Below, piece by piece: positions 1-64,000 of a stretch of DNA of 64,000 nucleotides (position 1 is its first letter; the number at the start of each line of letters is the position of its first letter). The notes beneath the pieces are model-generated. The model worked only from the letters and a program-made list of their open reading frames with translations. It was not told the DNA's origin and searched no databases. The stretch comes from Candidatus Neomicrothrix sp. UBA2974 (GTDB lineage Bacteria > Actinomycetota > Acidimicrobiia > Acidimicrobiales > MedAcidi-G1). The stretch spans positions 35,699-99,698 of the forward strand of contig DEAU01000014.1 in the NCBI GenBank assembly GCA_002348705.1, in the 5' to 3' direction. The position numbers were made by a program, and so were the translations under genes.

Positions 1-91
1 GGAAGCTCGCCTAATCCAAGTCCAGCCTTGGAGGCCGATCGGCTCGCGATCTGATTCATGGCCCCATGAGAGTACTCATCCTTTACACGGG

Positions 92-1429
92 GTGAAACCG
101 GGCCTACCGTCCTCGTATCGCAGCGCCACTTTGCATAGGTGCACGCCGGTAATCGCGCCAGAATGGAATAACTGCCCGATGTCTCTTGACACACTTCATG
201 TCGTCCCTGAGTCGCAGTGGGCGATCGAGGACGCCTGGATTGGTAGTCGCCGTCCGATCCACGAGGCTCACGCCCTTCCGGCCGATTGCTATATCGACCC
301 TGACTTTTTTTTTGAGGAACAAGAACGTGTCTTTGCCACTTCCTGGGTCTGCGTTGGCCTGCGCGACGAACTCGAGGCAGCCGGCAGCGGCATAGTTCGC
401 AATGTCGGTGGCCGGTCGGTAATTGTCTGGCGCAACACAGAAGGCAACTTGCGGGCCTTCCTAAATGCATGTCGACACCGCGGCACACGCCTATTGGAAG
501 TCGACTGCACGATCAACTCCACTATCCACTGCCCTTACCACCGCTGGGCCTACAACCGCGATGGCGATCTAGTCGCTACCCCGCACTTCACAGAGGCCGG
601 TATCGAAGGCTTTGACCCAATTGATTACGGGCTTACTCCGATTCGCGTCGCTTCTTGGCAATGCCTTCTCTTCGTCTGCCTCTCTTCGGATACCCCGCCG
701 GTGGCCGAATGGTTCGGCGACCTGGATGACCGGCTTGCTGGCTACGAACTTTCCGAATGGCGCAGCCACCACAACCAAACCTTCGAAATTCGGGCCAATT
801 GGAAGCTGCTCAGCGAGAACTTTCAGGAGTACTACCACCTTCCGTGGGTCCACCCGGAGCTATCGAAGGTCTCCCGTGTACAAGACCACTACCGTTACCA
901 AGGCGTCGGGATGTACTGCGGACAGACCACGACACCGGTCTCCACCGACGAACGAGGCGACTGGGACGCCATGCCACCCGCAAACGGCCTGAGCGATTCG
1001 GACCGAACAAGTGGCCGCTTTATTGCCCTCTTTCCCAACGTTCTACTGAGCGTGCTTCCCAACCACGTCCTCGTCATGCGTCTCGACCCCCTAGAGCCTG
1101 ACCTCACTAGAGAGAGCTGCACCTGGCTACTGCCGCCCTCCAGTGATTACGTGGCCGACGATGCCTTCGCAACCACCCGAGACTTCTGGATTGATGTCAA
1201 CAGTCAAGACATCGAAATTGTCGAGCGCGGCCAGCGAGGTTTGAAATCCGGCGGCTACACGCCGGGTCGCCTTTCACCGCGCTTCGAGGAACCGCTTCAT
1301 CGTTTTCACAACATGCTCGCGGACCGGTTCACCGGAGTCCACAGGGTCCCCGACGGTGACGATTCCGATAATCAATCGCTCTACGGCACCGGAGTGAACC
1401 CACTTCCGTGGCGCGGCGTCGACAACTAA
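92..1429 (+). CDS. Rieske [2Fe-2S] non-haem iron oxygenase alpha subunit (GbcA/BmoA-like N-methyl osmolyte monooxygenase candidate)
   Basis: Rieske motif CRH-x17-CPYH (CRHRG...CPYHRW) in the N-terminal third, plus a ~300 aa catalytic domain. Ends 17 nt before soxB. Start uncertain: GTG 92 or ATG 179 (MSLDTLH). No reductase partner in window. Confidence 0.8.
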   Translation: MKPGLPSSYRSATLHRCTPVIAPEWNNCPMSLDTLHVVPESQWAIEDAWIGSRRPIHEAHALPADCYIDPDFFFEEQERVFATSWVCVGLRDELEAAGSGIVRNVGGRSVIVWRNTEGNLRAFLNACRHRGTRLLEVDCTINSTIHCPYHRWAYNRDGDLVATPHFTEAGIEGFDPIDYGLTPIRVASWQCLLFVCLSSDTPPVAEWFGDLDDRLAGYELSEWRSHHNQTFEIRANWKLLSENFQEYYHLPWVHPELSKVSRVQDHYRYQGVGMYCGQTTTPVSTDERGDWDAMPPANGLSDSDRTSGRFIALFPNVLLSVLPNHVLVMRLDPLEPDLTRESCTWLLPPSSDYVADDAFATTRDFWIDVNSQDIEIVERGQRGLKSGGYTPGRLSPRFEEPLHRFHNMLADRFTGVHRVPDGDDSDNQSLYGTGVNPLPWRGVDN

Positions 1430-1446
1430 GAGAGGCAACCAAGCTC

Positions 1447-2736
1447 ATGGGGAAACGACCCCCGAAATACTCCGCCGGGGCGCTAATTAAGCACGGCCTG
1501 ACACGAGGCGACTGGCCACGAATGTGGCGACGACCCGAGATGCGCACGTCGTACGACGTAGTAATTATTGGTGGTGGCCTCCATGGGCTTGCCACCGCGT
1601 ACTACCTGGCTGAAAACCACGGCATCAACAACGTTGCGGTAGTCGATAAGGGCTACATCGGCGGTGGCGGTTCGGGCCGCAATACGGCCATCGTGCGCTC
1701 CAACTACCTCACACCAGAGGGCGTGGCTTTCTACGACCGGGGCCTAGACCTGTACAGCACCATGGCCGCCGACCTGAACCTAAATGTCATGTTCTCCAGA
1801 CGAGGGCACCTGACCCTGGCCCATACCGACTCCGCGCTGCGCACTATGCACTGGCGGGCCGAGGTCAACAAGCTTCAGGGAATCAACTCCTCGGTCATAG
1901 GCCCTGAGGAGGTTCGGAAGGCCGCTCCCAGCCTTGACGTCTCACCGAGCACCCGGTATCCGATCCTCGGCGCGCTACACCACCCGCCGGGCGGCATCGT
2001 CCGCCACGACGCGGTGGTGTGGGGCTACGCCCGCGGTGCAGACGTGCACGACATCCACATTCTCCAGGAGACCGAGGTTCTCGACATAATCGTCAATGGC
2101 GGTTCCGGTCCTGACGGCAAAGGTGCCGGCGGCAAAGTCGCCGGCGTCAAGACCAGTCGCGGCGATGTCAGCGCCCCCATCGTCGTCAACTGCACGGCAG
2201 GGTGGGCATCGCTGATCTCCAACATGGCCGGAGTCCCGCTGCCAATCACCACCCACCCGCTGCAGGCTGCGGTCACCGAGCCCTGCAAGGTCTTCCTGCC
2301 AACGGTCGTCGTATCAGGATCGCTTCATGTCTACGTGAGTCAGACCGACCGCGGAGAACTCGTGTTCGGCGCGTCGGTTGACCCAGTTGGCACCTATCGG
2401 GTCAACGGCACCCTCGAATTCACCGAGGAGCTGGCCGGACACGTCCTCGAGCTCATGCCCGGTATCTCCAAGATGCGCCTATTGCGCCAATGGTCGGGGC
2501 TCTGCGACATGACTCCGGACTACTCCCCAGTGATGGGCAACACTCCCGTCGAGGGCTACCTCGTCGATGTTGGATGGGGAACCTACGGCTTCAAGGCCGG
2601 CCCGGTAGCCGGTGAAACCATGGCTGAGACGATCGCCACCGGCCGCAACGCGGATCTGATCGCAGCCTTCGGCATCGAGCGCTTCACCGAGGGAGACCTC
2701 GTTGGTGAAAAGGGCGCTGCGGCGGTGGGTCACTGA
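1447..2736 (+). CDS. soxB: heterotetrameric sarcosine oxidase, beta subunit
   Basis: ORF track 1408..2736. ATG 1447 follows AGAGAGG. N-terminus KYSAGALIKHGL...SYDVVIIGGGLHGLATAYYLAENHGI is typical SoxB with an FAD fold. TGATG overlap with soxD. Confidence 0.9.
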   Translation: MGKRPPKYSAGALIKHGLTRGDWPRMWRRPEMRTSYDVVIIGGGLHGLATAYYLAENHGINNVAVVDKGYIGGGGSGRNTAIVRSNYLTPEGVAFYDRGLDLYSTMAADLNLNVMFSRRGHLTLAHTDSALRTMHWRAEVNKLQGINSSVIGPEEVRKAAPSLDVSPSTRYPILGALHHPPGGIVRHDAVVWGYARGADVHDIHILQETEVLDIIVNGGSGPDGKGAGGKVAGVKTSRGDVSAPIVVNCTAGWASLISNMAGVPLPITTHPLQAAVTEPCKVFLPTVVVSGSLHVYVSQTDRGELVFGASVDPVGTYRVNGTLEFTEELAGHVLELMPGISKMRLLRQWSGLCDMTPDYSPVMGNTPVEGYLVDVGWGTYGFKAGPVAGETMAETIATGRNADLIAAFGIERFTEGDLVGEKGAAAVGH

Positions 2737-2984
2737 TGATCGTTGTTCCCTGTCCTAACTGTGGTCCTCGGAATTCTGGCGACCTTCGCCCGGCGGGAGA
2801 AGTCGTCTCTCGCCCCGACCCCGCCACCTGCTCGCTGCGCGAGTGGCGGGAGTACCTCTACATGAGGCACAACCCGGCTGACTGGGTCACTGAGACCTGG
2901 TACTGCCGGGGAGGCTGCCGCCGTTACTTCACCATCGAACGCAACACGGCCACCAACGAGATCCGCGGTCAGGAGGCGTCATGA
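2736..2984 (+). CDS. soxD: sarcosine oxidase, delta subunit
   Basis: 82 aa. CPNCGPR...CRGGCRRYF zinc-Cys pattern typical of SoxD. Lies between soxB and soxA, with an ATGA overlap to soxA and AGGAGG upstream of it. Confidence 0.85.
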   Translation: MIVVPCPNCGPRNSGDLRPAGEVVSRPDPATCSLREWREYLYMRHNPADWVTETWYCRGGCRRYFTIERNTATNEIRGQEAS

Positions 2985-5836
2985 ACAACCGACTTCCCGC
3001 TCAGCCTGGCGAGGTCATCGACCGGTCCAAGAGCCTCTCATTCACCTGGAATGGCAAGGCAATGAGCGGCTTCGAGGGCGACACCATCGCCTCGGCGCTC
3101 GCCGCCAACGGCGTCGCTGTATTCGGCCGTTCTATGAAGTACCACCGCATGCGCGGCATCATGACCGCCGACTACTGGGACCCAAACTTATTTCTGCAGG
3201 TAGGCGACGAGCCGAACGTTCGGGCCGGCAGTCGCAAGCTCCAGGCCGGGATGGTGGTCTCCACTCAGAACGTATGGCCCAGCCTCAAATTTGACATAGC
3301 GGCAGCGAATCAGTTGGTCGGCCGCTTCCTTTCCTCGGGCTTCTACTACAAGACCTTCATGCGACCGCAATTCCTCTGGCCGCTCTACCAGAAGGTCCTG
3401 CGTAAGTTCGCCCCGGGCGGCGAGATCCATTGGAAGACCAGCTCGCACGGCGCCTACGACAAGCGATACGCACATCCCGACGTGCTCGTTGCCGGCGGAG
3501 GTCCAGCCGGTATGGGTGCCGCGTTGGCGGCCGCCGACGCGGGTGCACAGGTGATGCTGGTCGAGCACTACACGGAACTCGGTGGCCACCTCCGCTGGGG
3601 CGACGTCGACCAACGCTCTAAGGCTGCCGAGTTGGCCGCATCCTGCGAAGCACACCCGAACGTAGAAGTCCTCGTCGACTCAACGGTCACTGGTCGTTAC
3701 GACCACAACTGGATTGCCATAAACCAGAGGAGCCACCACATCGCCCCCGAGCGCCTCGTGAAGGCCCGTGCCGGAGTGCTGGTTGTGGCCCCAGGGCTTA
3801 TTGAGCGGCCCTACGTATTTGCCGGCAACGACACCCCTGGCGTGCTTCTGGCCGGCGCTGTTCGTCGCCTGGTCAACCTGTTCGGAGTCAAGCCGGGGCA
3901 AAGTGCAGTGGTCATGTCCGCCAACGAGGAGGGCGACGCCGCAGTAACCGATCTTGAGCGAGCCGGCGTTCAGGTCATCGCTGTTCTCGATGCCCGCAAG
4001 GGCGAGGGCATCGTGTCAGTCGAGGGCAGAAGCCGCGTCTCCAAGGTGACCACTACCGACGGCCGAACAATCAGCGCCGACACCGTGGTCACGGCTACTG
4101 GGTGGACCGCCCCGACGTCGCTTCTCAACATGGCCGGTGACCGCCCCGTCTACAACCCGTCTTCCGCTCGGTATTTCTCGTCGGGAGAACTACCGACGAA
4201 CGTTTTGGCCACCGGTGGCATCGAGGGCGATGGTTCAACCGACGAACTGGAGGCCCATGGGCGAGCCACTGGCGCACTCGCCGCCAACCGTGCGCTGCGT
4301 CGCCGTTACGACCGCGTCAACCAGACGGCTCGGGCCAATGCCCCGACATGGGAGAAACCCGCCGAAATGGCCGATAACCGGAAGCCGCTGGCACAAGACC
4401 CCCACCCGGAGTGCTATCGCAGTTCCACACACGGCATGGTCGATTTCTCCGAAGATGTGTCATCCAAGGACCTCGTCCAGGCCTCCAAGGAGGGCTTCGA
4501 CTCCATAGAACTCATGAAGCGGTACACCACCGTGACTATGGGTCCGGCCCAAGGCAAGCTCGAGACGGTGAACGCGGCTGCCGTGCTAGCCGACGCAAAT
4601 CAAGTAGCCATGGCCGATGTCGGCACCACCGTCTGGCGGCCCCCATACGCACCGGTCTCGCTCGGTGCCCTCGCAGGTCGAATCCACGAGCCCGTGCGTC
4701 GTTCTGCCCTGCAAGACTGGCACGAGGCACACGGTGCCGCGCCTCTCCTCGCCGGGCAGTGGGTCCGCCCGGACCACTACGGCGATGCCATGGCCGAAGC
4801 CACCAATGTGCGCTCGAATGTCGGACTCATAGACGTGACGCCGCTCGGCAAGCTGGACCTCCGCGGTGCCGACGTGCCGAAGCTCCTAGAGCTGGTTTAC
4901 GTGAACAAGTGGCAGAAACTCGAAGTGGGTCGTGTTCGCTACGGCACCATGGTGGCCGAAGACGGTGTCGTCTCCGATGACGGCGTAACTGGTCGCCTCG
5001 GCGAAGACCACTGGCTTATGACAACAACCTCGTCGGGCGCTGGTGCCGTCTGGGAGATGCTCGAGGACTGGCTTCAGACCTACAAGCCGGAGTGGGACGT
5101 GCATGTCACAGCCGTAACTGGCGGCCTCACCAGCATCAACGTGGCTGGTCCGAACAGCCGGACGCTGCTCGAACGGCTTGTCGAAGGTGTGGATCTCAGC
5201 GCGGAAGCATTTCCATACTTCAGCGTGCGGACCGGCACCGTCGCCGGGGTGCAGAACTGCATTATCTGGCGGATCGGATTCACAGGTGAACTGTCTTACG
5301 AGATCCACGCACCTTCGGGCTACGCCCTGCACGTGTGGGAGACCCTGCTGCAAACCGGAGATGACCTGGGCTGTGCACCATTTGGCGTCGAGGCCCAGCG
5401 GATTCTTCGACTCGAGAAGGGCCACTACATCGTGGGCCAAGACACCGACGGTCTGTCAAAGGCCCCGACTGCCGGACTAGGCGTCCTTGTGAAACTGGAC
5501 AAGCCCGACACGCTCGGCCTTCCGGAACTCAAGGACGCATATGACCGAGACGACCTGCCGATCCTGGTAGGTATCCAGACAGTGGACGGCGCGATCGTCC
5601 CAGAGGAGGCCGCCCAGATCGTTGACGGGTACTCAAATCGGATCATGGGCCGGATCACCTCCAGCCGCATGTCGCCCACTCTCGGCCGGTCAATCTGCCT
5701 TGGGCAGGTGGACCCGTCGTTGTCGGCCTCCGGGAGCGCGATCACGATCCTCTTGGCCGATGGCAAACGAATTGCGGCCACGGTGCAGGAGCACCACGCA
5801 CACGTCGATCACGAAGGAGCACGCCAGCGTGTCTGA
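2981..5836 (+). CDS. soxA: sarcosine oxidase, alpha subunit
   Basis: 951 aa. N-terminal 2Fe-2S-like/SoxA region, VLVAGGGPAGMGAALAAA dinucleotide fold, C-terminal aminomethyltransferase (GcvT-like) folate-binding domain. Canonical operon position. Confidence 0.9.
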   Translation: MNNRLPAQPGEVIDRSKSLSFTWNGKAMSGFEGDTIASALAANGVAVFGRSMKYHRMRGIMTADYWDPNLFLQVGDEPNVRAGSRKLQAGMVVSTQNVWPSLKFDIAAANQLVGRFLSSGFYYKTFMRPQFLWPLYQKVLRKFAPGGEIHWKTSSHGAYDKRYAHPDVLVAGGGPAGMGAALAAADAGAQVMLVEHYTELGGHLRWGDVDQRSKAAELAASCEAHPNVEVLVDSTVTGRYDHNWIAINQRSHHIAPERLVKARAGVLVVAPGLIERPYVFAGNDTPGVLLAGAVRRLVNLFGVKPGQSAVVMSANEEGDAAVTDLERAGVQVIAVLDARKGEGIVSVEGRSRVSKVTTTDGRTISADTVVTATGWTAPTSLLNMAGDRPVYNPSSARYFSSGELPTNVLATGGIEGDGSTDELEAHGRATGALAANRALRRRYDRVNQTARANAPTWEKPAEMADNRKPLAQDPHPECYRSSTHGMVDFSEDVSSKDLVQASKEGFDSIELMKRYTTVTMGPAQGKLETVNAAAVLADANQVAMADVGTTVWRPPYAPVSLGALAGRIHEPVRRSALQDWHEAHGAAPLLAGQWVRPDHYGDAMAEATNVRSNVGLIDVTPLGKLDLRGADVPKLLELVYVNKWQKLEVGRVRYGTMVAEDGVVSDDGVTGRLGEDHWLMTTTSSGAGAVWEMLEDWLQTYKPEWDVHVTAVTGGLTSINVAGPNSRTLLERLVEGVDLSAEAFPYFSVRTGTVAGVQNCIIWRIGFTGELSYEIHAPSGYALHVWETLLQTGDDLGCAPFGVEAQRILRLEKGHYIVGQDTDGLSKAPTAGLGVLVKLDKPDTLGLPELKDAYDRDDLPILVGIQTVDGAIVPEEAAQIVDGYSNRIMGRITSSRMSPTLGRSICLGQVDPSLSASGSAITILLADGKRIAATVQEHHAHVDHEGARQRV

Positions 5837-5843
5837 GATCACA

Positions 5844-6410
5844 ATGAAGAGCCCAGTGGACCTCGACCCACTCAGCGCTTCCGACGGGAATGTAACGCTG
5901 GAAGACGCATACGCGACAAGCAAGATCCAGGTCCGAGCCGGAGCCGGAACGATCGCCGCGGCCCTCCTGAGCGTGTCCTACGGATCCAGCACCCGGAACG
6001 ATGCCGGTGATCTGGTGTGCGGCTCTCGCCCCGACGAGTGGACTATTTACGGAGATCCCGGGCGGGCGGACACCATCGCAGCGTCGGTACCCACCGAAGG
6101 ATTCGTGACTGTCATAGATATCACCCACGGCCGAGCGATGTTGCGTATCTCCGGCTCGAACGCCGCATCCGCACTGCAAAAGATCTGCAACCTTGATCTT
6201 TCAGACGAGCTAACGCCGAACGGAGCCGTCTTCTCAGGGAGCCTTGGTGGTGTCAGTTGCGACTGGGTCCGCGATGACCAGAGCGGTGAGACGTCCTTCC
6301 TGATCAGCTGCGAGAGGTCTTTTGGGAAGTTTCTGTTCATTGCCGTTGCTGACGCCTGCATCGAGTTCGGCCTGCATGTACCTGCCGGCTGGGAACTCCA
6401 CGGGCACTAG
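5844..6410 (+). CDS. soxG: sarcosine oxidase, gamma subunit
   Basis: ORF track 5622..6410, but the first ~70 codons overlap soxA. Likely start is ATG 5844 (MKSPVDL), or GTG 5829 overlapping the soxA stop. Size and position fit SoxG. Confidence 0.75.
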   Translation: MKSPVDLDPLSASDGNVTLEDAYATSKIQVRAGAGTIAAALLSVSYGSSTRNDAGDLVCGSRPDEWTIYGDPGRADTIAASVPTEGFVTVIDITHGRAMLRISGSNAASALQKICNLDLSDELTPNGAVFSGSLGGVSCDWVRDDQSGETSFLISCERSFGKFLFIAVADACIEFGLHVPAGWELHGH

Positions 6411-6497
6411 ACACCGCCTTGGTAGACGCCCGTCCTCGACGGCGACCAGAGACTGACAGACGAGACCCCTAGACGCGGCATCTGTGGTGGCTTAGAA

Positions 6498-7901
6498 ATG
6501 GATCTGGCCGCGTTGACCGCTGTCGAGCAGAAGGCTCTCTTGGAGGCCCGGAAGGTTTCCTGTCGCGAGTTGCTTGCCGACTGTCGGCGACGAACAGAGC
6601 TGACAGAACCGGTTGTCAACGCCATCCCCACTGTCCACTGGAACACAGCCGAAGACTTGGCTCGACGTCTCGACGACGACCCAGAACTGCTCGAAGGCAA
6701 GCCACTCCGCGGACTGGTTACGGCTTTCAAGGATCTCCTTGAGACCGAAGGTGTACTCACCACAGCCGGTTCACCCGTCCACGCTGATCGGATCCCCACC
6801 ACCGACCACCCCCTTGTTGCACATTTGCGCCGTTGCGGTGTGGTCCCAATTGGCAAGACGAATACCCCAGAGTTCGGGAAGGGTTCCCATACGTTCAATC
6901 CCGTCTTGGGCCTAACTCGCAATCCCTGGAATCCAGCCCGGAGCGCGGGAGGATCAAGCGGCGGAGCCGCCGCCGCCCTAGCCTGCGGCTCCCTTTCGGT
7001 CGCCGACGGCTCTGACCTTGGGGGCTCACTCCGTAATCCTGCATCTTTCAACGGCGTCGTCGGATTCAGGCCGACGACGGGCTCGATCCCACACGAAGAA
7101 TTTGTCGATCCGCGGACCGACCATTCGACGACGGGGCCTATGGGTAGAACGGTCGCTGACGTGGCACTGATGCTCGGAGCCATGACCGGGCTTGAGGTTC
7201 CATCTGAATCCCGTCGACAACCACCTCGCATCGCCTTCTCTGCTGATCTAGGCGACCTACCGCTCGATCCGGAAGTCGAAGCGGCCACGACAAAGGCTGC
7301 ATGTCTGCTGTCCGAAGCTGGCTGGGAGGTCACCGAGGCTTGCCCCGATCTCGGCGGTGCCGACAGTTGTTTCGAAGACCTTCGTGGTCTCTTGCAGACG
7401 TTCCGTCTTGCACCCCTTCTCAACGACATGCGCGTTAAGTCCACTGTCAGATATGAGATCGAACTCGGCCTCTCCCTCACCGCGGAACGGATCGATCGGG
7501 CTCTGGCCACTCAAAAGCGAATACGCGCCAACTGGGAACAATTCTTCACAGAGGGTGGTTTCAGCGCCTTCCTGTCCGCCACCAGTCAAGTGCAACCATT
7601 TCCTGTTGGCCTGGAATGGGTTGACGAGATCAATGGAACTCTTCTAGATCACTACACGCACTGGATGAGGTCCTGTTCGCGAATCACGGTCACTGGTGCA
7701 CCCGCTGCCTCACTACCCGCTGGTTTCACAAAAGTTGGTCTACCCGTCGGCGTCCAGTTCTCCGCACCGAGTGGCGACGACGTCAATCTCATATCCGTCC
7801 TAGCAACGGCGGAGGAAGTCTTCGGCCCAATGCCTTCTCCCGACATCGGTTCCTTATCCACACTCAAGACGGAAACCCTTCCTCCGGGCCCGCTGGGTTG
7901 A
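6498..7901 (+). CDS. amidase (amidase-signature family)
   Basis: 467 aa. Gly/Ser-rich AS signature GGSSGGAAAALA and GSDLGGSLRNPAS, with an upstream FKDLL Lys. Confidence 0.85.
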   Translation: MDLAALTAVEQKALLEARKVSCRELLADCRRRTELTEPVVNAIPTVHWNTAEDLARRLDDDPELLEGKPLRGLVTAFKDLLETEGVLTTAGSPVHADRIPTTDHPLVAHLRRCGVVPIGKTNTPEFGKGSHTFNPVLGLTRNPWNPARSAGGSSGGAAAALACGSLSVADGSDLGGSLRNPASFNGVVGFRPTTGSIPHEEFVDPRTDHSTTGPMGRTVADVALMLGAMTGLEVPSESRRQPPRIAFSADLGDLPLDPEVEAATTKAACLLSEAGWEVTEACPDLGGADSCFEDLRGLLQTFRLAPLLNDMRVKSTVRYEIELGLSLTAERIDRALATQKRIRANWEQFFTEGGFSAFLSATSQVQPFPVGLEWVDEINGTLLDHYTHWMRSCSRITVTGAPAASLPAGFTKVGLPVGVQFSAPSGDDVNLISVLATAEEVFGPMPSPDIGSLSTLKTETLPPGPLG

Positions 7902-8019
7902 TTCTCCGAGCGGGCTGTGTCGCCTGACCAGAGCTGTGACTGCCGATTTGGCTCTCTTGGGCGTAGATTGCGCGCACCTGAGTAGGCGGAACCGACTCAT
8001 TAGCCCCGGAGGTCCGATT

Positions 8020-8502
8020 ATGCAATCTGCAGAACCTCTACGAGTGTGGAGCAAAGTTGTCCCGGCCGAGTGGATCGACTACAACGGCCACCTCACCGAG
8101 GGTTTCTACGGAGTGGCTTTCGGGGACGCCACCGACGCAGTTCTGATTGAGCTGGGATTTGGGTCCGACTACCTGACCAACCATGGCAGCTTCTACACCG
8201 TCGAAACCCGCATTCGGTACCTTCGCGAAGTCAAGCAGGGAAGCCCTATCCACACGTCCTCATTGGTTCTGGGTGCGGACAACAAACGCCTGCACGTCTA
8301 CCACGAACTCTTTGCTGGAGAACAGCAGAGCCCAGTGGCCACTCAGGAGTGCATGATGCTGCATGTCTCCCAACGGCCAGACGGACCTGAGGTCTCACCG
8401 ATGGTCGAGCCGGTAGCAACGGCTGCGTTGGCGGCCGCTAGTGCCCACGCCAACATCACGGCCCCCGACCATGTCGGGAAGGGTGTGAGGACTCTTCGGT
8501 GA
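8020..8502 (+). CDS. hotdog-fold (4HBT-type) acyl-CoA thioesterase
   Basis: ORF track 7936..8502. ATG 8020 is preceded by GGAGG. VPAEWIDYNGHLTEGFYGVAF...FYTVETRIRYLREV is a typical 4HBT thioesterase pattern. Confidence 0.7.
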   Translation: MQSAEPLRVWSKVVPAEWIDYNGHLTEGFYGVAFGDATDAVLIELGFGSDYLTNHGSFYTVETRIRYLREVKQGSPIHTSSLVLGADNKRLHVYHELFAGEQQSPVATQECMMLHVSQRPDGPEVSPMVEPVATAALAAASAHANITAPDHVGKGVRTLR

Positions 8503-9851
8503 GGAGCTCGTCCACCGGCCGGACGTCAACGATCACGTCAATCTTCGGCGTATGGGCGCTATTTCTCGCCTTCTCGTTCCTTCAGGTCGGCAACGGACTG
8601 CAACGCGTGCTGCTAGCTGTCCGCGGCGACCACGAGGGCTTCGGAGCCAGCGCCATGGGCGTAATCATGGCCGCCCACTTCGCCGGCTACCTCCTAGGAG
8701 CAAAGCTGATCCCGGTTATGCTGGGCTCGGTTGGCCACATCAGGGTGTTTGCCGCCTTGGCGTCCTCCTCATCAGCCGCTGTTTTGATCAACGCCGTACT
8801 GGTCACAACCCCCAGTTGGTCTTTCGTCTACCTCGTTAGCGGGCTTTGCAATGCCGGCGTGTTCGTCGTCCTCGAGAGTTGGCTCAACGACCGGGCCACC
8901 AACGAGACCCGGGGCAGCATCCTGGGCGTCTACATGATGATCATGATGGGCGGCACGGCAGGCGGACAAGCTCTCCTCAACCTTGGGTCGCCCGACGCCT
9001 TCGAGCTCTTCGTGCTGTCGTCGGTCCTGATCTCTCTGGCGGTAGTGCCCGTGACTCTGTCAGCGTCAACGTCTCCGCCGATGCCCAGCGACGACAAGAT
9101 GCCGCTGCGCGAGTTATATCGCACCATCCCAACGGCTGTAGTGGGAATCATCCTGTGTTCCTACGTCCAATCAGCAGCCACATCCATGGCAGCCGTTTTC
9201 GGCACGCAGTCAGGAATGAGCTCAGCCCGGATAACGGTATTTACCTCGGCCGCAGTGGTAGGTGCAGTTTTGTTGCAGATACCTCTGGGGTCGCTGTCGG
9301 ATAGGTACCCACGCCGGGCAGTCATTCTTTCCGTGACGACTGTCGCCTGTGGCCTAGCGGTGGCGGGCGCCATCACCCCGGTTACCAGCGTCGTACTCAT
9401 AGGTATCAACATGGCGTTTGGAGCGTTCGTTTTCCCTCTTTACGGACAGTTCGTGGCCTTGGCAAACGACTGGGTTCCGCCACAGAAGCGGATAGGAGCC
9501 GCTTCCGCTCTGGTTCTGGCGTCGAGCTTCGGTGCTATGGCCGCACCCATAAGTATCGGGATCGCTGTCGAGTCGTTCGGCCCGGAAGCCTATTTCTGGT
9601 CGTTAGCCGTTTCGTTGGGGTTGCTAGCCCTTTATCTCTCATATCGCATCCGCGTCCGCCAGGCCGTCCCAGTCCACCGCCAGTCACCTTTCCAGCCAAT
9701 CTTTGCCCGTTCAGGCGAGATCGCGCACTCTGTTGGCAGGTGGGCACGACACCCGTTAGCTGAATGGAACCACCACCTCTACCAACACAACTGCGAGGTC
9801 GATGAGCGACATCCGAGCTTGAAGACCGAGAGCGCCGACGAGGCCAGCTAA
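8499..9851 (+). CDS. MFS transporter
   Basis: 450 aa, about 12 hydrophobic helices, DRYPRR loop motif. GTGA overlap with the thioesterase stop. Confidence 0.85.
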   Translation: MRSSSTGRTSTITSIFGVWALFLAFSFLQVGNGLQRVLLAVRGDHEGFGASAMGVIMAAHFAGYLLGAKLIPVMLGSVGHIRVFAALASSSSAAVLINAVLVTTPSWSFVYLVSGLCNAGVFVVLESWLNDRATNETRGSILGVYMMIMMGGTAGGQALLNLGSPDAFELFVLSSVLISLAVVPVTLSASTSPPMPSDDKMPLRELYRTIPTAVVGIILCSYVQSAATSMAAVFGTQSGMSSARITVFTSAAVVGAVLLQIPLGSLSDRYPRRAVILSVTTVACGLAVAGAITPVTSVVLIGINMAFGAFVFPLYGQFVALANDWVPPQKRIGAASALVLASSFGAMAAPISIGIAVESFGPEAYFWSLAVSLGLLALYLSYRIRVRQAVPVHRQSPFQPIFARSGEIAHSVGRWARHPLAEWNHHLYQHNCEVDERHPSLKTESADEAS

Positions 9852-9858
9852 GTCGCCT

Positions 9859-10356
9859 TCAATGAACTCGAGACCACTCTTCTGTCCGCAGGCCGCCGCT
9901 ACTCCGTGGTGCGCTTTCTGACGGAAACCAAGTACCTAAGTCATCGGCACCCTCGGCGTTGGTCCAAGTCAGATGGATCCCAGCGGATGAAGGTGCACCA
10001 ACAACCTGAAGAAAGGATTCTGTTGGCAGGGACCATCCAGCAGGCAAGCCCGGCGGGGCGTCCCAACGCTCAAAGGCATCCTCACCCACAGTCATGCCTG
10101 CCGTCGTCTCATTGACCGGCGCGTAATCCTCCAGGGTTTGAAGGCGAGCGACTTCGGCAAGAAACCAACTGTGGTCGGTATAACTCGTGGTGGCCAGTAT
10201 CGCTCCGGGTGCGCCCTGCGAGTCCGTGCGCTTCCAGCCAGCCATAGTCAAGCCAGTGTGCGAATTAATCCAAGCCAGTTGATTTGTGAAGGATTCGATG
10301 CCTGCCTCCAACCTCCCCGGATCCACCCACCTGCGTCGTTGGAAAAGTTGTAGCAC
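9859..10356 (-). CDS. hypothetical protein
   Basis: 165-aa ORF downstream of and co-directional with glpD. No recognisable motif. Third-position GC only moderate. Confidence 0.4.
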   Translation of the reverse strand: MLQLFQRRRWVDPGRLEAGIESFTNQLAWINSHTGLTMAGWKRTDSQGAPGAILATTSYTDHSWFLAEVARLQTLEDYAPVNETTAGMTVGEDAFERWDAPPGLPAGWSLPTESFLQVVGAPSSAGIHLTWTNAEGADDLGTWFPSESAPRSSGGLRTEEWSRVH

Positions 10357-10461
10357 GCTTAGCCGCCTGTGTATCTAACCCTGAAAGATCTTCAGATTAG
10401 ACGGCACATGCCATTGGACTCCACCAGTAACGAGACTCCGGAAGAGATGTGATTCCGAACT

Positions 10462-12018
10462 TCAATGCAAGTGGAGGAGCTCTAGGGCCCGAGCTACCGC
10501 ATGATCCGACGCTAGGTCGGCGGCTCTCTCGACCTGAGCAAGCATCGTGCGGCGTCGGAGGAAGTCGCTTGGTTCGACGATCCACTCGTGATCGGCCATG
10601 ACCCGCACCTCGGCCTCGGTCATCGGAACCAGCCCACCCATGGGTTCGCCCATTGTGTTGTCCTCTTCGACCAAGTCGAGTGCTTTAAACGCCCGCATCC
10701 CTTGGCGTCGCCAAAGGTCGGCAGCGACAACGGGGTCTATGGCGAGATCGCTGGCCCGGGTATCGAACCGTCGTCGTGCCGTTGGCCCTGGCTCTCCAAA
10801 CCACCGGCTCGGTTTGCGACTGGCGGGTAGGCCACATGTCCCTACAGCCTGGACGACCTCCTCGCCTACATTGAGGCAGTCGGACAGCTTGCCGCCGAGC
10901 ACCGATGCCACACCTAGTGTGGTATCAACCTCGACGATGTGCTCCCGCGACAGTTCGGTCCAATCTCGCCCCTCCGCTGAGGCTTCGTTCTCCACTGCGA
11001 GAGACCGAACTCCACATCGCTCGGCGATCACGTCGTCCAGCGTCAGAGGAGTGGCCCGGTTCAGTCGGGCATTGATCTGCTCTAAGAGAAACGCTCGATC
11101 CTCGTCGGTAACGACCACCGCCGGTTCCTTTACCTGAGTGTCAGTGGTTCCCACTACAGATCTATTTCCCATGGGCAGGACGTAGAACAGGCGCTCGTCA
11201 TCATCGAAGAACGCCAAGATCCGTCCCGAGTCTGTAATGCGGGGTACAACCAGATGGACACCCTTTGAGTAAACCAATCGGTGTTCTGTGGTTGCGCGCA
11301 GCAGATCTCCGACCACCGGAATGTTCGGGCCCGCGGCATTTACCACCAATGGTGCTGCGACCTCCAGGGCACGCCCCGAGACACGGTCCAGGAGTCCAAC
11401 TCGCCATCCGTTAATCCCGTGGTCGGCGCCGACCATCTCCACCCGGTTCGCAATGGTGGCGCCATGACGCGTCGAGGCAAAGGCCATCTCAGACACGAAG
11501 CGAGCGTCATTATCTACGAGTAGATAGTCGGAGTACTCGATCCCACCGCGAACAACCGACGTGTCGACTACGGGCTCTAGACGCCGGATAGTCGCCGATG
11601 AACGGTGCCGAGGAGGCTGAGTTGTCAGTCGTCCGAGGCCCCAATAGGCGACGGCACCCAGGGAAGCGAACCAGGGTGGGAAGGGCGCTCCGTGTTCGAG
11701 AGCCGCGAGAAACCGGGCCTCAGCGAGCCGAGTAGGAAATGCCTTTGCCAGTCGGTTGCGGGAGTCACAAAGTCCGGCCACCAGTTTCAAGTCACGACTC
11801 TCAAGGTATTTGAAGCCTCCCCAGACCATGCAGGAAGACTCCTGACTGGTTCCCGAAGCGAAGTCGTCCCGCTCTACGAGAGCAACCCTGTATCCATGAG
11901 CCGATAGGGCAAGGGCTGAAACGGCTCCATTGATTCCACCCCCGACCACTAGAGCGTCAAACCTCCCGCCATCGAGGGCGTCAAGTGACTGCTCGCGCTG
12001 CTCCCGGGAGTTCGTCAC
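10462..12018 (-). CDS. glpD: FAD-dependent glycerol-3-phosphate dehydrogenase
   Basis: 518 aa. FDALVVGGGINGAVSALALSAHGYRVALVERDDFASGTSQESSCMVWGGFKYLE is the classic GlpD N-terminus. Confidence 0.88.
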   Translation of the reverse strand: MTNSREQREQSLDALDGGRFDALVVGGGINGAVSALALSAHGYRVALVERDDFASGTSQESSCMVWGGFKYLESRDLKLVAGLCDSRNRLAKAFPTRLAEARFLAALEHGAPFPPWFASLGAVAYWGLGRLTTQPPRHRSSATIRRLEPVVDTSVVRGGIEYSDYLLVDNDARFVSEMAFASTRHGATIANRVEMVGADHGINGWRVGLLDRVSGRALEVAAPLVVNAAGPNIPVVGDLLRATTEHRLVYSKGVHLVVPRITDSGRILAFFDDDERLFYVLPMGNRSVVGTTDTQVKEPAVVVTDEDRAFLLEQINARLNRATPLTLDDVIAERCGVRSLAVENEASAEGRDWTELSREHIVEVDTTLGVASVLGGKLSDCLNVGEEVVQAVGTCGLPASRKPSRWFGEPGPTARRRFDTRASDLAIDPVVAADLWRRQGMRAFKALDLVEEDNTMGEPMGGLVPMTEAEVRVMADHEWIVEPSDFLRRRTMLAQVERAADLASDHAVARALELLHLH

Positions 12019-12080
12019 GGGGTCCGTTGTAGCCGCTTAAGGCGAACAACGCACATCGACTGCCCAAAGAACCCTTTCAT

Positions 12081-13751
12081 TCAGGGTCTTCGCAGGATCC
12101 GAGTCTTGCCGAATGCGTTTCCGAAGATAATTTGACCATCCTCATCGAGGTGGACGGCAGCACCAAGGGAATTGAACTGGCTGTTGCCCAGTATCCAGTA
12201 GCCCCTGCTCTCCCCTGTTGTCCAGTTGACCGCTTCGATAGTCCACTTGCCGTCCCTGGTGCCGCAGGTATATACGGTGTCGGAGCCAACGCTCACTGAC
12301 GGTACCGAATTTGGTGATGCCACTTCCGATACCCAGGATTCGCGGAGGGTCTGGCCGTCGGGGTCCCATTCATACTTGTGCATACCAGATGGACGAAACC
12401 GTTCATGGTGCCCAAGGAAGAAGCACAAGAGTCGCGCCCCGCGCTGCGGAAGCCACTCAGGTAGTGACCGCGGTTCGTTGTCAACAGTCATCGCCCCCCA
12501 GCCCGCCACAGTGATCGACTGTTCCGTCTGGATGGCGGTTCGATCCGGATCGCCCATGTGCGCTGGACCGAGACCGGCGATACGACGCGACGGTGCCCCG
12601 GGTAGGCACTCCCAATTCTCCGGGATGGCGTCCCGCCAGAACAGCGTAATGTTCACCACCTCGTCGCCGTCCCCAATCACCACAAACCGGTCAGCCTCCG
12701 GGTCATCTCCCATCAACGAGGGAGTGGTTCCAGATCCCCGTCCTGACCCATTTCGGTAGGCGGCACTCCAAGCCCCGTCTGCTTCGTTGAACGAGAACTG
12801 GTCACCTGTCCAAACCACTCGGTGGGTGCGGTCGTTGGAGCTTGCGTACACGCCACCCTGATCGTCACAGCACAGGCTGGTTCGTACCCAACCGTACCCA
12901 GTGTTGCCTCGCTCGGCCTCCATTCGAGCACAATGTTCGGCAGCAACCTCCGATCCCGGGAGGAATGTCGCGACATGTTCCGAGAAGTCACGGGCCAAGC
13001 TGATTAGCCATCCATGGTCGGTGGACAACACGAGGCGGCCGTCAGGGGTCATGTTGATGCCCACAAATGAACCCTCCACTTCCCCCGGTTTCTGCCAGCG
13101 GGCCTTTTCACGAAGTGGCGACCAACGGTCCGTCGGATCGACCTCCGTATAGGCCACGACGGCCTGTTTTCTGCCGAGAAACAGAGTGTGCTCGCAGTCC
13201 AGCAGGGCATAGACGCCATCGAGGCCGGTCAAGAATCGGCTGGCAAGCTCGGCAGCATGCAGAACCGGTGTGGTCTCATCACCGTAGATGCCCTCGTCAA
13301 GGCCCGCTAACGCCGTCTCCCAGTCTGCCCGACAGCTTCCTTCCTCTTCGGGGCGCTCGTCGGATAGGTCGAGTGCCGTGAGAACTTCCAGGGTGTCGTA
13401 GTTCAACTTGGCGATGCATTCCCGACCGTTGCTCCAGATGGTCCGCCCACCGTCCGGATATGTGCCGGAAATCAGCCCGCCGAAGTGACCCGGACCCAAC
13501 CAGGCGTGCTGCCGCTCGCTATCGGACACTACCTCGATTCCATTTGGAATCGGGCCGTCACTACTTGTGCTGTCCCGCTGATCGCATCGACCGTGGGCTA
13601 TCGGATACTCGCTGTCGGCGAGAAACGGGTTACGCCACCCATTATTCACCGGGCGTCCTCCACTGGAGTCAACGACCACTCCACGGCCCCTCGGTGTCCG
13701 GCTCGCCAGAGAAAGCGTTCCCTCCATGCTGGTGCTCCTCCAGCGGCCCAC
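12081..13751 (-). CDS. conserved-looking hypothetical protein, 530-556 aa, possibly repeat/beta-rich fold
   Basis: Long uninterrupted ORF directly after the TauD-like gene on the same strand. The ORF-track start (13751) overlaps TauD by 83 nt. GTG 13679 would reduce the overlap to 11 nt. No signal peptide and no family motif recognised. Confidence 0.65.
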   Translation of the reverse strand: MGRWRSTSMEGTLSLASRTPRGRGVVVDSSGGRPVNNGWRNPFLADSEYPIAHGRCDQRDSTSSDGPIPNGIEVVSDSERQHAWLGPGHFGGLISGTYPDGGRTIWSNGRECIAKLNYDTLEVLTALDLSDERPEEEGSCRADWETALAGLDEGIYGDETTPVLHAAELASRFLTGLDGVYALLDCEHTLFLGRKQAVVAYTEVDPTDRWSPLREKARWQKPGEVEGSFVGINMTPDGRLVLSTDHGWLISLARDFSEHVATFLPGSEVAAEHCARMEAERGNTGYGWVRTSLCCDDQGGVYASSNDRTHRVVWTGDQFSFNEADGAWSAAYRNGSGRGSGTTPSLMGDDPEADRFVVIGDGDEVVNITLFWRDAIPENWECLPGAPSRRIAGLGPAHMGDPDRTAIQTEQSITVAGWGAMTVDNEPRSLPEWLPQRGARLLCFFLGHHERFRPSGMHKYEWDPDGQTLRESWVSEVASPNSVPSVSVGSDTVYTCGTRDGKWTIEAVNWTTGESRGYWILGNSQFNSLGAAVHLDEDGQIIFGNAFGKTRILRRP

Positions 13752-14517
13752 CGGCCAAGTGGACTCGTTCTACGACGCGCTGGCCCTCAAAGTCGAATAG
13801 GGCGTAGTGCTGTGTGCTTCTGTTATCCCAGATGACCACGTCTCCTACTGTCCAGCGGTGCCGATAGGTGAATTCCGGTCGGGACACGTGGCGAACTAGG
13901 AACGGAAGGATCGTGCTGCTCTCATCAGGCGGGAGATTCATGATCCCACGGGTAAAGACGTCATTTACGAACAGAATCGGGAGTCCCGTGTCGGGATGGG
14001 ACACCACCACCGGGTGAACTGCTTTGGCGTCCGGCCCCTGATCGTGGATTGCCCTGCGTCCGTCCAAAAGTGCTTTCATGCCACTAGATAGCGCCTCATA
14101 GGCGGCACAGCAGTTGGACCACGTGGTGTCGCCACCTGTTGCCGGCGAGGTGCGCATGACCAACACGGCAGCGCTGGGAATGACGTCACGGAAGGTGCCA
14201 TCCGTGTGCCACCTATCAGCCTTGTAGCCCGTCCCTGAATCAAAGCGGCAGACAAGCGGATGGCCGTCCCGCCTAGGTAGGTGGTCTTCTGGCGAGATTG
14301 GTTTGCCGATAGCAGAGGCGAGGCGAACGTGCTGCTCAGGACATGGGTCCAGCTCCCGGAGGACAACTACGTGGTGGTCCAGCATGGCCCGGCGCAGTTC
14401 GTTTCGGACAACTGGATCGTGAAGCAAGCGGTCGAGGTCCGGTTCGATCACCTCCACTCCGATACGACCCGAAACTGGTCGTAACTTCAGCATGGCCTCG
14501 CTTTGCGTCTTCGTCAT
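13669..14517 (-). CDS. TauD/TfdA-family Fe(II)/2-oxoglutarate dioxygenase (taurine / sulfate-ester dioxygenase-like)
   Basis: ORF track 13669..14556. ATG 14517 forms an ATGA overlap with the MarR stop. Motifs WHTDGTF (HxD), GGDTTWSN and WDNRSTQHYA. Confidence 0.85.
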   Translation of the reverse strand: MTKTQSEAMLKLRPVSGRIGVEVIEPDLDRLLHDPVVRNELRRAMLDHHVVVLRELDPCPEQHVRLASAIGKPISPEDHLPRRDGHPLVCRFDSGTGYKADRWHTDGTFRDVIPSAAVLVMRTSPATGGDTTWSNCCAAYEALSSGMKALLDGRRAIHDQGPDAKAVHPVVVSHPDTGLPILFVNDVFTRGIMNLPPDESSTILPFLVRHVSRPEFTYRHRWTVGDVVIWDNRSTQHYALFDFEGQRVVERVHLAGGPLEEHQHGGNAFSGEPDTEGPWSGR

Positions 14518-14996
14518 CGCGCGACCCCGGAAAGCAATTCCTGTTCGTGCGTCCACTCAGCGCTCGATGGAACACCAATGACGCGTTCAAAACCGCACAG
14601 GAGCTCACGTACGGCGGTCAAGGCCACTCCGGTGTCCACTTCAACAAAGACTTCCTGATAGCACCGGACGAGATCAGCAAAGACAGCGTCGTGGGTCAAG
14701 CGGCCTGCTCCCGTCAGGGAAACAAGGAGACCCCTTCCGTCTTCTGGATCGGGTAATCGCTCTACCCAGCCACGTTCTGCTAGGCGCTTGAGGGTAGCGG
14801 TGAGGCCTCCCGTGGTTTGGACGATCCGTTCGGCGATGACCGACGGGTTTGTGGCCTTATCGGGCGTGTTGGCCAGGAGAAGCAGAACGGCAGCCTCTGC
14901 CGAGGTGGTGTTGTGCCGGCGATGCACTTCCGTAAGGAACTGTTCGTTCAGCCGACCAAGACGGGTCAGGAGTAAACCAAGTGTCGCTGTCTCCAC
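14514..14996 (-). CDS. MarR-family transcriptional regulator
   Basis: 160 aa winged-HTH pattern (AEAAVLLLLAN...PSVIAERIVQTTGGLTATLKRLAERGWVERLPDPEDGR). A palindromic operator lies just upstream. Confidence 0.85.
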   Translation of the reverse strand: METATLGLLLTRLGRLNEQFLTEVHRRHNTTSAEAAVLLLLANTPDKATNPSVIAERIVQTTGGLTATLKRLAERGWVERLPDPEDGRGLLVSLTGAGRLTHDAVFADLVRCYQEVFVEVDTGVALTAVRELLCGFERVIGVPSSAEWTHEQELLSGVAR

Positions 14997-15003
14997 ACCG
15001 CAA

Positions 15004-15039
15004 ATTGTAAGGACAAATTACCTTGCCAGCAAGGTAATT
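15004..15039 (-). promoter_or_regulatory. candidate MarR operator overlapping a leaderless-type promoter
   Basis: Perfect 11-2-11 inverted repeat AATTACCTTGC-ca-GCAAGGTAATT at 15016..15039. On the minus strand, TTGCTG-N17-TACAAT (-10 at 15009..15004) ends 7 nt before the MarR GTG (14996). Confidence 0.5.
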
Positions 15040-16123
15040 ACGTCGGATGCCTCCCGGCTGGATTCTCCAGTTCTGTGTAACCGTCTGGACCCGGTGTGTA
15101 AAGAGTCCGGGGGTCGAATCGATTCGGCTCCTGGCCCGACGCGATCCTGGCTACGAGATCCGGTGTAGCTAGGAAGTGTCGGCCAAACGACACGGCATCG
15201 CAGCGACCAGCCTCGATCTCCGCGTCGGCTTCGACCGCGTCGTAGGAATCATTGGCAATGAGAACACCGTCATGCAACTCCCTCGCCAGTTCCAGATTGT
15301 CGAGTGGCCCCTCATGTCGACGAATCACGTGAAGGTAGGCCAGTCCCATAGGGCGAATTGTCGATAACAGCGCCCGAAAAGTCTCCTCGACGTCACCAGG
15401 GTGAGCGTCTATGAGGTCGTTGAACGTATTACCCGGACATATGCGCAGACCGACCATATCTGCACCTATTTCGTCGATCATGGCCTCGAGGATTTCAATG
15501 GGGAAGGCGATCCGCCTTTCTACTGAACCGCCGTACCGATCGATACGCCGATTTGTGCCCGAGCTAAGGAACTGGGCGGGAAGGTAGCCACTCGTTGCGT
15601 GTACCTCGACGGCATCGAAGCCAGCCTCTGCGGCCAACAACGCGAAGCGACGGTACTCCCCGACCACCTCAACCACTTCGTCCGTCGAGAGGGAACGTGG
15701 TTCGTCGAATGGTCGCATTCCCTCCACGTCCGTGTACATCAACCCGTCAGCTTGGATAGCAGAGGGAGCCACAGTCTCCGCTCCCGGAGCTTTGTTTGCA
15801 GCGTGTGAGATTCGACCGCAGTGCATGGCTTGGGCAACGATTCGACCGCCGCCGGCATGAACGGCGTCGGTGACTGCACGCCAGCCAGCAAGACGCGATG
15901 GCCCGTCGAGTACCGGGGTACGGCAATAGCCCTTGCCGGTCTCACTTGGAGCGATCCCCTCAGTGATTATTAGGCCTGCCGATGCCCGTGCGGCGTAATG
16001 CTCTTTCATCAGGCTGGTGGCGTTCCCGGTGACCTCAGCCCGCGATCGTGTCATCGGGGCCATGATCACTCGGTTACTCAATGTCATGTTTCCGGCCTGT
16101 AAAGGTGCCAACAGGTGTTCCAT
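15038..16123 (-). CDS. Old Yellow Enzyme family NADH:flavin oxidoreductase (alkene/N-ethylmaleimide reductase-like)
   Basis: 361 aa. LSNRVIMAPMTRSRA N-terminus and the OYE TIM-barrel pattern throughout. Confidence 0.88.
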   Translation of the reverse strand: MEHLLAPLQAGNMTLSNRVIMAPMTRSRAEVTGNATSLMKEHYAARASAGLIITEGIAPSETGKGYCRTPVLDGPSRLAGWRAVTDAVHAGGGRIVAQAMHCGRISHAANKAPGAETVAPSAIQADGLMYTDVEGMRPFDEPRSLSTDEVVEVVGEYRRFALLAAEAGFDAVEVHATSGYLPAQFLSSGTNRRIDRYGGSVERRIAFPIEILEAMIDEIGADMVGLRICPGNTFNDLIDAHPGDVEETFRALLSTIRPMGLAYLHVIRRHEGPLDNLELARELHDGVLIANDSYDAVEADAEIEAGRCDAVSFGRHFLATPDLVARIASGQEPNRFDPRTLYTPGPDGYTELENPAGRHPT

Positions 16124-16135
16124 AGCGCTGCTCGA

Positions 16136-16408
16136 TTAGACGCCCACGACAGGCTTCATCGCCATGATTGAGACCTGAGCAAAGAGTCCCGACTGGGCAT
16201 ATGGGTCTCCATCGGCAAATGCCTCGGCCTCCGTCCGGTCTTTGACGTCCAGCACTATTAGTGATCCACACATCTTCCCGTCGTCGGCGAGGAGCGGTCC
16301 AGCGATAACGACCTCGAATCCGGCCAAATACTCAAGATGCTCTGGGCGAATCCGCGCTCGCAGATCTGTGGCGTCCGATCTGTCCAGCGCATGAACTACG
16401 AAATACAT
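16136..16408 (-). CDS. YciI-like protein
   Basis: 90 aa. MYFVVHALDRSDA...RPEHLEYL...GPLLADDG...GSLIVLD pattern of the YCII domain. Confidence 0.7.
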   Translation of the reverse strand: MYFVVHALDRSDATDLRARIRPEHLEYLAGFEVVIAGPLLADDGKMCGSLIVLDVKDRTEAEAFADGDPYAQSGLFAQVSIMAMKPVVGV

Positions 16409-16454
16409 GGTCTGCTCCTCTCGTTGGGAAAGACGACGGGATTAGCGACCGCCG

Positions 16455-17636
16455 TCATGGGCCAGTTTCACCTACTACGACAACAAGCCAGAGCAGACCC
16501 AACGCCATCACTCCAGCCAAAGTCGCAGCAGCGGCGTCTAGACCCCATGTCCCGGCAACCGCACCCACGAGGACCGGACCAAGAACCCGACCTCCGTCAG
16601 TCACCAGCGAGACGGCGGCGAAATACGCTGCGGCACCCTCCTTAGGAGCGAGGTCGCTGCCAAGGGTAAACAGCGACCCTGAGCTCAACCCGTTACCGAC
16701 CCCCATCACCAGACCTGCTGTCAGCACGCCGGACGTCGACTTAGCCAAGAGCAGCAGCAGTAAACCAACTGCTAGCAGTCCATATGCGGGAACCATTGCG
16801 GCCAGTCGACCAAACCGGTCCATCACCATCCCAGACACAGGGAAGAGCAGCAAGTCGGCGGTATAACCGGTCGCCACCAACAGGCCAATCGAGGAGGCAG
16901 AAAGTTCTAGCGCCACGCCAACAAGTGGAAGTAGGACCATACGGCCCTCGCGTGTGGCCATAGCCAGTAGGCCAAAGATTCCGGCACCCACCAGAGGTCG
17001 GCGATTGAGCCGGGCAACGGCTCTCACGGTCGGGCCTCCGACACCCACGGGCGCTACCTCACTCTCTGGTCGACGGGCCGTCGGGACAACGGCACCGAGT
17101 CCAATGCCGGCGCCAAGTCCTGCCGCCAAGAAGGTGCCTCTTGCGGCTACGAGATCAACCAGGATCCCGCCAATCGCTGCACCGAGGAGAATCGATAGGC
17201 GCATCGACCCCCCCATCACTGACATTGCCCGCCCCCTCAAGGCGCTTGGTACCCGAGCAGTCAGATCTGCTTGTCGCGACAGCATCACGCCGAGAGCACC
17301 TCCGCCAAAGAAGAAGTGTGCGGGTCCGAGGATGATCGGACGGATAGAGCTCGCCATAACGGCAGCTGCGACCAGCATTATCCCCAGAGAGCCAACGCCT
17401 ACACGGGCAGGGCCCCACCGTCCGGTGCACCAGCCGACAGGCAGTGCGGCGGCCGCTGCTCCAGCTCCACCAGCACCCGCCACAATCGCCGCCACCGTGT
17501 AGCCAGAACCGGCCTCGACCAACACGATAGGAAGCGCTACGAGCATCACGCTCATTCCAAAACTCGCAGTTATCCATGGTCCATAGACAGGCCAGAGGTA
17601 TGGCACTAAAGATCTGAATCCGTGCACGACGAGCAT
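16455..17636 (-). CDS. MFS transporter
   Basis: 393 aa, highly hydrophobic, 10-12 predicted helices, Gly/Ala-rich. Confidence 0.8.
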   Translation of the reverse strand: MLVVHGFRSLVPYLWPVYGPWITASFGMSVMLVALPIVLVEAGSGYTVAAIVAGAGGAGAAAAALPVGWCTGRWGPARVGVGSLGIMLVAAAVMASSIRPIILGPAHFFFGGGALGVMLSRQADLTARVPSALRGRAMSVMGGSMRLSILLGAAIGGILVDLVAARGTFLAAGLGAGIGLGAVVPTARRPESEVAPVGVGGPTVRAVARLNRRPLVGAGIFGLLAMATREGRMVLLPLVGVALELSASSIGLLVATGYTADLLLFPVSGMVMDRFGRLAAMVPAYGLLAVGLLLLLLAKSTSGVLTAGLVMGVGNGLSSGSLFTLGSDLAPKEGAAAYFAAVSLVTDGGRVLGPVLVGAVAGTWGLDAAAATLAGVMALGLLWLVVVVGETGP

Positions 17637-17642
17637 TGACTA

Positions 17643-17671
17643 TTGACAGTAGGGCCGACTCTCCTTGGAAT
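17643..17671 (+). promoter_or_regulatory. possible sigma70-type promoter for the SMP-30-like gene
   Basis: TTGACA (17643-17648)-N17-TGGAAT (17666-17671), 46 nt upstream of GTG 17718. Sequence pattern only. Confidence 0.25.
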
Positions 17672-17717
17672 AGACACCCGCCCTAGATTCCGTCACAACC
17701 CAACCACAGGAGGGAAC

Positions 17718-18593
17718 GTGGCTAAGACTTCGAAGCACCACCTCCAACTCCTAGCGGACGGCCTTGACTTCGGTGAAGGGCCACGGTGGCACGATGGTCG
17801 CCTGTGGTACAGCGATTTCCACCAGCACTGCGTCTACGCAGTAGCTCCCGACGGGACACGTGAGACAATGGTCGAGGTTGGTAGCGAGCAGCCATCCGGT
17901 CTCGGTTGGCTGCCCGATGGAGACCTCCTGGTTGTAGCCATGACTGCCCGGCAGGTATGGCGCATCCACAAAGGGATCCAGACTGTCCATGCCGACCTCA
18001 GTCATATCACCACCTGGCACTGCAACGACATGGTCGTGGCTGCTAATGGCATCGCCTACGTCGGGAACTTCGGATTCGACCTTGAAGGAGGAGCCGAGCC
18101 GGAGACCACCTCATTGGCCATTGTGCAACCAGACGGAACCGTTGAGACCGGACCCGACGGCCTCGCCTTCCCGAACGGGTCCGTAATCACCCCGGACGGG
18201 AAGACCCTCATCGTCGGCGAGACGTTCGCTGGTCGACTCACCGCCTTTGACGTGTCCGAAAACGGCTCTCTGTCCAACCGCCGGATCTGGGTCGAAACAC
18301 CCAACGTCATGCCAGACGGATGCTGCCTAGACGAAGCCGGAGGAATCTGGGTGGCCAACGCTCTCGGACATGAAGTCGTCCGTTACGAGGAAAATGGTGC
18401 GGTAACCGACCGGATCGCCATGCCGCCGCTTGGAGGCCCACAAACAGCCTTCGCCTGCATGCTCGGCGGCACCGACCGACGCACGCTTCACTGCTTGACT
18501 GCCCCCGGCGCCGACACAAACTCCACCGCCGGCCAGGGTGCAGGAGCCATCTGGACGGTAAGGGTTAACTACGCCGGAACCGGCTTGCCGTGA
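17718..18593 (+). CDS. SMP-30/gluconolactonase/LRE-family protein (lactonase-like beta-propeller)
   Basis: ORF track 17643..18593. GTG 17718 is preceded by AGGAGGG. LADGLDFGEGPRWHDGRLWYSD and repeated DG/GN blade motifs. Confidence 0.8.
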   Translation: MAKTSKHHLQLLADGLDFGEGPRWHDGRLWYSDFHQHCVYAVAPDGTRETMVEVGSEQPSGLGWLPDGDLLVVAMTARQVWRIHKGIQTVHADLSHITTWHCNDMVVAANGIAYVGNFGFDLEGGAEPETTSLAIVQPDGTVETGPDGLAFPNGSVITPDGKTLIVGETFAGRLTAFDVSENGSLSNRRIWVETPNVMPDGCCLDEAGGIWVANALGHEVVRYEENGAVTDRIAMPPLGGPQTAFACMLGGTDRRTLHCLTAPGADTNSTAGQGAGAIWTVRVNYAGTGLP

Positions 18594-18747
18594 CAACCTC
18601 CATCGGCCAAACCCAACCCCACGCCTGTGCCCTCGGCACCGAGATCCATGGTCTGAATTTCGCCGACGGGATCTCGGACCGCGATTAACCCGTAGTCCAT
18701 GGCTTGAAGGCTCAGATCCTCTTCGACCGGTAACCCTGACTCAGCAC

Positions 18748-19248
18748 TTAGTCGACTATGGCCTCGGTTTCGGCCAGTCGGATAAGCGGAATGGTGCGAT
18801 CTGTCTTCGCCTGATAATCGGCATACCACGCCCGGTCCTCAAGCATCGACTCCCAAAGCATGCTCCGCTCTTCGCTCTCGTCGAGGATCTCCTGCTCTGA
18901 CCAGTACATGCCTCGTTGTGTGCGAACTCTCACACAAGGATTGGCCTCTCGGTCACGAAGGTTTAACACCCATGAAGGATCTTTCGTGGCACCTGCGAAA
19001 GAGCCGACGACGATTCGGTGACCCTCTGCATCCCTCCAGAACGGAAGGGCGACCTTGTGCTCAGTGCCGGACTTGCGGCCAACGGTGTGGAGAAGCACGT
19101 GGTGCATGCCAGCCACACACCACACCGCGTCATCATCAGTCATTTCCATCCCTGACACGTGGGCCTTCGAGATCTCAATGATCTGATCATGCGAGGGGGT
19201 CTCCCACGCCATCTCCACCTTCTGGCTGCTTCCGTCGCAATCACCCAT
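18748..19248 (-). CDS. deazaflavin (F420)-dependent oxidoreductase, nitroreductase/DUF385 family
   Basis: 166 aa. LLHTVGRKSGTEHKVALPFWRDAEGHRIVVGSFAGATKDPSWVLNLR matches the FDOR/DUF385 pattern. Confidence 0.75.
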   Translation of the reverse strand: MGDCDGSSQKVEMAWETPSHDQIIEISKAHVSGMEMTDDDAVWCVAGMHHVLLHTVGRKSGTEHKVALPFWRDAEGHRIVVGSFAGATKDPSWVLNLRDREANPCVRVRTQRGMYWSEQEILDESEERSMLWESMLEDRAWYADYQAKTDRTIPLIRLAETEAIVD

Positions 19249-19349
19249 GCCACCGACCGTAGTAGCGGAGTAGCCGGGTCTGCGGACTCAGGCCGGTTCT
19301 CTTGCCCGGCTTCGCCGGAACTCGACCACCTCCACGAAGATTGTCGGTT

Positions 19350-20795
19350 ATGGAGGCTTCGAACCGCCGCCCGAACATCGTCTTGATCAACTGTGACGAC
19401 CTTGGCTATGGCGACCTGTCGTGTTACGGGTCAATCCAGCACGACACGCCAGCGATTGACCAAATGGCCGCCGAGGGTGTTCGATTCACCGACTTCTACA
19501 CGGCATCGCCGGTCTGCTCGCCATCACGAGCTGCAATGTTGACCGGCAGTTATCCACTGAGGATTGGATTTGGCGGACGCAGAATCGACAACGCCCCTGT
19601 GCTGTTCCCCGGACAGGCTCACGGCCTACATCCGGACGAGATAACCATTGCCCGCCTTCTCCAGGATTCTGGTTACGCCACCCGACTTGTCGGCAAGTGG
19701 CACTGCGGCGACCAACCTGAATTTCTTCCGACCCGCCACGGGTTCGATGGATGGTTCGGATTGCCTTACAGCAACGACATGGGTCGACAGGTCTTTTCGG
19801 AAGTTGAACAGTCCTACAGCGAGATCATGACTGCCCTCGGGACACCACTTCCAGACGACGCGCCGATGCTAAGCGAACGACCGCCACTACCGCTGATGAT
19901 GGACGACGAGGTGATTTCTGAACAGCCCGACCAGGCAATCCTGACCGAGCGCTATACGAACGATGCCGTCCAGTTCCTTCGCGACCACCGAAACCAGCCC
20001 TTCTTCCTGTACCTAGCGCACATGTACGTTCATTTGCCGATCTACGTCCAGTCCCAGTTTCTCAACAAGTCGCGTAACGGTCGATATGGAGCAGCCGTCC
20101 ACTGCATCGACTGGTCGACTGGCCTGATAATGCGGGAGTTGATCGATCTCGGACTAGATGGCCACACCGTGGTGGTCTTCACAAGCGACAACGGCGCCTT
20201 GACCAGAGAAGGTGGCGGGAGTAATGGGGCTCTACGGGCGTCAAAGGGGACCACATGGGAGGGCGGCCAGCGGGTGCCATGCATAATCCGTTGGCCCGAC
20301 AGGATCCCCGGCGGTCAAGTGCTTGCCACTGTTACAAACGCCATGGACCTCTACCCGACCCTCGCAACCTGGGGCGGTGTGGACGTGCCTACCGACCGAA
20401 CTCTCGACGGAAGGGACCTCGGTCCGCTTCTAGAGTCCGGCTGCCCACCGGACGAGCAGCCGTTCTTGTACATCCTTGGCGGAAACATCGAGGCCGTTCG
20501 ACTGGGCCGCTGGAAGCTACACGTTCGCAAATGGAACTCGGAACAAATCAGACTCTACGACTTGGTGGCTGACGTCGGCGAGCGTTACGACCTGGCTGGA
20601 GATTGCCCCGATGTGGTTGGCCAACTTCTGTCTATCGTCGAGGCAGCTCGAGCTGAACTCGGTGACGATGCGACAGATATCGCCGGCTCCGCTGTTCGCC
20701 CCGTAGGCCAAGTGATGGATCCGACCACGCTGACGACCTATGACGAGAACACCCCCTACTTCATGGCCGAATACGATCTCGCCGACCGGGGCTAA
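19350..20795 (+). CDS. arylsulfatase (Cys-type, S1 family)
   Basis: ORF track 19302..20795. ATG 19350 gives MEASNRRPNIVLINCDDLGYGDL. Formylglycine motif CSPSRAAMLTG. TSDNG and GKWH motifs. No signal peptide. Confidence 0.9.
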   Translation: MEASNRRPNIVLINCDDLGYGDLSCYGSIQHDTPAIDQMAAEGVRFTDFYTASPVCSPSRAAMLTGSYPLRIGFGGRRIDNAPVLFPGQAHGLHPDEITIARLLQDSGYATRLVGKWHCGDQPEFLPTRHGFDGWFGLPYSNDMGRQVFSEVEQSYSEIMTALGTPLPDDAPMLSERPPLPLMMDDEVISEQPDQAILTERYTNDAVQFLRDHRNQPFFLYLAHMYVHLPIYVQSQFLNKSRNGRYGAAVHCIDWSTGLIMRELIDLGLDGHTVVVFTSDNGALTREGGGSNGALRASKGTTWEGGQRVPCIIRWPDRIPGGQVLATVTNAMDLYPTLATWGGVDVPTDRTLDGRDLGPLLESGCPPDEQPFLYILGGNIEAVRLGRWKLHVRKWNSEQIRLYDLVADVGERYDLAGDCPDVVGQLLSIVEAARAELGDDATDIAGSAVRPVGQVMDPTTLTTYDENTPYFMAEYDLADRG

Positions 20796-20822
20796 GTAAC
20801 GCCGTTAACAGACCATCAGGAA

Positions 20823-21608
20823 GTGGTCAGAGAGGAAATACCCGTGACCGTCGCCATGATTCATGGCAATCCTGAGACGGACGCCATCTGGCGACAGTTG
20901 GTGTCTGAATTGACCGGTCGGGGTGTCAACGACGTGGTCCTCCTGTCTCCACCTGGTTTCGGTGCCCCTATTCCAGAGAACTGGACTGCCACCAGGCAGG
21001 CTTACCGTGACTGGTTGATCCGGGAGGTGGAGAGCCTTACTACGGGCGGTCCTGTCGACCTGGTTGGCCACGACTGGGGCGCAGGCCACGTTTTCGGACT
21101 TCTCGAGACTCGCCCTGACCTCATTCGGTCCTGGGCGTGCGATGTGGTCGGGCTCCTGCACCCTGATTATGTCTGGCATGATGCTGCCCAAGTCTGGCAG
21201 TCCCCAGGCCTCGGCGAGCAGGCCGTAGCCATGATGACCGAACTCACCATGGCTGAGCGAAAGGTCGTGTTCCAGGATCTCGGCATGCAAGAGGACGCGG
21301 CAGTAGCCACCGCAGAATCCCTTGATGACATGCTGAGTTGTGTTCTCCCGCTGTACCGGTCTGCCAAACAGCCTGTCTGTGCCGAGTTGGGTACCCGATT
21401 GGCCGAGGCCAGTGCATCATCCAGGCGGCCCTCCGGCCTAGCGCTGAACCCCACAGAAGATCCGTACGTTGGACATGGAGCCGAGGCAGCAGCACTACTG
21501 ATGGCCGAGCACGCTCCAATGTATGGCGCCGGGCATTGGTGGATGACCGAACGGCCAGAGGAGGCGGCGGACATCCTCGTCGAATTCTGGAATTCGCTCC
21601 GCAACTGA
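20823..21608 (+). CDS. alpha/beta hydrolase (Asp-nucleophile HDWG type, epoxide hydrolase/dehalogenase-like)
   Basis: 261 aa. MIHGNPET, GHDWGAGH nucleophile elbow, C-terminal GHWWMTERPEE. The start may be GTG 20844. Confidence 0.75.
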   Translation: MVREEIPVTVAMIHGNPETDAIWRQLVSELTGRGVNDVVLLSPPGFGAPIPENWTATRQAYRDWLIREVESLTTGGPVDLVGHDWGAGHVFGLLETRPDLIRSWACDVVGLLHPDYVWHDAAQVWQSPGLGEQAVAMMTELTMAERKVVFQDLGMQEDAAVATAESLDDMLSCVLPLYRSAKQPVCAELGTRLAEASASSRRPSGLALNPTEDPYVGHGAEAAALLMAEHAPMYGAGHWWMTERPEEAADILVEFWNSLRN

Positions 21609-21728
21609 TCATTTTCCCGGACTCACCGAAAGGGAGCCGATGTGCGTCCCGCCGCGCGCGCATTGGCTCCTTGCGTTGCCGGAGGTGATGATGGGTGGTA
21701 ACCGGTCGACGAATGGAGCCCACCGACC

Positions 21729-22811
21729 ATGCATGGACTGATCCAGGAAGATAACGGAGAGGAACACGTCCGACTCTCAACCGAACTAGAGCACGCCGCC
21801 GCCCTTGAACCCCGTCAGGTCCGTATTCAAATCATGGCTGCGGGTGTGTGCGGCAGTGACTTGAGTTGCGTGCACGGCAAGTACTACATGCCCACTCCGC
21901 TGGTTCCCGGTCACGAAGCAGCCGGTGTGGTGATTGAAGTCGGCTCGGCTGTGACCTACTGCACATTGGGCGATCATGTCGTACTGTCGACGTTCGGCAA
22001 TTGCGGGCACTGTCCAGTCTGCGAAGGCGGCAGCCCTGGAAACTGTGGCTTTGGCGGTCTGCGGTACACCCATGTCGAGGGCGAACAGCAGCTTTGGGGG
22101 TTTGCCAACCTCGGCGCTTTTGCCCAAGAGACAATCGTCCACGAAAATCAGGCCGTACCCATACCGAATGAAGTCCCGCTGTCTTCGGCCGCCCTGATCG
22201 GCTGTGGCGTCATGACCGGAGCCGGTGCAGTGTTTAACCGGGCAAGAGTCGGCGTCGGCGACACCTGCGCTGTGATCGGAGCTGGAGGCGTTGGTCTCAA
22301 CGTCATTCAGGCAGCGTCGCTGAGTGGCGCCAGTCAGATTGTCGTCGTGGACCGTGTTGCCTCAAAGGAGCGGATGGCCCTCGAGTTCGGAGCGACGGAC
22401 TTCGTTCTTGTCGACAGCGAGAGCTTTGACTCCGTAGCTGCCGTTCAAGAGCTCTCCGGGGGCGGTGTCGATCATGCATTCGAAGTCGTTGGTAGCACCG
22501 AACTGTTGGCCAACTGCCTGCCCATGACCAAGGCTGGTGGCAACATATGTGCTGTCGGTGTCCCTGACCTCACGGCGACTGTTACCTACCCTTTCCAAGC
22601 TCTCCACCAGAACAAGAACCTGCTGGGTATTCGCGCTGGAGGCGGTAAGCCTCGACGTGACTTCCGACTTATCGCTGACCTGTACTTGAAGGGCCGGTTC
22701 AAGCTCGACGAGTTGGTTTCCCAGACTGCGGGACTCGATGGACTTCAGGGCGCCTTCGACTCGCTGAAGGCTGGCGCCGAGGCGCGTACTGTGCTCCTTC
22801 CTAACGGCTGA
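21729..22811 (+). CDS. zinc-dependent alcohol dehydrogenase (MDR family)
   Basis: 360 aa. CGSDL, GHEAAGVV, structural-zinc CGHCPVCEGG..C, GAGGVGLN Rossmann motif. Confidence 0.88.
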   Translation: MHGLIQEDNGEEHVRLSTELEHAAALEPRQVRIQIMAAGVCGSDLSCVHGKYYMPTPLVPGHEAAGVVIEVGSAVTYCTLGDHVVLSTFGNCGHCPVCEGGSPGNCGFGGLRYTHVEGEQQLWGFANLGAFAQETIVHENQAVPIPNEVPLSSAALIGCGVMTGAGAVFNRARVGVGDTCAVIGAGGVGLNVIQAASLSGASQIVVVDRVASKERMALEFGATDFVLVDSESFDSVAAVQELSGGGVDHAFEVVGSTELLANCLPMTKAGGNICAVGVPDLTATVTYPFQALHQNKNLLGIRAGGGKPRRDFRLIADLYLKGRFKLDELVSQTAGLDGLQGAFDSLKAGAEARTVLLPNG

Positions 22812-22863
22812 GTCGCCGATAGCCCGCCTGACGACCGACCCCCTTGACACACTGGAGAATCCC

Positions 22864-23643
22864 ATGCCCCGCATCGACCTTACGGACAGTTCCTCTCTCG
22901 TAACTGGAGGAGCGTCCGGAATTGGCGAGGCCAGCGCTCGCCAGTTGGCTGCCGCCGGCAGCCGCGTCATCATCGCCGACCTGAACGAAGACCGTGGTCA
23001 GGCCATCGCCTCGGAACTGGGCGGCCTGTTTGTGAGATGCGACGTGACCAGCACCGAGGACGCAGACACGGCCGTCGCTGCCGCGTCAGAGATGGGTCCA
23101 GTGCGGGTGCTCGTCAACTCTGCCGGACTCGGTCACCCTGGCCGGACTATCAGCCGCGACAACGAGCCGATGGATCTCGCTCTCTTCGAGTTTGTCGTTC
23201 GGGTCAACCTGATCGGTTCGTTCAACTTGTTGAGCCGGGCCGCCGCAGAGATGGCGAAGACCGAGCCGATGGACGTTGACGGTCAACGGGGTGTCGTGGT
23301 CAACATGGCTTCAGTGGCTGCCTTTGATGGCCAGATCGGCCAAGCTGCCTACTCGGCATCCAAGGGCGGCATCGTCGGCATGACGCTGCCCATAGCCCGT
23401 GACCTCGCCGCTGTTGGCGTTCGAGTAAACACGATCGCCCCAGGTCTCATCGACACGCCGATATACGGCGAGGGAGAGCAGAGCGAGGCTTTCAAGGCGC
23501 ACCTTGGACAGTCGGTGCTCCACCCAAAGCGCCTAGGTTCGGGCGAGGAACTGGCCTTCATGGTCATGGAACTGGTGACCAATCCGTACATGAACGGCGA
23601 GGTTGTTCGAGTCGACGGTGGCATTCGAATGCCACCCAAGTAG
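22864..23643 (+). CDS. short-chain dehydrogenase/reductase (3-hydroxyacyl-CoA dehydrogenase type-2-like)
   Basis: 259 aa. TGGASGIGEA, NSAG, YSASKGG catalytic motif. Confidence 0.85.
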   Translation: MPRIDLTDSSSLVTGGASGIGEASARQLAAAGSRVIIADLNEDRGQAIASELGGLFVRCDVTSTEDADTAVAAASEMGPVRVLVNSAGLGHPGRTISRDNEPMDLALFEFVVRVNLIGSFNLLSRAAAEMAKTEPMDVDGQRGVVVNMASVAAFDGQIGQAAYSASKGGIVGMTLPIARDLAAVGVRVNTIAPGLIDTPIYGEGEQSEAFKAHLGQSVLHPKRLGSGEELAFMVMELVTNPYMNGEVVRVDGGIRMPPK

Positions 23644-23683
23644 TTGGCGCCCAGAGCCGGCCCAAAAGCGAGAGGACCTTACG

Positions 23684-24448
23684 ATGAGTGACGAGACCAA
23701 ACCCGCTGTTCTGACTGAGCTCCGGGACCGCGTTTTGATCATTACCCTGAACCGTCCAGAGGCTATGAACGCCATCAACGGCGACCTATCTCGGGGGCTG
23801 TGGAGCGCCGTGGGTGAACTCAACGACGACTCGTCCTTGACCGCCGGAGTGCTAACTGGAGCTGGGAAAGGCTTCTGTTCCGGCATGGACCTGAAGGCTT
23901 TCTCTCGCGGCGAAGACATTGGCCCAATGCTGGAGTTCGTCAGCAATGGAGCGGAGAAGCCGTTAATCGCCGCTATCGAGGGCTTTGCTCTCGCCGGCGG
24001 ATTGGAATTGGCACTGGCGTGCGACCTACTGGTGGCTGCTCGGGGCGCCAAATTAGGGATACCGGAGGTCGGTGTCGGCCTGTTCGCCGCCGGCGCAGGC
24101 CTGTTCCGCCTTCCCAGCCGAGTGGGCTATGCCACAGCTATGGAGATGGCCGTCACCGGCGATCCAATCTCCTCAGAGGAGGCGGCCGACAAGGGCCTCG
24201 TCTCGCGTCTCACCGCCGAGGGAGAGGCACTCAGCGAAGCCATCGCCCTAGCAGAACGCATCGCGCGCAATGCCCCACTGGCCGTAGCCGCCTCCAAGGC
24301 GCTTGTACGAGCCACGCAGGGTGCCACCGAGCAGGAGCTCTGGGAGGCCCAGAAACCGTTCATGAAGTCGGTGTGGGGATCGAGCGACGCCAAAGAAGGG
24401 CCCCGGGCTTTCGCAGAGAAACGGCCCCCCGAGTGGACCGGGACCTGA
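23684..24448 (+). CDS. enoyl-CoA hydratase/isomerase (crotonase) family protein
   Basis: ORF track 23603..24448. ATG 23684 is preceded by AGAGGA. ITLNRPEAMNAI, GKGFCSGMDL, AAIEGFALAGGLELALACD. Confidence 0.88.
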   Translation: MSDETKPAVLTELRDRVLIITLNRPEAMNAINGDLSRGLWSAVGELNDDSSLTAGVLTGAGKGFCSGMDLKAFSRGEDIGPMLEFVSNGAEKPLIAAIEGFALAGGLELALACDLLVAARGAKLGIPEVGVGLFAAGAGLFRLPSRVGYATAMEMAVTGDPISSEEAADKGLVSRLTAEGEALSEAIALAERIARNAPLAVAASKALVRATQGATEQELWEAQKPFMKSVWGSSDAKEGPRAFAEKRPPEWTGT

Positions 24449-24502
24449 ATCCAATGCTTTATCTGGTGCCCTAAGTCAGACTGGCCTCATCAGGAGACTG
24501 GT

Positions 24503-25336
24503 TCAGGCACTGGTGTCTGCGCCAGGGAGCAGCATGGCCAGCTGGCGGGACCGGGCCACCAGAGTCCCCTTACTGTCCCAAAGCCAACCATCTTCGACGA
24601 GTCGCCCGTCATGAAGGTCTTCGGTGACGAACCTTCCCATCATCCATCCTTCGGCCGGTCGGCGGCGCACGTGCACAGTCAACTCGATCGTAGGCACCCA
24701 GCCGACGCGGCCAAGGCGAGTGAAGATCGACGGTGCGAACGCATCGGAGAACATGACTGCCGCCAAGGTGTCTGGTCGTCGCTGGTCGGCAAAACGGATC
24801 CAAGCCTGCATCTCGGCGTCTTTCGACGCACCGGCGATCGACATGTCCGGTCGGATCCGGAGGTCGACCCGTTCGGCGATGAACAATGTGACGCCTTGCT
24901 CCAAGCCACTGCGTGCCACGCAGTCATCAAGCGGCGGCATGTCGTCCGGTGGGGCGATTGTCAGGTCAACGTCGTGGCCTGAGGTGCCCGAAAGGTCGCC
25001 CATGGCCGCAATCACCTCGATGCGGGCCTTTCCTTCTTGAACCAGCGTGGCGCGTCCAGTAGTCACCGATCGCCCCGAACGCACGATGGAGGCATGCACC
25101 TCACCTGGCTGGTTTCCCAGCCCGGGGCGCAGGAAATGCGTGGTGACTGAGACGGGATCTTGGTGGCCGCCGAGGTGACGAAGTGCCCGCAGGGCTATGG
25201 ACGTCAGATAGCCCCCGTTCGGGTTGTCGCCGATGTTCCAACGGTCACTCACGTGGGCCGAAAACCGACCGTCTTCGAGTAGCTCTACAGCCGTCTCGGC
25301 GTCGTACTGACTGAGTGGCTCAGTCGTCTCAGTCAT
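24503..25336 (-). CDS. acyl-CoA thioesterase (TesB-like double hotdog)
   Basis: 277 aa. NPNGGYLTSIALRAL pattern. 4-nt overlap with the upstream M20 gene. Confidence 0.7.
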   Translation of the reverse strand: MTETTEPLSQYDAETAVELLEDGRFSAHVSDRWNIGDNPNGGYLTSIALRALRHLGGHQDPVSVTTHFLRPGLGNQPGEVHASIVRSGRSVTTGRATLVQEGKARIEVIAAMGDLSGTSGHDVDLTIAPPDDMPPLDDCVARSGLEQGVTLFIAERVDLRIRPDMSIAGASKDAEMQAWIRFADQRRPDTLAAVMFSDAFAPSIFTRLGRVGWVPTIELTVHVRRRPAEGWMMGRFVTEDLHDGRLVEDGWLWDSKGTLVARSRQLAMLLPGADTSA

Positions 25337-26679
25337 CTCAGGAAATCCTCGCAGACGTCGAGGTAAAAATCAGTGGTTAGGCGTAGTGATTCCACATCGA
25401 TCCTCTCATCGTGGCCATGGAAGCGCCGACCGAATTCACCTGCGCTGATTGTTGGACTGAGCAGACCGGCACCGTAGGCAACCGAGCCCTTTTCGCGGTA
25501 GATCCGAGCGTCAGTAAAGCCAACGATGAACTGCGGGTTCAGCCGGGCCGTGGGGAATGGCTTGGTGACACAGCGTTCTAGGGAGTCCCACAGCCTCGTA
25601 TCGACACGACTGGACGAGGCATCGTCGTCCATCAACATCTCGACCTCCACCTCATCGGCCAAATCTCCAAGTGCTTCGCGTAGGTGTATGGCTACCTCCT
25701 CGGCGTGATCGCCCGGCATAGTCCGGACGTCGAGGTCGATCGAGACACGGTCAGGAATGACATTCGTCTTACCGCGACCATCGACGACGTTGGGCGAAAA
25801 TGTGGAATGCGTACACGAGTGCAAATGGGCGGCTACGCCATCCACCGACTGGTCGCGCGGTAGAGACTCGAGGTAATCGTCGACACGGTCCTCGTCTAAA
25901 AGTTGCGCTCGTGTTTCTTCAGCTAGGTCCATGGAGTCGACCTGTGTCCGCCAAAGCTCGTGGAATCGGGCCGCCGGGCGATATTCGGCGAAACGCTGGA
26001 TAACTGCCGCTGCCTTCACCAGTGCGTTATCAGTCCGGTAAGGCATCGAACCGTGGCCAGGGGTGCCGCGAACGGTGAGTCGACGCCAGGCCACGCCCTT
26101 TTCAGCCACGTTCACGCCAATGACGGGAGCCTCCGCAGTTCCGGAGTGCAGACCACCGTTCTCGGTCAAGACGTAGTCGGCGGCGATGGCGTCCCACGCG
26201 TGGTCAGCCATCCACCGGGCACCGTGTGCACTTCCCGACTCCTCGTCCGCCACGGCGAAGAAGACCAAGTCACCGCGGGGTCGGAATCCTCGGTCGGCCA
26301 GAATCCGAAGCGTCACGGCTTGGGAGGCGACCAAGTTGAGCATGTCGACCGCACCTCGTCCCCATACCTCACCGTTGACAAGCTCACCGCCGAATGGGTC
26401 ACGGCTCCAACCGTCGGGGCTTACCGGAACCACGTCCGTGTGGCCCATGAGGCATAGAGAGGGCGCTTTTGGATCAGAGCCTTCAATCCGGGCCACCAGC
26501 GATATTCGCCTAGGGGTCGGTTCGAAGCGTTCGATTTCGAGGCCTACGCCCTCGAGGTAGGTCTGCAGAAGGTCGGCGTTGCGGACCTCATAGCCGGATT
26601 CGGCAGTGCCGTCGTTGACACAGCCGTTGCGAATGAGCGCTTGAAGTAGATCGATGACCTCGTCAGTGTGGCCGGTCAC
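25333..26679 (-). CDS. M20-family metallopeptidase/amidohydrolase (ArgE/DapE/ACY1/CPG2-like)
   Basis: 448 aa. LMGHTDVVPV, FFAVADEESGS, GTPGHGS motifs. 4-nt overlaps on both sides. Confidence 0.85.
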   Translation of the reverse strand: MTGHTDEVIDLLQALIRNGCVNDGTAESGYEVRNADLLQTYLEGVGLEIERFEPTPRRISLVARIEGSDPKAPSLCLMGHTDVVPVSPDGWSRDPFGGELVNGEVWGRGAVDMLNLVASQAVTLRILADRGFRPRGDLVFFAVADEESGSAHGARWMADHAWDAIAADYVLTENGGLHSGTAEAPVIGVNVAEKGVAWRRLTVRGTPGHGSMPYRTDNALVKAAAVIQRFAEYRPAARFHELWRTQVDSMDLAEETRAQLLDEDRVDDYLESLPRDQSVDGVAAHLHSCTHSTFSPNVVDGRGKTNVIPDRVSIDLDVRTMPGDHAEEVAIHLREALGDLADEVEVEMLMDDDASSSRVDTRLWDSLERCVTKPFPTARLNPQFIVGFTDARIYREKGSVAYGAGLLSPTISAGEFGRRFHGHDERIDVESLRLTTDFYLDVCEDFLR

Positions 26680-29006
26680 TGCATCCGCTCCGCAGCGGCA
26701 ACCTCGATAGCTGCCTCCTCGTCGGCCCGGAATGCTGGGGCGGTGTCCACCTCGACCCGATTGATCCGACCCGAAAATTGGTATGGGGCCGTGTAGGCGT
26801 CACTTACCCCGGTTGGGTTGCGCCCAATGTCTAGGCCCACAGGTGAAATCATGACCGGCACCACCGGGACCGCAGCCTCTGCTACCACTACCCCGTCCAC
26901 CAGTAGCCGTGCCCGGCCGGGACCGCCCTTGACACGCTGCTGGTGAACAGCAAGAACGGTGGCACCTCCCGGGACTGGCTCCGGCGAACATATGACCGTG
27001 TGGTCGGCATAGGCGTTGTGGTCATAGACGAGGTGGCCAGCATCGTCGACGTACGCCACAAGGCCATTGTTGACCGTTCCGAACGCCAACAGGACGCCGT
27101 TCTCATCGCCGTTCGGCCGGTCTACGTGAAACGAGGCCTCCCAGTTCCGCGAGCCCAGGGCTGGTGCGGCGTCAGGCGGCACGCGAGGTGTGGGTGGCAA
27201 ATAGACAAAGCTGTCCCGGTTCCGAGGTGTCCCAGATGTGGCGTGTCCGCTGAACAGTCCTCCTGCCGCCGGACCCGACAGATTTCCTGCCCGATCCATG
27301 ATGGGAAGGACTCCATAGCGGTCTGCCTCATCCCAGAACAGGTCAACCATGGCGGCGAGCCGCTCCGGTTCCACTTTGGCAAGGTCGTGGCACTCGGAAA
27401 AGTCCTCGTTCAGATGGTACAACTCCCAGACGTCGTCTTCGAGGTCGGTCCCATACTGGTGGAAGGCCACCGCCTTCCAACCGTCCGCCCAGATTCCTCG
27501 ATGGCCTTGCATTTCGAAGTACTGCCGGCCTTTACGGCTCGGCACGGCCGTTGCATCGATGGCTGCCGGGGAGAAGGTATAAGCGAGGCTTATCCCCTCG
27601 ATGGCCTTTTGCTCGACTCCGTTGATCGACACTGGTGCTGCCACGTCAAGTAACTCCAGCATCGTCGGGGCGATATCCACCACATGGTGGAACTGGGTGC
27701 GTACCTGCCCATTGACCGCCGGATCGATCCCGCCCGGCCACGAGATGATGAGCGGGTCGCGCACTCCTCCGGAATGAGTGTTCTGCTTGTATCGCTTGCC
27801 CGGCGAGTTGCCGACTTGCGCCCAGCCCCACGGGTAGTTGGTGTTGCTGGTCCGGGTTCCGATATCGTCAAGTCGGGCCACGGCTTCGTCAACTGGCTGA
27901 TCTACGCCGTTGAAGTGCCGGAATGTGTCGAGAATTCCGCTGGCTCGGCCTTCTTGGGAGGCCCCGTTGTCACTCAGGGCTACCACGATCGTGTCGTTGT
28001 TCAAGCCAAGCTCGGCGATTGCGTCTAACAGTCGACCAACTTGAGTGTCGGTATGGTCGAGCATGGCAGCGAAGGCCTCCTGCAATCGGCACGCCAGCGC
28101 CTTTTCGTTGACTGATAAGTCGGTCCACGCCTCCACCCCGGGATTGCGAGGCGCCAAGTCAGTGCCTGGCGGAATGATTCCCATCGCAAGTTGGTTCTCA
28201 TAGACCCGGTTGCGAGCAACGTCCCAGCCCTCGTCAAACCGGCCCCGCCACTTCTCTAGGTAGGCGTCTGGCGCTTGGTGGGGCGCGTGGGTCGCTCCGA
28301 AGGCGAGGTACAGGAAGAACGGGCGCTCGGGGACCATTGTGTGCTGGGTCCGAATAAGGTCGATGGATCGGTCCACCAGATCCTCCGAGACGTGATAACC
28401 CTCTTCTGGTGTGCGGGGCTGATCCACGAGCCGGTTGTCCTCGTAGAGCTCCGGATGGAACTGATCTGTTTCCCCCTGCATGAAGCCGTAGTACCGGTCA
28501 AAACCCCGCTGGAGCGGCCAGTCACCAAAGGGGCCAACGGCCGAAGCTTCTCGCATCGGGGTGAGGTGCCACTTTCCGATCGCCCAGGTGGCGAAGCCCC
28601 TCTCGCGGAGCACTTCGGCCATGGTCCCAGCTGACCTGGCGATCCGACCTCGCATGTTCGGGTAGCCGGTGTCGAAGTTGGACAAAGCTCGCATCCCGAC
28701 AGAGTGATGGTTGCGGCCAGTTAGCAGGCACGCCCGAGTCGGCGAACACAGCGCCGTGGTATGGAAGTTTGTGTAACGCAGTCCCCGAGAGGCGAGGCGG
28801 TCATAGTTCGGAGTGTCGACGAGGCCGCCATAGCAACCGAGGTGGGCGAATCCGGTGTCGTCGAGGAGGATCACCACCACGTTCGGTGTCCCGGACTCCG
28901 GTAGGAGTGGTTCGGGCCACCACGGTGTGGATTCGCTTGTCGTGCGACCGATGATCTGGTCGGCTTCCGTCTTGGGCAACTGGGTCATGTCCCGAGCGTG
29001 GCTCAA
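26676..29006 (-). CDS. large arylsulfatase (AtsA-like, Cys-type) with ~250-aa C-terminal extension
   Basis: 776 aa. VVILLDDTGFAHLGCYG, CSPTRACLLTGRNHH, GKWHL, SDNGAS. No signal peptide. Paralog of 61119..63407. Confidence 0.9.
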   Translation of the reverse strand: MSHARDMTQLPKTEADQIIGRTTSESTPWWPEPLLPESGTPNVVVILLDDTGFAHLGCYGGLVDTPNYDRLASRGLRYTNFHTTALCSPTRACLLTGRNHHSVGMRALSNFDTGYPNMRGRIARSAGTMAEVLRERGFATWAIGKWHLTPMREASAVGPFGDWPLQRGFDRYYGFMQGETDQFHPELYEDNRLVDQPRTPEEGYHVSEDLVDRSIDLIRTQHTMVPERPFFLYLAFGATHAPHQAPDAYLEKWRGRFDEGWDVARNRVYENQLAMGIIPPGTDLAPRNPGVEAWTDLSVNEKALACRLQEAFAAMLDHTDTQVGRLLDAIAELGLNNDTIVVALSDNGASQEGRASGILDTFRHFNGVDQPVDEAVARLDDIGTRTSNTNYPWGWAQVGNSPGKRYKQNTHSGGVRDPLIISWPGGIDPAVNGQVRTQFHHVVDIAPTMLELLDVAAPVSINGVEQKAIEGISLAYTFSPAAIDATAVPSRKGRQYFEMQGHRGIWADGWKAVAFHQYGTDLEDDVWELYHLNEDFSECHDLAKVEPERLAAMVDLFWDEADRYGVLPIMDRAGNLSGPAAGGLFSGHATSGTPRNRDSFVYLPPTPRVPPDAAPALGSRNWEASFHVDRPNGDENGVLLAFGTVNNGLVAYVDDAGHLVYDHNAYADHTVICSPEPVPGGATVLAVHQQRVKGGPGRARLLVDGVVVAEAAVPVVPVMISPVGLDIGRNPTGVSDAYTAPYQFSGRINRVEVDTAPAFRADEEAAIEVAAAERMQ

Positions 29007-29079
29007 ATCCTGGTCGGGAGCGTCACTGGGCTAGTAGCGCTAAGGACGGTCGTGAGGGCCCGATTGCGGCGACTCCCGG

Positions 29080-30060
29080 TCATGACTGTTGGTCGGCACG
29101 TTGGCGGCCCTTAAGGCGCTCGTGGGCAACACTCGTGCCGTTGTGCCATGTCCCCGCCCACTGGTCGATTGGGAACTGAGTGTTGCCGTAGTTGACCTCG
29201 AAGTAGCGGTGGTGCAGTTGGTGGAACAGGTCACCTGTCGGCACGGTGAACCGGCCGAACCTCGTCCGAGCGAACCCAGCGTGTGACGGGGCCGGTCCGG
29301 GCCCCTGATAGAAGGTGCACATCAGTATGACCAGTGGGTGGGCAGGTATGACCCACCAGATCAGGAAGACCGAGAAGTAGATCAGGTGTTCCCACGGGTG
29401 CATTGAGATACCGGTCCACGGAGTGGGGTTCGGGTTCCGGTGGTGCAGGGCGTGGAACCTTCGGTAAAGGGGCACGATATGGATGAGTCTGTGGTTCAGC
29501 CAGAAATGAGCAGTTGACACCCAAACCACGCCCAGAGTGGCTAGAAGCACCACCACCACCGGGTGAGTCGACCAGTCGTGGCGAAGTAACAGACCGCTGG
29601 CATAGGCCCAGTGTGTGAGAGCCTCGTACGCCGTCAAGAAGCCAACGCCGCTGGTCATGGTCCAGAAGACATTGTCGCGAACCTGATGTCCAAAAGTGAA
29701 TTTGGCGCCGGCACCCGGCCAACGTCGGTTGAATTTGAACTCGTCGGCCTGGGCGCGGCGGATGTAGAGCCACCAGTGAAGGCCACCGGCAATGCCCCCG
29801 ACTACGACCACATTTCGGATCCAGATTTGGGCGATCCATTCCATGCCAAACGACGCCATGGCCTCATCGGGCGGGAGGAACCACTGCCAGATCGCTATCG
29901 ATAGGGCCATGTAGAGAAGCACCCAGGGGTAGGTGATCATTCGGACAACCCACCGAAGTGCGGCCACTGGCCGGGGTGGCCAAGAGAAGACTGCTGGGAC
30001 TTCAATCGGGACCGGAGGCTGATAGTCGCTATTGGCGACGCCTTGGTAGCCGCCGGTCAT
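29080..30060 (-). CDS. fatty acid hydroxylase/sterol desaturase-family membrane di-iron enzyme
   Basis: 326 aa, several TM helices. His boxes HRLIH, HALHHR, HQLHH. Confidence 0.8.
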   Translation of the reverse strand: MTGGYQGVANSDYQPPVPIEVPAVFSWPPRPVAALRWVVRMITYPWVLLYMALSIAIWQWFLPPDEAMASFGMEWIAQIWIRNVVVVGGIAGGLHWWLYIRRAQADEFKFNRRWPGAGAKFTFGHQVRDNVFWTMTSGVGFLTAYEALTHWAYASGLLLRHDWSTHPVVVVLLATLGVVWVSTAHFWLNHRLIHIVPLYRRFHALHHRNPNPTPWTGISMHPWEHLIYFSVFLIWWVIPAHPLVILMCTFYQGPGPAPSHAGFARTRFGRFTVPTGDLFHQLHHRYFEVNYGNTQFPIDQWAGTWHNGTSVAHERLKGRQRADQQS

Positions 30061-30120
30061 CTTGCCGAAGGCACGAGGTTGGCGAGCGGCCTAAACACTG
30101 CGAAAGACTATGACTCGAGC

Positions 30121-31626
30121 CTAGGACCAGTCGAGGGACCGCTTAACAGCTTCGGACCAGCGCATTGCGAGGCGTTCCCGTTCAGATTGATCCATGTTCG
30201 GCCGCCAGCGTCCACCCTCGGTCCACTGGGCTCGGACCGCGGAGGTATCGTCCCATACCCCCTCGGCTAGACCGGCGGCATAAGCAGCACCAAGGGCTGT
30301 GGCTTCCTCAACACGTGGTCGAACGACGTCTATACCGAGGAGGTCAGCCTGGAACTGCATCAGTAGGTCGTTGACAACCATCCCGCCGTCCACACGGAGC
30401 TCTGTCATCTCCACCCTCCCGGCAATACCTTCATCATCTGCCTTGATGGATTCCACAAGTTCCGCGACCTGGAACGCCGTCGACTCGAGAACGGCTCGAG
30501 CCAAGTGTCCGCGATTAGCGAAACGAGTCAGGCCTACGAGGACCCCTCGCGCGTCGGGTCGCCAGTGGGGCGCGAATAGGCCGGAGAAAGCGGGAACCAG
30601 GTAGATATCACCGTTATCGTCGACGGTGCGGGCCAGCGCCTCCACCTCGTCCGAGTTGGTAATCAATCCGAGTTCGTCGCGGAGCCACTGGACCGTGGCT
30701 CCGGCCATGGCCACCGATCCCTCCAATGCGTATGTGGCAGTTTCGCCGGCAATCTGACAAGCGATGGTGGTGAGAAGCCCACGACTGGACGGTACGGGTG
30801 TGTTGCCGGTATTCATCAGGAGGAAGCAGCCGGTGCCGTACGTGTTCTTTGCGCTTCCGGATTCATGGCATCCCTGGCCAAATAGGGCTGCCTGCTGATC
30901 GCCGAGGATCCCAGAAATTGGTACGCCAGCAAGGTGACCGACCCCCAGGCCCAGTCGACCGATGGATGGAACCACTTCCGGCAAGGCCACCGCTGGTATG
31001 CCCATTGCCTCTATTAGGTCTGGATTCCATTCGAGCGTGGCAAGGTCGAGCAGTAACGTCCTCGAGGCATTGGTGACATCGGTTGCGAAACGTCCGCCTT
31101 CCGGTCCACCAGTGAGATTCCAGAGAAGCCACGAGTCCATAGTGCCGAGGAGGGCACGACCCGATTCGGTTGCGGCTCGCAGGCCATCGACTTCCTCCAG
31201 TAGCCACACTGCCTTTGGGCCGCTGAAGTATGTGGCAAGCGGCAACCCAGTACTGCTTCGAAACCGGTCAGTGCCACCGTTAGCCGCAAGTCTCTCCACA
31301 ATGCCTGCGCTGCGTGTGTCCTGCCAAACGATTGCAGGTGCTAGTGGACAGCCGGTTAATCGGTCCCATGCAACGAGGGTCTCGCGCTGGTTGGTTATAC
31401 CGATCGCGGCCAGATCGCCAGCCGCTAGGTCGGCTTCGGACAGCGCCTCCGATATGCAGGTCATAACGTTTTCGAGGATCTCGGCAGCATCATGTTCCAC
31501 CCAGCCGGGGCGGGGTAGGTGCTGGGCATGGGGCCGCTGAGCTGCTGCGACGACCGATCCGTCCTCGTCCACGACCAGGAACCGGGTACTTGTAGTTCCC
31601 TGGTCGATGGCACCGACGAGGGGCAC
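30121..31626 (-). CDS. glpK: glycerol kinase
   Basis: ORF track 30121..31764, but the first 46 codons overlap the upstream gene. GTG 31626 (or TTG 31632) gives [18 protein letters not shown], the canonical GlpK N-terminus. Confidence 0.9.
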
Positions 31627-31628
31627 GA

Positions 31629-32303
31629 TCAACCGCCCCGTCCGTTGGCTAATCCTGGGCCTCGGGCCCAGTCGGCTACGTAGGCGGGGACGGATTCCCC
31701 ACTGGTGTCCTCGCCGGGTAATGGTCCGCCCGCCGAAATGCCGAGGGGGATCAGGCCCGCCCACGTGTCTTCGGCCATGTCCTCGTCGTCATCAATCGGC
31801 GGACCAGTCCTCTCCTTCATCGAGCACTCCTTCAACGACAAGGCGAGACCGGTGGTGTTTCGAACCTCGGTGGCTGTCACGGGACGGATAGCGGCTACCC
31901 GACCCGGGATCACGTGATCAACGAAGCGATCGAGGGCCTGTACTTTTTCGTCGTAGTCAGTGACCACCACCGTTTTTCCCATCACTACCACCGAGCGATA
32001 GTTCATCGAGTGGCGGAGGCCGGATCTGGCCAGAACCTGGCCATCGAGCAGGGTGACCGTCACACAAATCTCGGCCCCCTTCTTGGCAGTCCTGAGTAGA
32101 CAGCTAGCCGGTGATTCATGGAGGAGAAGGTGGTCTCCGTCACGGGCATACAGCATCGGAATCACGACCGGGTGTACACCCGTGTCGCTTCCGGTGATCA
32201 GTCCTACGTGAACACCGAGGCCCTCGTCGAGAACCGCGTCAATAGCAGTCCGGGCGGTAACCGCCCGGTCGGGCTTTCGTCGGAGTTTGGTGCGATCGCT
32301 CAT
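31629..32303 (-). CDS. pyridoxamine 5'-phosphate oxidase-family (FMN-binding split barrel) protein
   Basis: ORF track 31629..32402. ATG 32303 ([14 protein letters not shown]) lies 10 nt after the PhzF-like stop. Pattern [16 protein letters not shown] is typical of the Pyridox_ox_2 type. Confidence 0.7.
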
Positions 32304-32313
32304 GCCGTGCCAA

Positions 32314-33117
32314 TTACGCCAGAAGTTTCCCGTGGACCACCGTGACAGCCCGGCCGGACAGATGCACTCGGTCGTCGACGAGTTGGACGCCGATTTCTCC
32401 ACCGCGGGCCGAGGCTTGTTCGGCTCGGAAGGCGTTGCCGATCCGGGACGCCCACCAAGCAGCCAGAGTGGTATGCGCCGAGCCGGTCACAGGATCTTCC
32501 GGTATACCGGTTCGAGGCGCGAAGAAGCGTGACACCACGTCCATATCGTCGCGATCATCACAGGCGGCGGTCACGATCACCCCTCGGGGTGCCAATCCTG
32601 CGATACCTGCCATATCTGGATTGCAGCTTCGGACCTCCGCCGCCCCACCAACTTCGACGAGAAGGTCTGTGGCCCCCTTCGCCGCCGCGAGTACCCGAGT
32701 TCCCACAGCATCCGACATAGCGGTCCCCACTTCACAACTCTCGATTACGTCTACTGGAAAGTCGAGTCGGATTGTGTCGTCCTCCACAATGGCTGACAGC
32801 CGACCTGACCGCGTGTGGAAACCCATTTCACCCTCTGCACCGTGCTCGGTGGCCAGAACGTGGGCAGTCGCCAACGTCGCATGTCCGCAGAGGTCGACTT
32901 CCACTGTCGGCGTGAACCACCGCAGTTCCCACTCCCCCACGTTCCCTTTCTCCATACCCGGCAATGGATGACAGAAGGCGGTCTCTGAGAGATTCATTTC
33001 GCTGGCGACGGCCTGCATCCACGCAGCATCGGCGGGCGCATCCATTACCAGTACTGCGGCGGGATTGCCGCAAAACGGCCGGTCAGCGAACGCGTCGACT
33101 TGGACGAACTCTTGCAT
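32314..33117 (-). CDS. PhzF-family isomerase/epimerase-like protein
   Basis: 267 aa. VDAFADRPFCGNPAAV, ETAF, FFAPRTGIPEDPVTGSAH are classic PhzF motifs. Confidence 0.85.
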   Translation of the reverse strand: MQEFVQVDAFADRPFCGNPAAVLVMDAPADAAWMQAVASEMNLSETAFCHPLPGMEKGNVGEWELRWFTPTVEVDLCGHATLATAHVLATEHGAEGEMGFHTRSGRLSAIVEDDTIRLDFPVDVIESCEVGTAMSDAVGTRVLAAAKGATDLLVEVGGAAEVRSCNPDMAGIAGLAPRGVIVTAACDDRDDMDVVSRFFAPRTGIPEDPVTGSAHTTLAAWWASRIGNAFRAEQASARGGEIGVQLVDDRVHLSGRAVTVVHGKLLA

Positions 33118-33358
33118 CGAAGGAATCCTCGCAGACGTCAGATGGTTACTGCACCAGAAGCGCCGAAGCGGGAGCCCTGAACACCTGCGTCGGCTTGGTT
33201 AACCGCAACTTTCCAATGAATTCCATGAGGACGTCCCCTGTCCACCCCATCCCGATCAGCCGAATATCCGAATTCACGAATGCTGTACCGAGTGTCGTGG
33301 ACTACCTGCAACCCTGCCAACATGACGACTAACTCCAAATCTGGCTAGGGAGGAAACC

Positions 33359-34279
33359 TTGGTTCCCCTCGACGAGACCTATGACGGCACCTTCCCCTTT
33401 GTGCCCCACACTTTCTCGGGCCACGGTTTCCTGCAGCATTACGTGGATGAGGGACCCCGGGACGCCGAGCCGATTGTGCTGTTGCACGGCGAACCCACCT
33501 GGGGATACCTGTACCGACACATGATCGCTCCACTTGCAGAGCAGTACCGCGTAGTGGTTCCCGACCACATGGGCTTCGGCAAGTCCGAGACTCCGCAGGA
33601 TCGCGAGTACACGCTGCAGGGCCATACCGAAAACCTGATAGCTCTCACTGAGCACCTTGACCTGAGAGATATCACGTTCTTCGGCCAAGACTGGGGCGGA
33701 CCGATCGCCACTGCGTTCACCGTTCGTCACCCGGACCGCGTGAAACGAATCGTGTATGCGAACTCGATAGCCGGATATGGGCGGATTGGAGAGCAGGATG
33801 CGACCCCGCTTACGAAGTCACGGTGGTTCACCTGGATAGGTGATGGACTGGACTCGGGACGAACCGAGGATGTCCTGTTAAATCTCGGCTCAACGGTCTT
33901 GTCGGTGATGAAGATCACCGGGTTCACCAACTCCGCAGCAATCGACGACACCTGGATCCGGGCATACTCCGACCCGTTCCCTGACCGGGAATCGGCCATC
34001 GGAGGACTCGAGTTTCCCTTGGACGCCTATCTGGGACGCATTGCCGACTACGTGATCGCCGGCGCCAACGGTGTGCCAGAACTGAGGTCTAAGCCAGCCA
34101 TGTTGTTGGAGGGCATGGAGGACAGAGCTATCCCACCAGACCTAGCCATTGCCGACTTTCGTGCACTGTGGCCGGAAGCGCCGGTAGTGGAAATGCCTGG
34201 AGTGGGCCACTACTGCCAAGAAGACGCACCTGAGGTTCTAGTGGCCAATGTCCTCCAGTTCATCCAGAAGAATCCATAG
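33359..34279 (+). CDS. haloalkane dehalogenase-like alpha/beta hydrolase
   Basis: 306 aa. TTG start 6 nt after GGGAGG. LHGEPTWGYLYRHMI, PDHMGFGKSE, FGQDWGGPIA (Asp nucleophile), GHYCQEDAPE. Confidence 0.85.
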   Translation: MVPLDETYDGTFPFVPHTFSGHGFLQHYVDEGPRDAEPIVLLHGEPTWGYLYRHMIAPLAEQYRVVVPDHMGFGKSETPQDREYTLQGHTENLIALTEHLDLRDITFFGQDWGGPIATAFTVRHPDRVKRIVYANSIAGYGRIGEQDATPLTKSRWFTWIGDGLDSGRTEDVLLNLGSTVLSVMKITGFTNSAAIDDTWIRAYSDPFPDRESAIGGLEFPLDAYLGRIADYVIAGANGVPELRSKPAMLLEGMEDRAIPPDLAIADFRALWPEAPVVEMPGVGHYCQEDAPEVLVANVLQFIQKNP

Positions 34280-34305
34280 AACCGCACACCTGAAGGCGAT
34301 ATCGG

Positions 34306-35259
34306 CTACTGGATTCCGCCGAGGTGACTATCAGCGTCTGAGGCAACCTGGTCGGGCCAGTTGGTTCGCCAAACTTCAGACTGGACGTAGCCCATAGGTA
34401 TAGACCGCATCTCGAAGTGCTCCAATGGCGCAAGGAGCGGCTCGGCTACCACGGCATGGTTCGGAACCACGAAGAATGGTGCGCTATAGCGCTCTGCTCC
34501 GGCAACATTGCTAACCCGATGTGGCGTCGAAACAAGGCGCCCTCCTGACCACACCTCCAGAACGTCCCCCACGTTGATCAACAGTGCGCCCTCCGGACAG
34601 AAGGCCTTTACCCAGCGTCCATCTCGAGTTCGGACCTCTAGGCCTCCTACCGGGTCCGGATCTAGCATTGTCACCACGGAGATGTCTTTGTGTGGATGAA
34701 AACCCGGCGACCGGTCCTCTGGCTGCTTCGCCGGATAGTGCAAAAGGGTCACATTGGTGAGCGGTGCCTCCATTCCTCGAGAGAGGATTTCGTAATCGAG
34801 GCCGAGCTCGTTTGCCAGGATGATCAGCAGGCGGTCAGCGAGTCCTTCCATAGCAGACCACCACGAGGTCACGACGTCGGGCATCTCCGGAAGATGATCC
34901 GGCCAGAGGTTTGATCCGTAGAGACTGCACTCGCCGCGGACCGGATGTCCGGGCGGGCACTCCCAGTGCAACTTGTAGCCCTCGAAGGCGTCGGCCGGAG
35001 CACCGTTGTCCCGGTTCGGAGTAAAAAATCGCAAGGGAATGAAGCCCCGATAGTTGTCGGGCTGCACCGCACAGCGTCGTTTTGCGGCATCGTCGACAGC
35101 GAACAAGGCGACAAGGAGTCGACGCATGGCTACCAACTCGCAATGCTGTACCCCGTGGCCCCGTACTGCGGCGAACCCTGTTGTCGCGAAAGCATCTATC
35201 AGGCCGCGGCTATCGGCTAGGTCGACCACCGGAATGCTGCTCGCGGACCATTCTGCCAT
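34306..35259 (-). CDS. 2OG-Fe(II) oxygenase (isopenicillin N synthase-like family)
   Basis: 317 aa. HPHKD (HxD), STPHRV, RYSAPFF (RxS). TGATG overlap with the upstream M24 gene. Confidence 0.85.
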   Translation of the reverse strand: MAEWSASSIPVVDLADSRGLIDAFATTGFAAVRGHGVQHCELVAMRRLLVALFAVDDAAKRRCAVQPDNYRGFIPLRFFTPNRDNGAPADAFEGYKLHWECPPGHPVRGECSLYGSNLWPDHLPEMPDVVTSWWSAMEGLADRLLIILANELGLDYEILSRGMEAPLTNVTLLHYPAKQPEDRSPGFHPHKDISVVTMLDPDPVGGLEVRTRDGRWVKAFCPEGALLINVGDVLEVWSGGRLVSTPHRVSNVAGAERYSAPFFVVPNHAVVAEPLLAPLEHFEMRSIPMGYVQSEVWRTNWPDQVASDADSHLGGIQ

Positions 35260-36440
35260 CAGATAATTGGCAACTCCGGCGGAGCCCGGCGAGACAGCAG
35301 TTCGGGCCCGCCGGCTCGAACGACCAAATTCTCCTCATGAACCATCATCCGGCCCGCGGCCCATGTCAGCCCTGGTTCGAGGGTAAGAACCATGCCCTCC
35401 TCAATCACCGTCCCGTCATCCACTGTGTGCGACGGCCACTCAGTGACCTGCATTCCCAAGCCATGTCCAAGCCGACCCACAGAATTTCCCAACGAACCAC
35501 CGGCTTCTAACACATTCGACATGGCCTGCCAGAGGTCACTGGTTGTCGCACCGGGCCGCACCGCTGCCAAGCCAGCTTCGGTCGCGTTCCAGACGACCTG
35601 ATAGGCGCGTCTCGCGTCATCGGCTGCGTGGCCAAACGCTACGTACCGATCAAAATCGCTCGAATAACCATCGTAAGTTGAACCTGTATCAAACATGAGA
35701 AGATCGCCCGCTTCTATCAGGCGATCCGAAGGCTGCTTGATGATGTCGTCAAAGCCTGGACCTGTTGCACCTACGAGGTAGGGGACGTCGTCAGCGCCCC
35801 TCTCCAATAGGTCAATCTTGAATGCCTGAAACGCTTCTCGTTCGGTCATACCGACCGATAGAAGTCCACCAATGCCCTCAAAGGCTCCGGACACCACGTC
35901 GCAAATATGGGAGACCTTGCCGATCTCCCGATCGGATTTCACCATGCGTAGCCTTCGCACGATGTCGGTTGCATCGACGAAGAAAGCAGGCGTGACTCGG
36001 GCTCGTAAAGCGTCGAGGTCACTCAGCGGCATACGAACGTGCGTCTCATGTCCCATCGGGAGACCGATGCGGACCTCATCACCGGAACCGTCGACCTGTC
36101 CTGCTAAGACCTCCTCGATGGTCTCAACCAGAAGGCACAATCCATCGTCAGCCGGGCGGGGTGCCGGCCAAGTTCGGATGTCATCCACCCATGTTGTTCC
36201 CATTGCCGAAGCTCCGATGTTGGGAATCACGGCTATCGGACGCCCATCTGCCGGCAAGACTACGAACCACGGTCGGGTCGGACTTTGCCAAAACGGCGTG
36301 TGGAAGCCGGTAAAGTAACGGACTTCCGGTTCAGTGCACACCAGCAGTGCCGCCAGCCCCCGCTCGGCCATCATCGCCTGGGCCCGGGCTGCCCGGGCCT
36401 CGTACTCGGCGTCTGGAAAGCCCCGCTCAGGCGTTCTCAC
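35259..36440 (-). CDS. M24-family metallohydrolase (Xaa-Pro peptidase / ectoine hydrolase DoeA-EutD-like)
   Basis: 393 aa. Creatinase-type N-domain (FPDAEYEARAARAQAMM). All five pita-bread metal ligands present (MFDTG, SDFDR, GHGLG, TLEPG, VHEEN). Confidence 0.8.
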   Translation of the reverse strand: MRTPERGFPDAEYEARAARAQAMMAERGLAALLVCTEPEVRYFTGFHTPFWQSPTRPWFVVLPADGRPIAVIPNIGASAMGTTWVDDIRTWPAPRPADDGLCLLVETIEEVLAGQVDGSGDEVRIGLPMGHETHVRMPLSDLDALRARVTPAFFVDATDIVRRLRMVKSDREIGKVSHICDVVSGAFEGIGGLLSVGMTEREAFQAFKIDLLERGADDVPYLVGATGPGFDDIIKQPSDRLIEAGDLLMFDTGSTYDGYSSDFDRYVAFGHAADDARRAYQVVWNATEAGLAAVRPGATTSDLWQAMSNVLEAGGSLGNSVGRLGHGLGMQVTEWPSHTVDDGTVIEEGMVLTLEPGLTWAAGRMMVHEENLVVRAGGPELLSRRAPPELPII

Positions 36441-37279
36441 CTGGGCTCTCCTACCGGCACACCGTCTAGGTCGAGGTGATAGAGGCGGCCCAGACCCTCA
36501 ATACGGTCCTGGATCCCGGCTAGGCGCAGCAGGTGCCAGCCGAAGGCGAGGTTGCTGGACACCACCGGCACACCCAACTCGTTCTCTAGCGCACCAGCGA
36601 CGCCGAATGCCCTCAAACTGGTGCATGACACGAAAGCAGCTTCCGGACGGCGGCCCGTAGCTTCCTCGGCCGCCCTCACCAGCTGGCGGACCCCGTCGGC
36701 CACCGTCTCCTCGGTCATCCGGGCCACCGTGGCGTCGCTCTCCTCAAGAAACGATCCTGCAGCCACCACCTCGAGTCCGCGCTCACCAAGTAGGCCGGTG
36801 ATCCCGGAAGTGACTTCGGCGCTGTATGGCGTCACCACGACGACCTGCTGTGCCGATAGTGCTGACAGGGCCGACAGCACGGCTGATATGGGATTGGTGT
36901 TGGGCACATCAGGATGGGCGACTCGCAGGACGCTGGAAACTCGCTCCTCACCAATCAGCGTGGCAGCCGATGTGCAGCCGTAGCCCACTACGTCCAGGCA
37001 GAGCGCCGGCGGCAGCAGTTTCGCCGCCTCCGGGATTCGCTCCTCCATTCCAAGCAGGGTCTCCGGGGTGACCCTGTCCTCCATGGCGATTCGGGTGGCG
37101 AATGCAGCCACGCCATCTGGCCACAGGCGGCTCAGTTCGGCCTCGACAGTCTGGTCGTTCTCTAGGACTACTAGGCCGACGCGGGCTCGGGCGCCGAACC
37201 CACTGTCTGTGGAGAACTCGAGGGAAGTCAGGGCACCATTGTCTGGGCGAGCATTAGGCGCATTCTGATAGGTCGTCAC
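36437..37279 (-). CDS. Asp/Glu/hydantoin racemase-superfamily protein (maleate isomerase / arylmalonate decarboxylase / EutA-like)
   Basis: 280 aa. The two catalytic-position Cys motifs VGYGCTSAA and FVSCTSLR. 4-nt overlaps with both neighbours. Confidence 0.75.
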   Translation of the reverse strand: MTTYQNAPNARPDNGALTSLEFSTDSGFGARARVGLVVLENDQTVEAELSRLWPDGVAAFATRIAMEDRVTPETLLGMEERIPEAAKLLPPALCLDVVGYGCTSAATLIGEERVSSVLRVAHPDVPNTNPISAVLSALSALSAQQVVVVTPYSAEVTSGITGLLGERGLEVVAAGSFLEESDATVARMTEETVADGVRQLVRAAEEATGRRPEAAFVSCTSLRAFGVAGALENELGVPVVSSNLAFGWHLLRLAGIQDRIEGLGRLYHLDLDGVPVGEPR

Positions 37280-38142
37280 GTAGGCACTCCCCGAGCCTGC
37301 TGGTCAAAGAACGATGCCGTCTCGGGTACCTCTGCGATCGGCATCTCGTACTCCACGCAACGAATCCGGCCTGTCGCGACACCTCTGACTAGTTCACCTT
37401 CGTTCGCGCTTGGAAGGTGGTTGGGGTGAAGGATTCGGCTGTCCTCAGACCGATAGCTGAAAATCGACAGGGTTCGCGACACCTCGGTCAGGTTTGGCCC
37501 CGATCCGTGGACGAGACGGGTGTGCATCAGGCACGCCGTGCCAGCCGGACCGTAGCAGTCCACTGAATCACCAAGCCCGGCCAGGTCCCCTTCGGCGATG
37601 GTGCCGGTGAATATCCCATCCTGCCAGTGATCAAAGATTGCCCCGCGGTGCGTGCCCGGCACTACTTCCAACGGCCCGTTCTCCGGCGTAACGTCGTCCA
37701 CGAACAGCAGTACAGCCAACATGTCATCATTGGTATGAGCCTCGTAGGCAAAGTCCTGGTGGAACCGGATCTCGGTGGCTGTACCGGGCTGTTTGCAGTT
37801 GGTCTTCACGTTGTTGACCACGATGTTCGGGCCGATCACCTGTGCGGCTGCGTCGACCAGTGGACTGTCACGCATGACCCGCAGGTGGGCCTGGCACACC
37901 TCCTGGGGGGACGCCACTCGTCGCAGAGCCGGAAGGTCAACAGAATGGCCGGGCTGAACGTCAAACCGAGGGCGGTGGTCCATCGTCTCTCCCCATGGAC
38001 CGCTATGACCGCGACTCTCCTCAACCCAGCCTGCAACCGCCGCACGCAGGTCCACCAGATCGTTCGCTGACACGGCATCAGCCATCATCACGTAGCCGTC
38101 CCGCCAGAAGGCGTCTACCTGCTCTTTGCTCAATGGTCCCAT
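37276..38142 (-). CDS. phytanoyl-CoA dioxygenase (PhyH)-family Fe(II)/2OG oxygenase
   Basis: ORF track 37276..38364. ATG 38142 (MGPLSKEQVDAFWRDGYV) lies 25 nt after the upstream stop. FHQDFAY (HxD), LVHGSGPN, SRT. Confidence 0.8.
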   Translation of the reverse strand: MGPLSKEQVDAFWRDGYVMMADAVSANDLVDLRAAVAGWVEESRGHSGPWGETMDHRPRFDVQPGHSVDLPALRRVASPQEVCQAHLRVMRDSPLVDAAAQVIGPNIVVNNVKTNCKQPGTATEIRFHQDFAYEAHTNDDMLAVLLFVDDVTPENGPLEVVPGTHRGAIFDHWQDGIFTGTIAEGDLAGLGDSVDCYGPAGTACLMHTRLVHGSGPNLTEVSRTLSIFSYRSEDSRILHPNHLPSANEGELVRGVATGRIRCVEYEMPIAEVPETASFFDQQARGVPT

Positions 38143-38167
38143 CAGCGCGAGTCTGCCTTGCGTACCG

Positions 38168-39229
38168 TCAGATGTGGTCACCCCGCGCTCCGTTGATTCC
38201 GCTGCGGGGCTCGTGTTCGTAATGTTCGATGGGTGGCGGCTCGGTGCGCATTTCACGGATAGTCCGCTGGATGTCTGCCACTGCGTGCTCGAGAAGGCCA
38301 GCAGCCGTTGCCTGGTCGATTCCATAAGGAACTGTGGCGAGAAGGTCCTCGAGGCGTCCCACACCCCGCCAAGCAGCGTGCCGAACCCATTCGGTTGGTA
38401 AGACAGCTGGATCGTCTACGCCAACCAGATCCTGCGAGCGGGACTGGTCATCCCGGGAACGGTCAAGAGCTACGTAGCCGTTGACCATAGTGATTCGTTC
38501 GGCCGCCTCGGTCAGCGGCCCACCACGGTGGACAACCATGTTTCCGTGTATGGCGACCGCCCACCCCGGCCCACCGAAGTCGGGGGCCATCACCCTGTCG
38601 GCAGGTGGCCTCTCCCCGCTCGCTGCCAACTCAGCTGCCTCAGTCTTCGTTCCGAGAAAGACTTCAAATCTTCCACCCGGCAAGGTCCGCGGATCGGTTA
38701 CCGGCATGACATAGTCGAGTGGCAACGTGTCATGGTGCCATTTGTCCACAGCTTCGCCGACTCTGGTTGGCTCGTAGTTGAGATGCCCAAGGTGGACCGG
38801 CATGGAGTGTGGTGCCACTTCTGTTCGGTAGATAGACGACAGAAGCTCAGTGACTTCGGGCGCCAGACACAGGGCACGCAGCCATCGGGAACGGTGGCAG
38901 CCGCCACGCACCATGTTGTCGATCCGTTCCCGAGCCCGGGCCCCGTATGGACGGAGGCGGCGAGCCACGTCCAGAAGGATTGCCGCACCCTCGTCGGAGA
39001 GCACTTTGAACGGTGATGAGAAGGCAACCGGGCTAGCCGTTGGGGCGATGTCGTCCTCCTCGTAGCCGAGGTCGGCCAGCATCACCACGTCTTCGGGTGG
39101 CTGGGGATCGAGGTGTAGAGACGGGTCAAAGGTCGGTTCGTTCTCAAACCATTCGTAGCCCGGTGGCTGGACCTCCGGAAACGCCAGTGGAAGGCGGGTC
39201 TGGTCCACGCTTGTGTTCAATTCACTCAT
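38168..39229 (-). CDS. hypothetical protein with 2OG/Fe(II)-oxygenase-like facial triad (unclassified double-stranded beta-helix)
   Basis: 353 aa. WHHDTLPLD (HxD) ... AIHGNMVVHRGGPLTEAAERIT (distal His, then R-x-T 11 residues later). No family recognised beyond this. Confidence 0.6.
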   Translation of the reverse strand: MSELNTSVDQTRLPLAFPEVQPPGYEWFENEPTFDPSLHLDPQPPEDVVMLADLGYEEDDIAPTASPVAFSSPFKVLSDEGAAILLDVARRLRPYGARARERIDNMVRGGCHRSRWLRALCLAPEVTELLSSIYRTEVAPHSMPVHLGHLNYEPTRVGEAVDKWHHDTLPLDYVMPVTDPRTLPGGRFEVFLGTKTEAAELAASGERPPADRVMAPDFGGPGWAVAIHGNMVVHRGGPLTEAAERITMVNGYVALDRSRDDQSRSQDLVGVDDPAVLPTEWVRHAAWRGVGRLEDLLATVPYGIDQATAAGLLEHAVADIQRTIREMRTEPPPIEHYEHEPRSGINGARGDHI

Positions 39230-39234
39230 CGTGG

Positions 39235-41289
39235 TTACAGGTACTGGAGGAGTCGTCGGGCATCGAGTAGGGCTGAGGCGACGTCACGGCTCGCCACGCA
39301 GTCGCCGATGCGGTACACGAGCGGTCCCGTATTATCCAAGAAGACTGGCTGAGGACTCCCGGCGGCGAGGGCGGCCAGGTCTGAGACGCCGTCATTGGTC
39401 GATTTCAGTCTCAACGCTCGGAACAACGCATCCTCGGGAACCACGCCGTGTTCTACCACCACTGCGTCAACGATGCGTTCCACCTCAACCCGGGTGTATT
39501 CGTTGCGCAGAACCACCCGGAGCGCTTCATCCTCGGATTGTCCAGTCCGCTCGACCTGAACCAGTCTGTGGTCCGGCGTCATTGTCACCGCTCCGCCGTA
39601 GAGCATCCGTAGGTACGTCGGACCGAGTGGCGTGGCCAAATCAAGCCCGATGTGGCGGTCCGGTGTCGCAACTTCGAGGTCTTCCAACCCGACTTCAACC
39701 AGGTGTTCGACGACAGCGAGACCCCGCTCTGCACCATGATCATCAAATACCAGCACCCGTCCGAACGGCCGCACGTGGCCGCCGAGGACGTCCCACGACG
39801 AATAGACAAGATCCGCTCCCTCGTCCAACACCCAAGACGGGTCAGGCCCTCCGCCGGTGGCCACCACAACTACGTCAGGCTCCTCGCTCCATACTTCGTC
39901 AACACCCACCGGCGTGGCCAGTCGGACGTCCACTGCGAGATATCGAACCTCACCGACTAGCCAGTCGATGAGGCCGGCGACTTCCCGCTGTCGTTCCGCT
40001 GCCCGTGCCATCAGCGCCAACTGTCCGCCTAGCCTGTTCTGGGCTTCGAACAGGACAACCTCATGACCGCGTTCGGCACACGTCCGAGCCGCTTCCAGAC
40101 CCGCCGGGCCTCCGCCCACCACCACCACCCGCCGTTTCGGGTCCTCGGACCGGGTCACCAACTGCGGCACAGTCGTCTCCCGCCCGGTCGCCGGGTTCTG
40201 GATGCACACCGAGTCGAGGCCAAGGTGTAACCGGTTGATACAGAGTGATGCGCCCACGCAAACCCTTATCCGGTCGGCCTCACCGCGGGCGAGTTTTGAA
40301 ACCAAATGTGGATCGGCGAAGTGAGCACGGGTCATGCCGACTAAGTCCACGACACCGGATTCCACGGCGTGGCGAGCCGTGGCTACATCGGTCACCCGGG
40401 TTGCGTGCAGAATTGGCACCTCGGTGGCTGCACGCACCGCCGCAACTACCGTCAGATACGGGGCCAGTGGCGTACCCGCCGGTGGGATGGCCTTCGACAG
40501 ACCATCGTCGGTGGCCAAAGATGGTCCGGCCACGTTCAAAAAGTCGATAAGTCCCGACTCGGCGAGACTCACAGCGATTGCGCAGCAGTCGTCGGCTGTC
40601 AGTCCTCCCGGCTGATCCTCGGTGCCGAGCATGCGAAGGCCGACCCGTAACCGTCCGTCTGCGGTCTTCTGGACCGCTTCTAGCACCTCGAACGTCAGCC
40701 TCAGCCGATTCTCCAGCGAGCCCCCGTAGTTGTCGGTGCGGCGATTCACCAAGGGTGACCAGAACTGGTCCAGTAGGTGGCTGGTGGCGAGAAGTTCGAT
40801 CCCGTCAAGCCCGGCGTCGACGGCTCTACGGGTGGCCATCGCGAAATCGGCCACTACCCGCTCTAGGTCGGCCGGCTCAGCCTCCTTGGGCCAAAAACGG
40901 TGCATGGGCTCGCGCACCGGCGACGGGGCAATTGTGGGTAGCCAGGCGCCGTCATTAGAAACGTTACGGCGCCCCATGTGGGTGAGTTGGCACATTATGG
41001 CCGCGCCGTGGCCATGGATTCGCTCCACCATGACAGCCAACGGATCTATTACGGCGTCGGTGGCGAACGACAATTGGCCCCAAAGCGATGCTGAGTCGAT
41101 CGACACATTCGACGAGCCGCCGATCATGGTGAGCCCGATCCCGCCTAGGGCCTTCTCTTCGTGATAGCGGACATAACGGTCACTGGGAGTGCCATCAACG
41201 TTGTAACCCGGCGAATGACTGCTGGAGAACACCCGGTTCCGTAGACGTAGGCCGGCGAGGTCGAACGGTTCGAGAAGAGGGTCGTTCAA
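39235..41289 (-). CDS. two-domain flavoprotein: OYE-like FMN barrel + FAD/NAD(P) domain (2,4-dienoyl-CoA reductase / DgcA / StcD N-demethylase family)
   Basis: 684 aa. TTG start after GGAGA. LRLRNRVFSSSHS N-terminus, Cys motif C-x5-C-x11-C, VVVVGGGPAGLEAA dinucleotide fold. Confidence 0.85.
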   Translation of the reverse strand: MNDPLLEPFDLAGLRLRNRVFSSSHSPGYNVDGTPSDRYVRYHEEKALGGIGLTMIGGSSNVSIDSASLWGQLSFATDAVIDPLAVMVERIHGHGAAIMCQLTHMGRRNVSNDGAWLPTIAPSPVREPMHRFWPKEAEPADLERVVADFAMATRRAVDAGLDGIELLATSHLLDQFWSPLVNRRTDNYGGSLENRLRLTFEVLEAVQKTADGRLRVGLRMLGTEDQPGGLTADDCCAIAVSLAESGLIDFLNVAGPSLATDDGLSKAIPPAGTPLAPYLTVVAAVRAATEVPILHATRVTDVATARHAVESGVVDLVGMTRAHFADPHLVSKLARGEADRIRVCVGASLCINRLHLGLDSVCIQNPATGRETTVPQLVTRSEDPKRRVVVVGGGPAGLEAARTCAERGHEVVLFEAQNRLGGQLALMARAAERQREVAGLIDWLVGEVRYLAVDVRLATPVGVDEVWSEEPDVVVVATGGGPDPSWVLDEGADLVYSSWDVLGGHVRPFGRVLVFDDHGAERGLAVVEHLVEVGLEDLEVATPDRHIGLDLATPLGPTYLRMLYGGAVTMTPDHRLVQVERTGQSEDEALRVVLRNEYTRVEVERIVDAVVVEHGVVPEDALFRALRLKSTNDGVSDLAALAAGSPQPVFLDNTGPLVYRIGDCVASRDVASALLDARRLLQYL

Positions 41290-41332
41290 ACCATTCTCCG
41301 CTCAGACGGGATGCGTTCCGGGAGCCGCTGCC

Positions 41333-41348
41333 TCAGACAAGTGTCTGA
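41333..41348. promoter_or_regulatory. 7-2-7 palindrome TCAGACA-ag-TGTCTGA upstream of the six-gene operon
   Basis: Perfect inverted repeat 44-59 nt upstream of the flavoprotein start (41289), in the 138-nt gap after cysC. Confidence 0.3.
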
Positions 41349-41427
41349 TACAGCAGCACCAGCGGTGGTCGCGCGGACGTAGGTCCGGAGACTTGGCAAG
41401 GCCCGCGAGTTCAGCCGCACGAACCTT

Positions 41428-42060
41428 CTACCCAACTGTTTCTGGTTCTCGGCCGATCCCTAGATGCCTGAGGACAGCCAGAACGCATGTCTCCAGAGGT
41501 TCAGAGGCATCCAAATGGAGGTCAGGCTCGGCTGGCTCCTCGTATGGGGCGGAAACCCCACTGAACTCTGGAATTTCGCCGGTCCTAGCGCGGGCGTAGA
41601 GCCCTTTCACATCTCTCTCCTCACAGGTCTCGAGCGAAGCGTCAACGAACACCTCGGAGAACGTTCCTGCTGGGTGAAGGGCCCGGACAGTTGAACGATC
41701 GGCCCGATATGGAGAGATGAACGCTGAGATGACGACGAGGCCCGCATCTTGGAAGAGTCGACAGACTTCACCCACTCGCCGGATGTTCTCGGTGCGATCC
41801 TCGGGCGAAAATCCCAAGTCGCGATTGAGAGCCAAACGAACGTTGTCGCCGTCGAGGACGTAGGCGGCGATTCCCCTATCGACTAGTGCCGCTTCTACCG
41901 AGTAGGCGATACTCGACTTGCCCGACCCCGACAGTCCAGTTAGCCAGACGGTATGACCTGCATGGCCGGTGACAAGGGCTCGTCGCTCGGAACCAACTTG
42001 GCCGTCGGTTCGAGTGAGGTTCCGATTCCCACCAGATGCAGGGAGGACTCCGTCAGACAT
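41428..42060 (-). CDS. cysC: adenylyl-sulfate (APS) kinase, stand-alone
   Basis: 210 aa. Canonical GLSGSGKSS P-loop, LDGDNVR, FISPYRADR, DVKGLY, SAPYEEP. 8-nt overlap with the cysNC stop. Confidence 0.9.
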   Translation of the reverse strand: MSDGVLPASGGNRNLTRTDGQVGSERRALVTGHAGHTVWLTGLSGSGKSSIAYSVEAALVDRGIAAYVLDGDNVRLALNRDLGFSPEDRTENIRRVGEVCRLFQDAGLVVISAFISPYRADRSTVRALHPAGTFSEVFVDASLETCEERDVKGLYARARTGEIPEFSGVSAPYEEPAEPDLHLDASEPLETCVLAVLRHLGIGREPETVG

Positions 42061-43972
42061 CGATCACTCCGCGCTCGACGAGCAGTTTGAGAATGGCGTC
42101 GACGCACTCATCGACACTCTGGACTGACGCATCGAGCCGTAACTCCATATCGGTCGGCTGTTCGTAGTCCGACGAGACTCCTGGAAAGTTCGGAATCTCG
42201 CCTCGGTCCGCAGCCTCGTAATGGCCGTTCGGGTCCCGCTGGCGGCATACGTCGAGTGGGGTGTCTACGAATACTTCCAGAAATCGGTGTCCGCCAATGA
42301 GTTCCCGAGCCCTATCCCGCACCTCAACCTCGGGAGCGACGAGCGCTGCAATTGCGATCAGGCCTTGCCGGTTAGCGAGTAGAGCTACTTCGGCCACACG
42401 GCGAAGGTTCTCGGAACGGTCTTGGGAACTGAAGCCAAGGTCTCGGCTAATCCCAAGTCGAACATTCTCTCCATCAAGACGGACCGTCGTGCGTCCCAGG
42501 TCGAACAGGCGACGCTCCAGAGCGGCGGCGATAGTTGACTTTCCGGCAGCAGTTAGGCCTGTCAGAAGAACAGTGCACGGCCGTTGACCGAGACGGGCAA
42601 CCCTCTCCTCGGGAGTGATTTCGGAGCGATAGCGGACCAGTCCACCATCAGGTTCACGATCCCACCCCGAGGTGGCGCCAAGGATCATTCCTGCGGCCAC
42701 CGTAGCGTTGGTCATGCGGTCTACGAGAACGAAGGAACCGGTCTGGCGTCCCTCGCTGTAGGGGTCGAAAAGCAGGGCCCGCTCGGCCACCAACGTGCAG
42801 CACGCGATGTCATTCAGCGCTAGCGCATCGGCCGAGACTTCCTCACCACTGTTGACATCGATCCTGTGGTGTATGGCTGCCAATGAGGCGTCGACCTCGC
42901 CTCCGATTGAGCGCAGGATGAGGCGCCGGCCCGGTTTGACCGGGTCAGCGGCCATCCATACCAGGGTGGCGTTGACATCATGAGCCCGCGCAGGATGATG
43001 GTCGACACCGACGAGCAGGTCACCGCGGCTCACATCAATCTCGTCGGCAAGCGTGATGGTTACAGCGTCGCCGGGTTGGGCCTCGTCGAGATCACCGTCG
43101 AAGGTAACAATTCGTTCAACCGTAGATCTGACCGCCGATGGAAGAGCGACGACTTCGTCACCTAGGCGAAGCTTTCCGGCGGCAATAGTTCCGGCGAATC
43201 CTCGGAAGTCGAGGTCTGGCCGAACGACCAGTTGGACGGGAAACCGCAGCCAATCGAGATCAAGTGACTCAGATACGTCGACGGTCTCCAGGTATTCCAT
43301 GAGGGGCGGCCCGTCGTGCCAGCTGAGGTGTGAGCTTCTATCCACCACATTGTCGCCGTGGAGGGCGGATATGGGCATGTAGTGGGCATCAACCACGCCG
43401 AGACCGGAGGCAAAGGTCTGATGCTCGGCCGCCACCTCGTCGAACCGGTCCTGCGACCAGCCCACTAGGTCCATCTTGTTTATGGCCACGACCAGGTTTT
43501 GGATTCCCAGAAGATGGGCGATGAGTGTGTGTCGACGGGTCTGATCGAGGACTCCGTTTCGGGCATCGACCAGAACAACTGCGAGTTGGCAGTTGGAAGC
43601 GCCCGTCACCATATTTCGGGTGTACTGCTCGTGTCCGGGAGTGTCAGCGACGATGAACTTTCGTCTGGAAGTTGAGAAATAGCGGTAAGCCACATCAATG
43701 GTGATGCCCTGCTCGCGTTCCGCCTTCAAACCATCCATGAGAAGGGCTAGGTCCAGACCATCACCGGCCGACCCCATCGTCGTTGAGTCCGCTTCCAAAC
43801 TCGCCAGTTGGTCTTCGTAAATCATCGCCGAATCGTGGAGGAGGCGACCGATGAGTGTCGACTTGCCGTCGTCCACGCTGCCACACGTCAACAGCCTCAG
43901 GAGATCCTTTCGTTCGTGCTCAGCTAGATAGGCATCAATATCTGTGGCAATGAGCTCGGAGGCGTGGGACAT
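42053..43972 (-). CDS. cysNC: sulfate adenylyltransferase subunit 1 fused to an APS-kinase-like domain
   Basis: 639 aa. GTPase motifs GSVDDGKSTLIGRLL, DTPGH, NKMD. C-terminal ~185 aa are kinase-like with divergent motifs (GLTAAGKST, LDGENVR, LVAPEVEVR, DPNGHY). Confidence 0.9.
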   Translation of the reverse strand: MSHASELIATDIDAYLAEHERKDLLRLLTCGSVDDGKSTLIGRLLHDSAMIYEDQLASLEADSTTMGSAGDGLDLALLMDGLKAEREQGITIDVAYRYFSTSRRKFIVADTPGHEQYTRNMVTGASNCQLAVVLVDARNGVLDQTRRHTLIAHLLGIQNLVVAINKMDLVGWSQDRFDEVAAEHQTFASGLGVVDAHYMPISALHGDNVVDRSSHLSWHDGPPLMEYLETVDVSESLDLDWLRFPVQLVVRPDLDFRGFAGTIAAGKLRLGDEVVALPSAVRSTVERIVTFDGDLDEAQPGDAVTITLADEIDVSRGDLLVGVDHHPARAHDVNATLVWMAADPVKPGRRLILRSIGGEVDASLAAIHHRIDVNSGEEVSADALALNDIACCTLVAERALLFDPYSEGRQTGSFVLVDRMTNATVAAGMILGATSGWDREPDGGLVRYRSEITPEERVARLGQRPCTVLLTGLTAAGKSTIAAALERRLFDLGRTTVRLDGENVRLGISRDLGFSSQDRSENLRRVAEVALLANRQGLIAIAALVAPEVEVRDRARELIGGHRFLEVFVDTPLDVCRQRDPNGHYEAADRGEIPNFPGVSSDYEQPTDMELRLDASVQSVDECVDAILKLLVERGVIDV

Positions 43973-44880
43973 CAGAAGTAGCCCTCCCGCTTCTTTTCCT
44001 CCATCGAGCCCGCTTGATCGTGATCGATGACACGGCCCTCTCGTTCTGACCGAGTCGCAAGCAGCATTTCCTGGATAACTTCAGGCAACGTGGTCGCGGT
44101 GGACTCCACGGCCCCGGAGAGCGGATAACAGCCGAGCGTGCGAAATCTCACCGCGCGCATCTCAGGCGATTCGCCGTCAGTGAGCCTGAAACGCTCGTCG
44201 TCAACCATGATCAATGTGCCGTCCCTCTCCACCACCGGCCTAACGGCAGAAAAGTAGAGGGGCACGATCGAAATCTGCTCAAGATGGATGTACTGCCAGA
44301 CGTCCAGTTCAGTCCAGTTGCTGATTGGAAAAACCCGAATGCTCTCTCCCCGATGCACGCGACCGTTGTAGAGGTTCCAGAGTTCGGGTCGCTGGTTTTT
44401 TGGGTCCCAGCGGTGGTGCCGATCTCGGAAGCTGAAGACGCGCTCCTTGGCTCGGGATCGCTCCTCGTCGCGGCGGGCTCCGCCAAATGCTGCATCGAAT
44501 CCACCAGCCTCTAGGGCCTGCTTCAATGCCTCCGTCTTCATGACGTCGGTGTAGTTCCGAGACCCATGGTCGAAGGGATTGATGCCAGCCGCCACGCCCT
44601 CCTCGTTGGTGTGCACCACCAGTTCTAGGTCAAGGTCAGCAGCTGTACGATCGCGGAATTCGATCATCTCCCGGAACTTCCATGTGGTGTCCACATGAAG
44701 AAGCGGAAATGGGATGCGTCCGGGGTGGAACGCCTTCCGGGCCAGATGAAGCAGGACTGAAGAGTCCTTTCCGATGGAGTACAGCATGACCGGTCGCTCG
44801 AACTGAGCTACCACTTCGCGCATCACATGGATGCTCTCGGCTTCGAGTTGCTGCAGATGTGTGCGACGCATGACGTTCAC
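43972..44880 (-). CDS. cysD: sulfate adenylyltransferase subunit 2
   Basis: 302 aa. [29 protein letters not shown] (PP-loop). TGATG overlap with cysNC. The start is GTG 44880 or ATG 44871. Confidence 0.92.
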
Positions 44881-45230
44881 GACAGTCCTAGACGGACGTC
44901 TCCACGGCGCCGCTGGTCCCAGTCGAGTGCGTCCGAGTCACAAAGGCGGTTCCAATTTAAAACGAGGTTGCCTTCAGTAGTCGATACGACGTCGACTCGA
45001 CCGCGTAACGCAGAGACATCGACTCCGGGGCAAGAAACGGAAATATGTTCGGCCATTAGCGCCACACAATCCTCGTTGACCCCGGACCGGCGTCGCCGAT
45101 CTCCGGTTCTAGGCGGCACGCGATCTGTCCTTATTCCAATACTGACTGAACGGTCGTTCAGCGTACTCGGCGCGATCTGGCCCCTAGCCGCCGATCGCAC
45201 ATTTCCAACCCTGGGCTGGAAAGTCACCAT
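44877..45230 (-). CDS. questionable small ORF upstream of cysD
   Basis: 117-aa ORF whose TGA overlaps the cysD GTG (GTGA). No motif, moderate third-position GC, several rare codons. Could equally be a non-coding leader. Confidence 0.2.
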
Positions 45231-45350
45231 CTACGAAAATTGGCCGGAGTAGCTAGCCCAACGACCCCGCGGCTTGGCGACTTTGGTTCATCGCCCGGGC
45301 AGGTAGCGCCCGGTTCCGTTGCTCAACCACACTTTCCGTAGGGTCGCACC

Positions 45351-46877
45351 ATGGTCGACCCCGTTGGGCCTTCCGTGGACAGAACTCATCTCGACGTTCT
45401 GATCGTCGGAGCAGGCATCTCAGGCATCAGCGGTGCCGTCCACCTGAAGGAGCGCTGTCCGGACCGGTCTTTCGCCGTCCTGGAGGGACGCTCTGATATT
45501 GGAGGAACTTGGGACCTCTTCCGCTATCCGGGTGTGCGATCCGACAGCGATATGCACACCCTGGGTTACCGGTTCAAGCCATGGCGGCACGAGAAGTCGA
45601 TCGCCGATGGACCGAGCATCATGGAGTACCTCAGAGAGACCATCGCCGAGTACGACCTGGCCAGGCATATCAGATTTGGCCATCGTGTGGTCCGAGCCGA
45701 GTGGTCCAGCACTCAATCCTGTTGGACAGTTACTGCCAGACATTCTGACCCAAGTACTGGCGCTTTTGATGAAGTTGTCCTGACGTGTGGTTTTCTTTTC
45801 ATGTGTTCCGGGTACTACAGCTACCACGAGGGCTATACACCGGACTTTGCAGGACAGGAGCGTTTCCAAGGGCCAATCGTCCATCCGCAGGAGTGGCCGG
45901 AGGACCTCACCTACAACGGACGACGGATTGTGGTCATCGGCTCTGGAGCAACAGCGATGACTCTGGTTCCCGCACTGGCCCAAACCGCCGGACACGTAAT
46001 CATGCTCCAGAGGTCACCCACCTACGTGGTTGCCCGACCATCCTTCGATGTGGTAGCTAACCGGCTCCGGAAGATCCTTCCCGATCGCTGGGCTTACGCC
46101 ATTACGAGACGGAAGAATGTCTTCCGACAGGGCCTCGTATACCGAAAGACCAGAACCAATCCCGACAAGATCCGGGACCTGCTGCTTTCAGGCGTTCGTG
46201 CAGGGTTGGGCACCGACTACGACGTCGACAGCCACTTCACTCCAACCTACGACCCCTGGGACCAGAGGCTCTGCTTAATCCCCGATGGGGACCTGTTCAA
46301 GGCAATTCGCTCTGGAAGGGCCTCGGTGATCACCGCCCACATCGACACCTTTACAGAACACGGAATCCGGCTGCAGGATGGAAGTGAGATCAATGCCGAC
46401 ATCATCGTGACGGCTACCGGCCTCAACTTGGTCACCCTCGGAGAAATGGATTTCATAGTCGACGACGTGCCGGTCGACTTCGCCCGCACGTGGACCTACC
46501 GCGGCCTCGCCTACTCAGGCATTCCGAACTTGGTCTCGACCTTTGGTTATGTCAACGCTTCTTGGACCCTCAAGGCTGACCTCACATCCGAGTACGTATG
46601 TCGACTCCTGCGCCACATGGCGGCCATAGGTGCCACTCGCTGCATTCCCCAGTTGCGCCCAGAGGATGCCGAGATGCCGAAACGTAAATGGATCGAGAAC
46701 TTTCCGGCCGGCTACATGGAACGAACCATGCACCTCCTCCCCCGCCAAGGCGACCGCTCTCCCTGGTTGAACCCCCAGGACTACCGACGGGACGTCAAGA
46801 TGATCCGTCGGGGCGCCATAGACGATGGAGTCATGACCTTCGACGCCCCAGAACTGACGGCCGCGTCGGCCGTTTGA
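45351..46877 (+). CDS. flavin-dependent Baeyer-Villiger/FMO-type monooxygenase (EthA-like)
   Basis: 508 aa. VLIVGAGISGISGA, BVMO fingerprint FQGPIVHPQEWP, second Rossmann motif VIGSGATA. Confidence 0.88.
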   Translation: MVDPVGPSVDRTHLDVLIVGAGISGISGAVHLKERCPDRSFAVLEGRSDIGGTWDLFRYPGVRSDSDMHTLGYRFKPWRHEKSIADGPSIMEYLRETIAEYDLARHIRFGHRVVRAEWSSTQSCWTVTARHSDPSTGAFDEVVLTCGFLFMCSGYYSYHEGYTPDFAGQERFQGPIVHPQEWPEDLTYNGRRIVVIGSGATAMTLVPALAQTAGHVIMLQRSPTYVVARPSFDVVANRLRKILPDRWAYAITRRKNVFRQGLVYRKTRTNPDKIRDLLLSGVRAGLGTDYDVDSHFTPTYDPWDQRLCLIPDGDLFKAIRSGRASVITAHIDTFTEHGIRLQDGSEINADIIVTATGLNLVTLGEMDFIVDDVPVDFARTWTYRGLAYSGIPNLVSTFGYVNASWTLKADLTSEYVCRLLRHMAAIGATRCIPQLRPEDAEMPKRKWIENFPAGYMERTMHLLPRQGDRSPWLNPQDYRRDVKMIRRGAIDDGVMTFDAPELTAASAV

Positions 46878-46919
46878 CAGAAAGCCCAACCTCCTACCTG
46901 ACCCATGATCGGAGACAAG

Positions 46920-47831
46920 ATGCGTATCGCCGCCGTCCAGGACTCACCGGCATTCCTCGACCGGACCACCACGATTGAGATCGTCCGCTCCCGGATAGCC
47001 GAGGCAGGATCAGGCGGCGCTGACCTGATCGCCTTCCCTGAGGTGTTCCTCATGGGGTACCCGGTGTGGATAGACAACACGGACGCGTCGGCATGGGAGA
47101 AACCCGACCAACAGGAGGCGTTCGCGCGATACCTCGACCAGTCAGTCGACTTATCCAGCGACGAATTTGGGACCGTCGTCGAAGCAGTGCGGGAGTCCGG
47201 GGCTTTCACCTACTTGGGAGTCGTCGAAAAGGCTGTCTCACGTGGCTCCGTCTACTGCTCATTGGTTGCCATTGATCCCATTTCCGGGATCGTCGGTGTT
47301 CACCGCAAACTCAAGCCGACCTACGGCGAACGCCTCGTTTGGAGCGATGGCGACGGGGCGGGTCTCGTGGCCCACGACCACCAGGGTGTCCGACTGACCG
47401 GCCTGAGTTGCTGGGAAAACTGGATGCCTCTCGCCCGCACCGCCATGTATGGCACTGGCGCACAAGTCCATGTGGCGGCCTGGCCTGGATCGGCGGGCCT
47501 CACCGAGGACATCACTCGCTTTATAGCCAAGGAGGGTCGCATATTCGTGGTCAGCGTCGGGGCGGTCTATGACTCCGCGATGCTTCCCGACGATTTTCCA
47601 CTCAACGAGCAGATTCCTGACGGCCAGAAGTTCCACGACGGTGGTACCTGTATCGCCGGGCCGGACGGATGCTGGGTGGTCGAGCCAGTCCGCCATACGA
47701 AGGGCATCATTTGGGCAGAACTTGAGATCGGAGAAGTCGCTCGGCAACGACAGAACTTCGACCCAACTGGCCATTACAGCCGACCTGACGTGCTACGCCT
47801 CGATGTCAGTCGCACTCGACTTGCTCCCTAA
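46920..47831 (+). CDS. nitrilase / carbon-nitrogen hydrolase
   Basis: ORF track 46905..47831. ATG 46920 follows GGAGA. Glu-Lys-Cys triad contexts AFPEVF, HRKLKPT, LSCWENWMP. Confidence 0.85.
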   Translation: MRIAAVQDSPAFLDRTTTIEIVRSRIAEAGSGGADLIAFPEVFLMGYPVWIDNTDASAWEKPDQQEAFARYLDQSVDLSSDEFGTVVEAVRESGAFTYLGVVEKAVSRGSVYCSLVAIDPISGIVGVHRKLKPTYGERLVWSDGDGAGLVAHDHQGVRLTGLSCWENWMPLARTAMYGTGAQVHVAAWPGSAGLTEDITRFIAKEGRIFVVSVGAVYDSAMLPDDFPLNEQIPDGQKFHDGGTCIAGPDGCWVVEPVRHTKGIIWAELEIGEVARQRQNFDPTGHYSRPDVLRLDVSRTRLAP

Positions 47832-48070
47832 AAGACCCGGAGGAGAAATTGTCTTAGAGCCAGCCGGACTCTGCCCAACTCGACGATTCGACATGCCGAA
47901 GCCCAACTAAAACCAAACTTTTACTCCCGCTCAAGCCATCTGACTCGATTGAACGGTCCGTCCGCAGCAAGCCCAGGTCAGCAGCGAACCCAATCACTCC
48001 TCTAGCTCGCCTGCATCACCAGAGCCACTAGACAATTCAGCGTCCAAGAGAGACCCAGCGGTGCACCTGC

Positions 48071-48397
48071 TCAGCTGCCGGGTGGACGGTAGGTAGCGCT
48101 CCGGGCCTTCTCAGCTGCGCCATCAACAGCCTCTACCGGAAGTAGCGGTGTGATCCGAATCTGAACCTTGCCGCTCGCTGACACAGCCAGACTGGCAGCG
48201 GCGGCTGATGAATCATCTGGCATTTCAGCAACTCCGACGATGTCGTCAGACCCCCAGATGAAGTACAGGCTCTCCACCGTTCCCCCGAGAGCACTAATCA
48301 AGCCAGAGGCCTCCTCAATTCGGCTGGAACCACCCTCAGCAATCAAGCCCTTCGTCCCATCTGCTGTGTATGAACCCTGGATTAGGTAGTGCGGCAT
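48071..48397 (-). CDS. GYD-domain protein
   Basis: 108 aa. MPHYLIQGSYT...GG.VESLYFIWGSDDIVGVAEMPDD matches the GYD family pattern. Confidence 0.7.
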   Translation of the reverse strand: MPHYLIQGSYTADGTKGLIAEGGSSRIEEASGLISALGGTVESLYFIWGSDDIVGVAEMPDDSSAAAASLAVSASGKVQIRITPLLPVEAVDGAAEKARSATYRPPGS

Positions 48398-48520
48398 CGT
48401 GGTGCTCCTTTCATCACGTAGACAACGATTGTCGTCGACCCTCCCATCAGAGCACTTTCGTTTCGTCGACGCCAGATCAACTAGACAAATACCTGTTCAC
48501 CTCCCATTAACTTCGGACCG

Positions 48521-49684
48521 GTGGAGAGGAGCATCCGCACCCTGATTGGTTGCGCCGGGCTGAGTGCGTCTCTTGGCACGGTCCACGCCTGGAGCCTTTT
48601 TCTCGAACCACTGGAGAACCATCTTGATGTTGGTCGCGGTTGGGTCAGTGCGGTCTACTCCGTTTGCCTGGCTGCAATCACTGCTGCAGTTCTGGTCGGA
48701 CACCGGCTGTTCACCTTGCTTCCAGGGTGGTGCGTGGTCGGTCTGTCGGCTGGGGGTGCCACTGTCGGGCTGGTCGGTGCAGCGCAGGCCAACCACTGGT
48801 GGCTCCTCGTGCTCTCCTACGGCTTGATATTCGGATTGGCGAATGGGATCGGGTACTCGTTTGCGCTCCAACGATCTTCAGAGGCAACTCCAACAGCCAG
48901 CCGCTCTCTCGCTCTCGTGACGGCCGCCTACGCCCTCGGCGCTGCCGCCGCGGCGATCGCCTTGAAGGGCCCTGTCGACGCCCATGGAGCAGCTCGGGGT
49001 TTCCTAATTCTGGCCGGTTGCGTCGGTGCCTCCGGAATCGCTGCAGCACTGCTCGTGGGAGGCACTCGATCGCCAAAACCCGATCGCCGTATCAGCGCTT
49101 CACTTGGGCTAAGCACGTCTGTGGTCCGGATCTGGGTTTCCTACGGCCTGGCAAGCCTTGCCGGCCTCACAGCCCTTGGCCATGCAGCAGCCATCGTCGA
49201 CCTAGCCGGTGGTCCGGGTGGCACCACCGTCGCCCTCACCGGCTTCGCTAGCGCAGCCGGTGGTATTGCCATGATCGCTGTGGTCCGACCATTCGGCCAA
49301 CGGATCGCTGCGTTAGTGCTTCCCTTGTCCACGGCAACTCTCTTGGCGACCGCCGCCTTGGCGGAAGGTGTTGGGTGGGTTGCTGCGACGTCCGTGATCG
49401 GCGTTGCGGCAGCCTATGGAGCCCTCATTGCCATCTACCCAGCAATCGTTCATCGACGGTTTGGTGCTCGGAATTATCCGACCGCTTACGGCCGAGTGTT
49501 CACGGCCTGGGGTCTGGCTGGACTGTTGGGCCCACTGGGCGCCGGTGCGCTATTTGATGCCTCCGGGGGATACCGACTTCCACTCTTTCTGGCGGCCATC
49601 CTCGCCATCACTTCGACTTTCGTCGCGCGTGGCACGAGTAGATGCGAAACCGAATTCGACTCAACCGAAAAGGCCTCCTTCTAG
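48521..49684 (+). CDS. MFS transporter (oxalate/formate antiporter-like)
   Basis: 387 aa, 12 hydrophobic segments. The 3' end overlaps the convergent cysteine-synthase-like gene by 24 nt. Confidence 0.8.
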   Translation: MERSIRTLIGCAGLSASLGTVHAWSLFLEPLENHLDVGRGWVSAVYSVCLAAITAAVLVGHRLFTLLPGWCVVGLSAGGATVGLVGAAQANHWWLLVLSYGLIFGLANGIGYSFALQRSSEATPTASRSLALVTAAYALGAAAAAIALKGPVDAHGAARGFLILAGCVGASGIAAALLVGGTRSPKPDRRISASLGLSTSVVRIWVSYGLASLAGLTALGHAAAIVDLAGGPGGTTVALTGFASAAGGIAMIAVVRPFGQRIAALVLPLSTATLLATAALAEGVGWVAATSVIGVAAAYGALIAIYPAIVHRRFGARNYPTAYGRVFTAWGLAGLLGPLGAGALFDASGGYRLPLFLAAILAITSTFVARGTSRCETEFDSTEKASF

Positions 49685-50596
49685 ATATTTAGCCCCGTTG
49701 TCAACTCCAAAGGTGGCTATCACAGAATCGGAGCCCTGCTCGACGGCCAAGCGCACCGCAGCCACAACGTTGAGCCCAGTGGACGTTCCGCACAACATGC
49801 CCTCCTCCGCAGCAAGACGGCGGCACATGGCGACGGCCTCGTCCTGGCCAACGGTACGGACATCAGAAATCCGCGCACGGTCGAGGAAGGGGGGAGCAAA
49901 GCCCACCCCAACGCCTTCCACGCGGTGTGGCCCACCTGTTCCGGTAGTCAGCAGCGGCGACTCGGTCGGTTCAAGCACCACCAGGTCTGGTTTGCAGTCC
50001 GCGTCCTCGAGACCGTCGATTGTGCCCATAAGCGCGCCTCCTGTGCCGACCCCGGCACACAGGACTGTCAGGCGCTCTCCGAGCACCGCAGCAATCTCGG
50101 CACCCATAGGGGCATAGCCCGGCCGAATATCCGCATTGCCGAACTGATCGGTGTACCACGAGTTTGGCTCGGCCGCCAGAGCGGTGGCCCGATCGCGCAT
50201 TCGAGCGATTAGGCCAGGGGTGATTTTTCCACCCTCACTTGGCTCTATAAGCACCTCTGCGCCATAGGCATCCATAGAGCGAAGCTTTACAGCAGCAAAC
50301 GCATCCGAACTGATGGCGGTAAACCGCAGTCCAGCACGGGCCGCTGCATAGGCGATCGCTGTGCCCGTGCTTCCTCCGGTGTACTCGACCAATCGATCAC
50401 CGGGTGCGACATCGCCTCTCTCCAGAGCCCCGCCAACAACGGCTAGAGCCATCCGGTCTTTATAGCTGCCCGTCGGATTGCCGGACTCCAGTTTCAGCCA
50501 CACCTCGCCGGCTCCGGCGGGGACAATCCGTCGGAGCCGAACCAGAGGCGTGTTTCCGACCGGGACGGTAGCGAGCGACTCTCTCCAATCGATCAT
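49661..50596 (-). CDS. PLP-dependent cysteine synthase-family enzyme (CysK/CysM-like)
   Basis: 311 aa. NTPLVRL, LESGNPTGSYKDR (PLP Lys), GVGTGGAL, TGLN motifs. Confidence 0.85.
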   Translation of the reverse strand: MIDWRESLATVPVGNTPLVRLRRIVPAGAGEVWLKLESGNPTGSYKDRMALAVVGGALERGDVAPGDRLVEYTGGSTGTAIAYAAARAGLRFTAISSDAFAAVKLRSMDAYGAEVLIEPSEGGKITPGLIARMRDRATALAAEPNSWYTDQFGNADIRPGYAPMGAEIAAVLGERLTVLCAGVGTGGALMGTIDGLEDADCKPDLVVLEPTESPLLTTGTGGPHRVEGVGVGFAPPFLDRARISDVRTVGQDEAVAMCRRLAAEEGMLCGTSTGLNVVAAVRLAVEQGSDSVIATFGVDNGAKYLEGGLFG

Positions 50597-50635
50597 CGCG
50601 TCGCCGACCTCCGTCTTCGGTGGATTGTCTAAGAG

Positions 50636-51001
50636 TCAGTAGATGGCAATCAGTTCGGCAACGACGATCAGGACTACGACGAGGGTGTTTATGGCCCGAA
50701 AGACTAGAAACGGTGCCTTGGCGAAGTTGCGACCAATGTTGCTGTTCGCTAGTTCCTCGTCCATGTCCTTGACTCCAGCACTGATGTCAGCCATAGCTCC
50801 ATCAGTCCAGATCCAAGACCAGAAAGATCCCAGAACCGCCATGGCAGCAACTGCCAACTGGACGCCCGAGTCCTCGAGACCGGAACCACCAAAGCCAAGG
50901 ATGATCAGAATCCCGGTGTGGGCCAGAACAAAGGGCAGAATTATTGCTCGGAGGTCTGCGGCTCGCCCCTGGATCGTCGGGGTGAGAAGCTCGGTTCGCA
51001 T
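50636..51001 (-). CDS. small integral membrane protein, unknown function
   Basis: 121 aa with about 3 hydrophobic helices. Upstream of and co-directional with the cysteine-synthase-like gene. Confidence 0.55.
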   Translation of the reverse strand: MRTELLTPTIQGRAADLRAIILPFVLAHTGILIILGFGGSGLEDSGVQLAVAAMAVLGSFWSWIWTDGAMADISAGVKDMDEELANSNIGRNFAKAPFLVFRAINTLVVVLIVVAELIAIY

Positions 51002-51115
51002 AGATGTGTCCTTTCGTCAGGTCGGGCCCGACGGCCCGCAGCAACTGCCAGTCAAGCACAGCCTTGGTCAATCCCTCTATAGACGCCTGTTTCCCGACCA
51101 AGTTGACTTCTCTCT

Positions 51116-51151
51116 AGGGTCAGAGCGTGGTGAAGGGTCAGAGCGTGGTAA
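51116..51151 (+). repeat. tandem 18-bp direct repeat (2 copies, 17/18 identical)
   Basis: AGGGTCAGAGCGTGGTGA (51116-51133) followed by AGGGTCAGAGCGTGGTAA (51134-51151). Each copy carries an in-frame GTG (51127, 51145) preceded by AGGG. Confidence 0.9.
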
Positions 51152-52803
51152 GTGATTCCAAGAGAAGTACGGGCGATCAATTTCATTTCTCTGCGTCGGG
51201 GCGGAAACGAAGGCTGGGCGCCTGGTACACACCGGACGACGTGGTGGGTCAACTACTGGATTTAACTCTGACACCCCTTTTGATAGAGCGTCGGGTCCTT
51301 GGATTGGACGCCGTGGCCGCCCTAAGGGTTCTCGACCCGTCGTGTGGCGACGGGGCTTTCCTAGTGGCAGCCGCCGATCGCATCTACCGGACGCTTGTCG
51401 AGATGGGCCTCGAGCACACCGAAGCTCTCCGGACGGCATATGGATGTTGCGTCGTGGGCGTAGACGTCGACCCCTTGGCGGTGGACCGGTGCCGGCATCG
51501 CCTCGGCGAAGCCGGAGCGACCGCCCCTGATAGCCGAGTCGTGGTCGCCGACGCCCTTTTGACCTCAAGCGACGAATGGTCTGACCTCCTCGAACGGTGG
51601 GATACTCCGGCAGGCGTCACGGCGGTGATTGGTAATCCGCCGTTTCTGAATCCACTGGCCGCTGACACTGCTGCTGATCCGAATCGAGCTGTCGCCCTTC
51701 GACAGCGCTTCGGTTCAGTGGCTCAGGGCTACTCAAACCCGGCCTTCATGTTCTTGGTGTTGGCTACAGAACTAGCCGCCAGTCGGAACTCTGTAGTCGC
51801 CCTCATTCAGCCGTTGTCTCTGCTGGCAACCAGAGGCTCAACCGCCAGTCGAGCTGCTGTTCTCGAGAATTGGACACTCGACACCCTTTGGGTGGCTAAC
51901 CAGCGGGTATTCGATGCCTCTGTTGACGTGTGCGCTCCAGTACTTCGCCCTCGCGGGGAGTCCGATCTCGGTTCAGGTCTAACCAAGCTTCTCGCTGGCC
52001 GATCCTTTCACCCGGTCGGGACCGTCCCCTCCCCCAGTTCGGACGACGCCACCTGGTCCCGCCTTTTGGCGACAGTCCGCGATGTGCCCGACGTACCAAT
52101 CGCCACTGACGGCATCCTCGGCGACGATGCGATCGCCACCGCTGACTTCAGGGACCAGTACTACGGACTCGACGGGCAAATAGTCGAACTGCCGAGCAGC
52201 GACCGTTCCATGCCCCGATTGCTCACCGCTGGCCTAGTCGATCCAGCACATGACCGTTGGGGGGAAACAACCACCCGGTTCCACAAGAACTCCTGGCACC
52301 ACCCTCGGGTGCGACTAGACGGGTTGTCGGACGACCTTCGTCGCTGGGTCGACAGTCGATTGGTCCCAAAGGTTGTGGTCGCCACCCAGACTCGGGTTCT
52401 CGAAGCGGTAGTCGACTCCGATGGTTCATGCCTTCCGTCTGTTCCGCTAGTCACGATTACCCCGCGATCAGACAAACCTAAAACCGACCTTTGGCATATC
52501 GCTGCCCTGCTCACCTCACCTCCAGCCACGATGGTTGCAGCACGTCGACATCTCGGTGCAGCCTTGACCACCGATGGCCTAAAACTCCGAGCCCGCGACC
52601 TGGCCGCACTTCCCCGACCTCATGACCATGCGTCCTGGCACGAGGCGGCCAAAGCGTTCCAGAGGGCTTCGGACTCCGACGATCAGACCAGACGTAAAGA
52701 AGGGTTAGTGCGGTGCGGTCGACTGATGTGCACTGCCTTCGGCGTCGCTGATTTCGAGCACCTCTTGGCTTGGTGGGTTGGGCGCCTGCCAGGCCAGAAC
52801 TGA
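51127..52803 (+). CDS. gamma-class N6-adenine DNA methyltransferase (Eco57I/TaqI-like), solitary
   Basis: 558 aa. Motif order GAWYTP (X), DPSCGDGAFL (I), VIGNPPF (IV, nt 51634-51645), then a long C-terminal target-recognition-like region. No nuclease, helicase or specificity gene adjacent. Confidence 0.8.
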   Translation: MVKGQSVVSDSKRSTGDQFHFSASGRKRRLGAWYTPDDVVGQLLDLTLTPLLIERRVLGLDAVAALRVLDPSCGDGAFLVAAADRIYRTLVEMGLEHTEALRTAYGCCVVGVDVDPLAVDRCRHRLGEAGATAPDSRVVVADALLTSSDEWSDLLERWDTPAGVTAVIGNPPFLNPLAADTAADPNRAVALRQRFGSVAQGYSNPAFMFLVLATELAASRNSVVALIQPLSLLATRGSTASRAAVLENWTLDTLWVANQRVFDASVDVCAPVLRPRGESDLGSGLTKLLAGRSFHPVGTVPSPSSDDATWSRLLATVRDVPDVPIATDGILGDDAIATADFRDQYYGLDGQIVELPSSDRSMPRLLTAGLVDPAHDRWGETTTRFHKNSWHHPRVRLDGLSDDLRRWVDSRLVPKVVVATQTRVLEAVVDSDGSCLPSVPLVTITPRSDKPKTDLWHIAALLTSPPATMVAARRHLGAALTTDGLKLRARDLAALPRPHDHASWHEAAKAFQRASDSDDQTRRKEGLVRCGRLMCTAFGVADFEHLLAWWVGRLPGQN

Positions 52804-52901
52804 TCAACGATCCAGCAGCAACTCTTACTTCTGTCAGTTGATGGCCCGACTTCCGAGATTCGTAGTCAAGGTTGCGAGCTCTGCCGACAGATTCCGATAG
52901 T

Positions 52902-53750
52902 TCAGGTCGGCCAGACGTAGGCGGAGGGCTCGGCGAGTTTCCACCCCACAGGCGAGGGACCGTCAAATATCTCCACCAAGAGTGGGTGGCAGATAGCTGT
53001 GTCAGACGAGTGTTCATCACCACAGTCGCCCCCCGGACAAGCCGAAAGAACGCCAACCAAGTCGACGTCGGCTAGGAACTCCAGGTAATCGCCAGGTCGC
53101 GCTGGACTGGCCTTCATGAAGTACTGGTGCGTGTCGCGTGTGAACCCCGTACACATGAAAACGTTCAGCACGTCGTGGACAAGCAACTCGACCTCGTGCT
53201 CTGGCCGGGCCGCGTAATTGGCTAAGGCACGGGTCAAGTTGGAATGACAACAGTGGTGATAATCGTCACCGGTCAACAGTTGATGGGTGTAGGGGTCGCA
53301 GCGAGTACCGATCACGTCGTGCACACCTCCGCCGTCGGAGTCGTAGCCATACCAGTCGAGAGTGTCATCAGTGATGGTGGCCAAAGAACGAAGATGAGGG
53401 AGCGTGCTCCACATCCGATCACCCGTTGACAAGTGGGTCCCGTGTAGAGCCCGTGTCTTACCAGAAAAAAACCGCTCGGTGAGGTCGCCGGCGTTGTGTA
53501 GGTTCAGGTCTCCGACCTGTGCTCCCTCCACACTGATGATTCGGAAGAACTGTCCGGCAGGTACTTGAAAGACGCGTGCGTCGCGTGGTGGAACGAGCAC
53601 CTCACCAACCTTCGTCCGGGCGGCTCGGGCCGACTCAACGGCACTCCGATCCAAGATCGGAATCACTTCAGGTGGATAACACACCACCGGTCGGGCTGAG
53701 ACGCGCTCCGCGGCATCAACTGGGGCGGAATGGAGGGGCGGTGGCTTCAC
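52902..53750 (-). CDS. DUF1989 / urea-carboxylase-associated family protein
   Basis: 282 aa. VPPRDARVFQVPAGQFFRIISVEGAQVGDLNLHN is the typical DUF1989 core. Confidence 0.7.
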   Translation of the reverse strand: MKPPPLHSAPVDAAERVSARPVVCYPPEVIPILDRSAVESARAARTKVGEVLVPPRDARVFQVPAGQFFRIISVEGAQVGDLNLHNAGDLTERFFSGKTRALHGTHLSTGDRMWSTLPHLRSLATITDDTLDWYGYDSDGGGVHDVIGTRCDPYTHQLLTGDDYHHCCHSNLTRALANYAARPEHEVELLVHDVLNVFMCTGFTRDTHQYFMKASPARPGDYLEFLADVDLVGVLSACPGGDCGDEHSSDTAICHPLLVEIFDGPSPVGWKLAEPSAYVWPT

Positions 53751-53761
53751 GCTCCATAAGG

Positions 53762-53800
53762 CTAGGCGTCACCGAACTGCAGTTCCCTCACAGCGCCTAG
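53762..53800. promoter_or_regulatory. nested palindrome in divergent promoter region
   Basis: CTAGGCG (53762-68) pairs with CGCCTAG (53794-800), enclosing the perfect 12-nt palindrome GAACTGCAGTTC (53774-85). Lies 12-50 nt upstream of the DUF1989 start. Confidence 0.3.
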
Positions 53801-53916
53801 CATTCTTCGCCGAACAGGAAGTGCGCGCCACCTGGTCGAGTGTCGAATCCGAAACAGCTTTCGCTTAGGGATGTCGGCGCTAGTCTCGTCTTCGTTCCAA
53901 ACAGGCAGGTAGGGAT

Positions 53917-54630
53917 GTGAAGCTCAACGTTCTTCTGGGGACGGGGCTTGCAAGACGAGCGAAAGACGCCGCTCTCAACGGTTGGACCACTCCCTTTCTC
54001 TTCGCAATTCTCGCAGTTCTCGTCACGCTTGTGGTTAGACGTGACGGTCCTGTGGTTGGAGAAGTCGGTCTTACTCTCTGGATGCATCGAAATTCGCCAG
54101 CGCCGATTGACTTTCTCGGCGAAGTGCTTGACCCGATGGTTACCGACGTGACCGCACCGATCCTCTTCGCCGCCATCTGTCTCCTAGTCGGATGGCGGTG
54201 GGGCCGACACGCCGCCACGGTGCTGGGTCTAGCGGGAGCATTTACCGCCCTCACTCGCATCGGCGACATCGTTGAGCGACCGCGGCCGACCTCTTCTGGC
54301 ACCTGGGCCGACTACGCGTTCGGCAACGGCGGCTACCCGAGCGGTCACGTAGTTTTCACCGTTCTGATCCTTGGGACGCTGGCTCTTCTAGCAAGACGCC
54401 ACTCGACGGATTCCGTCGCCCGGTATTTGAAACTCTTCGGAGTCGTTGTCCTAATTGTCACCTCGTGGACCAGGATCAGCCTTTTAAAGCATTGGCCCCT
54501 CGACGTGATCGGCGCATTCCTGATGGCTTCATTCACGTTCTGTCTCGTTCTCAGAATCGAGCGGTCGATCGACGTCGCCACAATTGGGCGTCCCGGCCTT
54601 CGCCGACTGCTTGGACTCCCGGTGGCCTAA
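53917..54630 (+). CDS. PAP2-family phosphatase (membrane)
   Basis: 237 aa, multi-TM. PAP2 motifs DIVERPRP, YPSGH, SWTRISLLKHWPLDV. Confidence 0.8.
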   Translation: MKLNVLLGTGLARRAKDAALNGWTTPFLFAILAVLVTLVVRRDGPVVGEVGLTLWMHRNSPAPIDFLGEVLDPMVTDVTAPILFAAICLLVGWRWGRHAATVLGLAGAFTALTRIGDIVERPRPTSSGTWADYAFGNGGYPSGHVVFTVLILGTLALLARRHSTDSVARYLKLFGVVVLIVTSWTRISLLKHWPLDVIGAFLMASFTFCLVLRIERSIDVATIGRPGLRRLLGLPVA

Positions 54631-54664
54631 AACCGCGCTATTTGCCAGTTTCCGTGCGACTTGG

Positions 54665-56953
54665 TCACGTGGATGAAGACATTCCTTGTGACCCGGACAG
54701 GGCGCGCCAGACCTGTTCAGCAGTGACCGGGATATCAACGTGTCGAACCCCGAAGTGTGAGAGAGCGTCAACCACTGCATTTTGGACCGCAGGCGTAGCT
54801 CCGATTGTGCCTGCCTCACCGATGCCCTTAACACCCAGTGGGTTAAGTGTCGTCGGGGTGACCTGCTCGATTCTCTCAAAGTAGGGGAATTCAGCCGCAG
54901 ATGGGATTCCGTAATCCGCGAAGTTCCCAGTCAACGGTGTTCCATCGTCGGTGTAACGGAACTCCTCGAGGAGGGCGTGAGCGATACCGCCTGCTACTCC
55001 ACCGTGTACCTGCCCATCGACAACCGCCGGGTTCACGATGACGCCAGCATCGTCACAGGAAACGTGACGCAGCACCGTGACACCCCCGGTTTCGCGGTCG
55101 ACTTCGACCACGCTGGCATGCGCGCCGAACGGGAATGTGGCGTTGTCCGACTTGAAGTCCGCCTCTGCTTCCAATGAGAGACCCCTCTCGCCAGCAGCGG
55201 CGGCCACTTCGTGCCAGTCGAGACGCACGGACGGTGAGCCAACCACTGTGAAGCCGCCAGTCTCCATGTCGAGTAGTACGTCCTCATGGCTGGCCTCCAG
55301 CAGATCAGCAGCCAGTCGACGAGCCTCATCGACCACCGCCTCTCCGGCCTTGAGGATGGCCGAACCTCCCACCTGTAGGGAGCGGGAACCTCCTGTCCCG
55401 CCGCCGCGAGCTACTTCATCCGTATCTCCGTGCCGAACCTCTATCCGATCGAAAGGGATGCCAAGCACGTCGGCGGCCACTTGCGCATAGGTGGTGTGGT
55501 GTCCCTGCCCGTGGGCGGACGATCCCGTCAGGACCAACGCTGTGCCGTCAGGCCGGATGGCCACACTGCCAAACTCCGAGGATTGCAACGGGTTCGTGAT
55601 TTCCACGTAGGCAGAAAATCCAATTCCCAAGAGCGGTGACGTTTCATCATCCCTGCGTCGGTCCTGGTCGGCCCGAAGGGCTTTGAGGTCAAGAGCTTCG
55701 ATAACCCTATTAAGCGCAGTCTGATAATCGCCGCTGTCGTACTCTTGACCGGAGGGCGTGGTGTACGGAAATGCATCTGGCGAGACAAGGTTTCGGCCTC
55801 TCAACTCGGCTGGATCCATTCCGATCTCTGCTGCGTAGACGTCGACGATGCGCTCGATGCCATGCGTGGCTTCAGGGCGACCGGCTCCTCGATAGGCGCC
55901 CATCGGGACGGTGTTGGTAACCCATGATGAGGCCGTGAATTCGATGCGTTGGATCGTGTAGGGACCGGTGGCCATGGCCTGACCGAATACAGGAAGAAAA
56001 GCTCCGATAGCTGGATAGGCACCAGCGTCCTGGTCCATGTGGAGCCGATAGGCAACCAAATTTCCACTTCGATCGCCTCCGAGCGTGGCTGTCATCGTGA
56101 GACCACGACCGTGCGCTAGGCCCAGCATTGATTCGCTGCGGGATTCCACCCAACAGACGGGACGCCCAAGACGGCGGGAAATTAGGGCAACAACTACATC
56201 CTCGGGGTAACTGCCGCTTTTGGCACCAAAACCGCCACCGACCTCAGGAGTGATGACACGAACATCCTCAGTTTCAACCCCACAAGCTGCGGCCAGGGTG
56301 TCGCGGGCCCGATGCGGAAATTGTGTGCATGACCACTGGGTCAGACGTAGACCTCCTCCGTCGTCGTCCCACCGGGCCACCGTCGCCCGAGGTTCGATCG
56401 GCGCGGCACTGAGGCGAGGATTCTCGAATACTTGCTCAACGACCACCTCGCATCCAGCAAAGAATGCTGGGTCAGGCTCATCTCCCATCGTGAAGCAGCA
56501 GTTCCCATCAGTATCCGGATGCAGCACCACATCCCCGCGTCGAGCGGCATCGAAACCGATTACAGCTGCTAAGGGCTCGACGTCAACCGCTACAAGTTCG
56601 GCTGCATCGGCTGCCTCCGCAGCCGATTCTGCGACGACTACGGCGACCGGCTCACCGACATAGCGCACCCGGTCAGTAGCAAGCGATGTCCGCCGCATCG
56701 ACTGGTTCAGGGCCGGCAGGGTTGGTGGTTCAGGCTGGAGATCTAGGTCGGCAGCGGTTAGGACGGCAATCACTCCTGGTCCACGAACTGCCTCTTCAGT
56801 GTCCACGCTAATTAGGCGACCATGAGCAACTGTCGATCGTACGAAAGTCGCAGTCAGGGCTCCCTCTGGGATGAGGTCAGCGACGTAGCTACCCGCCCCG
56901 ACGAGAAGTGGCCGGTCTTCGGTCCGTCGGACTGGTTGGCCTAGGAGTCCCAT
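54665..56953 (-). CDS. molybdopterin-binding large subunit of the xanthine dehydrogenase/CO dehydrogenase family (form-II CoxL-like)
   Basis: 762 aa. Aldehyde oxidase/XDH a/b-hammerhead and MoCo domains. Active-site loop AYRGAGR (form-II CoxL signature). No adjacent FeS (CoxS) or FAD (CoxM) subunit genes. Confidence 0.88.
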   Translation of the reverse strand: MGLLGQPVRRTEDRPLLVGAGSYVADLIPEGALTATFVRSTVAHGRLISVDTEEAVRGPGVIAVLTAADLDLQPEPPTLPALNQSMRRTSLATDRVRYVGEPVAVVVAESAAEAADAAELVAVDVEPLAAVIGFDAARRGDVVLHPDTDGNCCFTMGDEPDPAFFAGCEVVVEQVFENPRLSAAPIEPRATVARWDDDGGGLRLTQWSCTQFPHRARDTLAAACGVETEDVRVITPEVGGGFGAKSGSYPEDVVVALISRRLGRPVCWVESRSESMLGLAHGRGLTMTATLGGDRSGNLVAYRLHMDQDAGAYPAIGAFLPVFGQAMATGPYTIQRIEFTASSWVTNTVPMGAYRGAGRPEATHGIERIVDVYAAEIGMDPAELRGRNLVSPDAFPYTTPSGQEYDSGDYQTALNRVIEALDLKALRADQDRRRDDETSPLLGIGFSAYVEITNPLQSSEFGSVAIRPDGTALVLTGSSAHGQGHHTTYAQVAADVLGIPFDRIEVRHGDTDEVARGGGTGGSRSLQVGGSAILKAGEAVVDEARRLAADLLEASHEDVLLDMETGGFTVVGSPSVRLDWHEVAAAAGERGLSLEAEADFKSDNATFPFGAHASVVEVDRETGGVTVLRHVSCDDAGVIVNPAVVDGQVHGGVAGGIAHALLEEFRYTDDGTPLTGNFADYGIPSAAEFPYFERIEQVTPTTLNPLGVKGIGEAGTIGATPAVQNAVVDALSHFGVRHVDIPVTAEQVWRALSGSQGMSSST

Positions 56954-56965
56954 GCCGCTGGCCCC

Positions 56966-57481
56966 TCAGGCCCCAACTGGATCCGACGAAGATGCGCTAC
57001 CGACGGGCCGGGCCTCGCTGAACTCATCCACGATCCACCTAGTGGCAGGCGAGTAGACGTCAATGAACACCGCTGGCTCGTCACCTAGCACCTCGCCACC
57101 GTGTGGTGCATCGCTCGGTGCATACCAGCCGTCCCCGGGCCCTATCTCGCGAGATTCGTCTCCTACGGTCAGACGTAGGCGCCCCGACAGAAGCAGACTG
57201 AACTGCTCGTAAGGGTGACTATGCATCGCATACGGGGTCCCGGGTGGATATGTGGCACGGATCAAATGCATGTTCTCCCCGCTGAGTATCTGACCCTCGA
57301 ACCCACCGTCGTACCAGCTGAAGCGGTCAACTTCACTCCATGAGAAGATCCGCCGGTTTGTAGTCTGAACCCCATACTCGTTCGTCTTCCCCTGAGCCAT
57401 GACTTCACTCTCCCGGTCGCGGTGCGTCGTCTCATGGGTTCGATCCGCGCTGGATGGCGCGGCTTCGTTCCCAGTATTCAT
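56966..57481 (-). CDS. cupin-domain protein
   Basis: ORF 171 aa. ATG 57400 (MAQGKTNEY) is preceded by GGGAGAG and is the likelier start. Cupin motifs AMHSHPYEQFSLLLSG ... GDGWYAPSDAPHGG. Confidence 0.7.
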   Translation of the reverse strand: MNTGNEAAPSSADRTHETTHRDRESEVMAQGKTNEYGVQTTNRRIFSWSEVDRFSWYDGGFEGQILSGENMHLIRATYPPGTPYAMHSHPYEQFSLLLSGRLRLTVGDESREIGPGDGWYAPSDAPHGGEVLGDEPAVFIDVYSPATRWIVDEFSEARPVGSASSSDPVGA

Positions 57482-60084
57482 GCCGTCTTCTCCATCCGTG
57501 TAGACGCTACGAAGTCGGCAGCCAGACGCAGCATCTCTCTGGCAACCATCGGCGCGGCGTTCTGGTTCTGGCCGGTAACGAGGTTGCCATCAACTACCCA
57601 GTGGTTGGCAAACGGATCGCGAAATCGGGTTTCGCTCTCAAAGTGCGCTCCAAGCTTGCGCAGTTCGGTTTCGGGATGTTGTGGTGTGCTGGCAATGCCG
57701 AGCTCGTATACCTGCTTGTCGGTTACCCCTGTGACCCGTCGACCCTGCACGAGTGGTGAGCCGTCTTTGGCCTTAGCTCGGATCAATCCGAGTGGGCCAT
57801 GGCAGACGCCGCCGATTACTCGCTCGTGCTCATTTGCCACTGTGATCTGTCGTCCAAGTTGTTCTGAGGAGCCAAGGTCAAACGCTGCACCCCAACCACC
57901 GGCGAGATAGACAATGTCATAGTCGGCCATCTCCAGATCGGCGACGATAAGGGAATCGTTCACCTTGGCCCTGAGGTCGTCGTCGGCTAAGAAGCGGTCA
58001 CAGGCATCGGTGCGCAGCACACCCTTGAGCGATTGTGGGTCGACGGGGATCACGCCGCCGTTGGGGCTGGCGACGTCGACGGTCATACCGGCATCGAAGA
58101 AGGCGTAATAGGGCACGGTGAGCTCGCTCGAGAAGACTCCCGTGGGTTTGCCCACATCGAGCACGCCGTGGTTCGTGGCGATGACCACAGCTCGCCGGCC
58201 CATCAGGTCGACATCAATGGCTTCGGTGTCGCGTGGATGCATGCCAACCAAATTGAGGAGCTTTCGCACAACACGTGCGAGGGGAAGCGCCTTTTTCGCT
58301 GCTGGACGTCCGATTCGGGTGAGAACGGCATAGGGCCATGGATGGTTGCGTTGAGGAACAGCTCGTGTTCGTTCATTGGCAAGACGAATAGCCATAAGGT
58401 CAAACACTGCTGCTGCTTCCGCTTCTTCCCAGCGGTTCTCGGCTTCGATTGGGTCGGAGTCGAGGTCGTAGAGCTCCCACTGGTCGGGAAGCGGAGTTGA
58501 GCGGTAGGTGTCGCCGGCCGCTCCAGTGCTAGCCAGGTGCCGGACGCCAGGTTCAGTCCATGTTTCCGGATCGTCGAAGCTGCGGACGATCTTCCAGAGG
58601 TTTCCTCCCCCGCCGACGGCATCTACTTCATCAACACGACTAATAACGCTCTCGAAATTGGCAGCCACGTGAGCGGGCACGCGTATACGTAGCGATGGTG
58701 GTTGACTGTCGATTCGCCCTAGGCGGCGGGCCATGCCGCTAGCACCAGAGTCACCCTCTGGCATGTTGTCTCGAGTGATCGCGTAGACGGTGCGATCACG
58801 GTCTGGGTCAGCAGCGCCGTCGAGCACTGGTGTGAGGTCACGCCCCGGCAAAGGGTGTAGTTCACTGAAAAAAGCTCGCATGCGTTGGGAGGTCGCATCC
58901 ACGTCAATTCCTGCTGCAGCAAGCAGGGTGGGTACCAGGTCAATATGTGACGTGGGCGCATCGTTGACCACGAGGGCGGTCGTCGGCCTGGTTCCGATTC
59001 TGGCGATCGTGAACGGCACGCGGGTCGCCTCGTCGTAGAGGTTGAACCATTTCTGATGGAGCCCCCCATGGGCTCCGAGCAGCTCACCATGATCAGAGGT
59101 CCGGACCAGTATCGCATCGTCGGAGCCACTCTCGCTGACTGCTCGACGAACCCGATCGAGTGGTGCGTCGGAAGAGAGGTGCAGCCGGTAGTAGAGGTTT
59201 CGGTATTCCTGTGCCCGTTGACGGTAAGTCCGTTCGACGACTGGTGGTGGGCCGTAGGTCGATGGGTAGGAAGCTCTGTACGCGACCTGTGCTGCAGGCT
59301 TCGACGCTAGGTCTTCGTGGTCGGTGGGCGATGCGGGAACGTCGGGTGGGTTGTCGGCATCGGTTGCGAACGGACTGTTCGGGCCGATTTGTCCGAGCCA
59401 AGCCGGCGTGTAGACGATGTCGTGCGGGTTGACAAAGCACACGACCAACAGAAAAGGCCTCTGCGCATTTTCGTCGCCGACGCGCCTCAGCGCGTATCGA
59501 TCTTTTAGCCAGTCGACGGCTCGGTCGGCAAATATTGGGTCGCAAATCAGCCCGGACTGGGCTGGTGACGGACCGTGGGGTTCAGGTCCGACCCATCCCG
59601 AAAATCCGAAACTATCGAGTGGATCGGCCTCGAGGTAGGCCTGCACTGCTAATTGATCCAGGGCGCCACGGGCGTCGTGGGTAGCCAGGGCGTTTCCGGT
59701 AGCCGGGTCCACCAGGTCGGCATGGCTCATATGCCACTTTCCTACGTACTTGGTGTCATAACCGCTGGAACGAAACCAATGGCCAAGTGTCGGAACCTCG
59801 CTGGGTCGAAGCCACCGCATTCGCGAGTCGTCCGCCATCTTCCCGAGGCCGTTTGTCTGGGTGACGCCATGGACGTCGGGGTAGTGGCCAGTGAACAATG
59901 TTGGTCTACTGGGAACGCAGGCGAGCGAGCCTGTGTAGTGGCGCCGAAATGAAACCCCGTTGTCTTCGAACCACCGTGCCCCGGTCAACTTCTCGCTACG
60001 CCACGCTGCGATCTCCTTTGACTCATAAGGCGGGGCAGCACGTTCCTGATCAGTCATGAGGACGATCACGTCGGGAGGTTTCAT
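57478..60084 (-). CDS. fusion protein: choline-sulfatase-like Cys-type sulfatase (aa 1-~590) + DJ-1/PfpI (Hsp31-like) domain (aa ~630-868)
   Basis: VIVLMTDQER (DQ-type metal site), CVPSRPTLFTG, TSDHGELLGAHG, WELYDLDSDPIEAEN. Then VVIATNHGVLDVGKPTGVFSSELTVPYY, YLAGGWG, GGVCHGPLGL, VDGNLVTGQN. Confidence 0.85.
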   Translation of the reverse strand: MKPPDVIVLMTDQERAAPPYESKEIAAWRSEKLTGARWFEDNGVSFRRHYTGSLACVPSRPTLFTGHYPDVHGVTQTNGLGKMADDSRMRWLRPSEVPTLGHWFRSSGYDTKYVGKWHMSHADLVDPATGNALATHDARGALDQLAVQAYLEADPLDSFGFSGWVGPEPHGPSPAQSGLICDPIFADRAVDWLKDRYALRRVGDENAQRPFLLVVCFVNPHDIVYTPAWLGQIGPNSPFATDADNPPDVPASPTDHEDLASKPAAQVAYRASYPSTYGPPPVVERTYRQRAQEYRNLYYRLHLSSDAPLDRVRRAVSESGSDDAILVRTSDHGELLGAHGGLHQKWFNLYDEATRVPFTIARIGTRPTTALVVNDAPTSHIDLVPTLLAAAGIDVDATSQRMRAFFSELHPLPGRDLTPVLDGAADPDRDRTVYAITRDNMPEGDSGASGMARRLGRIDSQPPSLRIRVPAHVAANFESVISRVDEVDAVGGGGNLWKIVRSFDDPETWTEPGVRHLASTGAAGDTYRSTPLPDQWELYDLDSDPIEAENRWEEAEAAAVFDLMAIRLANERTRAVPQRNHPWPYAVLTRIGRPAAKKALPLARVVRKLLNLVGMHPRDTEAIDVDLMGRRAVVIATNHGVLDVGKPTGVFSSELTVPYYAFFDAGMTVDVASPNGGVIPVDPQSLKGVLRTDACDRFLADDDLRAKVNDSLIVADLEMADYDIVYLAGGWGAAFDLGSSEQLGRQITVANEHERVIGGVCHGPLGLIRAKAKDGSPLVQGRRVTGVTDKQVYELGIASTPQHPETELRKLGAHFESETRFRDPFANHWVVDGNLVTGQNQNAAPMVAREMLRLAADFVASTRMEKTA

Positions 60085-60524
60085 GGCGTGTCCTGCTCTA
60101 GGTGGGCTTTCAGCCCCTCAAGCATGTCGCGTGAGGCCTTGGCCAGAACTCGACCGAAGACCCGGGCCATCACCTGTTGGGGCGGTCGGGGTCCAGTGTC
60201 GATGCGGCTCGTGATCGTCACGGTTGTTCCAGCATCTGTGCGGACAAGTTTCCATGCATTGGATGCCGAGCGAACGACACTCGGCAATCCTTCGATGCTG
60301 TAACGGATTTCGCGGCCAGGCGCCCACTCGGTGACACGTTCTAGGAGCGCGTTCCGGTCGATCTGGACCCGTCTCACGCTGCCTACACCCTCCTTATGTC
60401 CACTTGTGAGGCATGAATGGGCGACGTTTGGCGCCCAACGGCTGATTTCGCCAAAGTCGGCCAGAGTGGCCCAGACGGTTTCTGGCGAACGAGCCATCAC
60501 CATCCTCTCTGTGATCTCAATCAT
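60081..60524 (-). CDS. SRPBCC-superfamily protein (polyketide cyclase/CoxG-like ligand-binding fold)
   Basis: 147 aa. SPETVWATLADFGEISRWAPNV...GVGSVRRV pattern. 4-nt overlap with the sulfatase fusion. Confidence 0.7.
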   Translation of the reverse strand: MIEITERMVMARSPETVWATLADFGEISRWAPNVAHSCLTSGHKEGVGSVRRVQIDRNALLERVTEWAPGREIRYSIEGLPSVVRSASNAWKLVRTDAGTTVTITSRIDTGPRPPQQVMARVFGRVLAKASRDMLEGLKAHLEQDTP

Positions 60525-60594
60525 TTGCTCTAGAAGACGAACAGGACCTGACCCGGCATCGGTCCCGCGTCTTCAAGGGCCCGGTGGGTCTCCA

Positions 60595-61122
60595 TTAGCG
60601 ATCTCGTGAAGCTAGTTGTAGACCCGGAACCTTGGCTGGGTCAGTCTCGGAGGGCGCAAGGCGCTCAAGCCGCGCCGTATACCCGAGGTATTCCCAAACC
60701 ATTTTCTCGCCCTCGCGCCTGCGACGGATCTCGATCGCCCTGCCTTGTGGACGAAGAACATGCTCTCCGTCCTCGTAGGTAGCCGCCACGTGAATCTCGG
60801 TGGCCTTGTCGAACTCAGCAACGTCGTTGACTCCCCGTTCCAAAGTGCCGTCACAGCGCATGTCGTGGATGATGCCTCCAGCGGTGACGACCATACGGTC
60901 ACCACGTTGTTCGACTCGCTGGACGTGCCCCAGGCCCAGGTGGTCGAGTTGCTCCTTACCGTCGATCAGGACCTCGACCGTCCGCCAGTAGCCGTCAAGG
61001 TCGGGAGCGTTCACCGGCGCGGATTCGGCGCATCCAGCCAGGACCGGGGGCGGCCAGACAGTCCAGCCCCCATCAGGAGTGTGGGCCACCGGGATGTCGT
61101 CGATAGCGCTTTGGGTATTCAT
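60595..61122 (-). CDS. hypothetical protein
   Basis: 175 aa. 4-nt overlap with the upstream sulfatase stop. No motif recognised. Beta-rich composition. Confidence 0.55.
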   Translation of the reverse strand: MNTQSAIDDIPVAHTPDGGWTVWPPPVLAGCAESAPVNAPDLDGYWRTVEVLIDGKEQLDHLGLGHVQRVEQRGDRMVVTAGGIIHDMRCDGTLERGVNDVAEFDKATEIHVAATYEDGEHVLRPQGRAIEIRRRREGEKMVWEYLGYTARLERLAPSETDPAKVPGLQLASRDR

Positions 61123-63407
61123 TGGCGCGACATCTCCGTTCTGGCCGTCGCTGCCTCCTCGGCCCGCGGAACGAAGCCCGCTTTCTGAGCTCGCGGTTGC
61201 GGCAGTTGGATCACGATCTCATGCAAAGTTCCGGTGAACGCGAACGGCGCCGAATAGCGGTGCGACACGGCCGAGCCGTGGTCCTCCCCAATGCTGGCGC
61301 CCACCGAAGAGATGATTCTCATGTACGAAGTGATCTGTGCTCGGCCACAGGCCTCACCATCGACGAAGACTTCGATCCAACCGGAAGAGCGACTATCGCG
61401 TTCCAAGTGGACACCAAGAGAACTGTCACCGGCTGGCACCTTGATGGTCGACTCAACGATCGTATGGTCGCCGAACGAGTTGTAGTCGACGACCAGACGG
61501 CCATTCTGCAAAAAGACTGAAAAGCCTGAGTTAACGGTACCGGTCGCCCATAGGACGCCTTCATCGCCTGGCTCACTCGTGATTCGCGCGGCGAGGTCGA
61601 CGGCGCGACCGCCCAGCCCTGCAGCAGCACCTGCAGGAATCGGCGACATGGGCGGACGGTATATGTAGCGACGATTGAGACGGTGTGGAGAATGGTCGCT
61701 CGGATGCGCGGCAAATAGCTCGATCGTGCGATCGTCGAGTGGGAGGACGCCGTGGCGTTCAGCTTCCTGCCACCACAGGTCCACCAGTTCCGCGAGCTTC
61801 CGTCGTTCTAAATCAGCCAGATTGATGCACTCTGAAGGATCGGTGCTGAGGTCGTAGAGTTCCCAGGGCTCGGCGTCGAAATCGTCGCCCGGATTGTGCT
61901 TGGTTACCGCTTTCCACCAGACCCCTTCTCTTTCGGCGACCAAAGCCCGACTGCCAGAGTTCTCAAAGTATTGGAGCGTGTTTGTCGCTGGTGCCTCCGC
62001 ATCGCCTAGAGGGACCTTGAAAGAATGGCCCGTGACCGGCATCTGCTCGATTCCCTTGTGTACTTCCGGAGGTATGACACCAAGGATTTCGTAGATCGTC
62101 GGAGTGATGTCTGACACGTTCACGAACTGCGAGCGTTTCGTACCGACCTGTCCTGTTCCGAAGCCGGCAGGCCAGTGCATGACCATTGGCACGTGGACGC
62201 CACCCTCGTGGGTGCTCTGCTTGTACCACCGGAACGGCGAATTGCCGCACTGGGCCCAGCCCCACGGGTAGTTGGTGTGGCTGTTTGGGCCCCCGATGTC
62301 ATCAATGCGCTGGATGGCTTCGTCAGGTGATTCCAGAATGCCGTTGAAGAACTTCATTTCGTGCAGCACGCCGAACGGGCCACCCTCCTGCGACGCACCG
62401 TTGTCAGCCAGTACCACGAGGATGGTGTTGTCAAGTTCGCCCATCGCCCGAAGTCCTTCGACCAGACGCCCGATCTGGTCGTCGGTGTGGTCCAGGAAAG
62501 CTGCGAAGGCCTCCTGGAGTCGACACGCCAGCCGACGTTGCGTTTCGGGCAGGTCGTCCCAGGCTTCAACGCCGGGGTTCCGGGGCGCAAGTTCTGTGTC
62601 GGGAGGGATCACGCCAAGTTCGAGCTGACGCTGGTACCAGCGTTGACGCACCACGTCCCAGCCCTCGTCGTAGCGGCCCCGATACTTGTCGAGGTAGGCC
62701 TGTGGGGCCTGATGTGGGGCATGTGTGGCGCCAAACGGCAGATAGGCGAAGAACGGTCGGTCCGGCCTCACCCCCTTGCTGTCGGTAATCATTTGAAGCA
62801 GTTGGTCGACTAGGTCCTCGCTCAGGTGATAGCCGTCCTGGGGTATTGACGGTGGGGCAATGTGACTGTTGTCTCGGACAAGCTCGGGATAGAACTGGTC
62901 GGTCTCGCCCTCCAGGAAACCGTAGAAGCGGTCGAAGCCGCGTCCCAGTGGCCACTGGTCGAACGGTCCTGCTGCCGAGGTGTCCTGGGTAGGCGCGAGA
63001 TGCCACTTTCCGGCACAGAAGGTGGCATATCCCTCGGCGTGCAGGACCTCTGCGATGGTAGACGCCGAGTTCGAGATGTGGCCGAGTTGATGCGGGAACC
63101 CTGTACGCCAGTTGGACACGCCCCGTAGTCCAACTGCGTGCTGCGACCGACCGGTAAGTAACGCCGCACGCGTCGGTGAGCAAAGTGGTGTGACGTGGAA
63201 GTTTGTGAACTGCACGCCACCAGCAGCAAGCGCGTCCACATTTGTAGTGTCGATGTCGGAGCCGTAACAGCCGAGTTGGGCGAATCCCGTGTCGTCGAGG
63301 AGCACGATCACTACGTTGGGTGCGTCCTCGCCCGGGTGGGGCGGCTCCATGTAGTGCGGCTCAGAGTCCACCAGCGTCCGGCTGATCGTTCCCTTGAACT
63401 CGCTCAT
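61119..63407 (-). CDS. large arylsulfatase (AtsA-like, Cys-type), paralog of 26676..29006
   Basis: 762 aa. VVIVLLDDTGFAQLGCYG, CSPTRAALLTGRSQH, GKWHL, ADNGAS. Collinear similarity to the 776-aa sulfatase, including the C-terminal extension. No signal peptide. Confidence 0.9.
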   Translation of the reverse strand: MSEFKGTISRTLVDSEPHYMEPPHPGEDAPNVVIVLLDDTGFAQLGCYGSDIDTTNVDALAAGGVQFTNFHVTPLCSPTRAALLTGRSQHAVGLRGVSNWRTGFPHQLGHISNSASTIAEVLHAEGYATFCAGKWHLAPTQDTSAAGPFDQWPLGRGFDRFYGFLEGETDQFYPELVRDNSHIAPPSIPQDGYHLSEDLVDQLLQMITDSKGVRPDRPFFAYLPFGATHAPHQAPQAYLDKYRGRYDEGWDVVRQRWYQRQLELGVIPPDTELAPRNPGVEAWDDLPETQRRLACRLQEAFAAFLDHTDDQIGRLVEGLRAMGELDNTILVVLADNGASQEGGPFGVLHEMKFFNGILESPDEAIQRIDDIGGPNSHTNYPWGWAQCGNSPFRWYKQSTHEGGVHVPMVMHWPAGFGTGQVGTKRSQFVNVSDITPTIYEILGVIPPEVHKGIEQMPVTGHSFKVPLGDAEAPATNTLQYFENSGSRALVAEREGVWWKAVTKHNPGDDFDAEPWELYDLSTDPSECINLADLERRKLAELVDLWWQEAERHGVLPLDDRTIELFAAHPSDHSPHRLNRRYIYRPPMSPIPAGAAAGLGGRAVDLAARITSEPGDEGVLWATGTVNSGFSVFLQNGRLVVDYNSFGDHTIVESTIKVPAGDSSLGVHLERDSRSSGWIEVFVDGEACGRAQITSYMRIISSVGASIGEDHGSAVSHRYSAPFAFTGTLHEIVIQLPQPRAQKAGFVPRAEEAATARTEMSRQ

Positions 63408-63420
63408 CGGATCTCCTCGT

Positions 63421-64000
63421 TCAGACGGTGACGGTAGTGAGGTCGCCGCCGATGATGACTTCGCCGGAGTAATGTTCGGCCGCCAGAGCTATCCACTCCG
63501 GATATGTCTCAGGCGTGGGTGCCGGCACCATGTGGGTGAAGGCAAGTCGCTTTGCACCAACCCGTTCAGCGGTCTGAGCCGCCTCCACGACGCCCGAGTG
63601 GTAGTCGAGGATGTCCTGCATCATGGGATTAGGTATCAGTTCGACGAGGTCGCGGCGAATCACCGTTTGGACGTAGACGTCAGCGCTGCGAGCTAGTTCG
63701 TCGACTCCCTCACATGGGACAGTGTCTCCGACAAGCGCAGCGGTGCTGCCGCCGTGCTCGAGGCGGAATCCGATTGTCGGCCGCACGGGTGCATGTTCGG
63801 TCGCCTCGGTGGATATCTCGACATCACCAACGATAAAAGAGTCCCCAGGAACCAACTCGGTAACGCGAACTTTGGGCGGACCAAGAAGGACTTCGTGGTG
63901 CTCGATTCGGTAGCCGATGTCCGGCTCAAGGGCATTTAGTTGCCGATCAACAAACTCGGCCGTGCCAACCGGACCATAGATAGGGAGTGTCGCTTTGCCC
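63421..64000 (-). CDS. MBL-fold metallo-hydrolase (5' end beyond window)
   Basis: ORF track starts at TTG 63855, but the frame stays open to the window edge (..GKATLPIYGPVGTAEFVDRQLNALEPDIGYRIEHHEVLLGPPKVRVTELVPGD..). C-terminal LAFTHMVP / DLTTVTV is typical of RNase Z/MBL-like proteins. Confidence 0.65.
   Translation of the reverse strand, partial: GKATLPIYGPVGTAEFVDRQLNALEPDIGYRIEHHEVLLGPPKVRVTELVPGDSFIVGDVEISTEATEHAPVRPTIGFRLEHGGSTAALVGDTVPCEGVDELARSADVYVQTVIRRDLVELIPNPMMQDILDYHSGVVEAAQTAERVGAKRLAFTHMVPAPTPETYPEWIALAAEHYSGEVIIGGDLTTVTV

Follow-up and report, generated by a model that had tools for sequence, protein, structure and literature searches.

A conserved six-gene operon

Within the 64-kb stretch of DNA that was analysed (the window), ORF calling placed six minus-strand genes between positions 34306 and 41289: G1 (39235-41289, 684 aa, TTG start), G2 (38168-39229, 353 aa), G3 (37276-38142, 288 aa), G4 (36437-37279, 280 aa), G5 (35259-36440, 393 aa) and G6 (34306-35259, 317 aa). 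From the ORF coordinates we obtained intergenic distances of +5, +25, -4, -4 and -1 nt, which reproduces the layout and spacings given in an earlier reading of the bare sequence (the sequence-only reading). The longest possible ORF of G3 begins at 38364, and we set the start at the ATG at 38142 because the homologues measure 287-296 aa. A Pfam domain was found for G1, G3, G4, G5 and G6 and none for G2. All catalytic motifs quoted in the sequence-only reading are present and conserved among the homologues of each gene, the metal and 2OG ligands are retained on alignment to homologues, and judging by these motifs all six enzymes look active.

Upstream of G1 lies a gap of 138 nt (41290..41427, minus strand) that separates it from a cysC gene and contains an inverted repeat at 41321-41360. 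This repeat had been described as a perfect palindrome; the two 7-nt arms of its core (TCAGACA-AG-TGTCTGA on the plus strand, 41333-41348) are indeed perfect, though split by 2 nt, but the repeat is not conserved, being missing at the orthologous loci L001-L004. The 7-2-7 core is embedded in a 19-nt inverted repeat with 79% complementarity; 46 similar inverted repeats occur in the window, and about 0.1 is expected per 138 nt. The RNA of the gap folds better than shuffled sequences (z = -2.8), and a search of the gap found no promoter-, terminator- or Rfam-type signal. In relatives the same position is occupied by a sulfotransferase gene, with or without a gene for AmdB, a second Amdase-fold protein that is Cys-less.

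The six-gene arrangement is kept outside this genome: we found the gene order again in at least seven independent marine Acidimicrobiia assemblies. It is unchanged in L001-L004, L054 and L057, where identities range over 65-87%, and L041 displays the 3' part of the operon (G3-G6). G2-G3-G4-G5 form the conserved core, which is retained even in the remote Microthrix lineage (L022). Some versions of the operon do without G1 or G6, and G6, which is lacking in L055, L060-62 and L022, is an accessory member. The G3-G4-G5 triad is abundant in marine Actinomycetota, many of which show a reshuffled order with persisting adjacency. In L049 and L050 it forms a separate unit of just three genes, and elsewhere its partners vary among enzymes that deaminate or oxidise (Aminotran_5, DAO, Cys_Met_Meta_PP, aldehyde dehydrogenase). 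Neither a characterised orthologue of the operon nor close orthologues within a characterised pathway were found. That the genes are merely packed together in a compact genome and form no functional unit would fit the tight packing of unrelated genes in streamlined marine genomes, the solitary occurrence of G2 elsewhere and the versions without G1 or G6, but it is hardly credible in view of three start-stop overlaps, an order retained across the above range of identity, a G2-G5 core kept as far as Microthrix and triad adjacency in many Actinomycetota. The six genes are one real operon.

Predicted enzymes of the operon

G1 contains Oxidored_FMN (8.9e-45) and Pyr_redox_2 domains (Pfam) and aligns over its full length with a protein of Paracoccus aestuarii named HpbA by PGAP (46.4% identity, 685 columns, 558 bits); HpbA is an N-methyl-L-proline demethylase. 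Both proteins have the three-cysteine motif C-V-G-A-x2-C…C; of the four Fe-S cysteines present in FadH and NCR, the motif retains three. Identity and motif bear out the earlier assignment to the demethylase type: G1 is predicted to be an FMN (OYE-type) plus FAD/NAD(P) flavoprotein of the HpbA/DgcA/StcD type, likely acting as N-methyl amino-acid demethylase or amine dehydrogenase.

G2 itself has neither a Pfam nor an NCBIfam match, and its homologues match PF23169 HalD weakly, slightly under the Pfam cut-off. The best PDB matches of its AlphaFold model (pLDDT 88) are the BesD-family lysine hydroxylase 7jsd, HalA/B/D, GriE and EctD, so that the unclassified protein of the sequence-only reading is predicted to be an Fe(II)/2OG oxygenase, probably of an uncharacterised family and distantly akin to BesD/HalD. 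Its motifs WHHD, VHR and E-R-I-T are invariant across 42 sequences, with no variation at H165, D167, H234 and R245; the H-x-D motif makes it a candidate hydroxylase. About 30 genomes of proteobacteria have homologues at 55-64% identity that are solitary and placed in unrelated surroundings, and the role of G2 may therefore be general and independent of the remaining operon genes. G3 carries a PhyH domain (Pfam, 3e-22), and its best PDB matches are EctD, proline hydroxylase (7dt0, 7e01) and the leucine hydroxylase GriE. H128, D130 and H212 (motifs H-Q-D and H-G-S) are kept in 17 sequences, and G3 is thus a putative PhyH-family Fe(II)/2OG oxygenase closest to free-amino-acid hydroxylases. Its identification as EctD was rejected, the EctD model scoring 57 bits with a cut-off of 336. 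For G6 we observed DIOX_N and 2OG-FeII_Oxy domains (Pfam), an EFE-named enzyme as top PDB match (9ovh, 1.7e-35) and the motifs HPHKD, STPHRV and RYS (H-x-D, H, R-x-S) kept in 7 sequences. Of the claim of three unrelated oxygenases, the three Fe/2OG oxygenases stand and their unrelatedness does not, as the folds of G2 and G3 place them together in the PhyH-like group; G6 is of the DIOX_N type.

G4 has an Amdase/Asp_Glu_race domain (Pfam, Amdase 5.5e-23), and both of its proposed catalytic cysteines, in GYGCTS and VSCTS, are kept in 18 sequences as anticipated; it is predicted to have the Asp/Glu-racemase or Amdase fold with two catalytic Cys, EutA-like but not EutA. G5 consists of Creatinase_N and Peptidase_M24 (Pfam). 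Aligned to prolidase 1wy2 it shows the metal ligands D, D, H, E and E, which are kept in all 20 homologues with a gap at the His column in one, and this confirms the proposed M24 hydrolase with all five ligands. The best PDB matches are prolidases and PepE, and G5 is accordingly classed, from its sequence, as a probable five-ligand M24 'pita-bread' metallohydrolase nearest to Xaa-Pro dipeptidases (prolidases). In Alphaproteobacteria, G4 homologues (43-45% identity) are racemase-family genes beside G5-like M24 genes, and G5 homologues (54-55% identity) are M24 genes within proteobacterial catabolic islands. Such pairs are accompanied by substrate-binding-protein-dependent amino-acid importers and regulators: Aminobacter pSR3 has the order LysR | ABC importer-G4-G5-M20-cystathionine β-lyase, and Roseovarius and Aliiroseovarius have amidohydrolase-DAP ammonia-lyase-M24 plus racemase adjoining EhuCDA. 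In the window, the operon and its flanks contain no transporter or regulator.

Association with sulfate activation and sulfotransferases

Immediately upstream of G1 and on the same (minus) strand we found cysD (43972..44880, sulfate adenylyltransferase small subunit; NF009214, 533 bits vs 413), cysNC (42053..43972, large subunit fused to APS kinase; NF004035, 903 bits vs 715) and a stand-alone adenylyl-sulfate kinase gene, cysC (41428..42060; APS_kinase 4.3e-65, NCBIfam above cut-off), an extra PAPS-making copy. The three genes lie directly upstream also in L002-L004 and L058, and in L054-L056 cysC is visible before the contig ends. cysC upstream of G1 is kept in L003 and L004, and L002, L054-L056 and L058 have a sulfotransferase gene in between. 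This sulfotransferase (Sulfotransfer_5, 1.6e-15), encoded either in the cysC-G1 interval or right before G2, belongs to the operon in L002, L015, L022, L054-L062 and L085 and is often accompanied by AmdB between cysC and G1/G2. Fuller versions read cysD-cysNC-cysC-(AmdB)-sulfotransferase-G1…G6, and the six genes are the downstream part of a larger unit, cysD-cysNC-cysC-(AmdB)-(sulfotransferase)-G1-G2-G3-G4-G5-(G6). Another HalD-type hydroxylase family, F32, is found right before AmdB-sulfotransferase in L066 and L067 and in the sulfotransferase locus L078. Some loci hold up to three sulfotransferase paralogues, and osmolyte-type partners at other sulfotransferase loci include a BetI-type TetR, a GBBH/TmpA-like dioxygenase, a choline-sulfatase-like enzyme, EutB-like, HpbD/c3LHyp-dehydratase-like and AcnX dehydratases and a PotABCD-like importer, which follows AmdB-sulfotransferase in seven loci. 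No sulfotransferase was found in the 64 kb of the window. Sulfotransferase and AmdB are both absent here as in L003 and L004; for this genome the connection with sulfation may thus not hold, or may operate from another genomic locus. The adjacency to cys genes could also be synteny inherited among related Acidimicrobiia. The PAPS genes, the sulfotransferase link and the G2-G5 core are new relative to the sequence-only reading, and we found no description in the literature of such an operon combined with sulfate-activation and sulfotransferase genes. On the other side, the convergent alpha/beta hydrolase gene (33359..34279, plus strand; Abhydrolase_1, Pfam) is a conserved neighbour: L001, L002, L041 and L055 have it downstream of their operon copies, at 78-86% identity. 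Its membership in the pathway is uncertain.

PAPS supply together with sulfotransferases is a hallmark of biosynthesis rather than breakdown. The unit could accordingly make an amino-acid derivative that is hydroxylated and O-sulfated, for instance a sulfated compatible solute or a small secondary metabolite: the oxygenases would add hydroxyls, the sulfotransferases would sulfate them with local PAPS, G4, G5 and G1 would tailor the skeleton, and the sulfotransferase of the window version would be lost or encoded elsewhere. Besides the redundant cysC and the sulfotransferase within the operon of relatives, two or three paralogous sulfotransferases together with cysC or cysDN in L065, L068, L076, L086 and L105, a divergent MFS transporter in L015 and L022 and an NRPS-like TE-A-PCP gene in the sulfotransferase locus L080 speak for this. 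The cylindrospermopsin cluster unites the same trio of hydroxylase, sulfotransferase and APS kinase (CyrI, CyrJ, CyrN). Nevertheless, we consider biosynthesis unlikely: the nearest characterised relative of G1 is a catabolic demethylase, close homologues of G4 and G5 accompany SBP-dependent importers and deaminating lyases, the PotABCD-like importer follows AmdB-sulfotransferase, sulfatases often adjoin, the triad is solitary in some genomes and the window lacks a sulfotransferase.

The position beside the cys genes would also be explained if the operon belonged to a sulfur-acquisition regulon and degraded a sulfate ester, or an amino acid or peptide containing sulfur, so as to recover the sulfur. 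The same-strand cys genes, a cysK-like PALP gene (49661-50596) and a sulfatase operon (24503-29006) in the window, the Cys_Met_Meta_PP gene immediately before the triad in L039, the Aminobacter cystathionine β-lyase downstream of G4-G5-M20 and a sulfatase close to the triad in L042 are consistent with such scavenging. Luciferase-like monooxygenases (SsuD superfamily) adjoin the triad in L038, L040 and L047, but such genes are abundant in Actinomycetota and the adjacency may be chance. The three oxygenases do not include a TauD/AtsK-type enzyme, G1-G6 have no sulfur-specific domain, and a sulfotransferase uses up activated sulfate rather than freeing sulfur; a scavenging role thus appears decidedly improbable.

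A tentative catabolic route and its relation to ectoine degradation

We tentatively interpret the operon as serving to break down or salvage a free zwitterion of the amino-acid type through hydroxylation, epimerisation, hydrolysis of a C-N bond and demethylation at nitrogen, with a sulfate-ester link in relatives, although we hold this reading at somewhat less than even confidence. The substrate would most probably be of the osmolyte kind: N-methylated, a cyclic imino or amidine compound, or both. Gene order and its conservation, folds, catalytic residues and gene associations are observed; the substrate class, breakdown rather than synthesis and the sequence of steps are what we infer. G2, G3 and G6 would hydroxylate C-H positions on a free amino-acid skeleton; G4 would remove and return the Cα proton, leading to epimerisation, or alternatively eliminate if the β-carbon bears a leaving group; the two-metal enzyme G5 would hydrolyse a C-N bond of an amide, imide or amidine; and the HpbA-type G1 would strip a methyl or other alkyl substituent from nitrogen by oxidation. 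A sulfate ester on the new hydroxyl is a likely intermediate or product in relatives, since a PAPS-dependent sulfotransferase adjoins the BesD-like hydroxylase there. The sequence-only reading had guessed a cyclic or N-methylated amino-acid-type osmolyte, which agrees with the homologue contexts (amino-acid ABC importers, BetI-type regulator, and γ-butyrobetaine-hydroxylase-like, HpbD-like and EutB-like enzymes).

It had also held that the route differs from the described ectoine pathway, and the analysis supports this. A divergent ectoine/hydroxyectoine catabolic cluster, in which G5 would be the ectoine hydrolase, G4 EutA and G3 an EctD-like enzyme acting on ectoine, could be suspected from the top NCBIfam matches of G3 and G4 (EctD and EutA), weak matches of G5 to DoeA models, a G4 homologue that in Roseovarius pelagicus has an importer annotated as EhuCDA close by, and an EutB-like dehydratase (382 bits, cut-off 413) in the sulfotransferase locus L078. 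We regard it as very improbable, since G3, G4 and G5 are all well under the family cut-offs and, as noted before, the other ectoine genes (eutB, eutC, eutE/doeB, doeC, doeD) are absent in and beside the operon. The supposed hallmark of EutA next to DoeA proved inapplicable: G4 reaches 184 bits against the EutA model TIGR02990 (cut-off 318), and G5 reaches 59-64 bits against the NCBIfam DoeA models (cut-offs 575-613). Its alignment with an annotated DoeA covers 61% of its length at 26.7% identity (47 bits), and prolidases match it better.

Organization and conservation of the operon

The six co-directional genes that the sequence-only reading had placed on the minus strand were all recovered in the ORF listing: G1 (flavoprotein, 39235-41289; Pfam Oxidored_FMN and Pyr_redox_2), G2 (BesD/HalD-like protein, 38168-39229; no Pfam family), G3 (37276-38142; PhyH), G4 (racemase-fold protein, 36437-37279; Amdase/Asp_Glu_race), G5 (M24 hydrolase, 35259-36440; Creatinase_N and Peptidase_M24) and G6 (34306-35259; DIOX_N and 2OG-FeII_Oxy). 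The spacings between them are +5, +25, -4, -4 and -1 nt, as had been claimed. The longest ORF of G3 begins at 38364, within G2, and the ATG at 38142 is backed by homologues of 287-296 aa. The catalytic motifs read in the translations (three H-x-D…H…R sets, the Cys pair of G4 and the five metal ligands of G5) were likewise found, and they are kept in homologues from related loci.

The question raised earlier of whether the gene order is conserved in related genomes could be answered positively. A genome scan with G2 yielded 36 loci, for which ORF clustering was done with a codon-position GC filter suited to high-GC DNA. Four Acidimicrobiales MAGs (L001-L004) carry the full G1-G6 order at 65-87% identity, a Microthrix MAG (L022) carries G2-G3-G4-G5 and a short contig (L015) G2-G3-G4, while about 30 other genomes hold G2 alone in unrelated contexts. 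By context look-ups with G4 homologues we observed that the G3-G4-G5 triad is kept in many marine Actinomycetota, with identities to the window proteins of 54-60% (G3), 53-62% (G4) and 65-75% (G5). Gene order within these loci varies, and so do the partners, which include Cys_Met_Meta_PP, DAO and Aminotran_5 proteins, a second PhyH protein, a G6-like oxygenase, an MFS transporter, luciferase-like monooxygenases, AA_synth and aldehyde dehydrogenase; in two loci (L049, L050) the triad has no partners. In the assembly collection, 298 blocks index a single 90%-identity cluster of G4 homologues. G1 and G6 are accessory genes, as L022 and L060-L062 lack both and L055 lacks G6.

In the 138-nt gap upstream of G1 a perfect palindrome had been described. 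A 7-2-7 inverted repeat does occur there (41333-41348), embedded in a longer imperfect repeat, but it is not conserved: it is missing from the orthologous loci L001-L004, and chance alone would give about 0.1 repeats of this kind in 138 nt, so that we rejected it as a conserved operator. The RNA of the gap folds somewhat better than shuffled sequences (z = -2.8), and no promoter, terminator or riboswitch/Rfam signal rose above background within it.

Downstream of the operon (30121-33117, minus strand) lie genes for glycerol kinase GlpK (above cut-off), a Pyridox_ox_2 protein and a PhzF-family isomerase; the last two ORFs, as listed, overlap by about 90 nt. This synteny is kept in L003, L004 and L041 and partly in L002 and L057.

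The oxygenases

G2 itself has no match in Pfam or NCBIfam, and none in the PDB by sequence. Against PF23169 (HalD) it remained without a match even at E-values up to 10, and some of its homologues reached 14.5-25.3 bits against a gathering score of 26 bits, by which G2 is not a member of this family. The structure prediction and Foldseek search proposed earlier for 38168-39229 assigned it the BesD-family fold. An AlphaFold model built from 40 sequences (pLDDT 88) had its best matches in 7jsd, 6nie, 9oer and 7u6h (E about 1e-6, probability 1.00); the first ranks went to 7jsd, a lysine hydroxylase of the BesD family, and to the halogenases BesD and HalA/B/D, and the next to GriE and EctD. Identity to the BesD/HalD structures is 13-18%, with TM-scores of 0.41 (query-normalised) and 0.55 (target-normalised). 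H165-x-D167, H234 and R245 are invariant in 42 homologues, and because the first motif reads H165-H166-D167, G2 should be a hydroxylase and not a halogenase. Its orthologues are unusually conserved, being 55-80% identical from Acidimicrobiia to Alpha- and Gammaproteobacteria, and all fall into a single 50% cluster out of about 520 in the superfamily. G2 represents a tightly conserved family of probable Fe/2OG hydroxylases without a Pfam model of its own, and the enzymes nearest to it are of biocatalytic interest.

A recurrent G2 context unlike that of the operon was seen in six alphaproteobacterial MAG loci (L013, L016, L017, L019, L021 and L035; about 8100-11000), where G2 follows UDP-glucose-dehydrogenase-like and RidA-family genes, with cupin and GST genes convergent; these neighbours were named by reading their sequences, without a family search.

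The other two oxygenases match Pfam families above the cut-offs (PhyH for G3, 2OG-FeII_Oxy for G6). The nearest PDB relatives of G3 are EctD, a proline hydroxylase and the leucine hydroxylase GriE, and against the EctD model TIGR02408 it scores 56.7 bits at a cut-off of 336.5, which excludes membership. G6 is nearest to an enzyme named as ethylene/succinate-forming (9ovh, 1.7e-35). The H-x-D/E…H triad and the basic residue for the 2OG C5 carboxylate are kept in all three sets of homologues (42 for G2, 17 for G3 and 7 for G6).

The flavoprotein G1

With 684 aa, Oxidored_FMN at residues 5-338 and Pyr_redox_2 from residue 384 (Pfam), G1 has the layout of HpbA, DgcA and StcD (~680 aa). Its best PDB matches are two-domain flavoenzymes, namely 2-naphthoyl-CoA reductase, 2,4-dienoyl-CoA reductase and the histamine and trimethylamine dehydrogenases. 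The alignment with HpbA of P. aestuarii runs end to end at 46.4% identity (558 bits); this reference was named by PGAP and is not the characterised Pden_1197. The role of HpbA rests on genetics in Paracoccus (PMC3950512). N-methylproline is not necessarily the substrate of G1, as 46% identity to HpbA leaves the substrate unfixed.

Residues 344-362 hold an Fe-S motif with three of the four cysteines of FadH and NCR, the second position being occupied by an alanine that is present in 11 of 12 G1 homologues. The resulting pattern C-V-G-A-x2-C…C is common to G1 and HpbA, whereas FadH and NCR have C-x2-C-x3-C…C instead. Since HpbA shares the three-Cys motif, the whole G1/HpbA clade may bind a different Fe-S cluster or none.

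The racemase-fold protein and the M24 hydrolase

G4 is closer to EutA than to arylmalonate decarboxylase or maleate isomerase; EutA (TIGR02990) is its nearest family, yet with 183.6 bits (E 4e-54) against a cut-off of 318 it is not a member. C102 (GYGCTS) and C219 (VSCTS) are invariant in 18 sequences, so that G4 has the catalytic cysteine pair of two-base enzymes in the Asp/Glu racemase superfamily (racemase or maleate isomerase type). G5 scores 59.1 and 63.5 bits against the DoeA/EutD models TIGR02993 and NF038259 (cut-offs 613 and 575), and is not a member either. In the PDB its best scores are those with prolidases and PepE (105-107 bits; 1wy2, 107), as compared with 59 bits for creatinase and 47 for DoeA 6twk, and it shares 26.7% identity with the annotated doeA product of R. 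etli over 61% of the length. The metal ligands D, D, H, E and E align to prolidase 1wy2, and every one of the 20 homologues keeps them, apart from a gap at the His column in one sequence. A DddP-like DMSP lyase was also considered for G5 and rejected, as no PDB chain named DddP or DMSP lyase was among its 60 matches at E ≤ 1e-5.

These results bear on the proposed ectoine link. What stands is that EutA and EctD are the nearest models for G4 and G3; membership of the ectoine pathway is ruled out by the curated cut-offs and by the identity to annotated DoeA, and none of eutB, eutC, eutD and eutE was found in or beside the operon. An ectoine-specific reading is therefore unlikely.

In cultured Proteobacteria, plasmids carry M24 genes 54-55% identical to G5, with adjacent or nearby racemase genes 43-45% identical to G4. 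The operon of Aminobacter sp. SR38 consists of an amino-acid ABC importer, G4, G5, an M20 peptidase and a cystathionine β-lyase beside a LysR gene. In Aliiroseovarius and Roseovarius pelagicus an amidohydrolase, a diaminopropionate ammonia-lyase and the M24 and racemase genes are found together with Lrp or GntR regulators, and the R. pelagicus cluster also adjoins an importer annotated as EhuCDA. Such clusters are typical breakdown islands for amino-acid derivatives. No close homologues of G2, G3 or the sulfotransferase described below were found in the plasmid collection.

Links to activated sulfate

Directly upstream of G1 and on the same strand we found cysD, cysNC and an extra stand-alone cysC, all above the NCBIfam cut-offs, which the sequence-only reading had missed. 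The arrangement cysD-cysNC-cysC recurs upstream of the operon in L002-L004; the cysC-G1 gap is 138 nt in the window and about 42 nt in L004. Two APS-kinase functions lie side by side here, the C-terminal domain of CysNC (42053-43972) and the separate CysC (41428-42060), and a duplication of this kind points to a high or special need for PAPS (activated sulfate).

A second, independent physical link to PAPS is a sulfotransferase of the Sulfotransfer_5 family in relatives of the operon. In L002 the operon is expanded to cysC, the Sulfotransfer_5 protein, Amidohydro_3, G1, an enolase-superfamily protein and G2 to G6, the enolase-superfamily protein next to G1 belonging to the HpbD/cis-3-hydroxyproline dehydratase subgroup. 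In L015 and L022 a sulfotransferase of the L002 type (74% identity) directly precedes G2. The alignment of the family keeps the motifs P-R-S-x-S-T and R-D-P, both characteristic of PAPS binding. A metagenome scan with this family gave 80 loci, and at least 372 relatives were confirmed. Several loci join the sulfotransferase (ST) to the operon, often together with AmdB, a second Amdase-fold protein: cysD-cysNC-cysC-AmdB-ST-G1… (L058), cysC-AmdB-ST-G1-G2-G3-G4-G5 (L055), cysC-ST-G1-…-G6 (L054), ST-G1-…-G6 (L057) and AmdB-ST-G2-G3-G4-G5 (L060-L062, L085). Altogether the sulfotransferase is part of the unit in L002, L015, L022, L054-L062 and L085. Among the 80 loci, AmdB is adjacent to the sulfotransferase in 57, cys genes are present in 13, G1-G6 homologues also in 13, and extra sulfotransferase paralogues in 8. 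Within the 64-kb window the sulfotransferase family HMM gave no match, and AmdB was likewise not found.

AmdB lacks both catalytic cysteines, having QVGTNW and NGMPN in their place. We rejected the idea that it is a copy of G4, since the two are distant (E 1e-5 by BLASTP, 1e-8 by profile) and both cysteines are missing. The AmdB-ST pair, usually immediately adjacent, is widespread in marine metagenomes (L053:9183-10004; 57 of the 80 loci, L054-L133), and neither family has a characterised member. Other contexts of the pair and its sulfotransferase are diverse. F32, a second HalD-type hydroxylase with a clear HalD match, directly precedes AmdB-ST-SDR-AcnX in L066 and L067; L078 combines the sulfotransferase with a G1-like protein, F32 and an EutB-like dehydratase; and L125 has the order choline-sulfatase-like protein, G1-like protein, SDR, γ-butyrobetaine-hydroxylase/TmpA-like dioxygenase, BetI-type TetR, AmdB and ST. 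In seven loci AmdB-ST is followed by a PotABCD-like importer. At L080:2-5090 an NRPS-like TE-A-PCP protein, a zinc alcohol dehydrogenase and a different M24 protein adjoin the pair, a context that looks biosynthetic.

Other genes of the window

A three-gene operon at 24503-29006 (minus strand) encodes a sulfatase (776 aa, Sulfatase and SGSH_C), an M20 peptidase/deacylase and an acyl-CoA-thioesterase-like 4HBT_3 protein, and may serve the same metabolism as G1-G6. Sulfatase and 4HBT_3 genes are also paired near the triad of L042, and in Aminobacter an M20 gene comes after G4-G5. Divergent from cysD, genes for an FMO-like flavin monooxygenase and then a nitrilase-family CN_hydrolase lie at 45351-47831 (plus strand); the position of the FMO beside cysD is kept in L003 and L058, and CN_hydrolase genes are also near the triad in L038 and L042. 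Further away, we noted a cysteine-synthase-like PALP enzyme (49661-50596, minus strand) below the CysK and CysM cut-offs and a DUF1989 protein (52902-53750, minus strand) weakly similar to urea-amidolyase-associated proteins and TMAO demethylase.

A possible route and its direction

From the conserved, active-looking operon, the relationship to hydroxylases and hydrolases of free amino acids, the HpbA-type flavoprotein, the persistent G2-G5 core and the links to PAPS, we infer a pathway in which an amino-acid-type zwitterion undergoes hydroxylation, epimerisation or elimination, hydrolysis and N-demethylation, with a sulfate ester involved in the fuller versions of the operon. We favour breakdown or salvage because the nearest characterised relative of G1 is a catabolic demethylase, close homologues of G4 and G5 stand in islands with importers, the variable partners of the triad are deaminating enzymes and sulfatases are often neighbours. 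Against this evidence for breakdown, the dedicated PAPS supply and the multiple sulfotransferases argue for synthesis, which we consider less likely. Sulfur scavenging is a third possibility for the role of the genes.

If the route indeed includes sulfation, the BesD-like Fe/2OG hydroxylase would add a hydroxyl group to the zwitterion, the Sulfotransfer_5 enzyme and its Cys-less Amdase-fold partner would make the sulfate ester with PAPS from the adjacent cysDNC-cysC genes, and the racemase-fold, M24 and HpbA-type enzymes would then process this ester. Sulfate could serve as a hidden leaving group or be part of a new sulfated osmolyte, and the window would hold a version without the sulfotransferase. 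That ordinary metabolism of abundant marine bacteria uses such a new chemistry (hydroxylate, then sulfate, then eliminate or transform) is a speculative suggestion, to which we give rather low confidence.

Marine metagenomes commonly contain the triad and the AmdB-sulfotransferase pair, yet none of their proteins has a characterised orthologue, and searches of the literature on the gene combination, on Sulfotransfer_5 and on sulfotransferases of Acidimicrobiia yielded neither a characterised orthologue nor a description. If the substrate were identified, a function could be assigned to a gene set that recurs in marine Acidimicrobiia/Actinomycetota, sponge-associated lineages included, and this would also indicate a component of dissolved organic matter that those bacteria use or make. 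For the sulfur cycle, the physical link to PAPS suggests a tie of amino-acid/osmolyte metabolism to sulfate esters.

Comparison with known systems

Neither the enzyme superfamilies nor the overall logic is new, in contrast to the combination of genes, the family of G2, the pairing of AmdB with the sulfotransferase and the PAPS coupling. Ectoine catabolism (EutABCDE/DoeABCD in Ruegeria pomeroyi, Halomonas elongata and Sinorhizobium meliloti) draws on the same superfamilies as the operon and provides the nearest curated models of G3 and G4 (EctD and EutA), all with scores far below the cut-offs. The logic is probably shared, in that both would rely on an M24 hydrolase to open or cleave a C-N bond in a zwitterionic solute, with an Amdase-fold EutA-type protein alongside, and the proteobacterial islands resemble ectoine degradation in a similar way (M24 hydrolase, deacylase and PLP enzyme). 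Unlike the ectoine system, the operon has no deacetylase, EutB, EutC, transaminase or dehydrogenase and includes three Fe/2OG oxygenases, the HpbA-type flavoprotein and, in relatives, a sulfotransferase.

Catabolism of proline betaine and hydroxyproline betaine in Paracoccus denitrificans (HpbA, HpbB/C and HpbD; PMC3950512) is resembled in G1, 46% identical to the PGAP-named HpbA, and, in L002 only, in the enolase-superfamily protein of the HpbD subgroup whose gene is inserted beside G1. The Rieske demethylase HpbB/C is absent from the operon and HpbD from the window, and the partners of G1 are here Fe/2OG oxygenases, an M24 hydrolase and a racemase-fold protein.

The BesD/HalD family of halogenases and hydroxylases of free lysine and ornithine (PF23169; 6nie, 7jsd, 7u6h) provides the best structural matches of G2, and its hydroxylase members have H-x-D as G2 does. 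G2 is about 100 residues longer and carries a C-terminal helical extension.

In the cylindrospermopsin cluster (CyrI/CyrJ/CyrN) a PAPS supply of its own and a sulfotransferase stand beside a hydroxylase, and sulfation makes a leaving group in CurM ST-TE and in the aziridine formation of ficellomycin and vazabitide. The fuller versions of the operon likewise unite APS kinase, sulfotransferase and Fe/2OG hydroxylase. However, they contain no PKS or NRPS, their neighbours are catabolic-type enzymes and importers, and their sulfotransferase, a member of the uncharacterised Sulfotransfer_5 family, has the Cys-less AmdB as its partner.

What the first reader, a model, noticed from the sequence alone, without database searches (positions are those of the whole stretch)
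57478..60084. Sulfatase fused in-frame to a DJ-1/PfpI (Hsp31-like) domain
Seen: one 868-aa ORF.
- Residues 1-~590 are a complete Cys-type sulfatase of the DQ (choline-sulfatase-like) variety: MTDQER, CVPSR, TSDHGELLGAHG, ELYDLDSDPIE.
- Residues ~630-868 carry DJ-1/PfpI hallmarks, including the nucleophile elbow GGVCHGP and the GKPTG-x-SSE / VDGNLVTGQN motifs.
- There is no stop or frame change between the two parts.
Known: DJ-1/Hsp31 proteins act as glyoxalase III, deglycases, amidases or chaperones. I know of no described sulfatase carrying this domain, but that is from memory and not searched.
Inference: either a second catalytic step on the desulfated product (for example an aldehyde or amide), or a built-in chaperone or maturation function.
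Basis: partly seen in the sequence, partly recalled or inferred. Interest (0 to 1): 0.65.

Follow-up and report, generated by a model that had tools for sequence, protein, structure and literature searches.

The report
Sulfatase fused to DJ-1-type enzyme
This is a real, widely conserved bacterial protein that joins a sulfate-ester-cleaving enzyme to a DJ-1/Hsp31-type cysteine enzyme, and it reveals that this DJ-1 subfamily is a regular but unstudied partner of sulfatases in at least two bacterial phyla.

Summary
One 868-aa ORF at 57478-60084, on the minus strand, encodes a complete Cys-type S1 sulfatase (residues 1 to ~590), a flexible linker, and a complete Hsp31/Glx3-class DJ-1 domain (~626-868). 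It is not an assembly artefact: the identical protein is on 20 independently assembled contigs, and at least 580 species genomes, mostly Acidimicrobiia, encode full-length relatives. Catalytic motifs of both halves are kept in 119-121 of 121 homologues.

The architecture is common and auto-annotated, but I found no characterisation of it.

The new point is context. This DJ-1 subfamily carries a G(L/M)HP(E/D)Y motif before the fold and is coupled to sulfatases in several ways:
- fused to a novel S1 sulfatase (this gene);
- fused to an ElaC/S4-like MBL hydrolase whose best solved match is an arylsulfatase;
- encoded as a separate membrane-anchored protein next to exported PAS-like sulfatases in marine Cellvibrionales (19 of 27 dereplicated loci).

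Both phyla share more of the cluster: PAS-like arylsulfatase, MBL protein, TetR, a DUF1330-like protein, a GST-like protein and a lipid-binding-fold protein.

Most likely it is a catabolic module for a hydrophobic sulfated metabolite, in which the DJ-1 cysteine performs a second catalytic step. The substrate and that reaction are unknown.

The parts
57478..60084 (-). Complete 868-aa ORF encoding the sulfatase-linker-DJ-1 fusion protein (stop codon 57478-57480)
58315..60084 (-). S1 formylglycine-type sulfatase part (residues 1 to ~590), with no signal peptide
   Evidence: Pfam Sulfatase 4-393 and SGSH_C 533-572; S1 sulfatase fold matches; N-terminus read directly
59905..59919 (-). Formylglycine consensus C56-V-P-S-R60
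   Evidence: C.PSR present in 121/121 homologues
58210..58314 (-). Inter-domain tether (residues ~591-625). The first part varies in length among homologues. The second part is a conserved helix plus the GMHP motif.
   Evidence: The WPY-to-GMHP distance is 26-104 residues in 116 homologues; low pLDDT at 579-594
58234..58245 (-). G-M-H-P motif (residues 614-617), the hallmark of the sulfatase-associated DJ-1 subfamily (GLHPEY in stand-alone members)
57481..58209 (-). Hsp31/Glx3-class DJ-1 domain (residues ~626-868)
   Evidence: Pfam DJ-1_PfpI; 1u9c E 1.3e-32, 4p5p, 4lru Glx3; Foldseek TM 0.89 and 0.88
57799..57804 (-). Nucleophile-elbow Cys761-His762
   Evidence: CHG present in 121/121 fusions and 121/121 stand-alone modules; aligned to the Glx3/Hsp31 Cys-His
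60081..60524 (-). SRPBCC (Polyketide_cyc2) small-ligand-binding protein; its stop overlaps the fusion start (ATGA)
   Evidence: directly upstream of the fusion in 77/80 genome loci; fused to the same sulfatase in P0123 and P0130
60595..61122 (-). 175-aa protein with no Pfam hit and a predicted 10-stranded beta-barrel that resembles intracellular lipid-binding proteins
   Evidence: homologues also occur in the gammaproteobacterial clusters
61119..63407 (-). 762-aa S1 arylsulfatase, a homologue of P. aeruginosa AtsA (PAS), with a ~200-aa C-terminal extension
   Evidence: present in 50/80 genome loci
63424..64000 (-). 3' part of a 273-aa ElaC/RNase Z-like MBL hydrolase gene, cut by the window end
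   Evidence: best solved match 8gyg 'Arysulfatase', E 1.4e-19; present in 46/80 loci
56966..57481 (-). Cupin_2 protein whose start overlaps the fusion stop (ATGA); a lineage-specific addition to the operon
   Evidence: absent from the 80 related loci
54665..56953 (-). Molybdopterin hydroxylase large subunit (aldehyde oxidoreductase/CoxL-like), last gene of the operon; lineage-specific
   Evidence: absent from the 80 related loci

Best explanation
The gene encodes a genuine cytoplasmic two-enzyme protein. A formylglycine-dependent S1 sulfatase of an uncharacterised subfamily is tethered by a flexible linker to a catalytically intact Hsp31/Glx3-class DJ-1 domain. That DJ-1 domain belongs to a subfamily, marked by a G(L/M)HP(E/D)Y motif before the fold, that is a dedicated genomic partner of sulfatases. 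In this window the gene sits in one operon: MBL hydrolase, PAS-like arylsulfatase, lipid-binding-fold protein, SRPBCC, the fusion, cupin, Mo-hydroxylase.

Proposed mechanism: a hydrophobic sulfated small molecule (an aryl, steroid, terpenoid or alkyl sulfate) is held by the SRPBCC and calycin-like binding proteins. The sulfatases remove the sulfate ester(s). Cys761 of the tethered DJ-1 domain then carries out a second covalent-catalysis step on the same metabolite. That step is most plausibly the conversion or quenching of a reactive carbonyl or electrophile exposed by desulfation, or the cleavage of a second labile bond. The fusion ensures 1:1 stoichiometry and proximity.

Shown: domain content, conservation, operon structure, and recurrent sulfatase/DJ-1 coupling. 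Inferred: the substrate class and the DJ-1 reaction.
For: The fusion is real and conserved. Catalytic motifs of both halves are present in 119-121 of 121 homologues, and the DJ-1 half is at least as conserved as the sulfatase half (median 72% vs 67% identity). All fusions fall in one 50%-identity cluster, which indicates a single origin that has been maintained. The tether varies from 26 to 104 residues and is low-complexity, so the two domains are independent.

Coupling of this DJ-1 subfamily to sulfatases: it is fused to an MBL hydrolase whose best solved match is an arylsulfatase (P0240). Stand-alone membrane-anchored modules in marine Cellvibrionales have an S1 sulfatase within 3 kb downstream in 19 of 27 dereplicated loci. 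The module follows the sulfatase's compartment: cytoplasmic here, exported or anchored there.

Shared accessory genes across the two phyla: PAS-like sulfatase, MBL, TetR, hyp175 family, DUF1330-like, GST-like, DUF2855, SRPBCC.

Hydrophobic-substrate clues: SRPBCC is adjacent in 77/80 loci and is fused to the same sulfatase in P0123/P0130; hyp175 has a lipid-binding-protein fold; a TetR-type regulator is present.

Electrophile or carbonyl clues: GST-like, DsbA-like and CMD proteins occur in the clusters. In this lineage an aldehyde-oxidoreductase-type Mo enzyme and a cupin are translationally coupled downstream.
Against: No substrate or activity has been measured for any member. The nearest characterised DJ-1 relatives are glyoxalase III enzymes at only E ~1e-18, and the closest structures (1u9c, REP24) have no known function. 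The third triad acid of Glx3/Hsp31 aligns to an invariant Val, with an invariant Glu two residues later, so the chemistry may differ. The MBL partner scores highest against RNase Z models (298 bits, below the cutoff of 363), so calling it a sulfatase is uncertain. The MBL-DJ-1 fusion rests on one representative from a 3-kb contig. About 30% of stand-alone modules have no sulfatase nearby. The AlphaFold inter-domain geometry is unreliable (pTM 0.62), so there is no evidence of channelling. The cupin and Mo-enzyme genes are not conserved partners.
Confidence: 0.5

Rival explanations
1. The DJ-1 domain does not act on the metabolite. It serves the sulfatase as a holdase or chaperone, an oligomerisation module, or a redox- or electrophile-sensing switch that uses its reactive cysteine.
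For: The Hsp31-class relatives are deposited as chaperone proteins as well as glyoxalases (molecule names). DJ-1 superfamily proteins typically form dimers (established knowledge). The flexible tether fits an accessory module. The module follows the sulfatase into whichever compartment it occupies.
Against: Invariance of Cys-His and the upstream Glu in 121/121 fusions and of Cys-His in 121/121 stand-alone modules argues for catalysis. The module partners with structurally unrelated hydrolases (S1 and MBL folds), which is hard to reconcile with a fold-specific chaperone.
Confidence: 0.2
2. The DJ-1 domain is an ordinary glyoxalase III (methylglyoxal detoxification), fused or adjacent by chance or for co-regulation, with no mechanistic link to desulfation.
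For: The best characterised relatives are C. albicans Glx3 and yeast Hsp31. The top NCBIfam hit for this half is HchA glyoxalase III.
Against: The HchA model scores 35 bits against a cutoff of 365. Chance does not explain an S1 sulfatase next to 19 of 27 stand-alone modules in another phylum, or the alternative fusions. The gammaproteobacterial modules appear to be exported or membrane-anchored, and by my own reasoning that is an unlikely place for methylglyoxal detoxification.
Confidence: 0.1
3. The DJ-1 domain matures or repairs the sulfatase's formylglycine aldehyde, as a built-in maturation or deglycase-type function.
For: Formylglycine is an aldehyde and DJ-1 cysteines react with aldehydes (established chemistry). 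No FGE domain was found in the ORFs of this window that I scanned.
Against: The same module is fused to, and clustered with, an MBL-fold hydrolase; by established knowledge that fold class uses a metal centre and has no formylglycine. Oxidising Cys to formylglycine needs an oxidant and a cofactor, which the DJ-1 fold lacks (established knowledge). FGE could be encoded elsewhere in the genome; this was not tested.
Confidence: 0.07
4. The fusion is an artefact: a misassembly, a lost stop codon or a frameshift that joins two separate genes.
For: None found.
Against: The identical ORF occurs on 20 independently assembled contigs. At least 580 species encode colinear full-length relatives, including complete chromosomes and cultured strains. 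A conserved linker motif is present.
Confidence: 0.01

Closest known systems
Formylglycine-dependent S1 sulfatases: P. aeruginosa arylsulfatase AtsA/PAS (1hdh), S. meliloti choline sulfatase BetC (6fny), and phosphonate monoester hydrolases (4upk)
   Same: Alkaline-phosphatase-type fold, the C-x-P-S-R formylglycine motif, and the metal and catalytic residues D12, Q13, K116, H118, H221, D331, H332 and K345. Like PAS it has no signal peptide, so it is cytoplasmic.
   Different: It is only distantly related to any solved sulfatase (E ~1e-13; TM 0.55-0.69) and fails the choline-sulfatase and arylsulfatase equivalog cutoffs. It carries a C-terminal DJ-1 domain. None of the solved sulfatase chains matched also matched the DJ-1 half.
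Hsp31/Glx3-class DJ-1 proteins: C. albicans Glx3 (4lru) and S. cerevisiae Hsp31 (YDR533c), which are glutathione-independent glyoxalase III enzymes
   Same: About 225-aa DJ-1 fold, nucleophile-elbow Cys-His, and a conserved upstream Glu.
   Different: Similarity is low (E 1e-18 to 1e-13). The triad acid aligns to Val792, with Glu794 nearby. It has an extra N-terminal G(L/M)HP(E/D)Y element. It is fused to or clustered with sulfatases. No activity is known.
Uncharacterised DJ-1 family structures 1u9c (APC35852) and 4p5p (Francisella REP24)
   Same: These are the closest by sequence (E 1e-32 and 3e-29) and by fold (TM 0.88-0.89) over the whole DJ-1 domain.
   Different: They are stand-alone ~225-aa proteins that lack the N-terminal motif. 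The papers I found give no biochemical function for REP24, and I made no literature search on 1u9c.
SulfAtlas family S4: the MBL-fold arylsulfatase AtsA of Pseudoalteromonas carrageenovora, derived from ElaC
   Same: The conserved 273-aa MBL neighbour, and the MBL half of the P0240 MBL-DJ-1 fusion, both have the deposited arylsulfatase 8gyg as their closest solved MBL-fold match. S4 is described as derived from ElaC (PMC5066984).
   Different: This concerns the partner gene, not the fusion itself. The partner scores higher against RNase Z models, though below their cutoff, and S4 membership was not established.

Membership tests
S1 formylglycine-dependent sulfatases (Pfam PF00884 / SulfAtlas S1) | Sulfatase/alkaline-phosphatase-type catalytic domain plus C-terminal subdomain | tested here: met
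   PF00884 E 2.9e-43 (148.7 bits, cutoff 25) and SGSH_C 29.9 bits (cutoff 29.3). The Foldseek top hits for this half are S1 sulfatases.
S1 formylglycine-dependent sulfatases (Pfam PF00884 / SulfAtlas S1) | C/S-x-P-x-R formylglycine consensus near the N-terminus | tested here: met
   C56-V-P-S-R60 followed by PTLFTG. C.PSR is present in 121/121 homologues.
S1 formylglycine-dependent sulfatases (Pfam PF00884 / SulfAtlas S1) | Metal-binding and catalytic residues (two N-terminal acidic/polar residues, Lys/His pair, His, Asp-His, Lys) | tested here: met
   D12-Q13, K116, H118, H221, D331-H332 and K345 are present, and their motifs are kept in 119-121/121 homologues. The assignment is by motif, not by a solved structure.
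S1 formylglycine-dependent sulfatases (Pfam PF00884 / SulfAtlas S1) | Post-translational formylglycine formation and sulfate-ester hydrolysis | not testable with these tools
   No FGE domain was found in the scanned ORFs of the window. The rest of the genome was not available.
Choline sulfatase BetC (NCBIfam TIGR03417) | Score above the curated equivalog cutoff | tested here: not met
   88.1 bits against a cutoff of 433.45, and only partial coverage.
DJ-1/PfpI superfamily, Hsp31/Glx3 class | DJ-1 fold with a nucleophile-elbow cysteine | tested here: met
   PF01965 50.4 bits (cutoff 26.6). TM 0.89 to 4p5p and 0.88 to 1u9c. Cys761 lies in GGVCHGP, and the motif is kept in 121/121 homologues.
DJ-1/PfpI superfamily, Hsp31/Glx3 class | His directly after the Cys, and the conserved upstream Glu (equivalent to DJ-1 Glu18) | tested here: met
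   His762 and Glu654 align with the corresponding residues of Glx3, Hsp31 and 1u9c and are kept in 121/121 homologues.
DJ-1/PfpI superfamily, Hsp31/Glx3 class | Third triad acid (Glx3 Glu168 / Hsp31 Glu170) | tested here: inconclusive
   In the phmmer alignment that position is the invariant Val792, and an invariant Glu794 lies two residues later. The residue numbers for Glx3 and Hsp31 are from memory plus my own count on the alignment.
Glyoxalase III HchA (NCBIfam NF003168) | Score above the curated equivalog cutoff | tested here: not met
   35.4 bits against a cutoff of 365.
Sulfatase-associated DJ-1 subfamily (defined here) | G(L/M)HP(E/D)Y-type motif before the DJ-1 fold, plus fusion to or adjacency with a sulfatase-type hydrolase | tested here: met
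   GMHP at residues 614-617. G.HP is present in 120/121 fusions, and GLHPEY and variants are present in stand-alone modules. An S1 sulfatase lies within 3 kb in 19/27 dereplicated stand-alone loci.

The most novel reading that the evidence does not exclude
The G(L/M)HP(E/D)Y DJ-1 modules are a previously unrecognised class of sulfatase-coupled enzymes with a new, non-glyoxalase activity. They catalyse an obligatory second step in the breakdown of a widespread class of hydrophobic sulfated metabolites, for example by handling a reactive carbonyl or quinone-type product. If so, they would give the Hsp31/DJ-1 superfamily one of its first physiologically anchored substrates. They would also define a conserved multi-gene sulfated-lipid or phenolic catabolic system shared by Acidimicrobiia (including sponge symbionts) and marine Cellvibrionales.
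Probability: 0.35. Interest if true: 0.75.

Novelty: new variant of a known kind. Interest (0 to 1): 0.55.

Why it matters
Sulfate esters are a large pool of organic sulfur and carbon in soils and oceans (established knowledge), yet SulfAtlas notes that few sulfatases have a characterised substrate (PMC5066984). The physiological substrates of DJ-1/Hsp31 proteins are also disputed (my own knowledge).

A DJ-1 subfamily that is repeatedly fused or adjacent to sulfatases gives a concrete and testable handle on both problems. It is found in at least 580 actinobacterial species and many marine Gammaproteobacteria, including cultured strains. Identifying the sulfated substrate of the cluster should also reveal what this DJ-1 cysteine enzyme does. 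The cluster occurs in sponge symbionts and abundant marine heterotrophs, so it may matter for the turnover of sulfated lipids, steroids or phenolics.

Tried and rejected
1. My first neighbourhood tblastn used a DJ-1 sub-query cut out of frame, which gave spuriously patchy DJ-1 hits. Redone in frame, it hit 80/80 loci.
2. The literature searches on sulfatase plus DJ-1, PfpI, Hsp31, SulfAtlas or type 1 glutamine amidotransferase, and on sulfatases in Acidimicrobiia and sponges, found nothing relevant. No paper was found for PDB entry 8GYG. The REP24 papers are crystallography-methods papers with no functional data.
3. The cupin and Mo-hydroxylase genes downstream are translationally coupled in this lineage but absent from all 80 related loci. 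I rejected them as core partners.
4. The context of an unfused sulfatase relative (P0131) and of the sulfatase-SRPBCC fusion P0123 showed no DJ-1 gene, so it was uninformative for coupling.
5. I looked for an FGE in the window by Pfam scans of about 50 ORFs and found none. This proves nothing about the genome as a whole.
6. The AlphaFold full-length model (pTM 0.62, low-confidence linker, no coordinates or PAE accessible) could not be used to judge whether the two active sites face each other.
7. The misassembly or lost-stop explanation is rejected.
8. The choline-sulfatase and HchA assignments are rejected on curated cutoffs.
Full report
**1. Observation**

The ORF list shows a single ATG-initiated 868-codon ORF at 57478..60084 on the minus strand. 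The plus-strand translation of the same span is full of stops, and the minus-strand translation is uninterrupted.

Pfam passes its curated cutoffs for three domains:
- Sulfatase, residues 4-393, E 2.9e-43;
- SGSH_C, residues 533-572;
- DJ-1_PfpI, residues 650-853, E 3e-13.

The gene is on the minus strand. The 'choline-sulfatase-like' label is not a family assignment, because the choline-sulfatase equivalog scores 88 bits against a cutoff of 433.

**2. Artefact check**

The identical 868-aa protein is encoded on 20 contigs assembled independently from TARA/ENA, JGI and Logan data. A search of 5.8 billion proteins returned 120 listed clusters at 65-100% identity, all 842-947 aa long and all with the same three Pfam domains.

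A scan of one genome per GTDB species found at least 580 genomes encoding a colinear full-length relative. Most are Acidimicrobiia: Ilumatobacteraceae, Microthrixaceae and the sponge symbionts Ca. Poriferisocius and Ca. Poriferisodalis. The list also includes complete chromosomes and the cultured strains Actinospongicola halichondriae Hal317 and Nocardioides hankookensis. Misassembly or a lost stop codon is excluded.

In an exhaustive search of 50%-identity representatives, only one full-length representative appeared (P0121). All fusions therefore form one tight clade, consistent with a single fusion event that has been maintained since.

**3. Are both halves functional?**

In 121 full-length homologues, the sulfatase motifs TD[QE]ER, C.PSR, GKWH, NPHD, DHG[ED] and HQKW are present in 119-121. 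The DJ-1 motifs SE[LM]T, xCHG and GQNQN are present in 121. The DJ-1 half is at least as conserved as the sulfatase half (median 72% against 67% identity across 80 genomes).

*Sulfatase half.* It is only remotely similar to solved sulfatases. By sequence the best matches are at E ~1e-13 (a phosphonate monoester hydrolase, choline sulfatase, BT1596). By fold, target-normalised TM is 0.55-0.69. It represents a distinct, uncharacterised S1 lineage. It has no signal peptide.

*DJ-1 half.* It aligns end to end with ~225-aa stand-alone proteins: 1u9c (E 1.3e-32), Francisella REP24 4p5p (2.7e-29), C. albicans glyoxalase III 4lru (2.2e-18) and yeast Hsp31. TM is 0.88-0.89 to 4p5p and 1u9c. Cys761-His762 and Glu654 align with the catalytic Cys-His and Glu of the glyoxalases. 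The third triad acid aligns with an invariant Val792, and an invariant Glu794 lies two residues on, so that position is ambiguous. The HchA equivalog model is far below its cutoff (35 against 365 bits).

*Tether.* It varies from 26 to 104 residues, with S/T/A-rich inserts in the longest versions. It ends in a conserved helix plus a GMHP motif. The AlphaFold model has a low-confidence linker and pTM 0.62. The picture is of two independently folding enzymes on a flexible leash.

**4. Local context**

On the minus strand the genes run as follows:

| Gene | Window coordinates |
|---|---|
| MBL hydrolase (cut by the window end) | 63424-64000 |
| 762-aa sulfatase | 61119-63407 |
| 175-aa protein, no Pfam hit | 60595-61122 |
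| SRPBCC | 60081-60524 |
| Fusion | 57478-60084 |
| Cupin | 56966-57481 |
| Mo-hydroxylase large subunit | 54665-56953 |

Three junctions are ATGA overlaps and the other gaps are 12-70 nt. No promoter-like site was found in the region, and none of the three terminator-like matches (below the shuffle expectation) separates genes of the operon. This is one operon.

Presence of each neighbour across 80 related genome loci:

| Neighbour | Loci with a hit |
|---|---|
| SRPBCC (directly upstream) | 77 |
| TetR-like ~200-aa protein | 51-52 |
| 762-aa sulfatase | 50 |
| MBL protein | 46 |
| DUF1330-like protein | 41-42 |
| GST-like protein | 14-16 |
| hyp175 | 13-14 |
| Cupin | 0 |
| Mo enzyme | 0 |

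The cupin and Mo enzyme are therefore lineage-specific additions.

What the partners are:
- **762-aa sulfatase:** a clear homologue of P. aeruginosa arylsulfatase AtsA/PAS (1hdh, E 2.8e-84, aligned over almost the whole 536-residue chain), plus a ~200-aa extension.
- **MBL protein:** ElaC/RNase Z-like (298 bits, below the cutoff of 363). Its best solved match is 8gyg, deposited as an arylsulfatase (E 1.4e-19). SulfAtlas family S4 consists of such ElaC-derived MBL arylsulfatases (PMC5066984).
- **hyp175:** it models confidently (pLDDT 92.3) as a 10-stranded beta-barrel. Its PDB matches are almost all intracellular lipid-, retinol- or bile-acid-binding proteins. The matches are weak (E ~1e-3, TM 0.5-0.67) but of that one protein class.

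**5. Rosetta-stone evidence**

Among 50%-identity representatives:
- **P0123 and P0130:** the same sulfatase (61% and 51% identity) fused to SRPBCC in place of DJ-1.
- **P0240:** an exported lipoprotein-type MBL hydrolase, again closest to 8gyg, fused to this DJ-1 module (52% identity).
- **P0220:** a multi-pass membrane domain fused to the module.
- **P0211 and P0217:** stand-alone modules with an N-terminal membrane anchor.

All keep a G(L/M)HP(E/D)Y-type motif before the DJ-1 fold, which 1u9c and 4p5p lack.

**6. The unfused arrangement**

The stand-alone modules belong to marine Cellvibrionales Gammaproteobacteria: Porticoccaceae, Halieaceae, Oceanicoccus sagamiensis, Pseudohalioglobus sediminis and Pseudomaricurvus alkylphenolicus. 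NCBI names them only 'type 1 glutamine amidotransferase domain-containing protein'.

In L090 the gene order is BCCT transporter, DJ-1 module, a 125-aa membrane protein predicted to span the membrane several times, and an exported, C-terminally anchored S1 sulfatase that is 31% identical to the window's PAS-like sulfatase.

A metagenome scan returned 80 such loci, which form 43 clusters at 95% nucleotide identity. Of the 27 clusters with at least 2.5 kb of downstream sequence:
- 19 have an S1 sulfatase within 3 kb downstream;
- 18 have the small membrane protein;
- 3-6 carry homologues of each of the actinobacterial MBL, TetR, hyp175 and DUF1330-like genes.

GST-like proteins recur in both phyla. 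The complete genome of cultured O. sagamiensis shows, within about 16 kb of the DJ-1 gene, two S1 sulfatases, three GST-like proteins, DUF2855, SRPBCC, SDRs and thioesterases.

The sulfatase/DJ-1 partnership is therefore not peculiar to the fusion. It recurs in a second phylum, and the module follows the sulfatase's compartment: cytoplasmic in Acidimicrobiia, exported or anchored in Gammaproteobacteria.

**7. Mechanism**

*Shown.* This is a bifunctional protein with two intact active sites on a flexible tether. It lies in an operon with a PAS-like arylsulfatase, an ElaC/S4-like MBL hydrolase and two small hydrophobic-ligand-binding folds. The DJ-1 subfamily has a statistically obvious genomic coupling to sulfatase-type hydrolases.

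*Inferred.* The cluster degrades a hydrophobic sulfated metabolite, possibly one with several sulfate groups given up to three sulfatase-type enzymes. The DJ-1 cysteine performs a second step on that metabolite. Candidates are isomerisation or hydrolysis of a reactive carbonyl, quenching of an electrophile exposed by desulfation, or cleavage of a second labile bond.

Weak support for an electrophile or carbonyl comes from the thiol and electrophile enzymes in the clusters (GST-like, DsbA-like, CMD). It also comes from the aldehyde-oxidoreductase-type Mo enzyme coupled downstream in this lineage. I put about 0.5 on this general mechanism.

*Rivals.*
- A non-catalytic chaperone, sensor or oligomerisation role: 0.2.
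- Generic glyoxalase III with no link to desulfation: 0.1.
- Formylglycine maturation or repair: 0.07. This is disfavoured because the module also partners with an MBL hydrolase that has no formylglycine, and because DJ-1 lacks oxidative chemistry.
- Artefact: 0.01.

**8. Comparison and novelty**

The N-terminal half meets the testable defining features of S1 sulfatases but fails the choline-sulfatase and arylsulfatase equivalog cutoffs. The C-terminal half meets the fold and Cys-His-Glu features of the Hsp31/Glx3 class but fails the HchA cutoff, and its third triad position is ambiguous.

The architecture is already in public databases and is partly auto-annotated. I found no paper that mentions it. 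I rate it a new variant of known kinds: an S1 sulfatase with an appended Hsp31-class domain, which defines a sulfatase-associated DJ-1 subfamily. It is not categorically new.

Interest is 0.55. The fusion is common and mechanistically unresolved. Even so, the cross-phylum coupling offers a tractable route to a physiological substrate for an Hsp31-class enzyme and to the function of an abundant, unstudied sulfatase cluster, and cultured hosts are available.

Noticed in passing
window 19302-20795 (+) and 26676-29006 (-): Two further S1 sulfatase genes. One encodes a 497-aa protein, 60% identical to a sulfatase that lies next to the fusion gene in a sponge-symbiont genome. The other encodes a 776-aa PAS-like protein, 49% identical to the 762-aa operon sulfatase, and is followed by an M20 peptidase gene. 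This makes four S1 sulfatases in 64 kb.
   Followed up: partly
window 41428-44880 (-): A sulfate-activation operon: a CysD-like gene (PAPS_reduct domain), a CysN-APS kinase fusion, and an additional stand-alone APS kinase. That gives two APS-kinase domains in a row, in a genome region rich in sulfatases.
   Followed up: no
window 54665-56953 (-): A molybdopterin hydroxylase large subunit. Its best NCBIfam hit is glyceraldehyde dehydrogenase alpha, at 611 bits, below the cutoff of 790. No adjacent small (FeS) or medium (FAD) subunit genes are present. It is translationally linked, through a cupin gene, to the fusion gene, but only in this lineage.
   Followed up: partly
window 60595-61122 (-): A family of 1083 'hypothetical proteins' with no Pfam domain. 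It models confidently as a 10-stranded beta-barrel resembling FABP, CRBP and bile-acid-binding proteins. It has many invariant Arg, His, Asp and Cys residues (for example H-D-M-R-C-D, positions 85-90 in the alignment tool's numbering). It might bind an anionic sulfated lipid or be an enzyme.
   Followed up: partly
window 92-5836 (+): A Rieske ring-hydroxylating oxygenase alpha subunit, a DAO-family oxidase and a 951-aa sarcosine-oxidase-alpha-like protein. This gene set is typical of glycine-betaine, dimethylglycine and sarcosine catabolism. A BCCT transporter sits next to the unfused DJ-1/sulfatase pair in L090.
   Followed up: no
window 13669-14556 (-): A TauD/TfdA-family dioxygenase. This is the family that includes the S2 alkylsulfatase AtsK and taurine dioxygenase. 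A TauD gene also lies near the fusion in L086.
   Followed up: no
window 51127-52803 (+): A 558-aa N6-adenine DNA methyltransferase-like protein with weak similarity to BREX PglX. No restriction or BREX partner genes are evident nearby.
   Followed up: no
L090 5326-5703; L091 3996-4385; P0220 N-terminus: A ~125-aa membrane protein with no Pfam or NCBIfam hit and several predicted transmembrane helices. It lies between the stand-alone DJ-1 gene and the sulfatase in 18 of 27 dereplicated gammaproteobacterial loci. A comparable multi-pass membrane domain is fused to the DJ-1 module in P0220.
   Followed up: partly
P0097-P0114 (for example P0113, residues ~600-703): The longest-linker versions of the fusion carry 80-104-residue S/T/A/R-rich low-complexity inserts in the tether. 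Loci from sponge-symbiont (Ca. Poriferisodalis) genomes are among the longest matches, but I did not map these proteins to those genomes.
   Followed up: no
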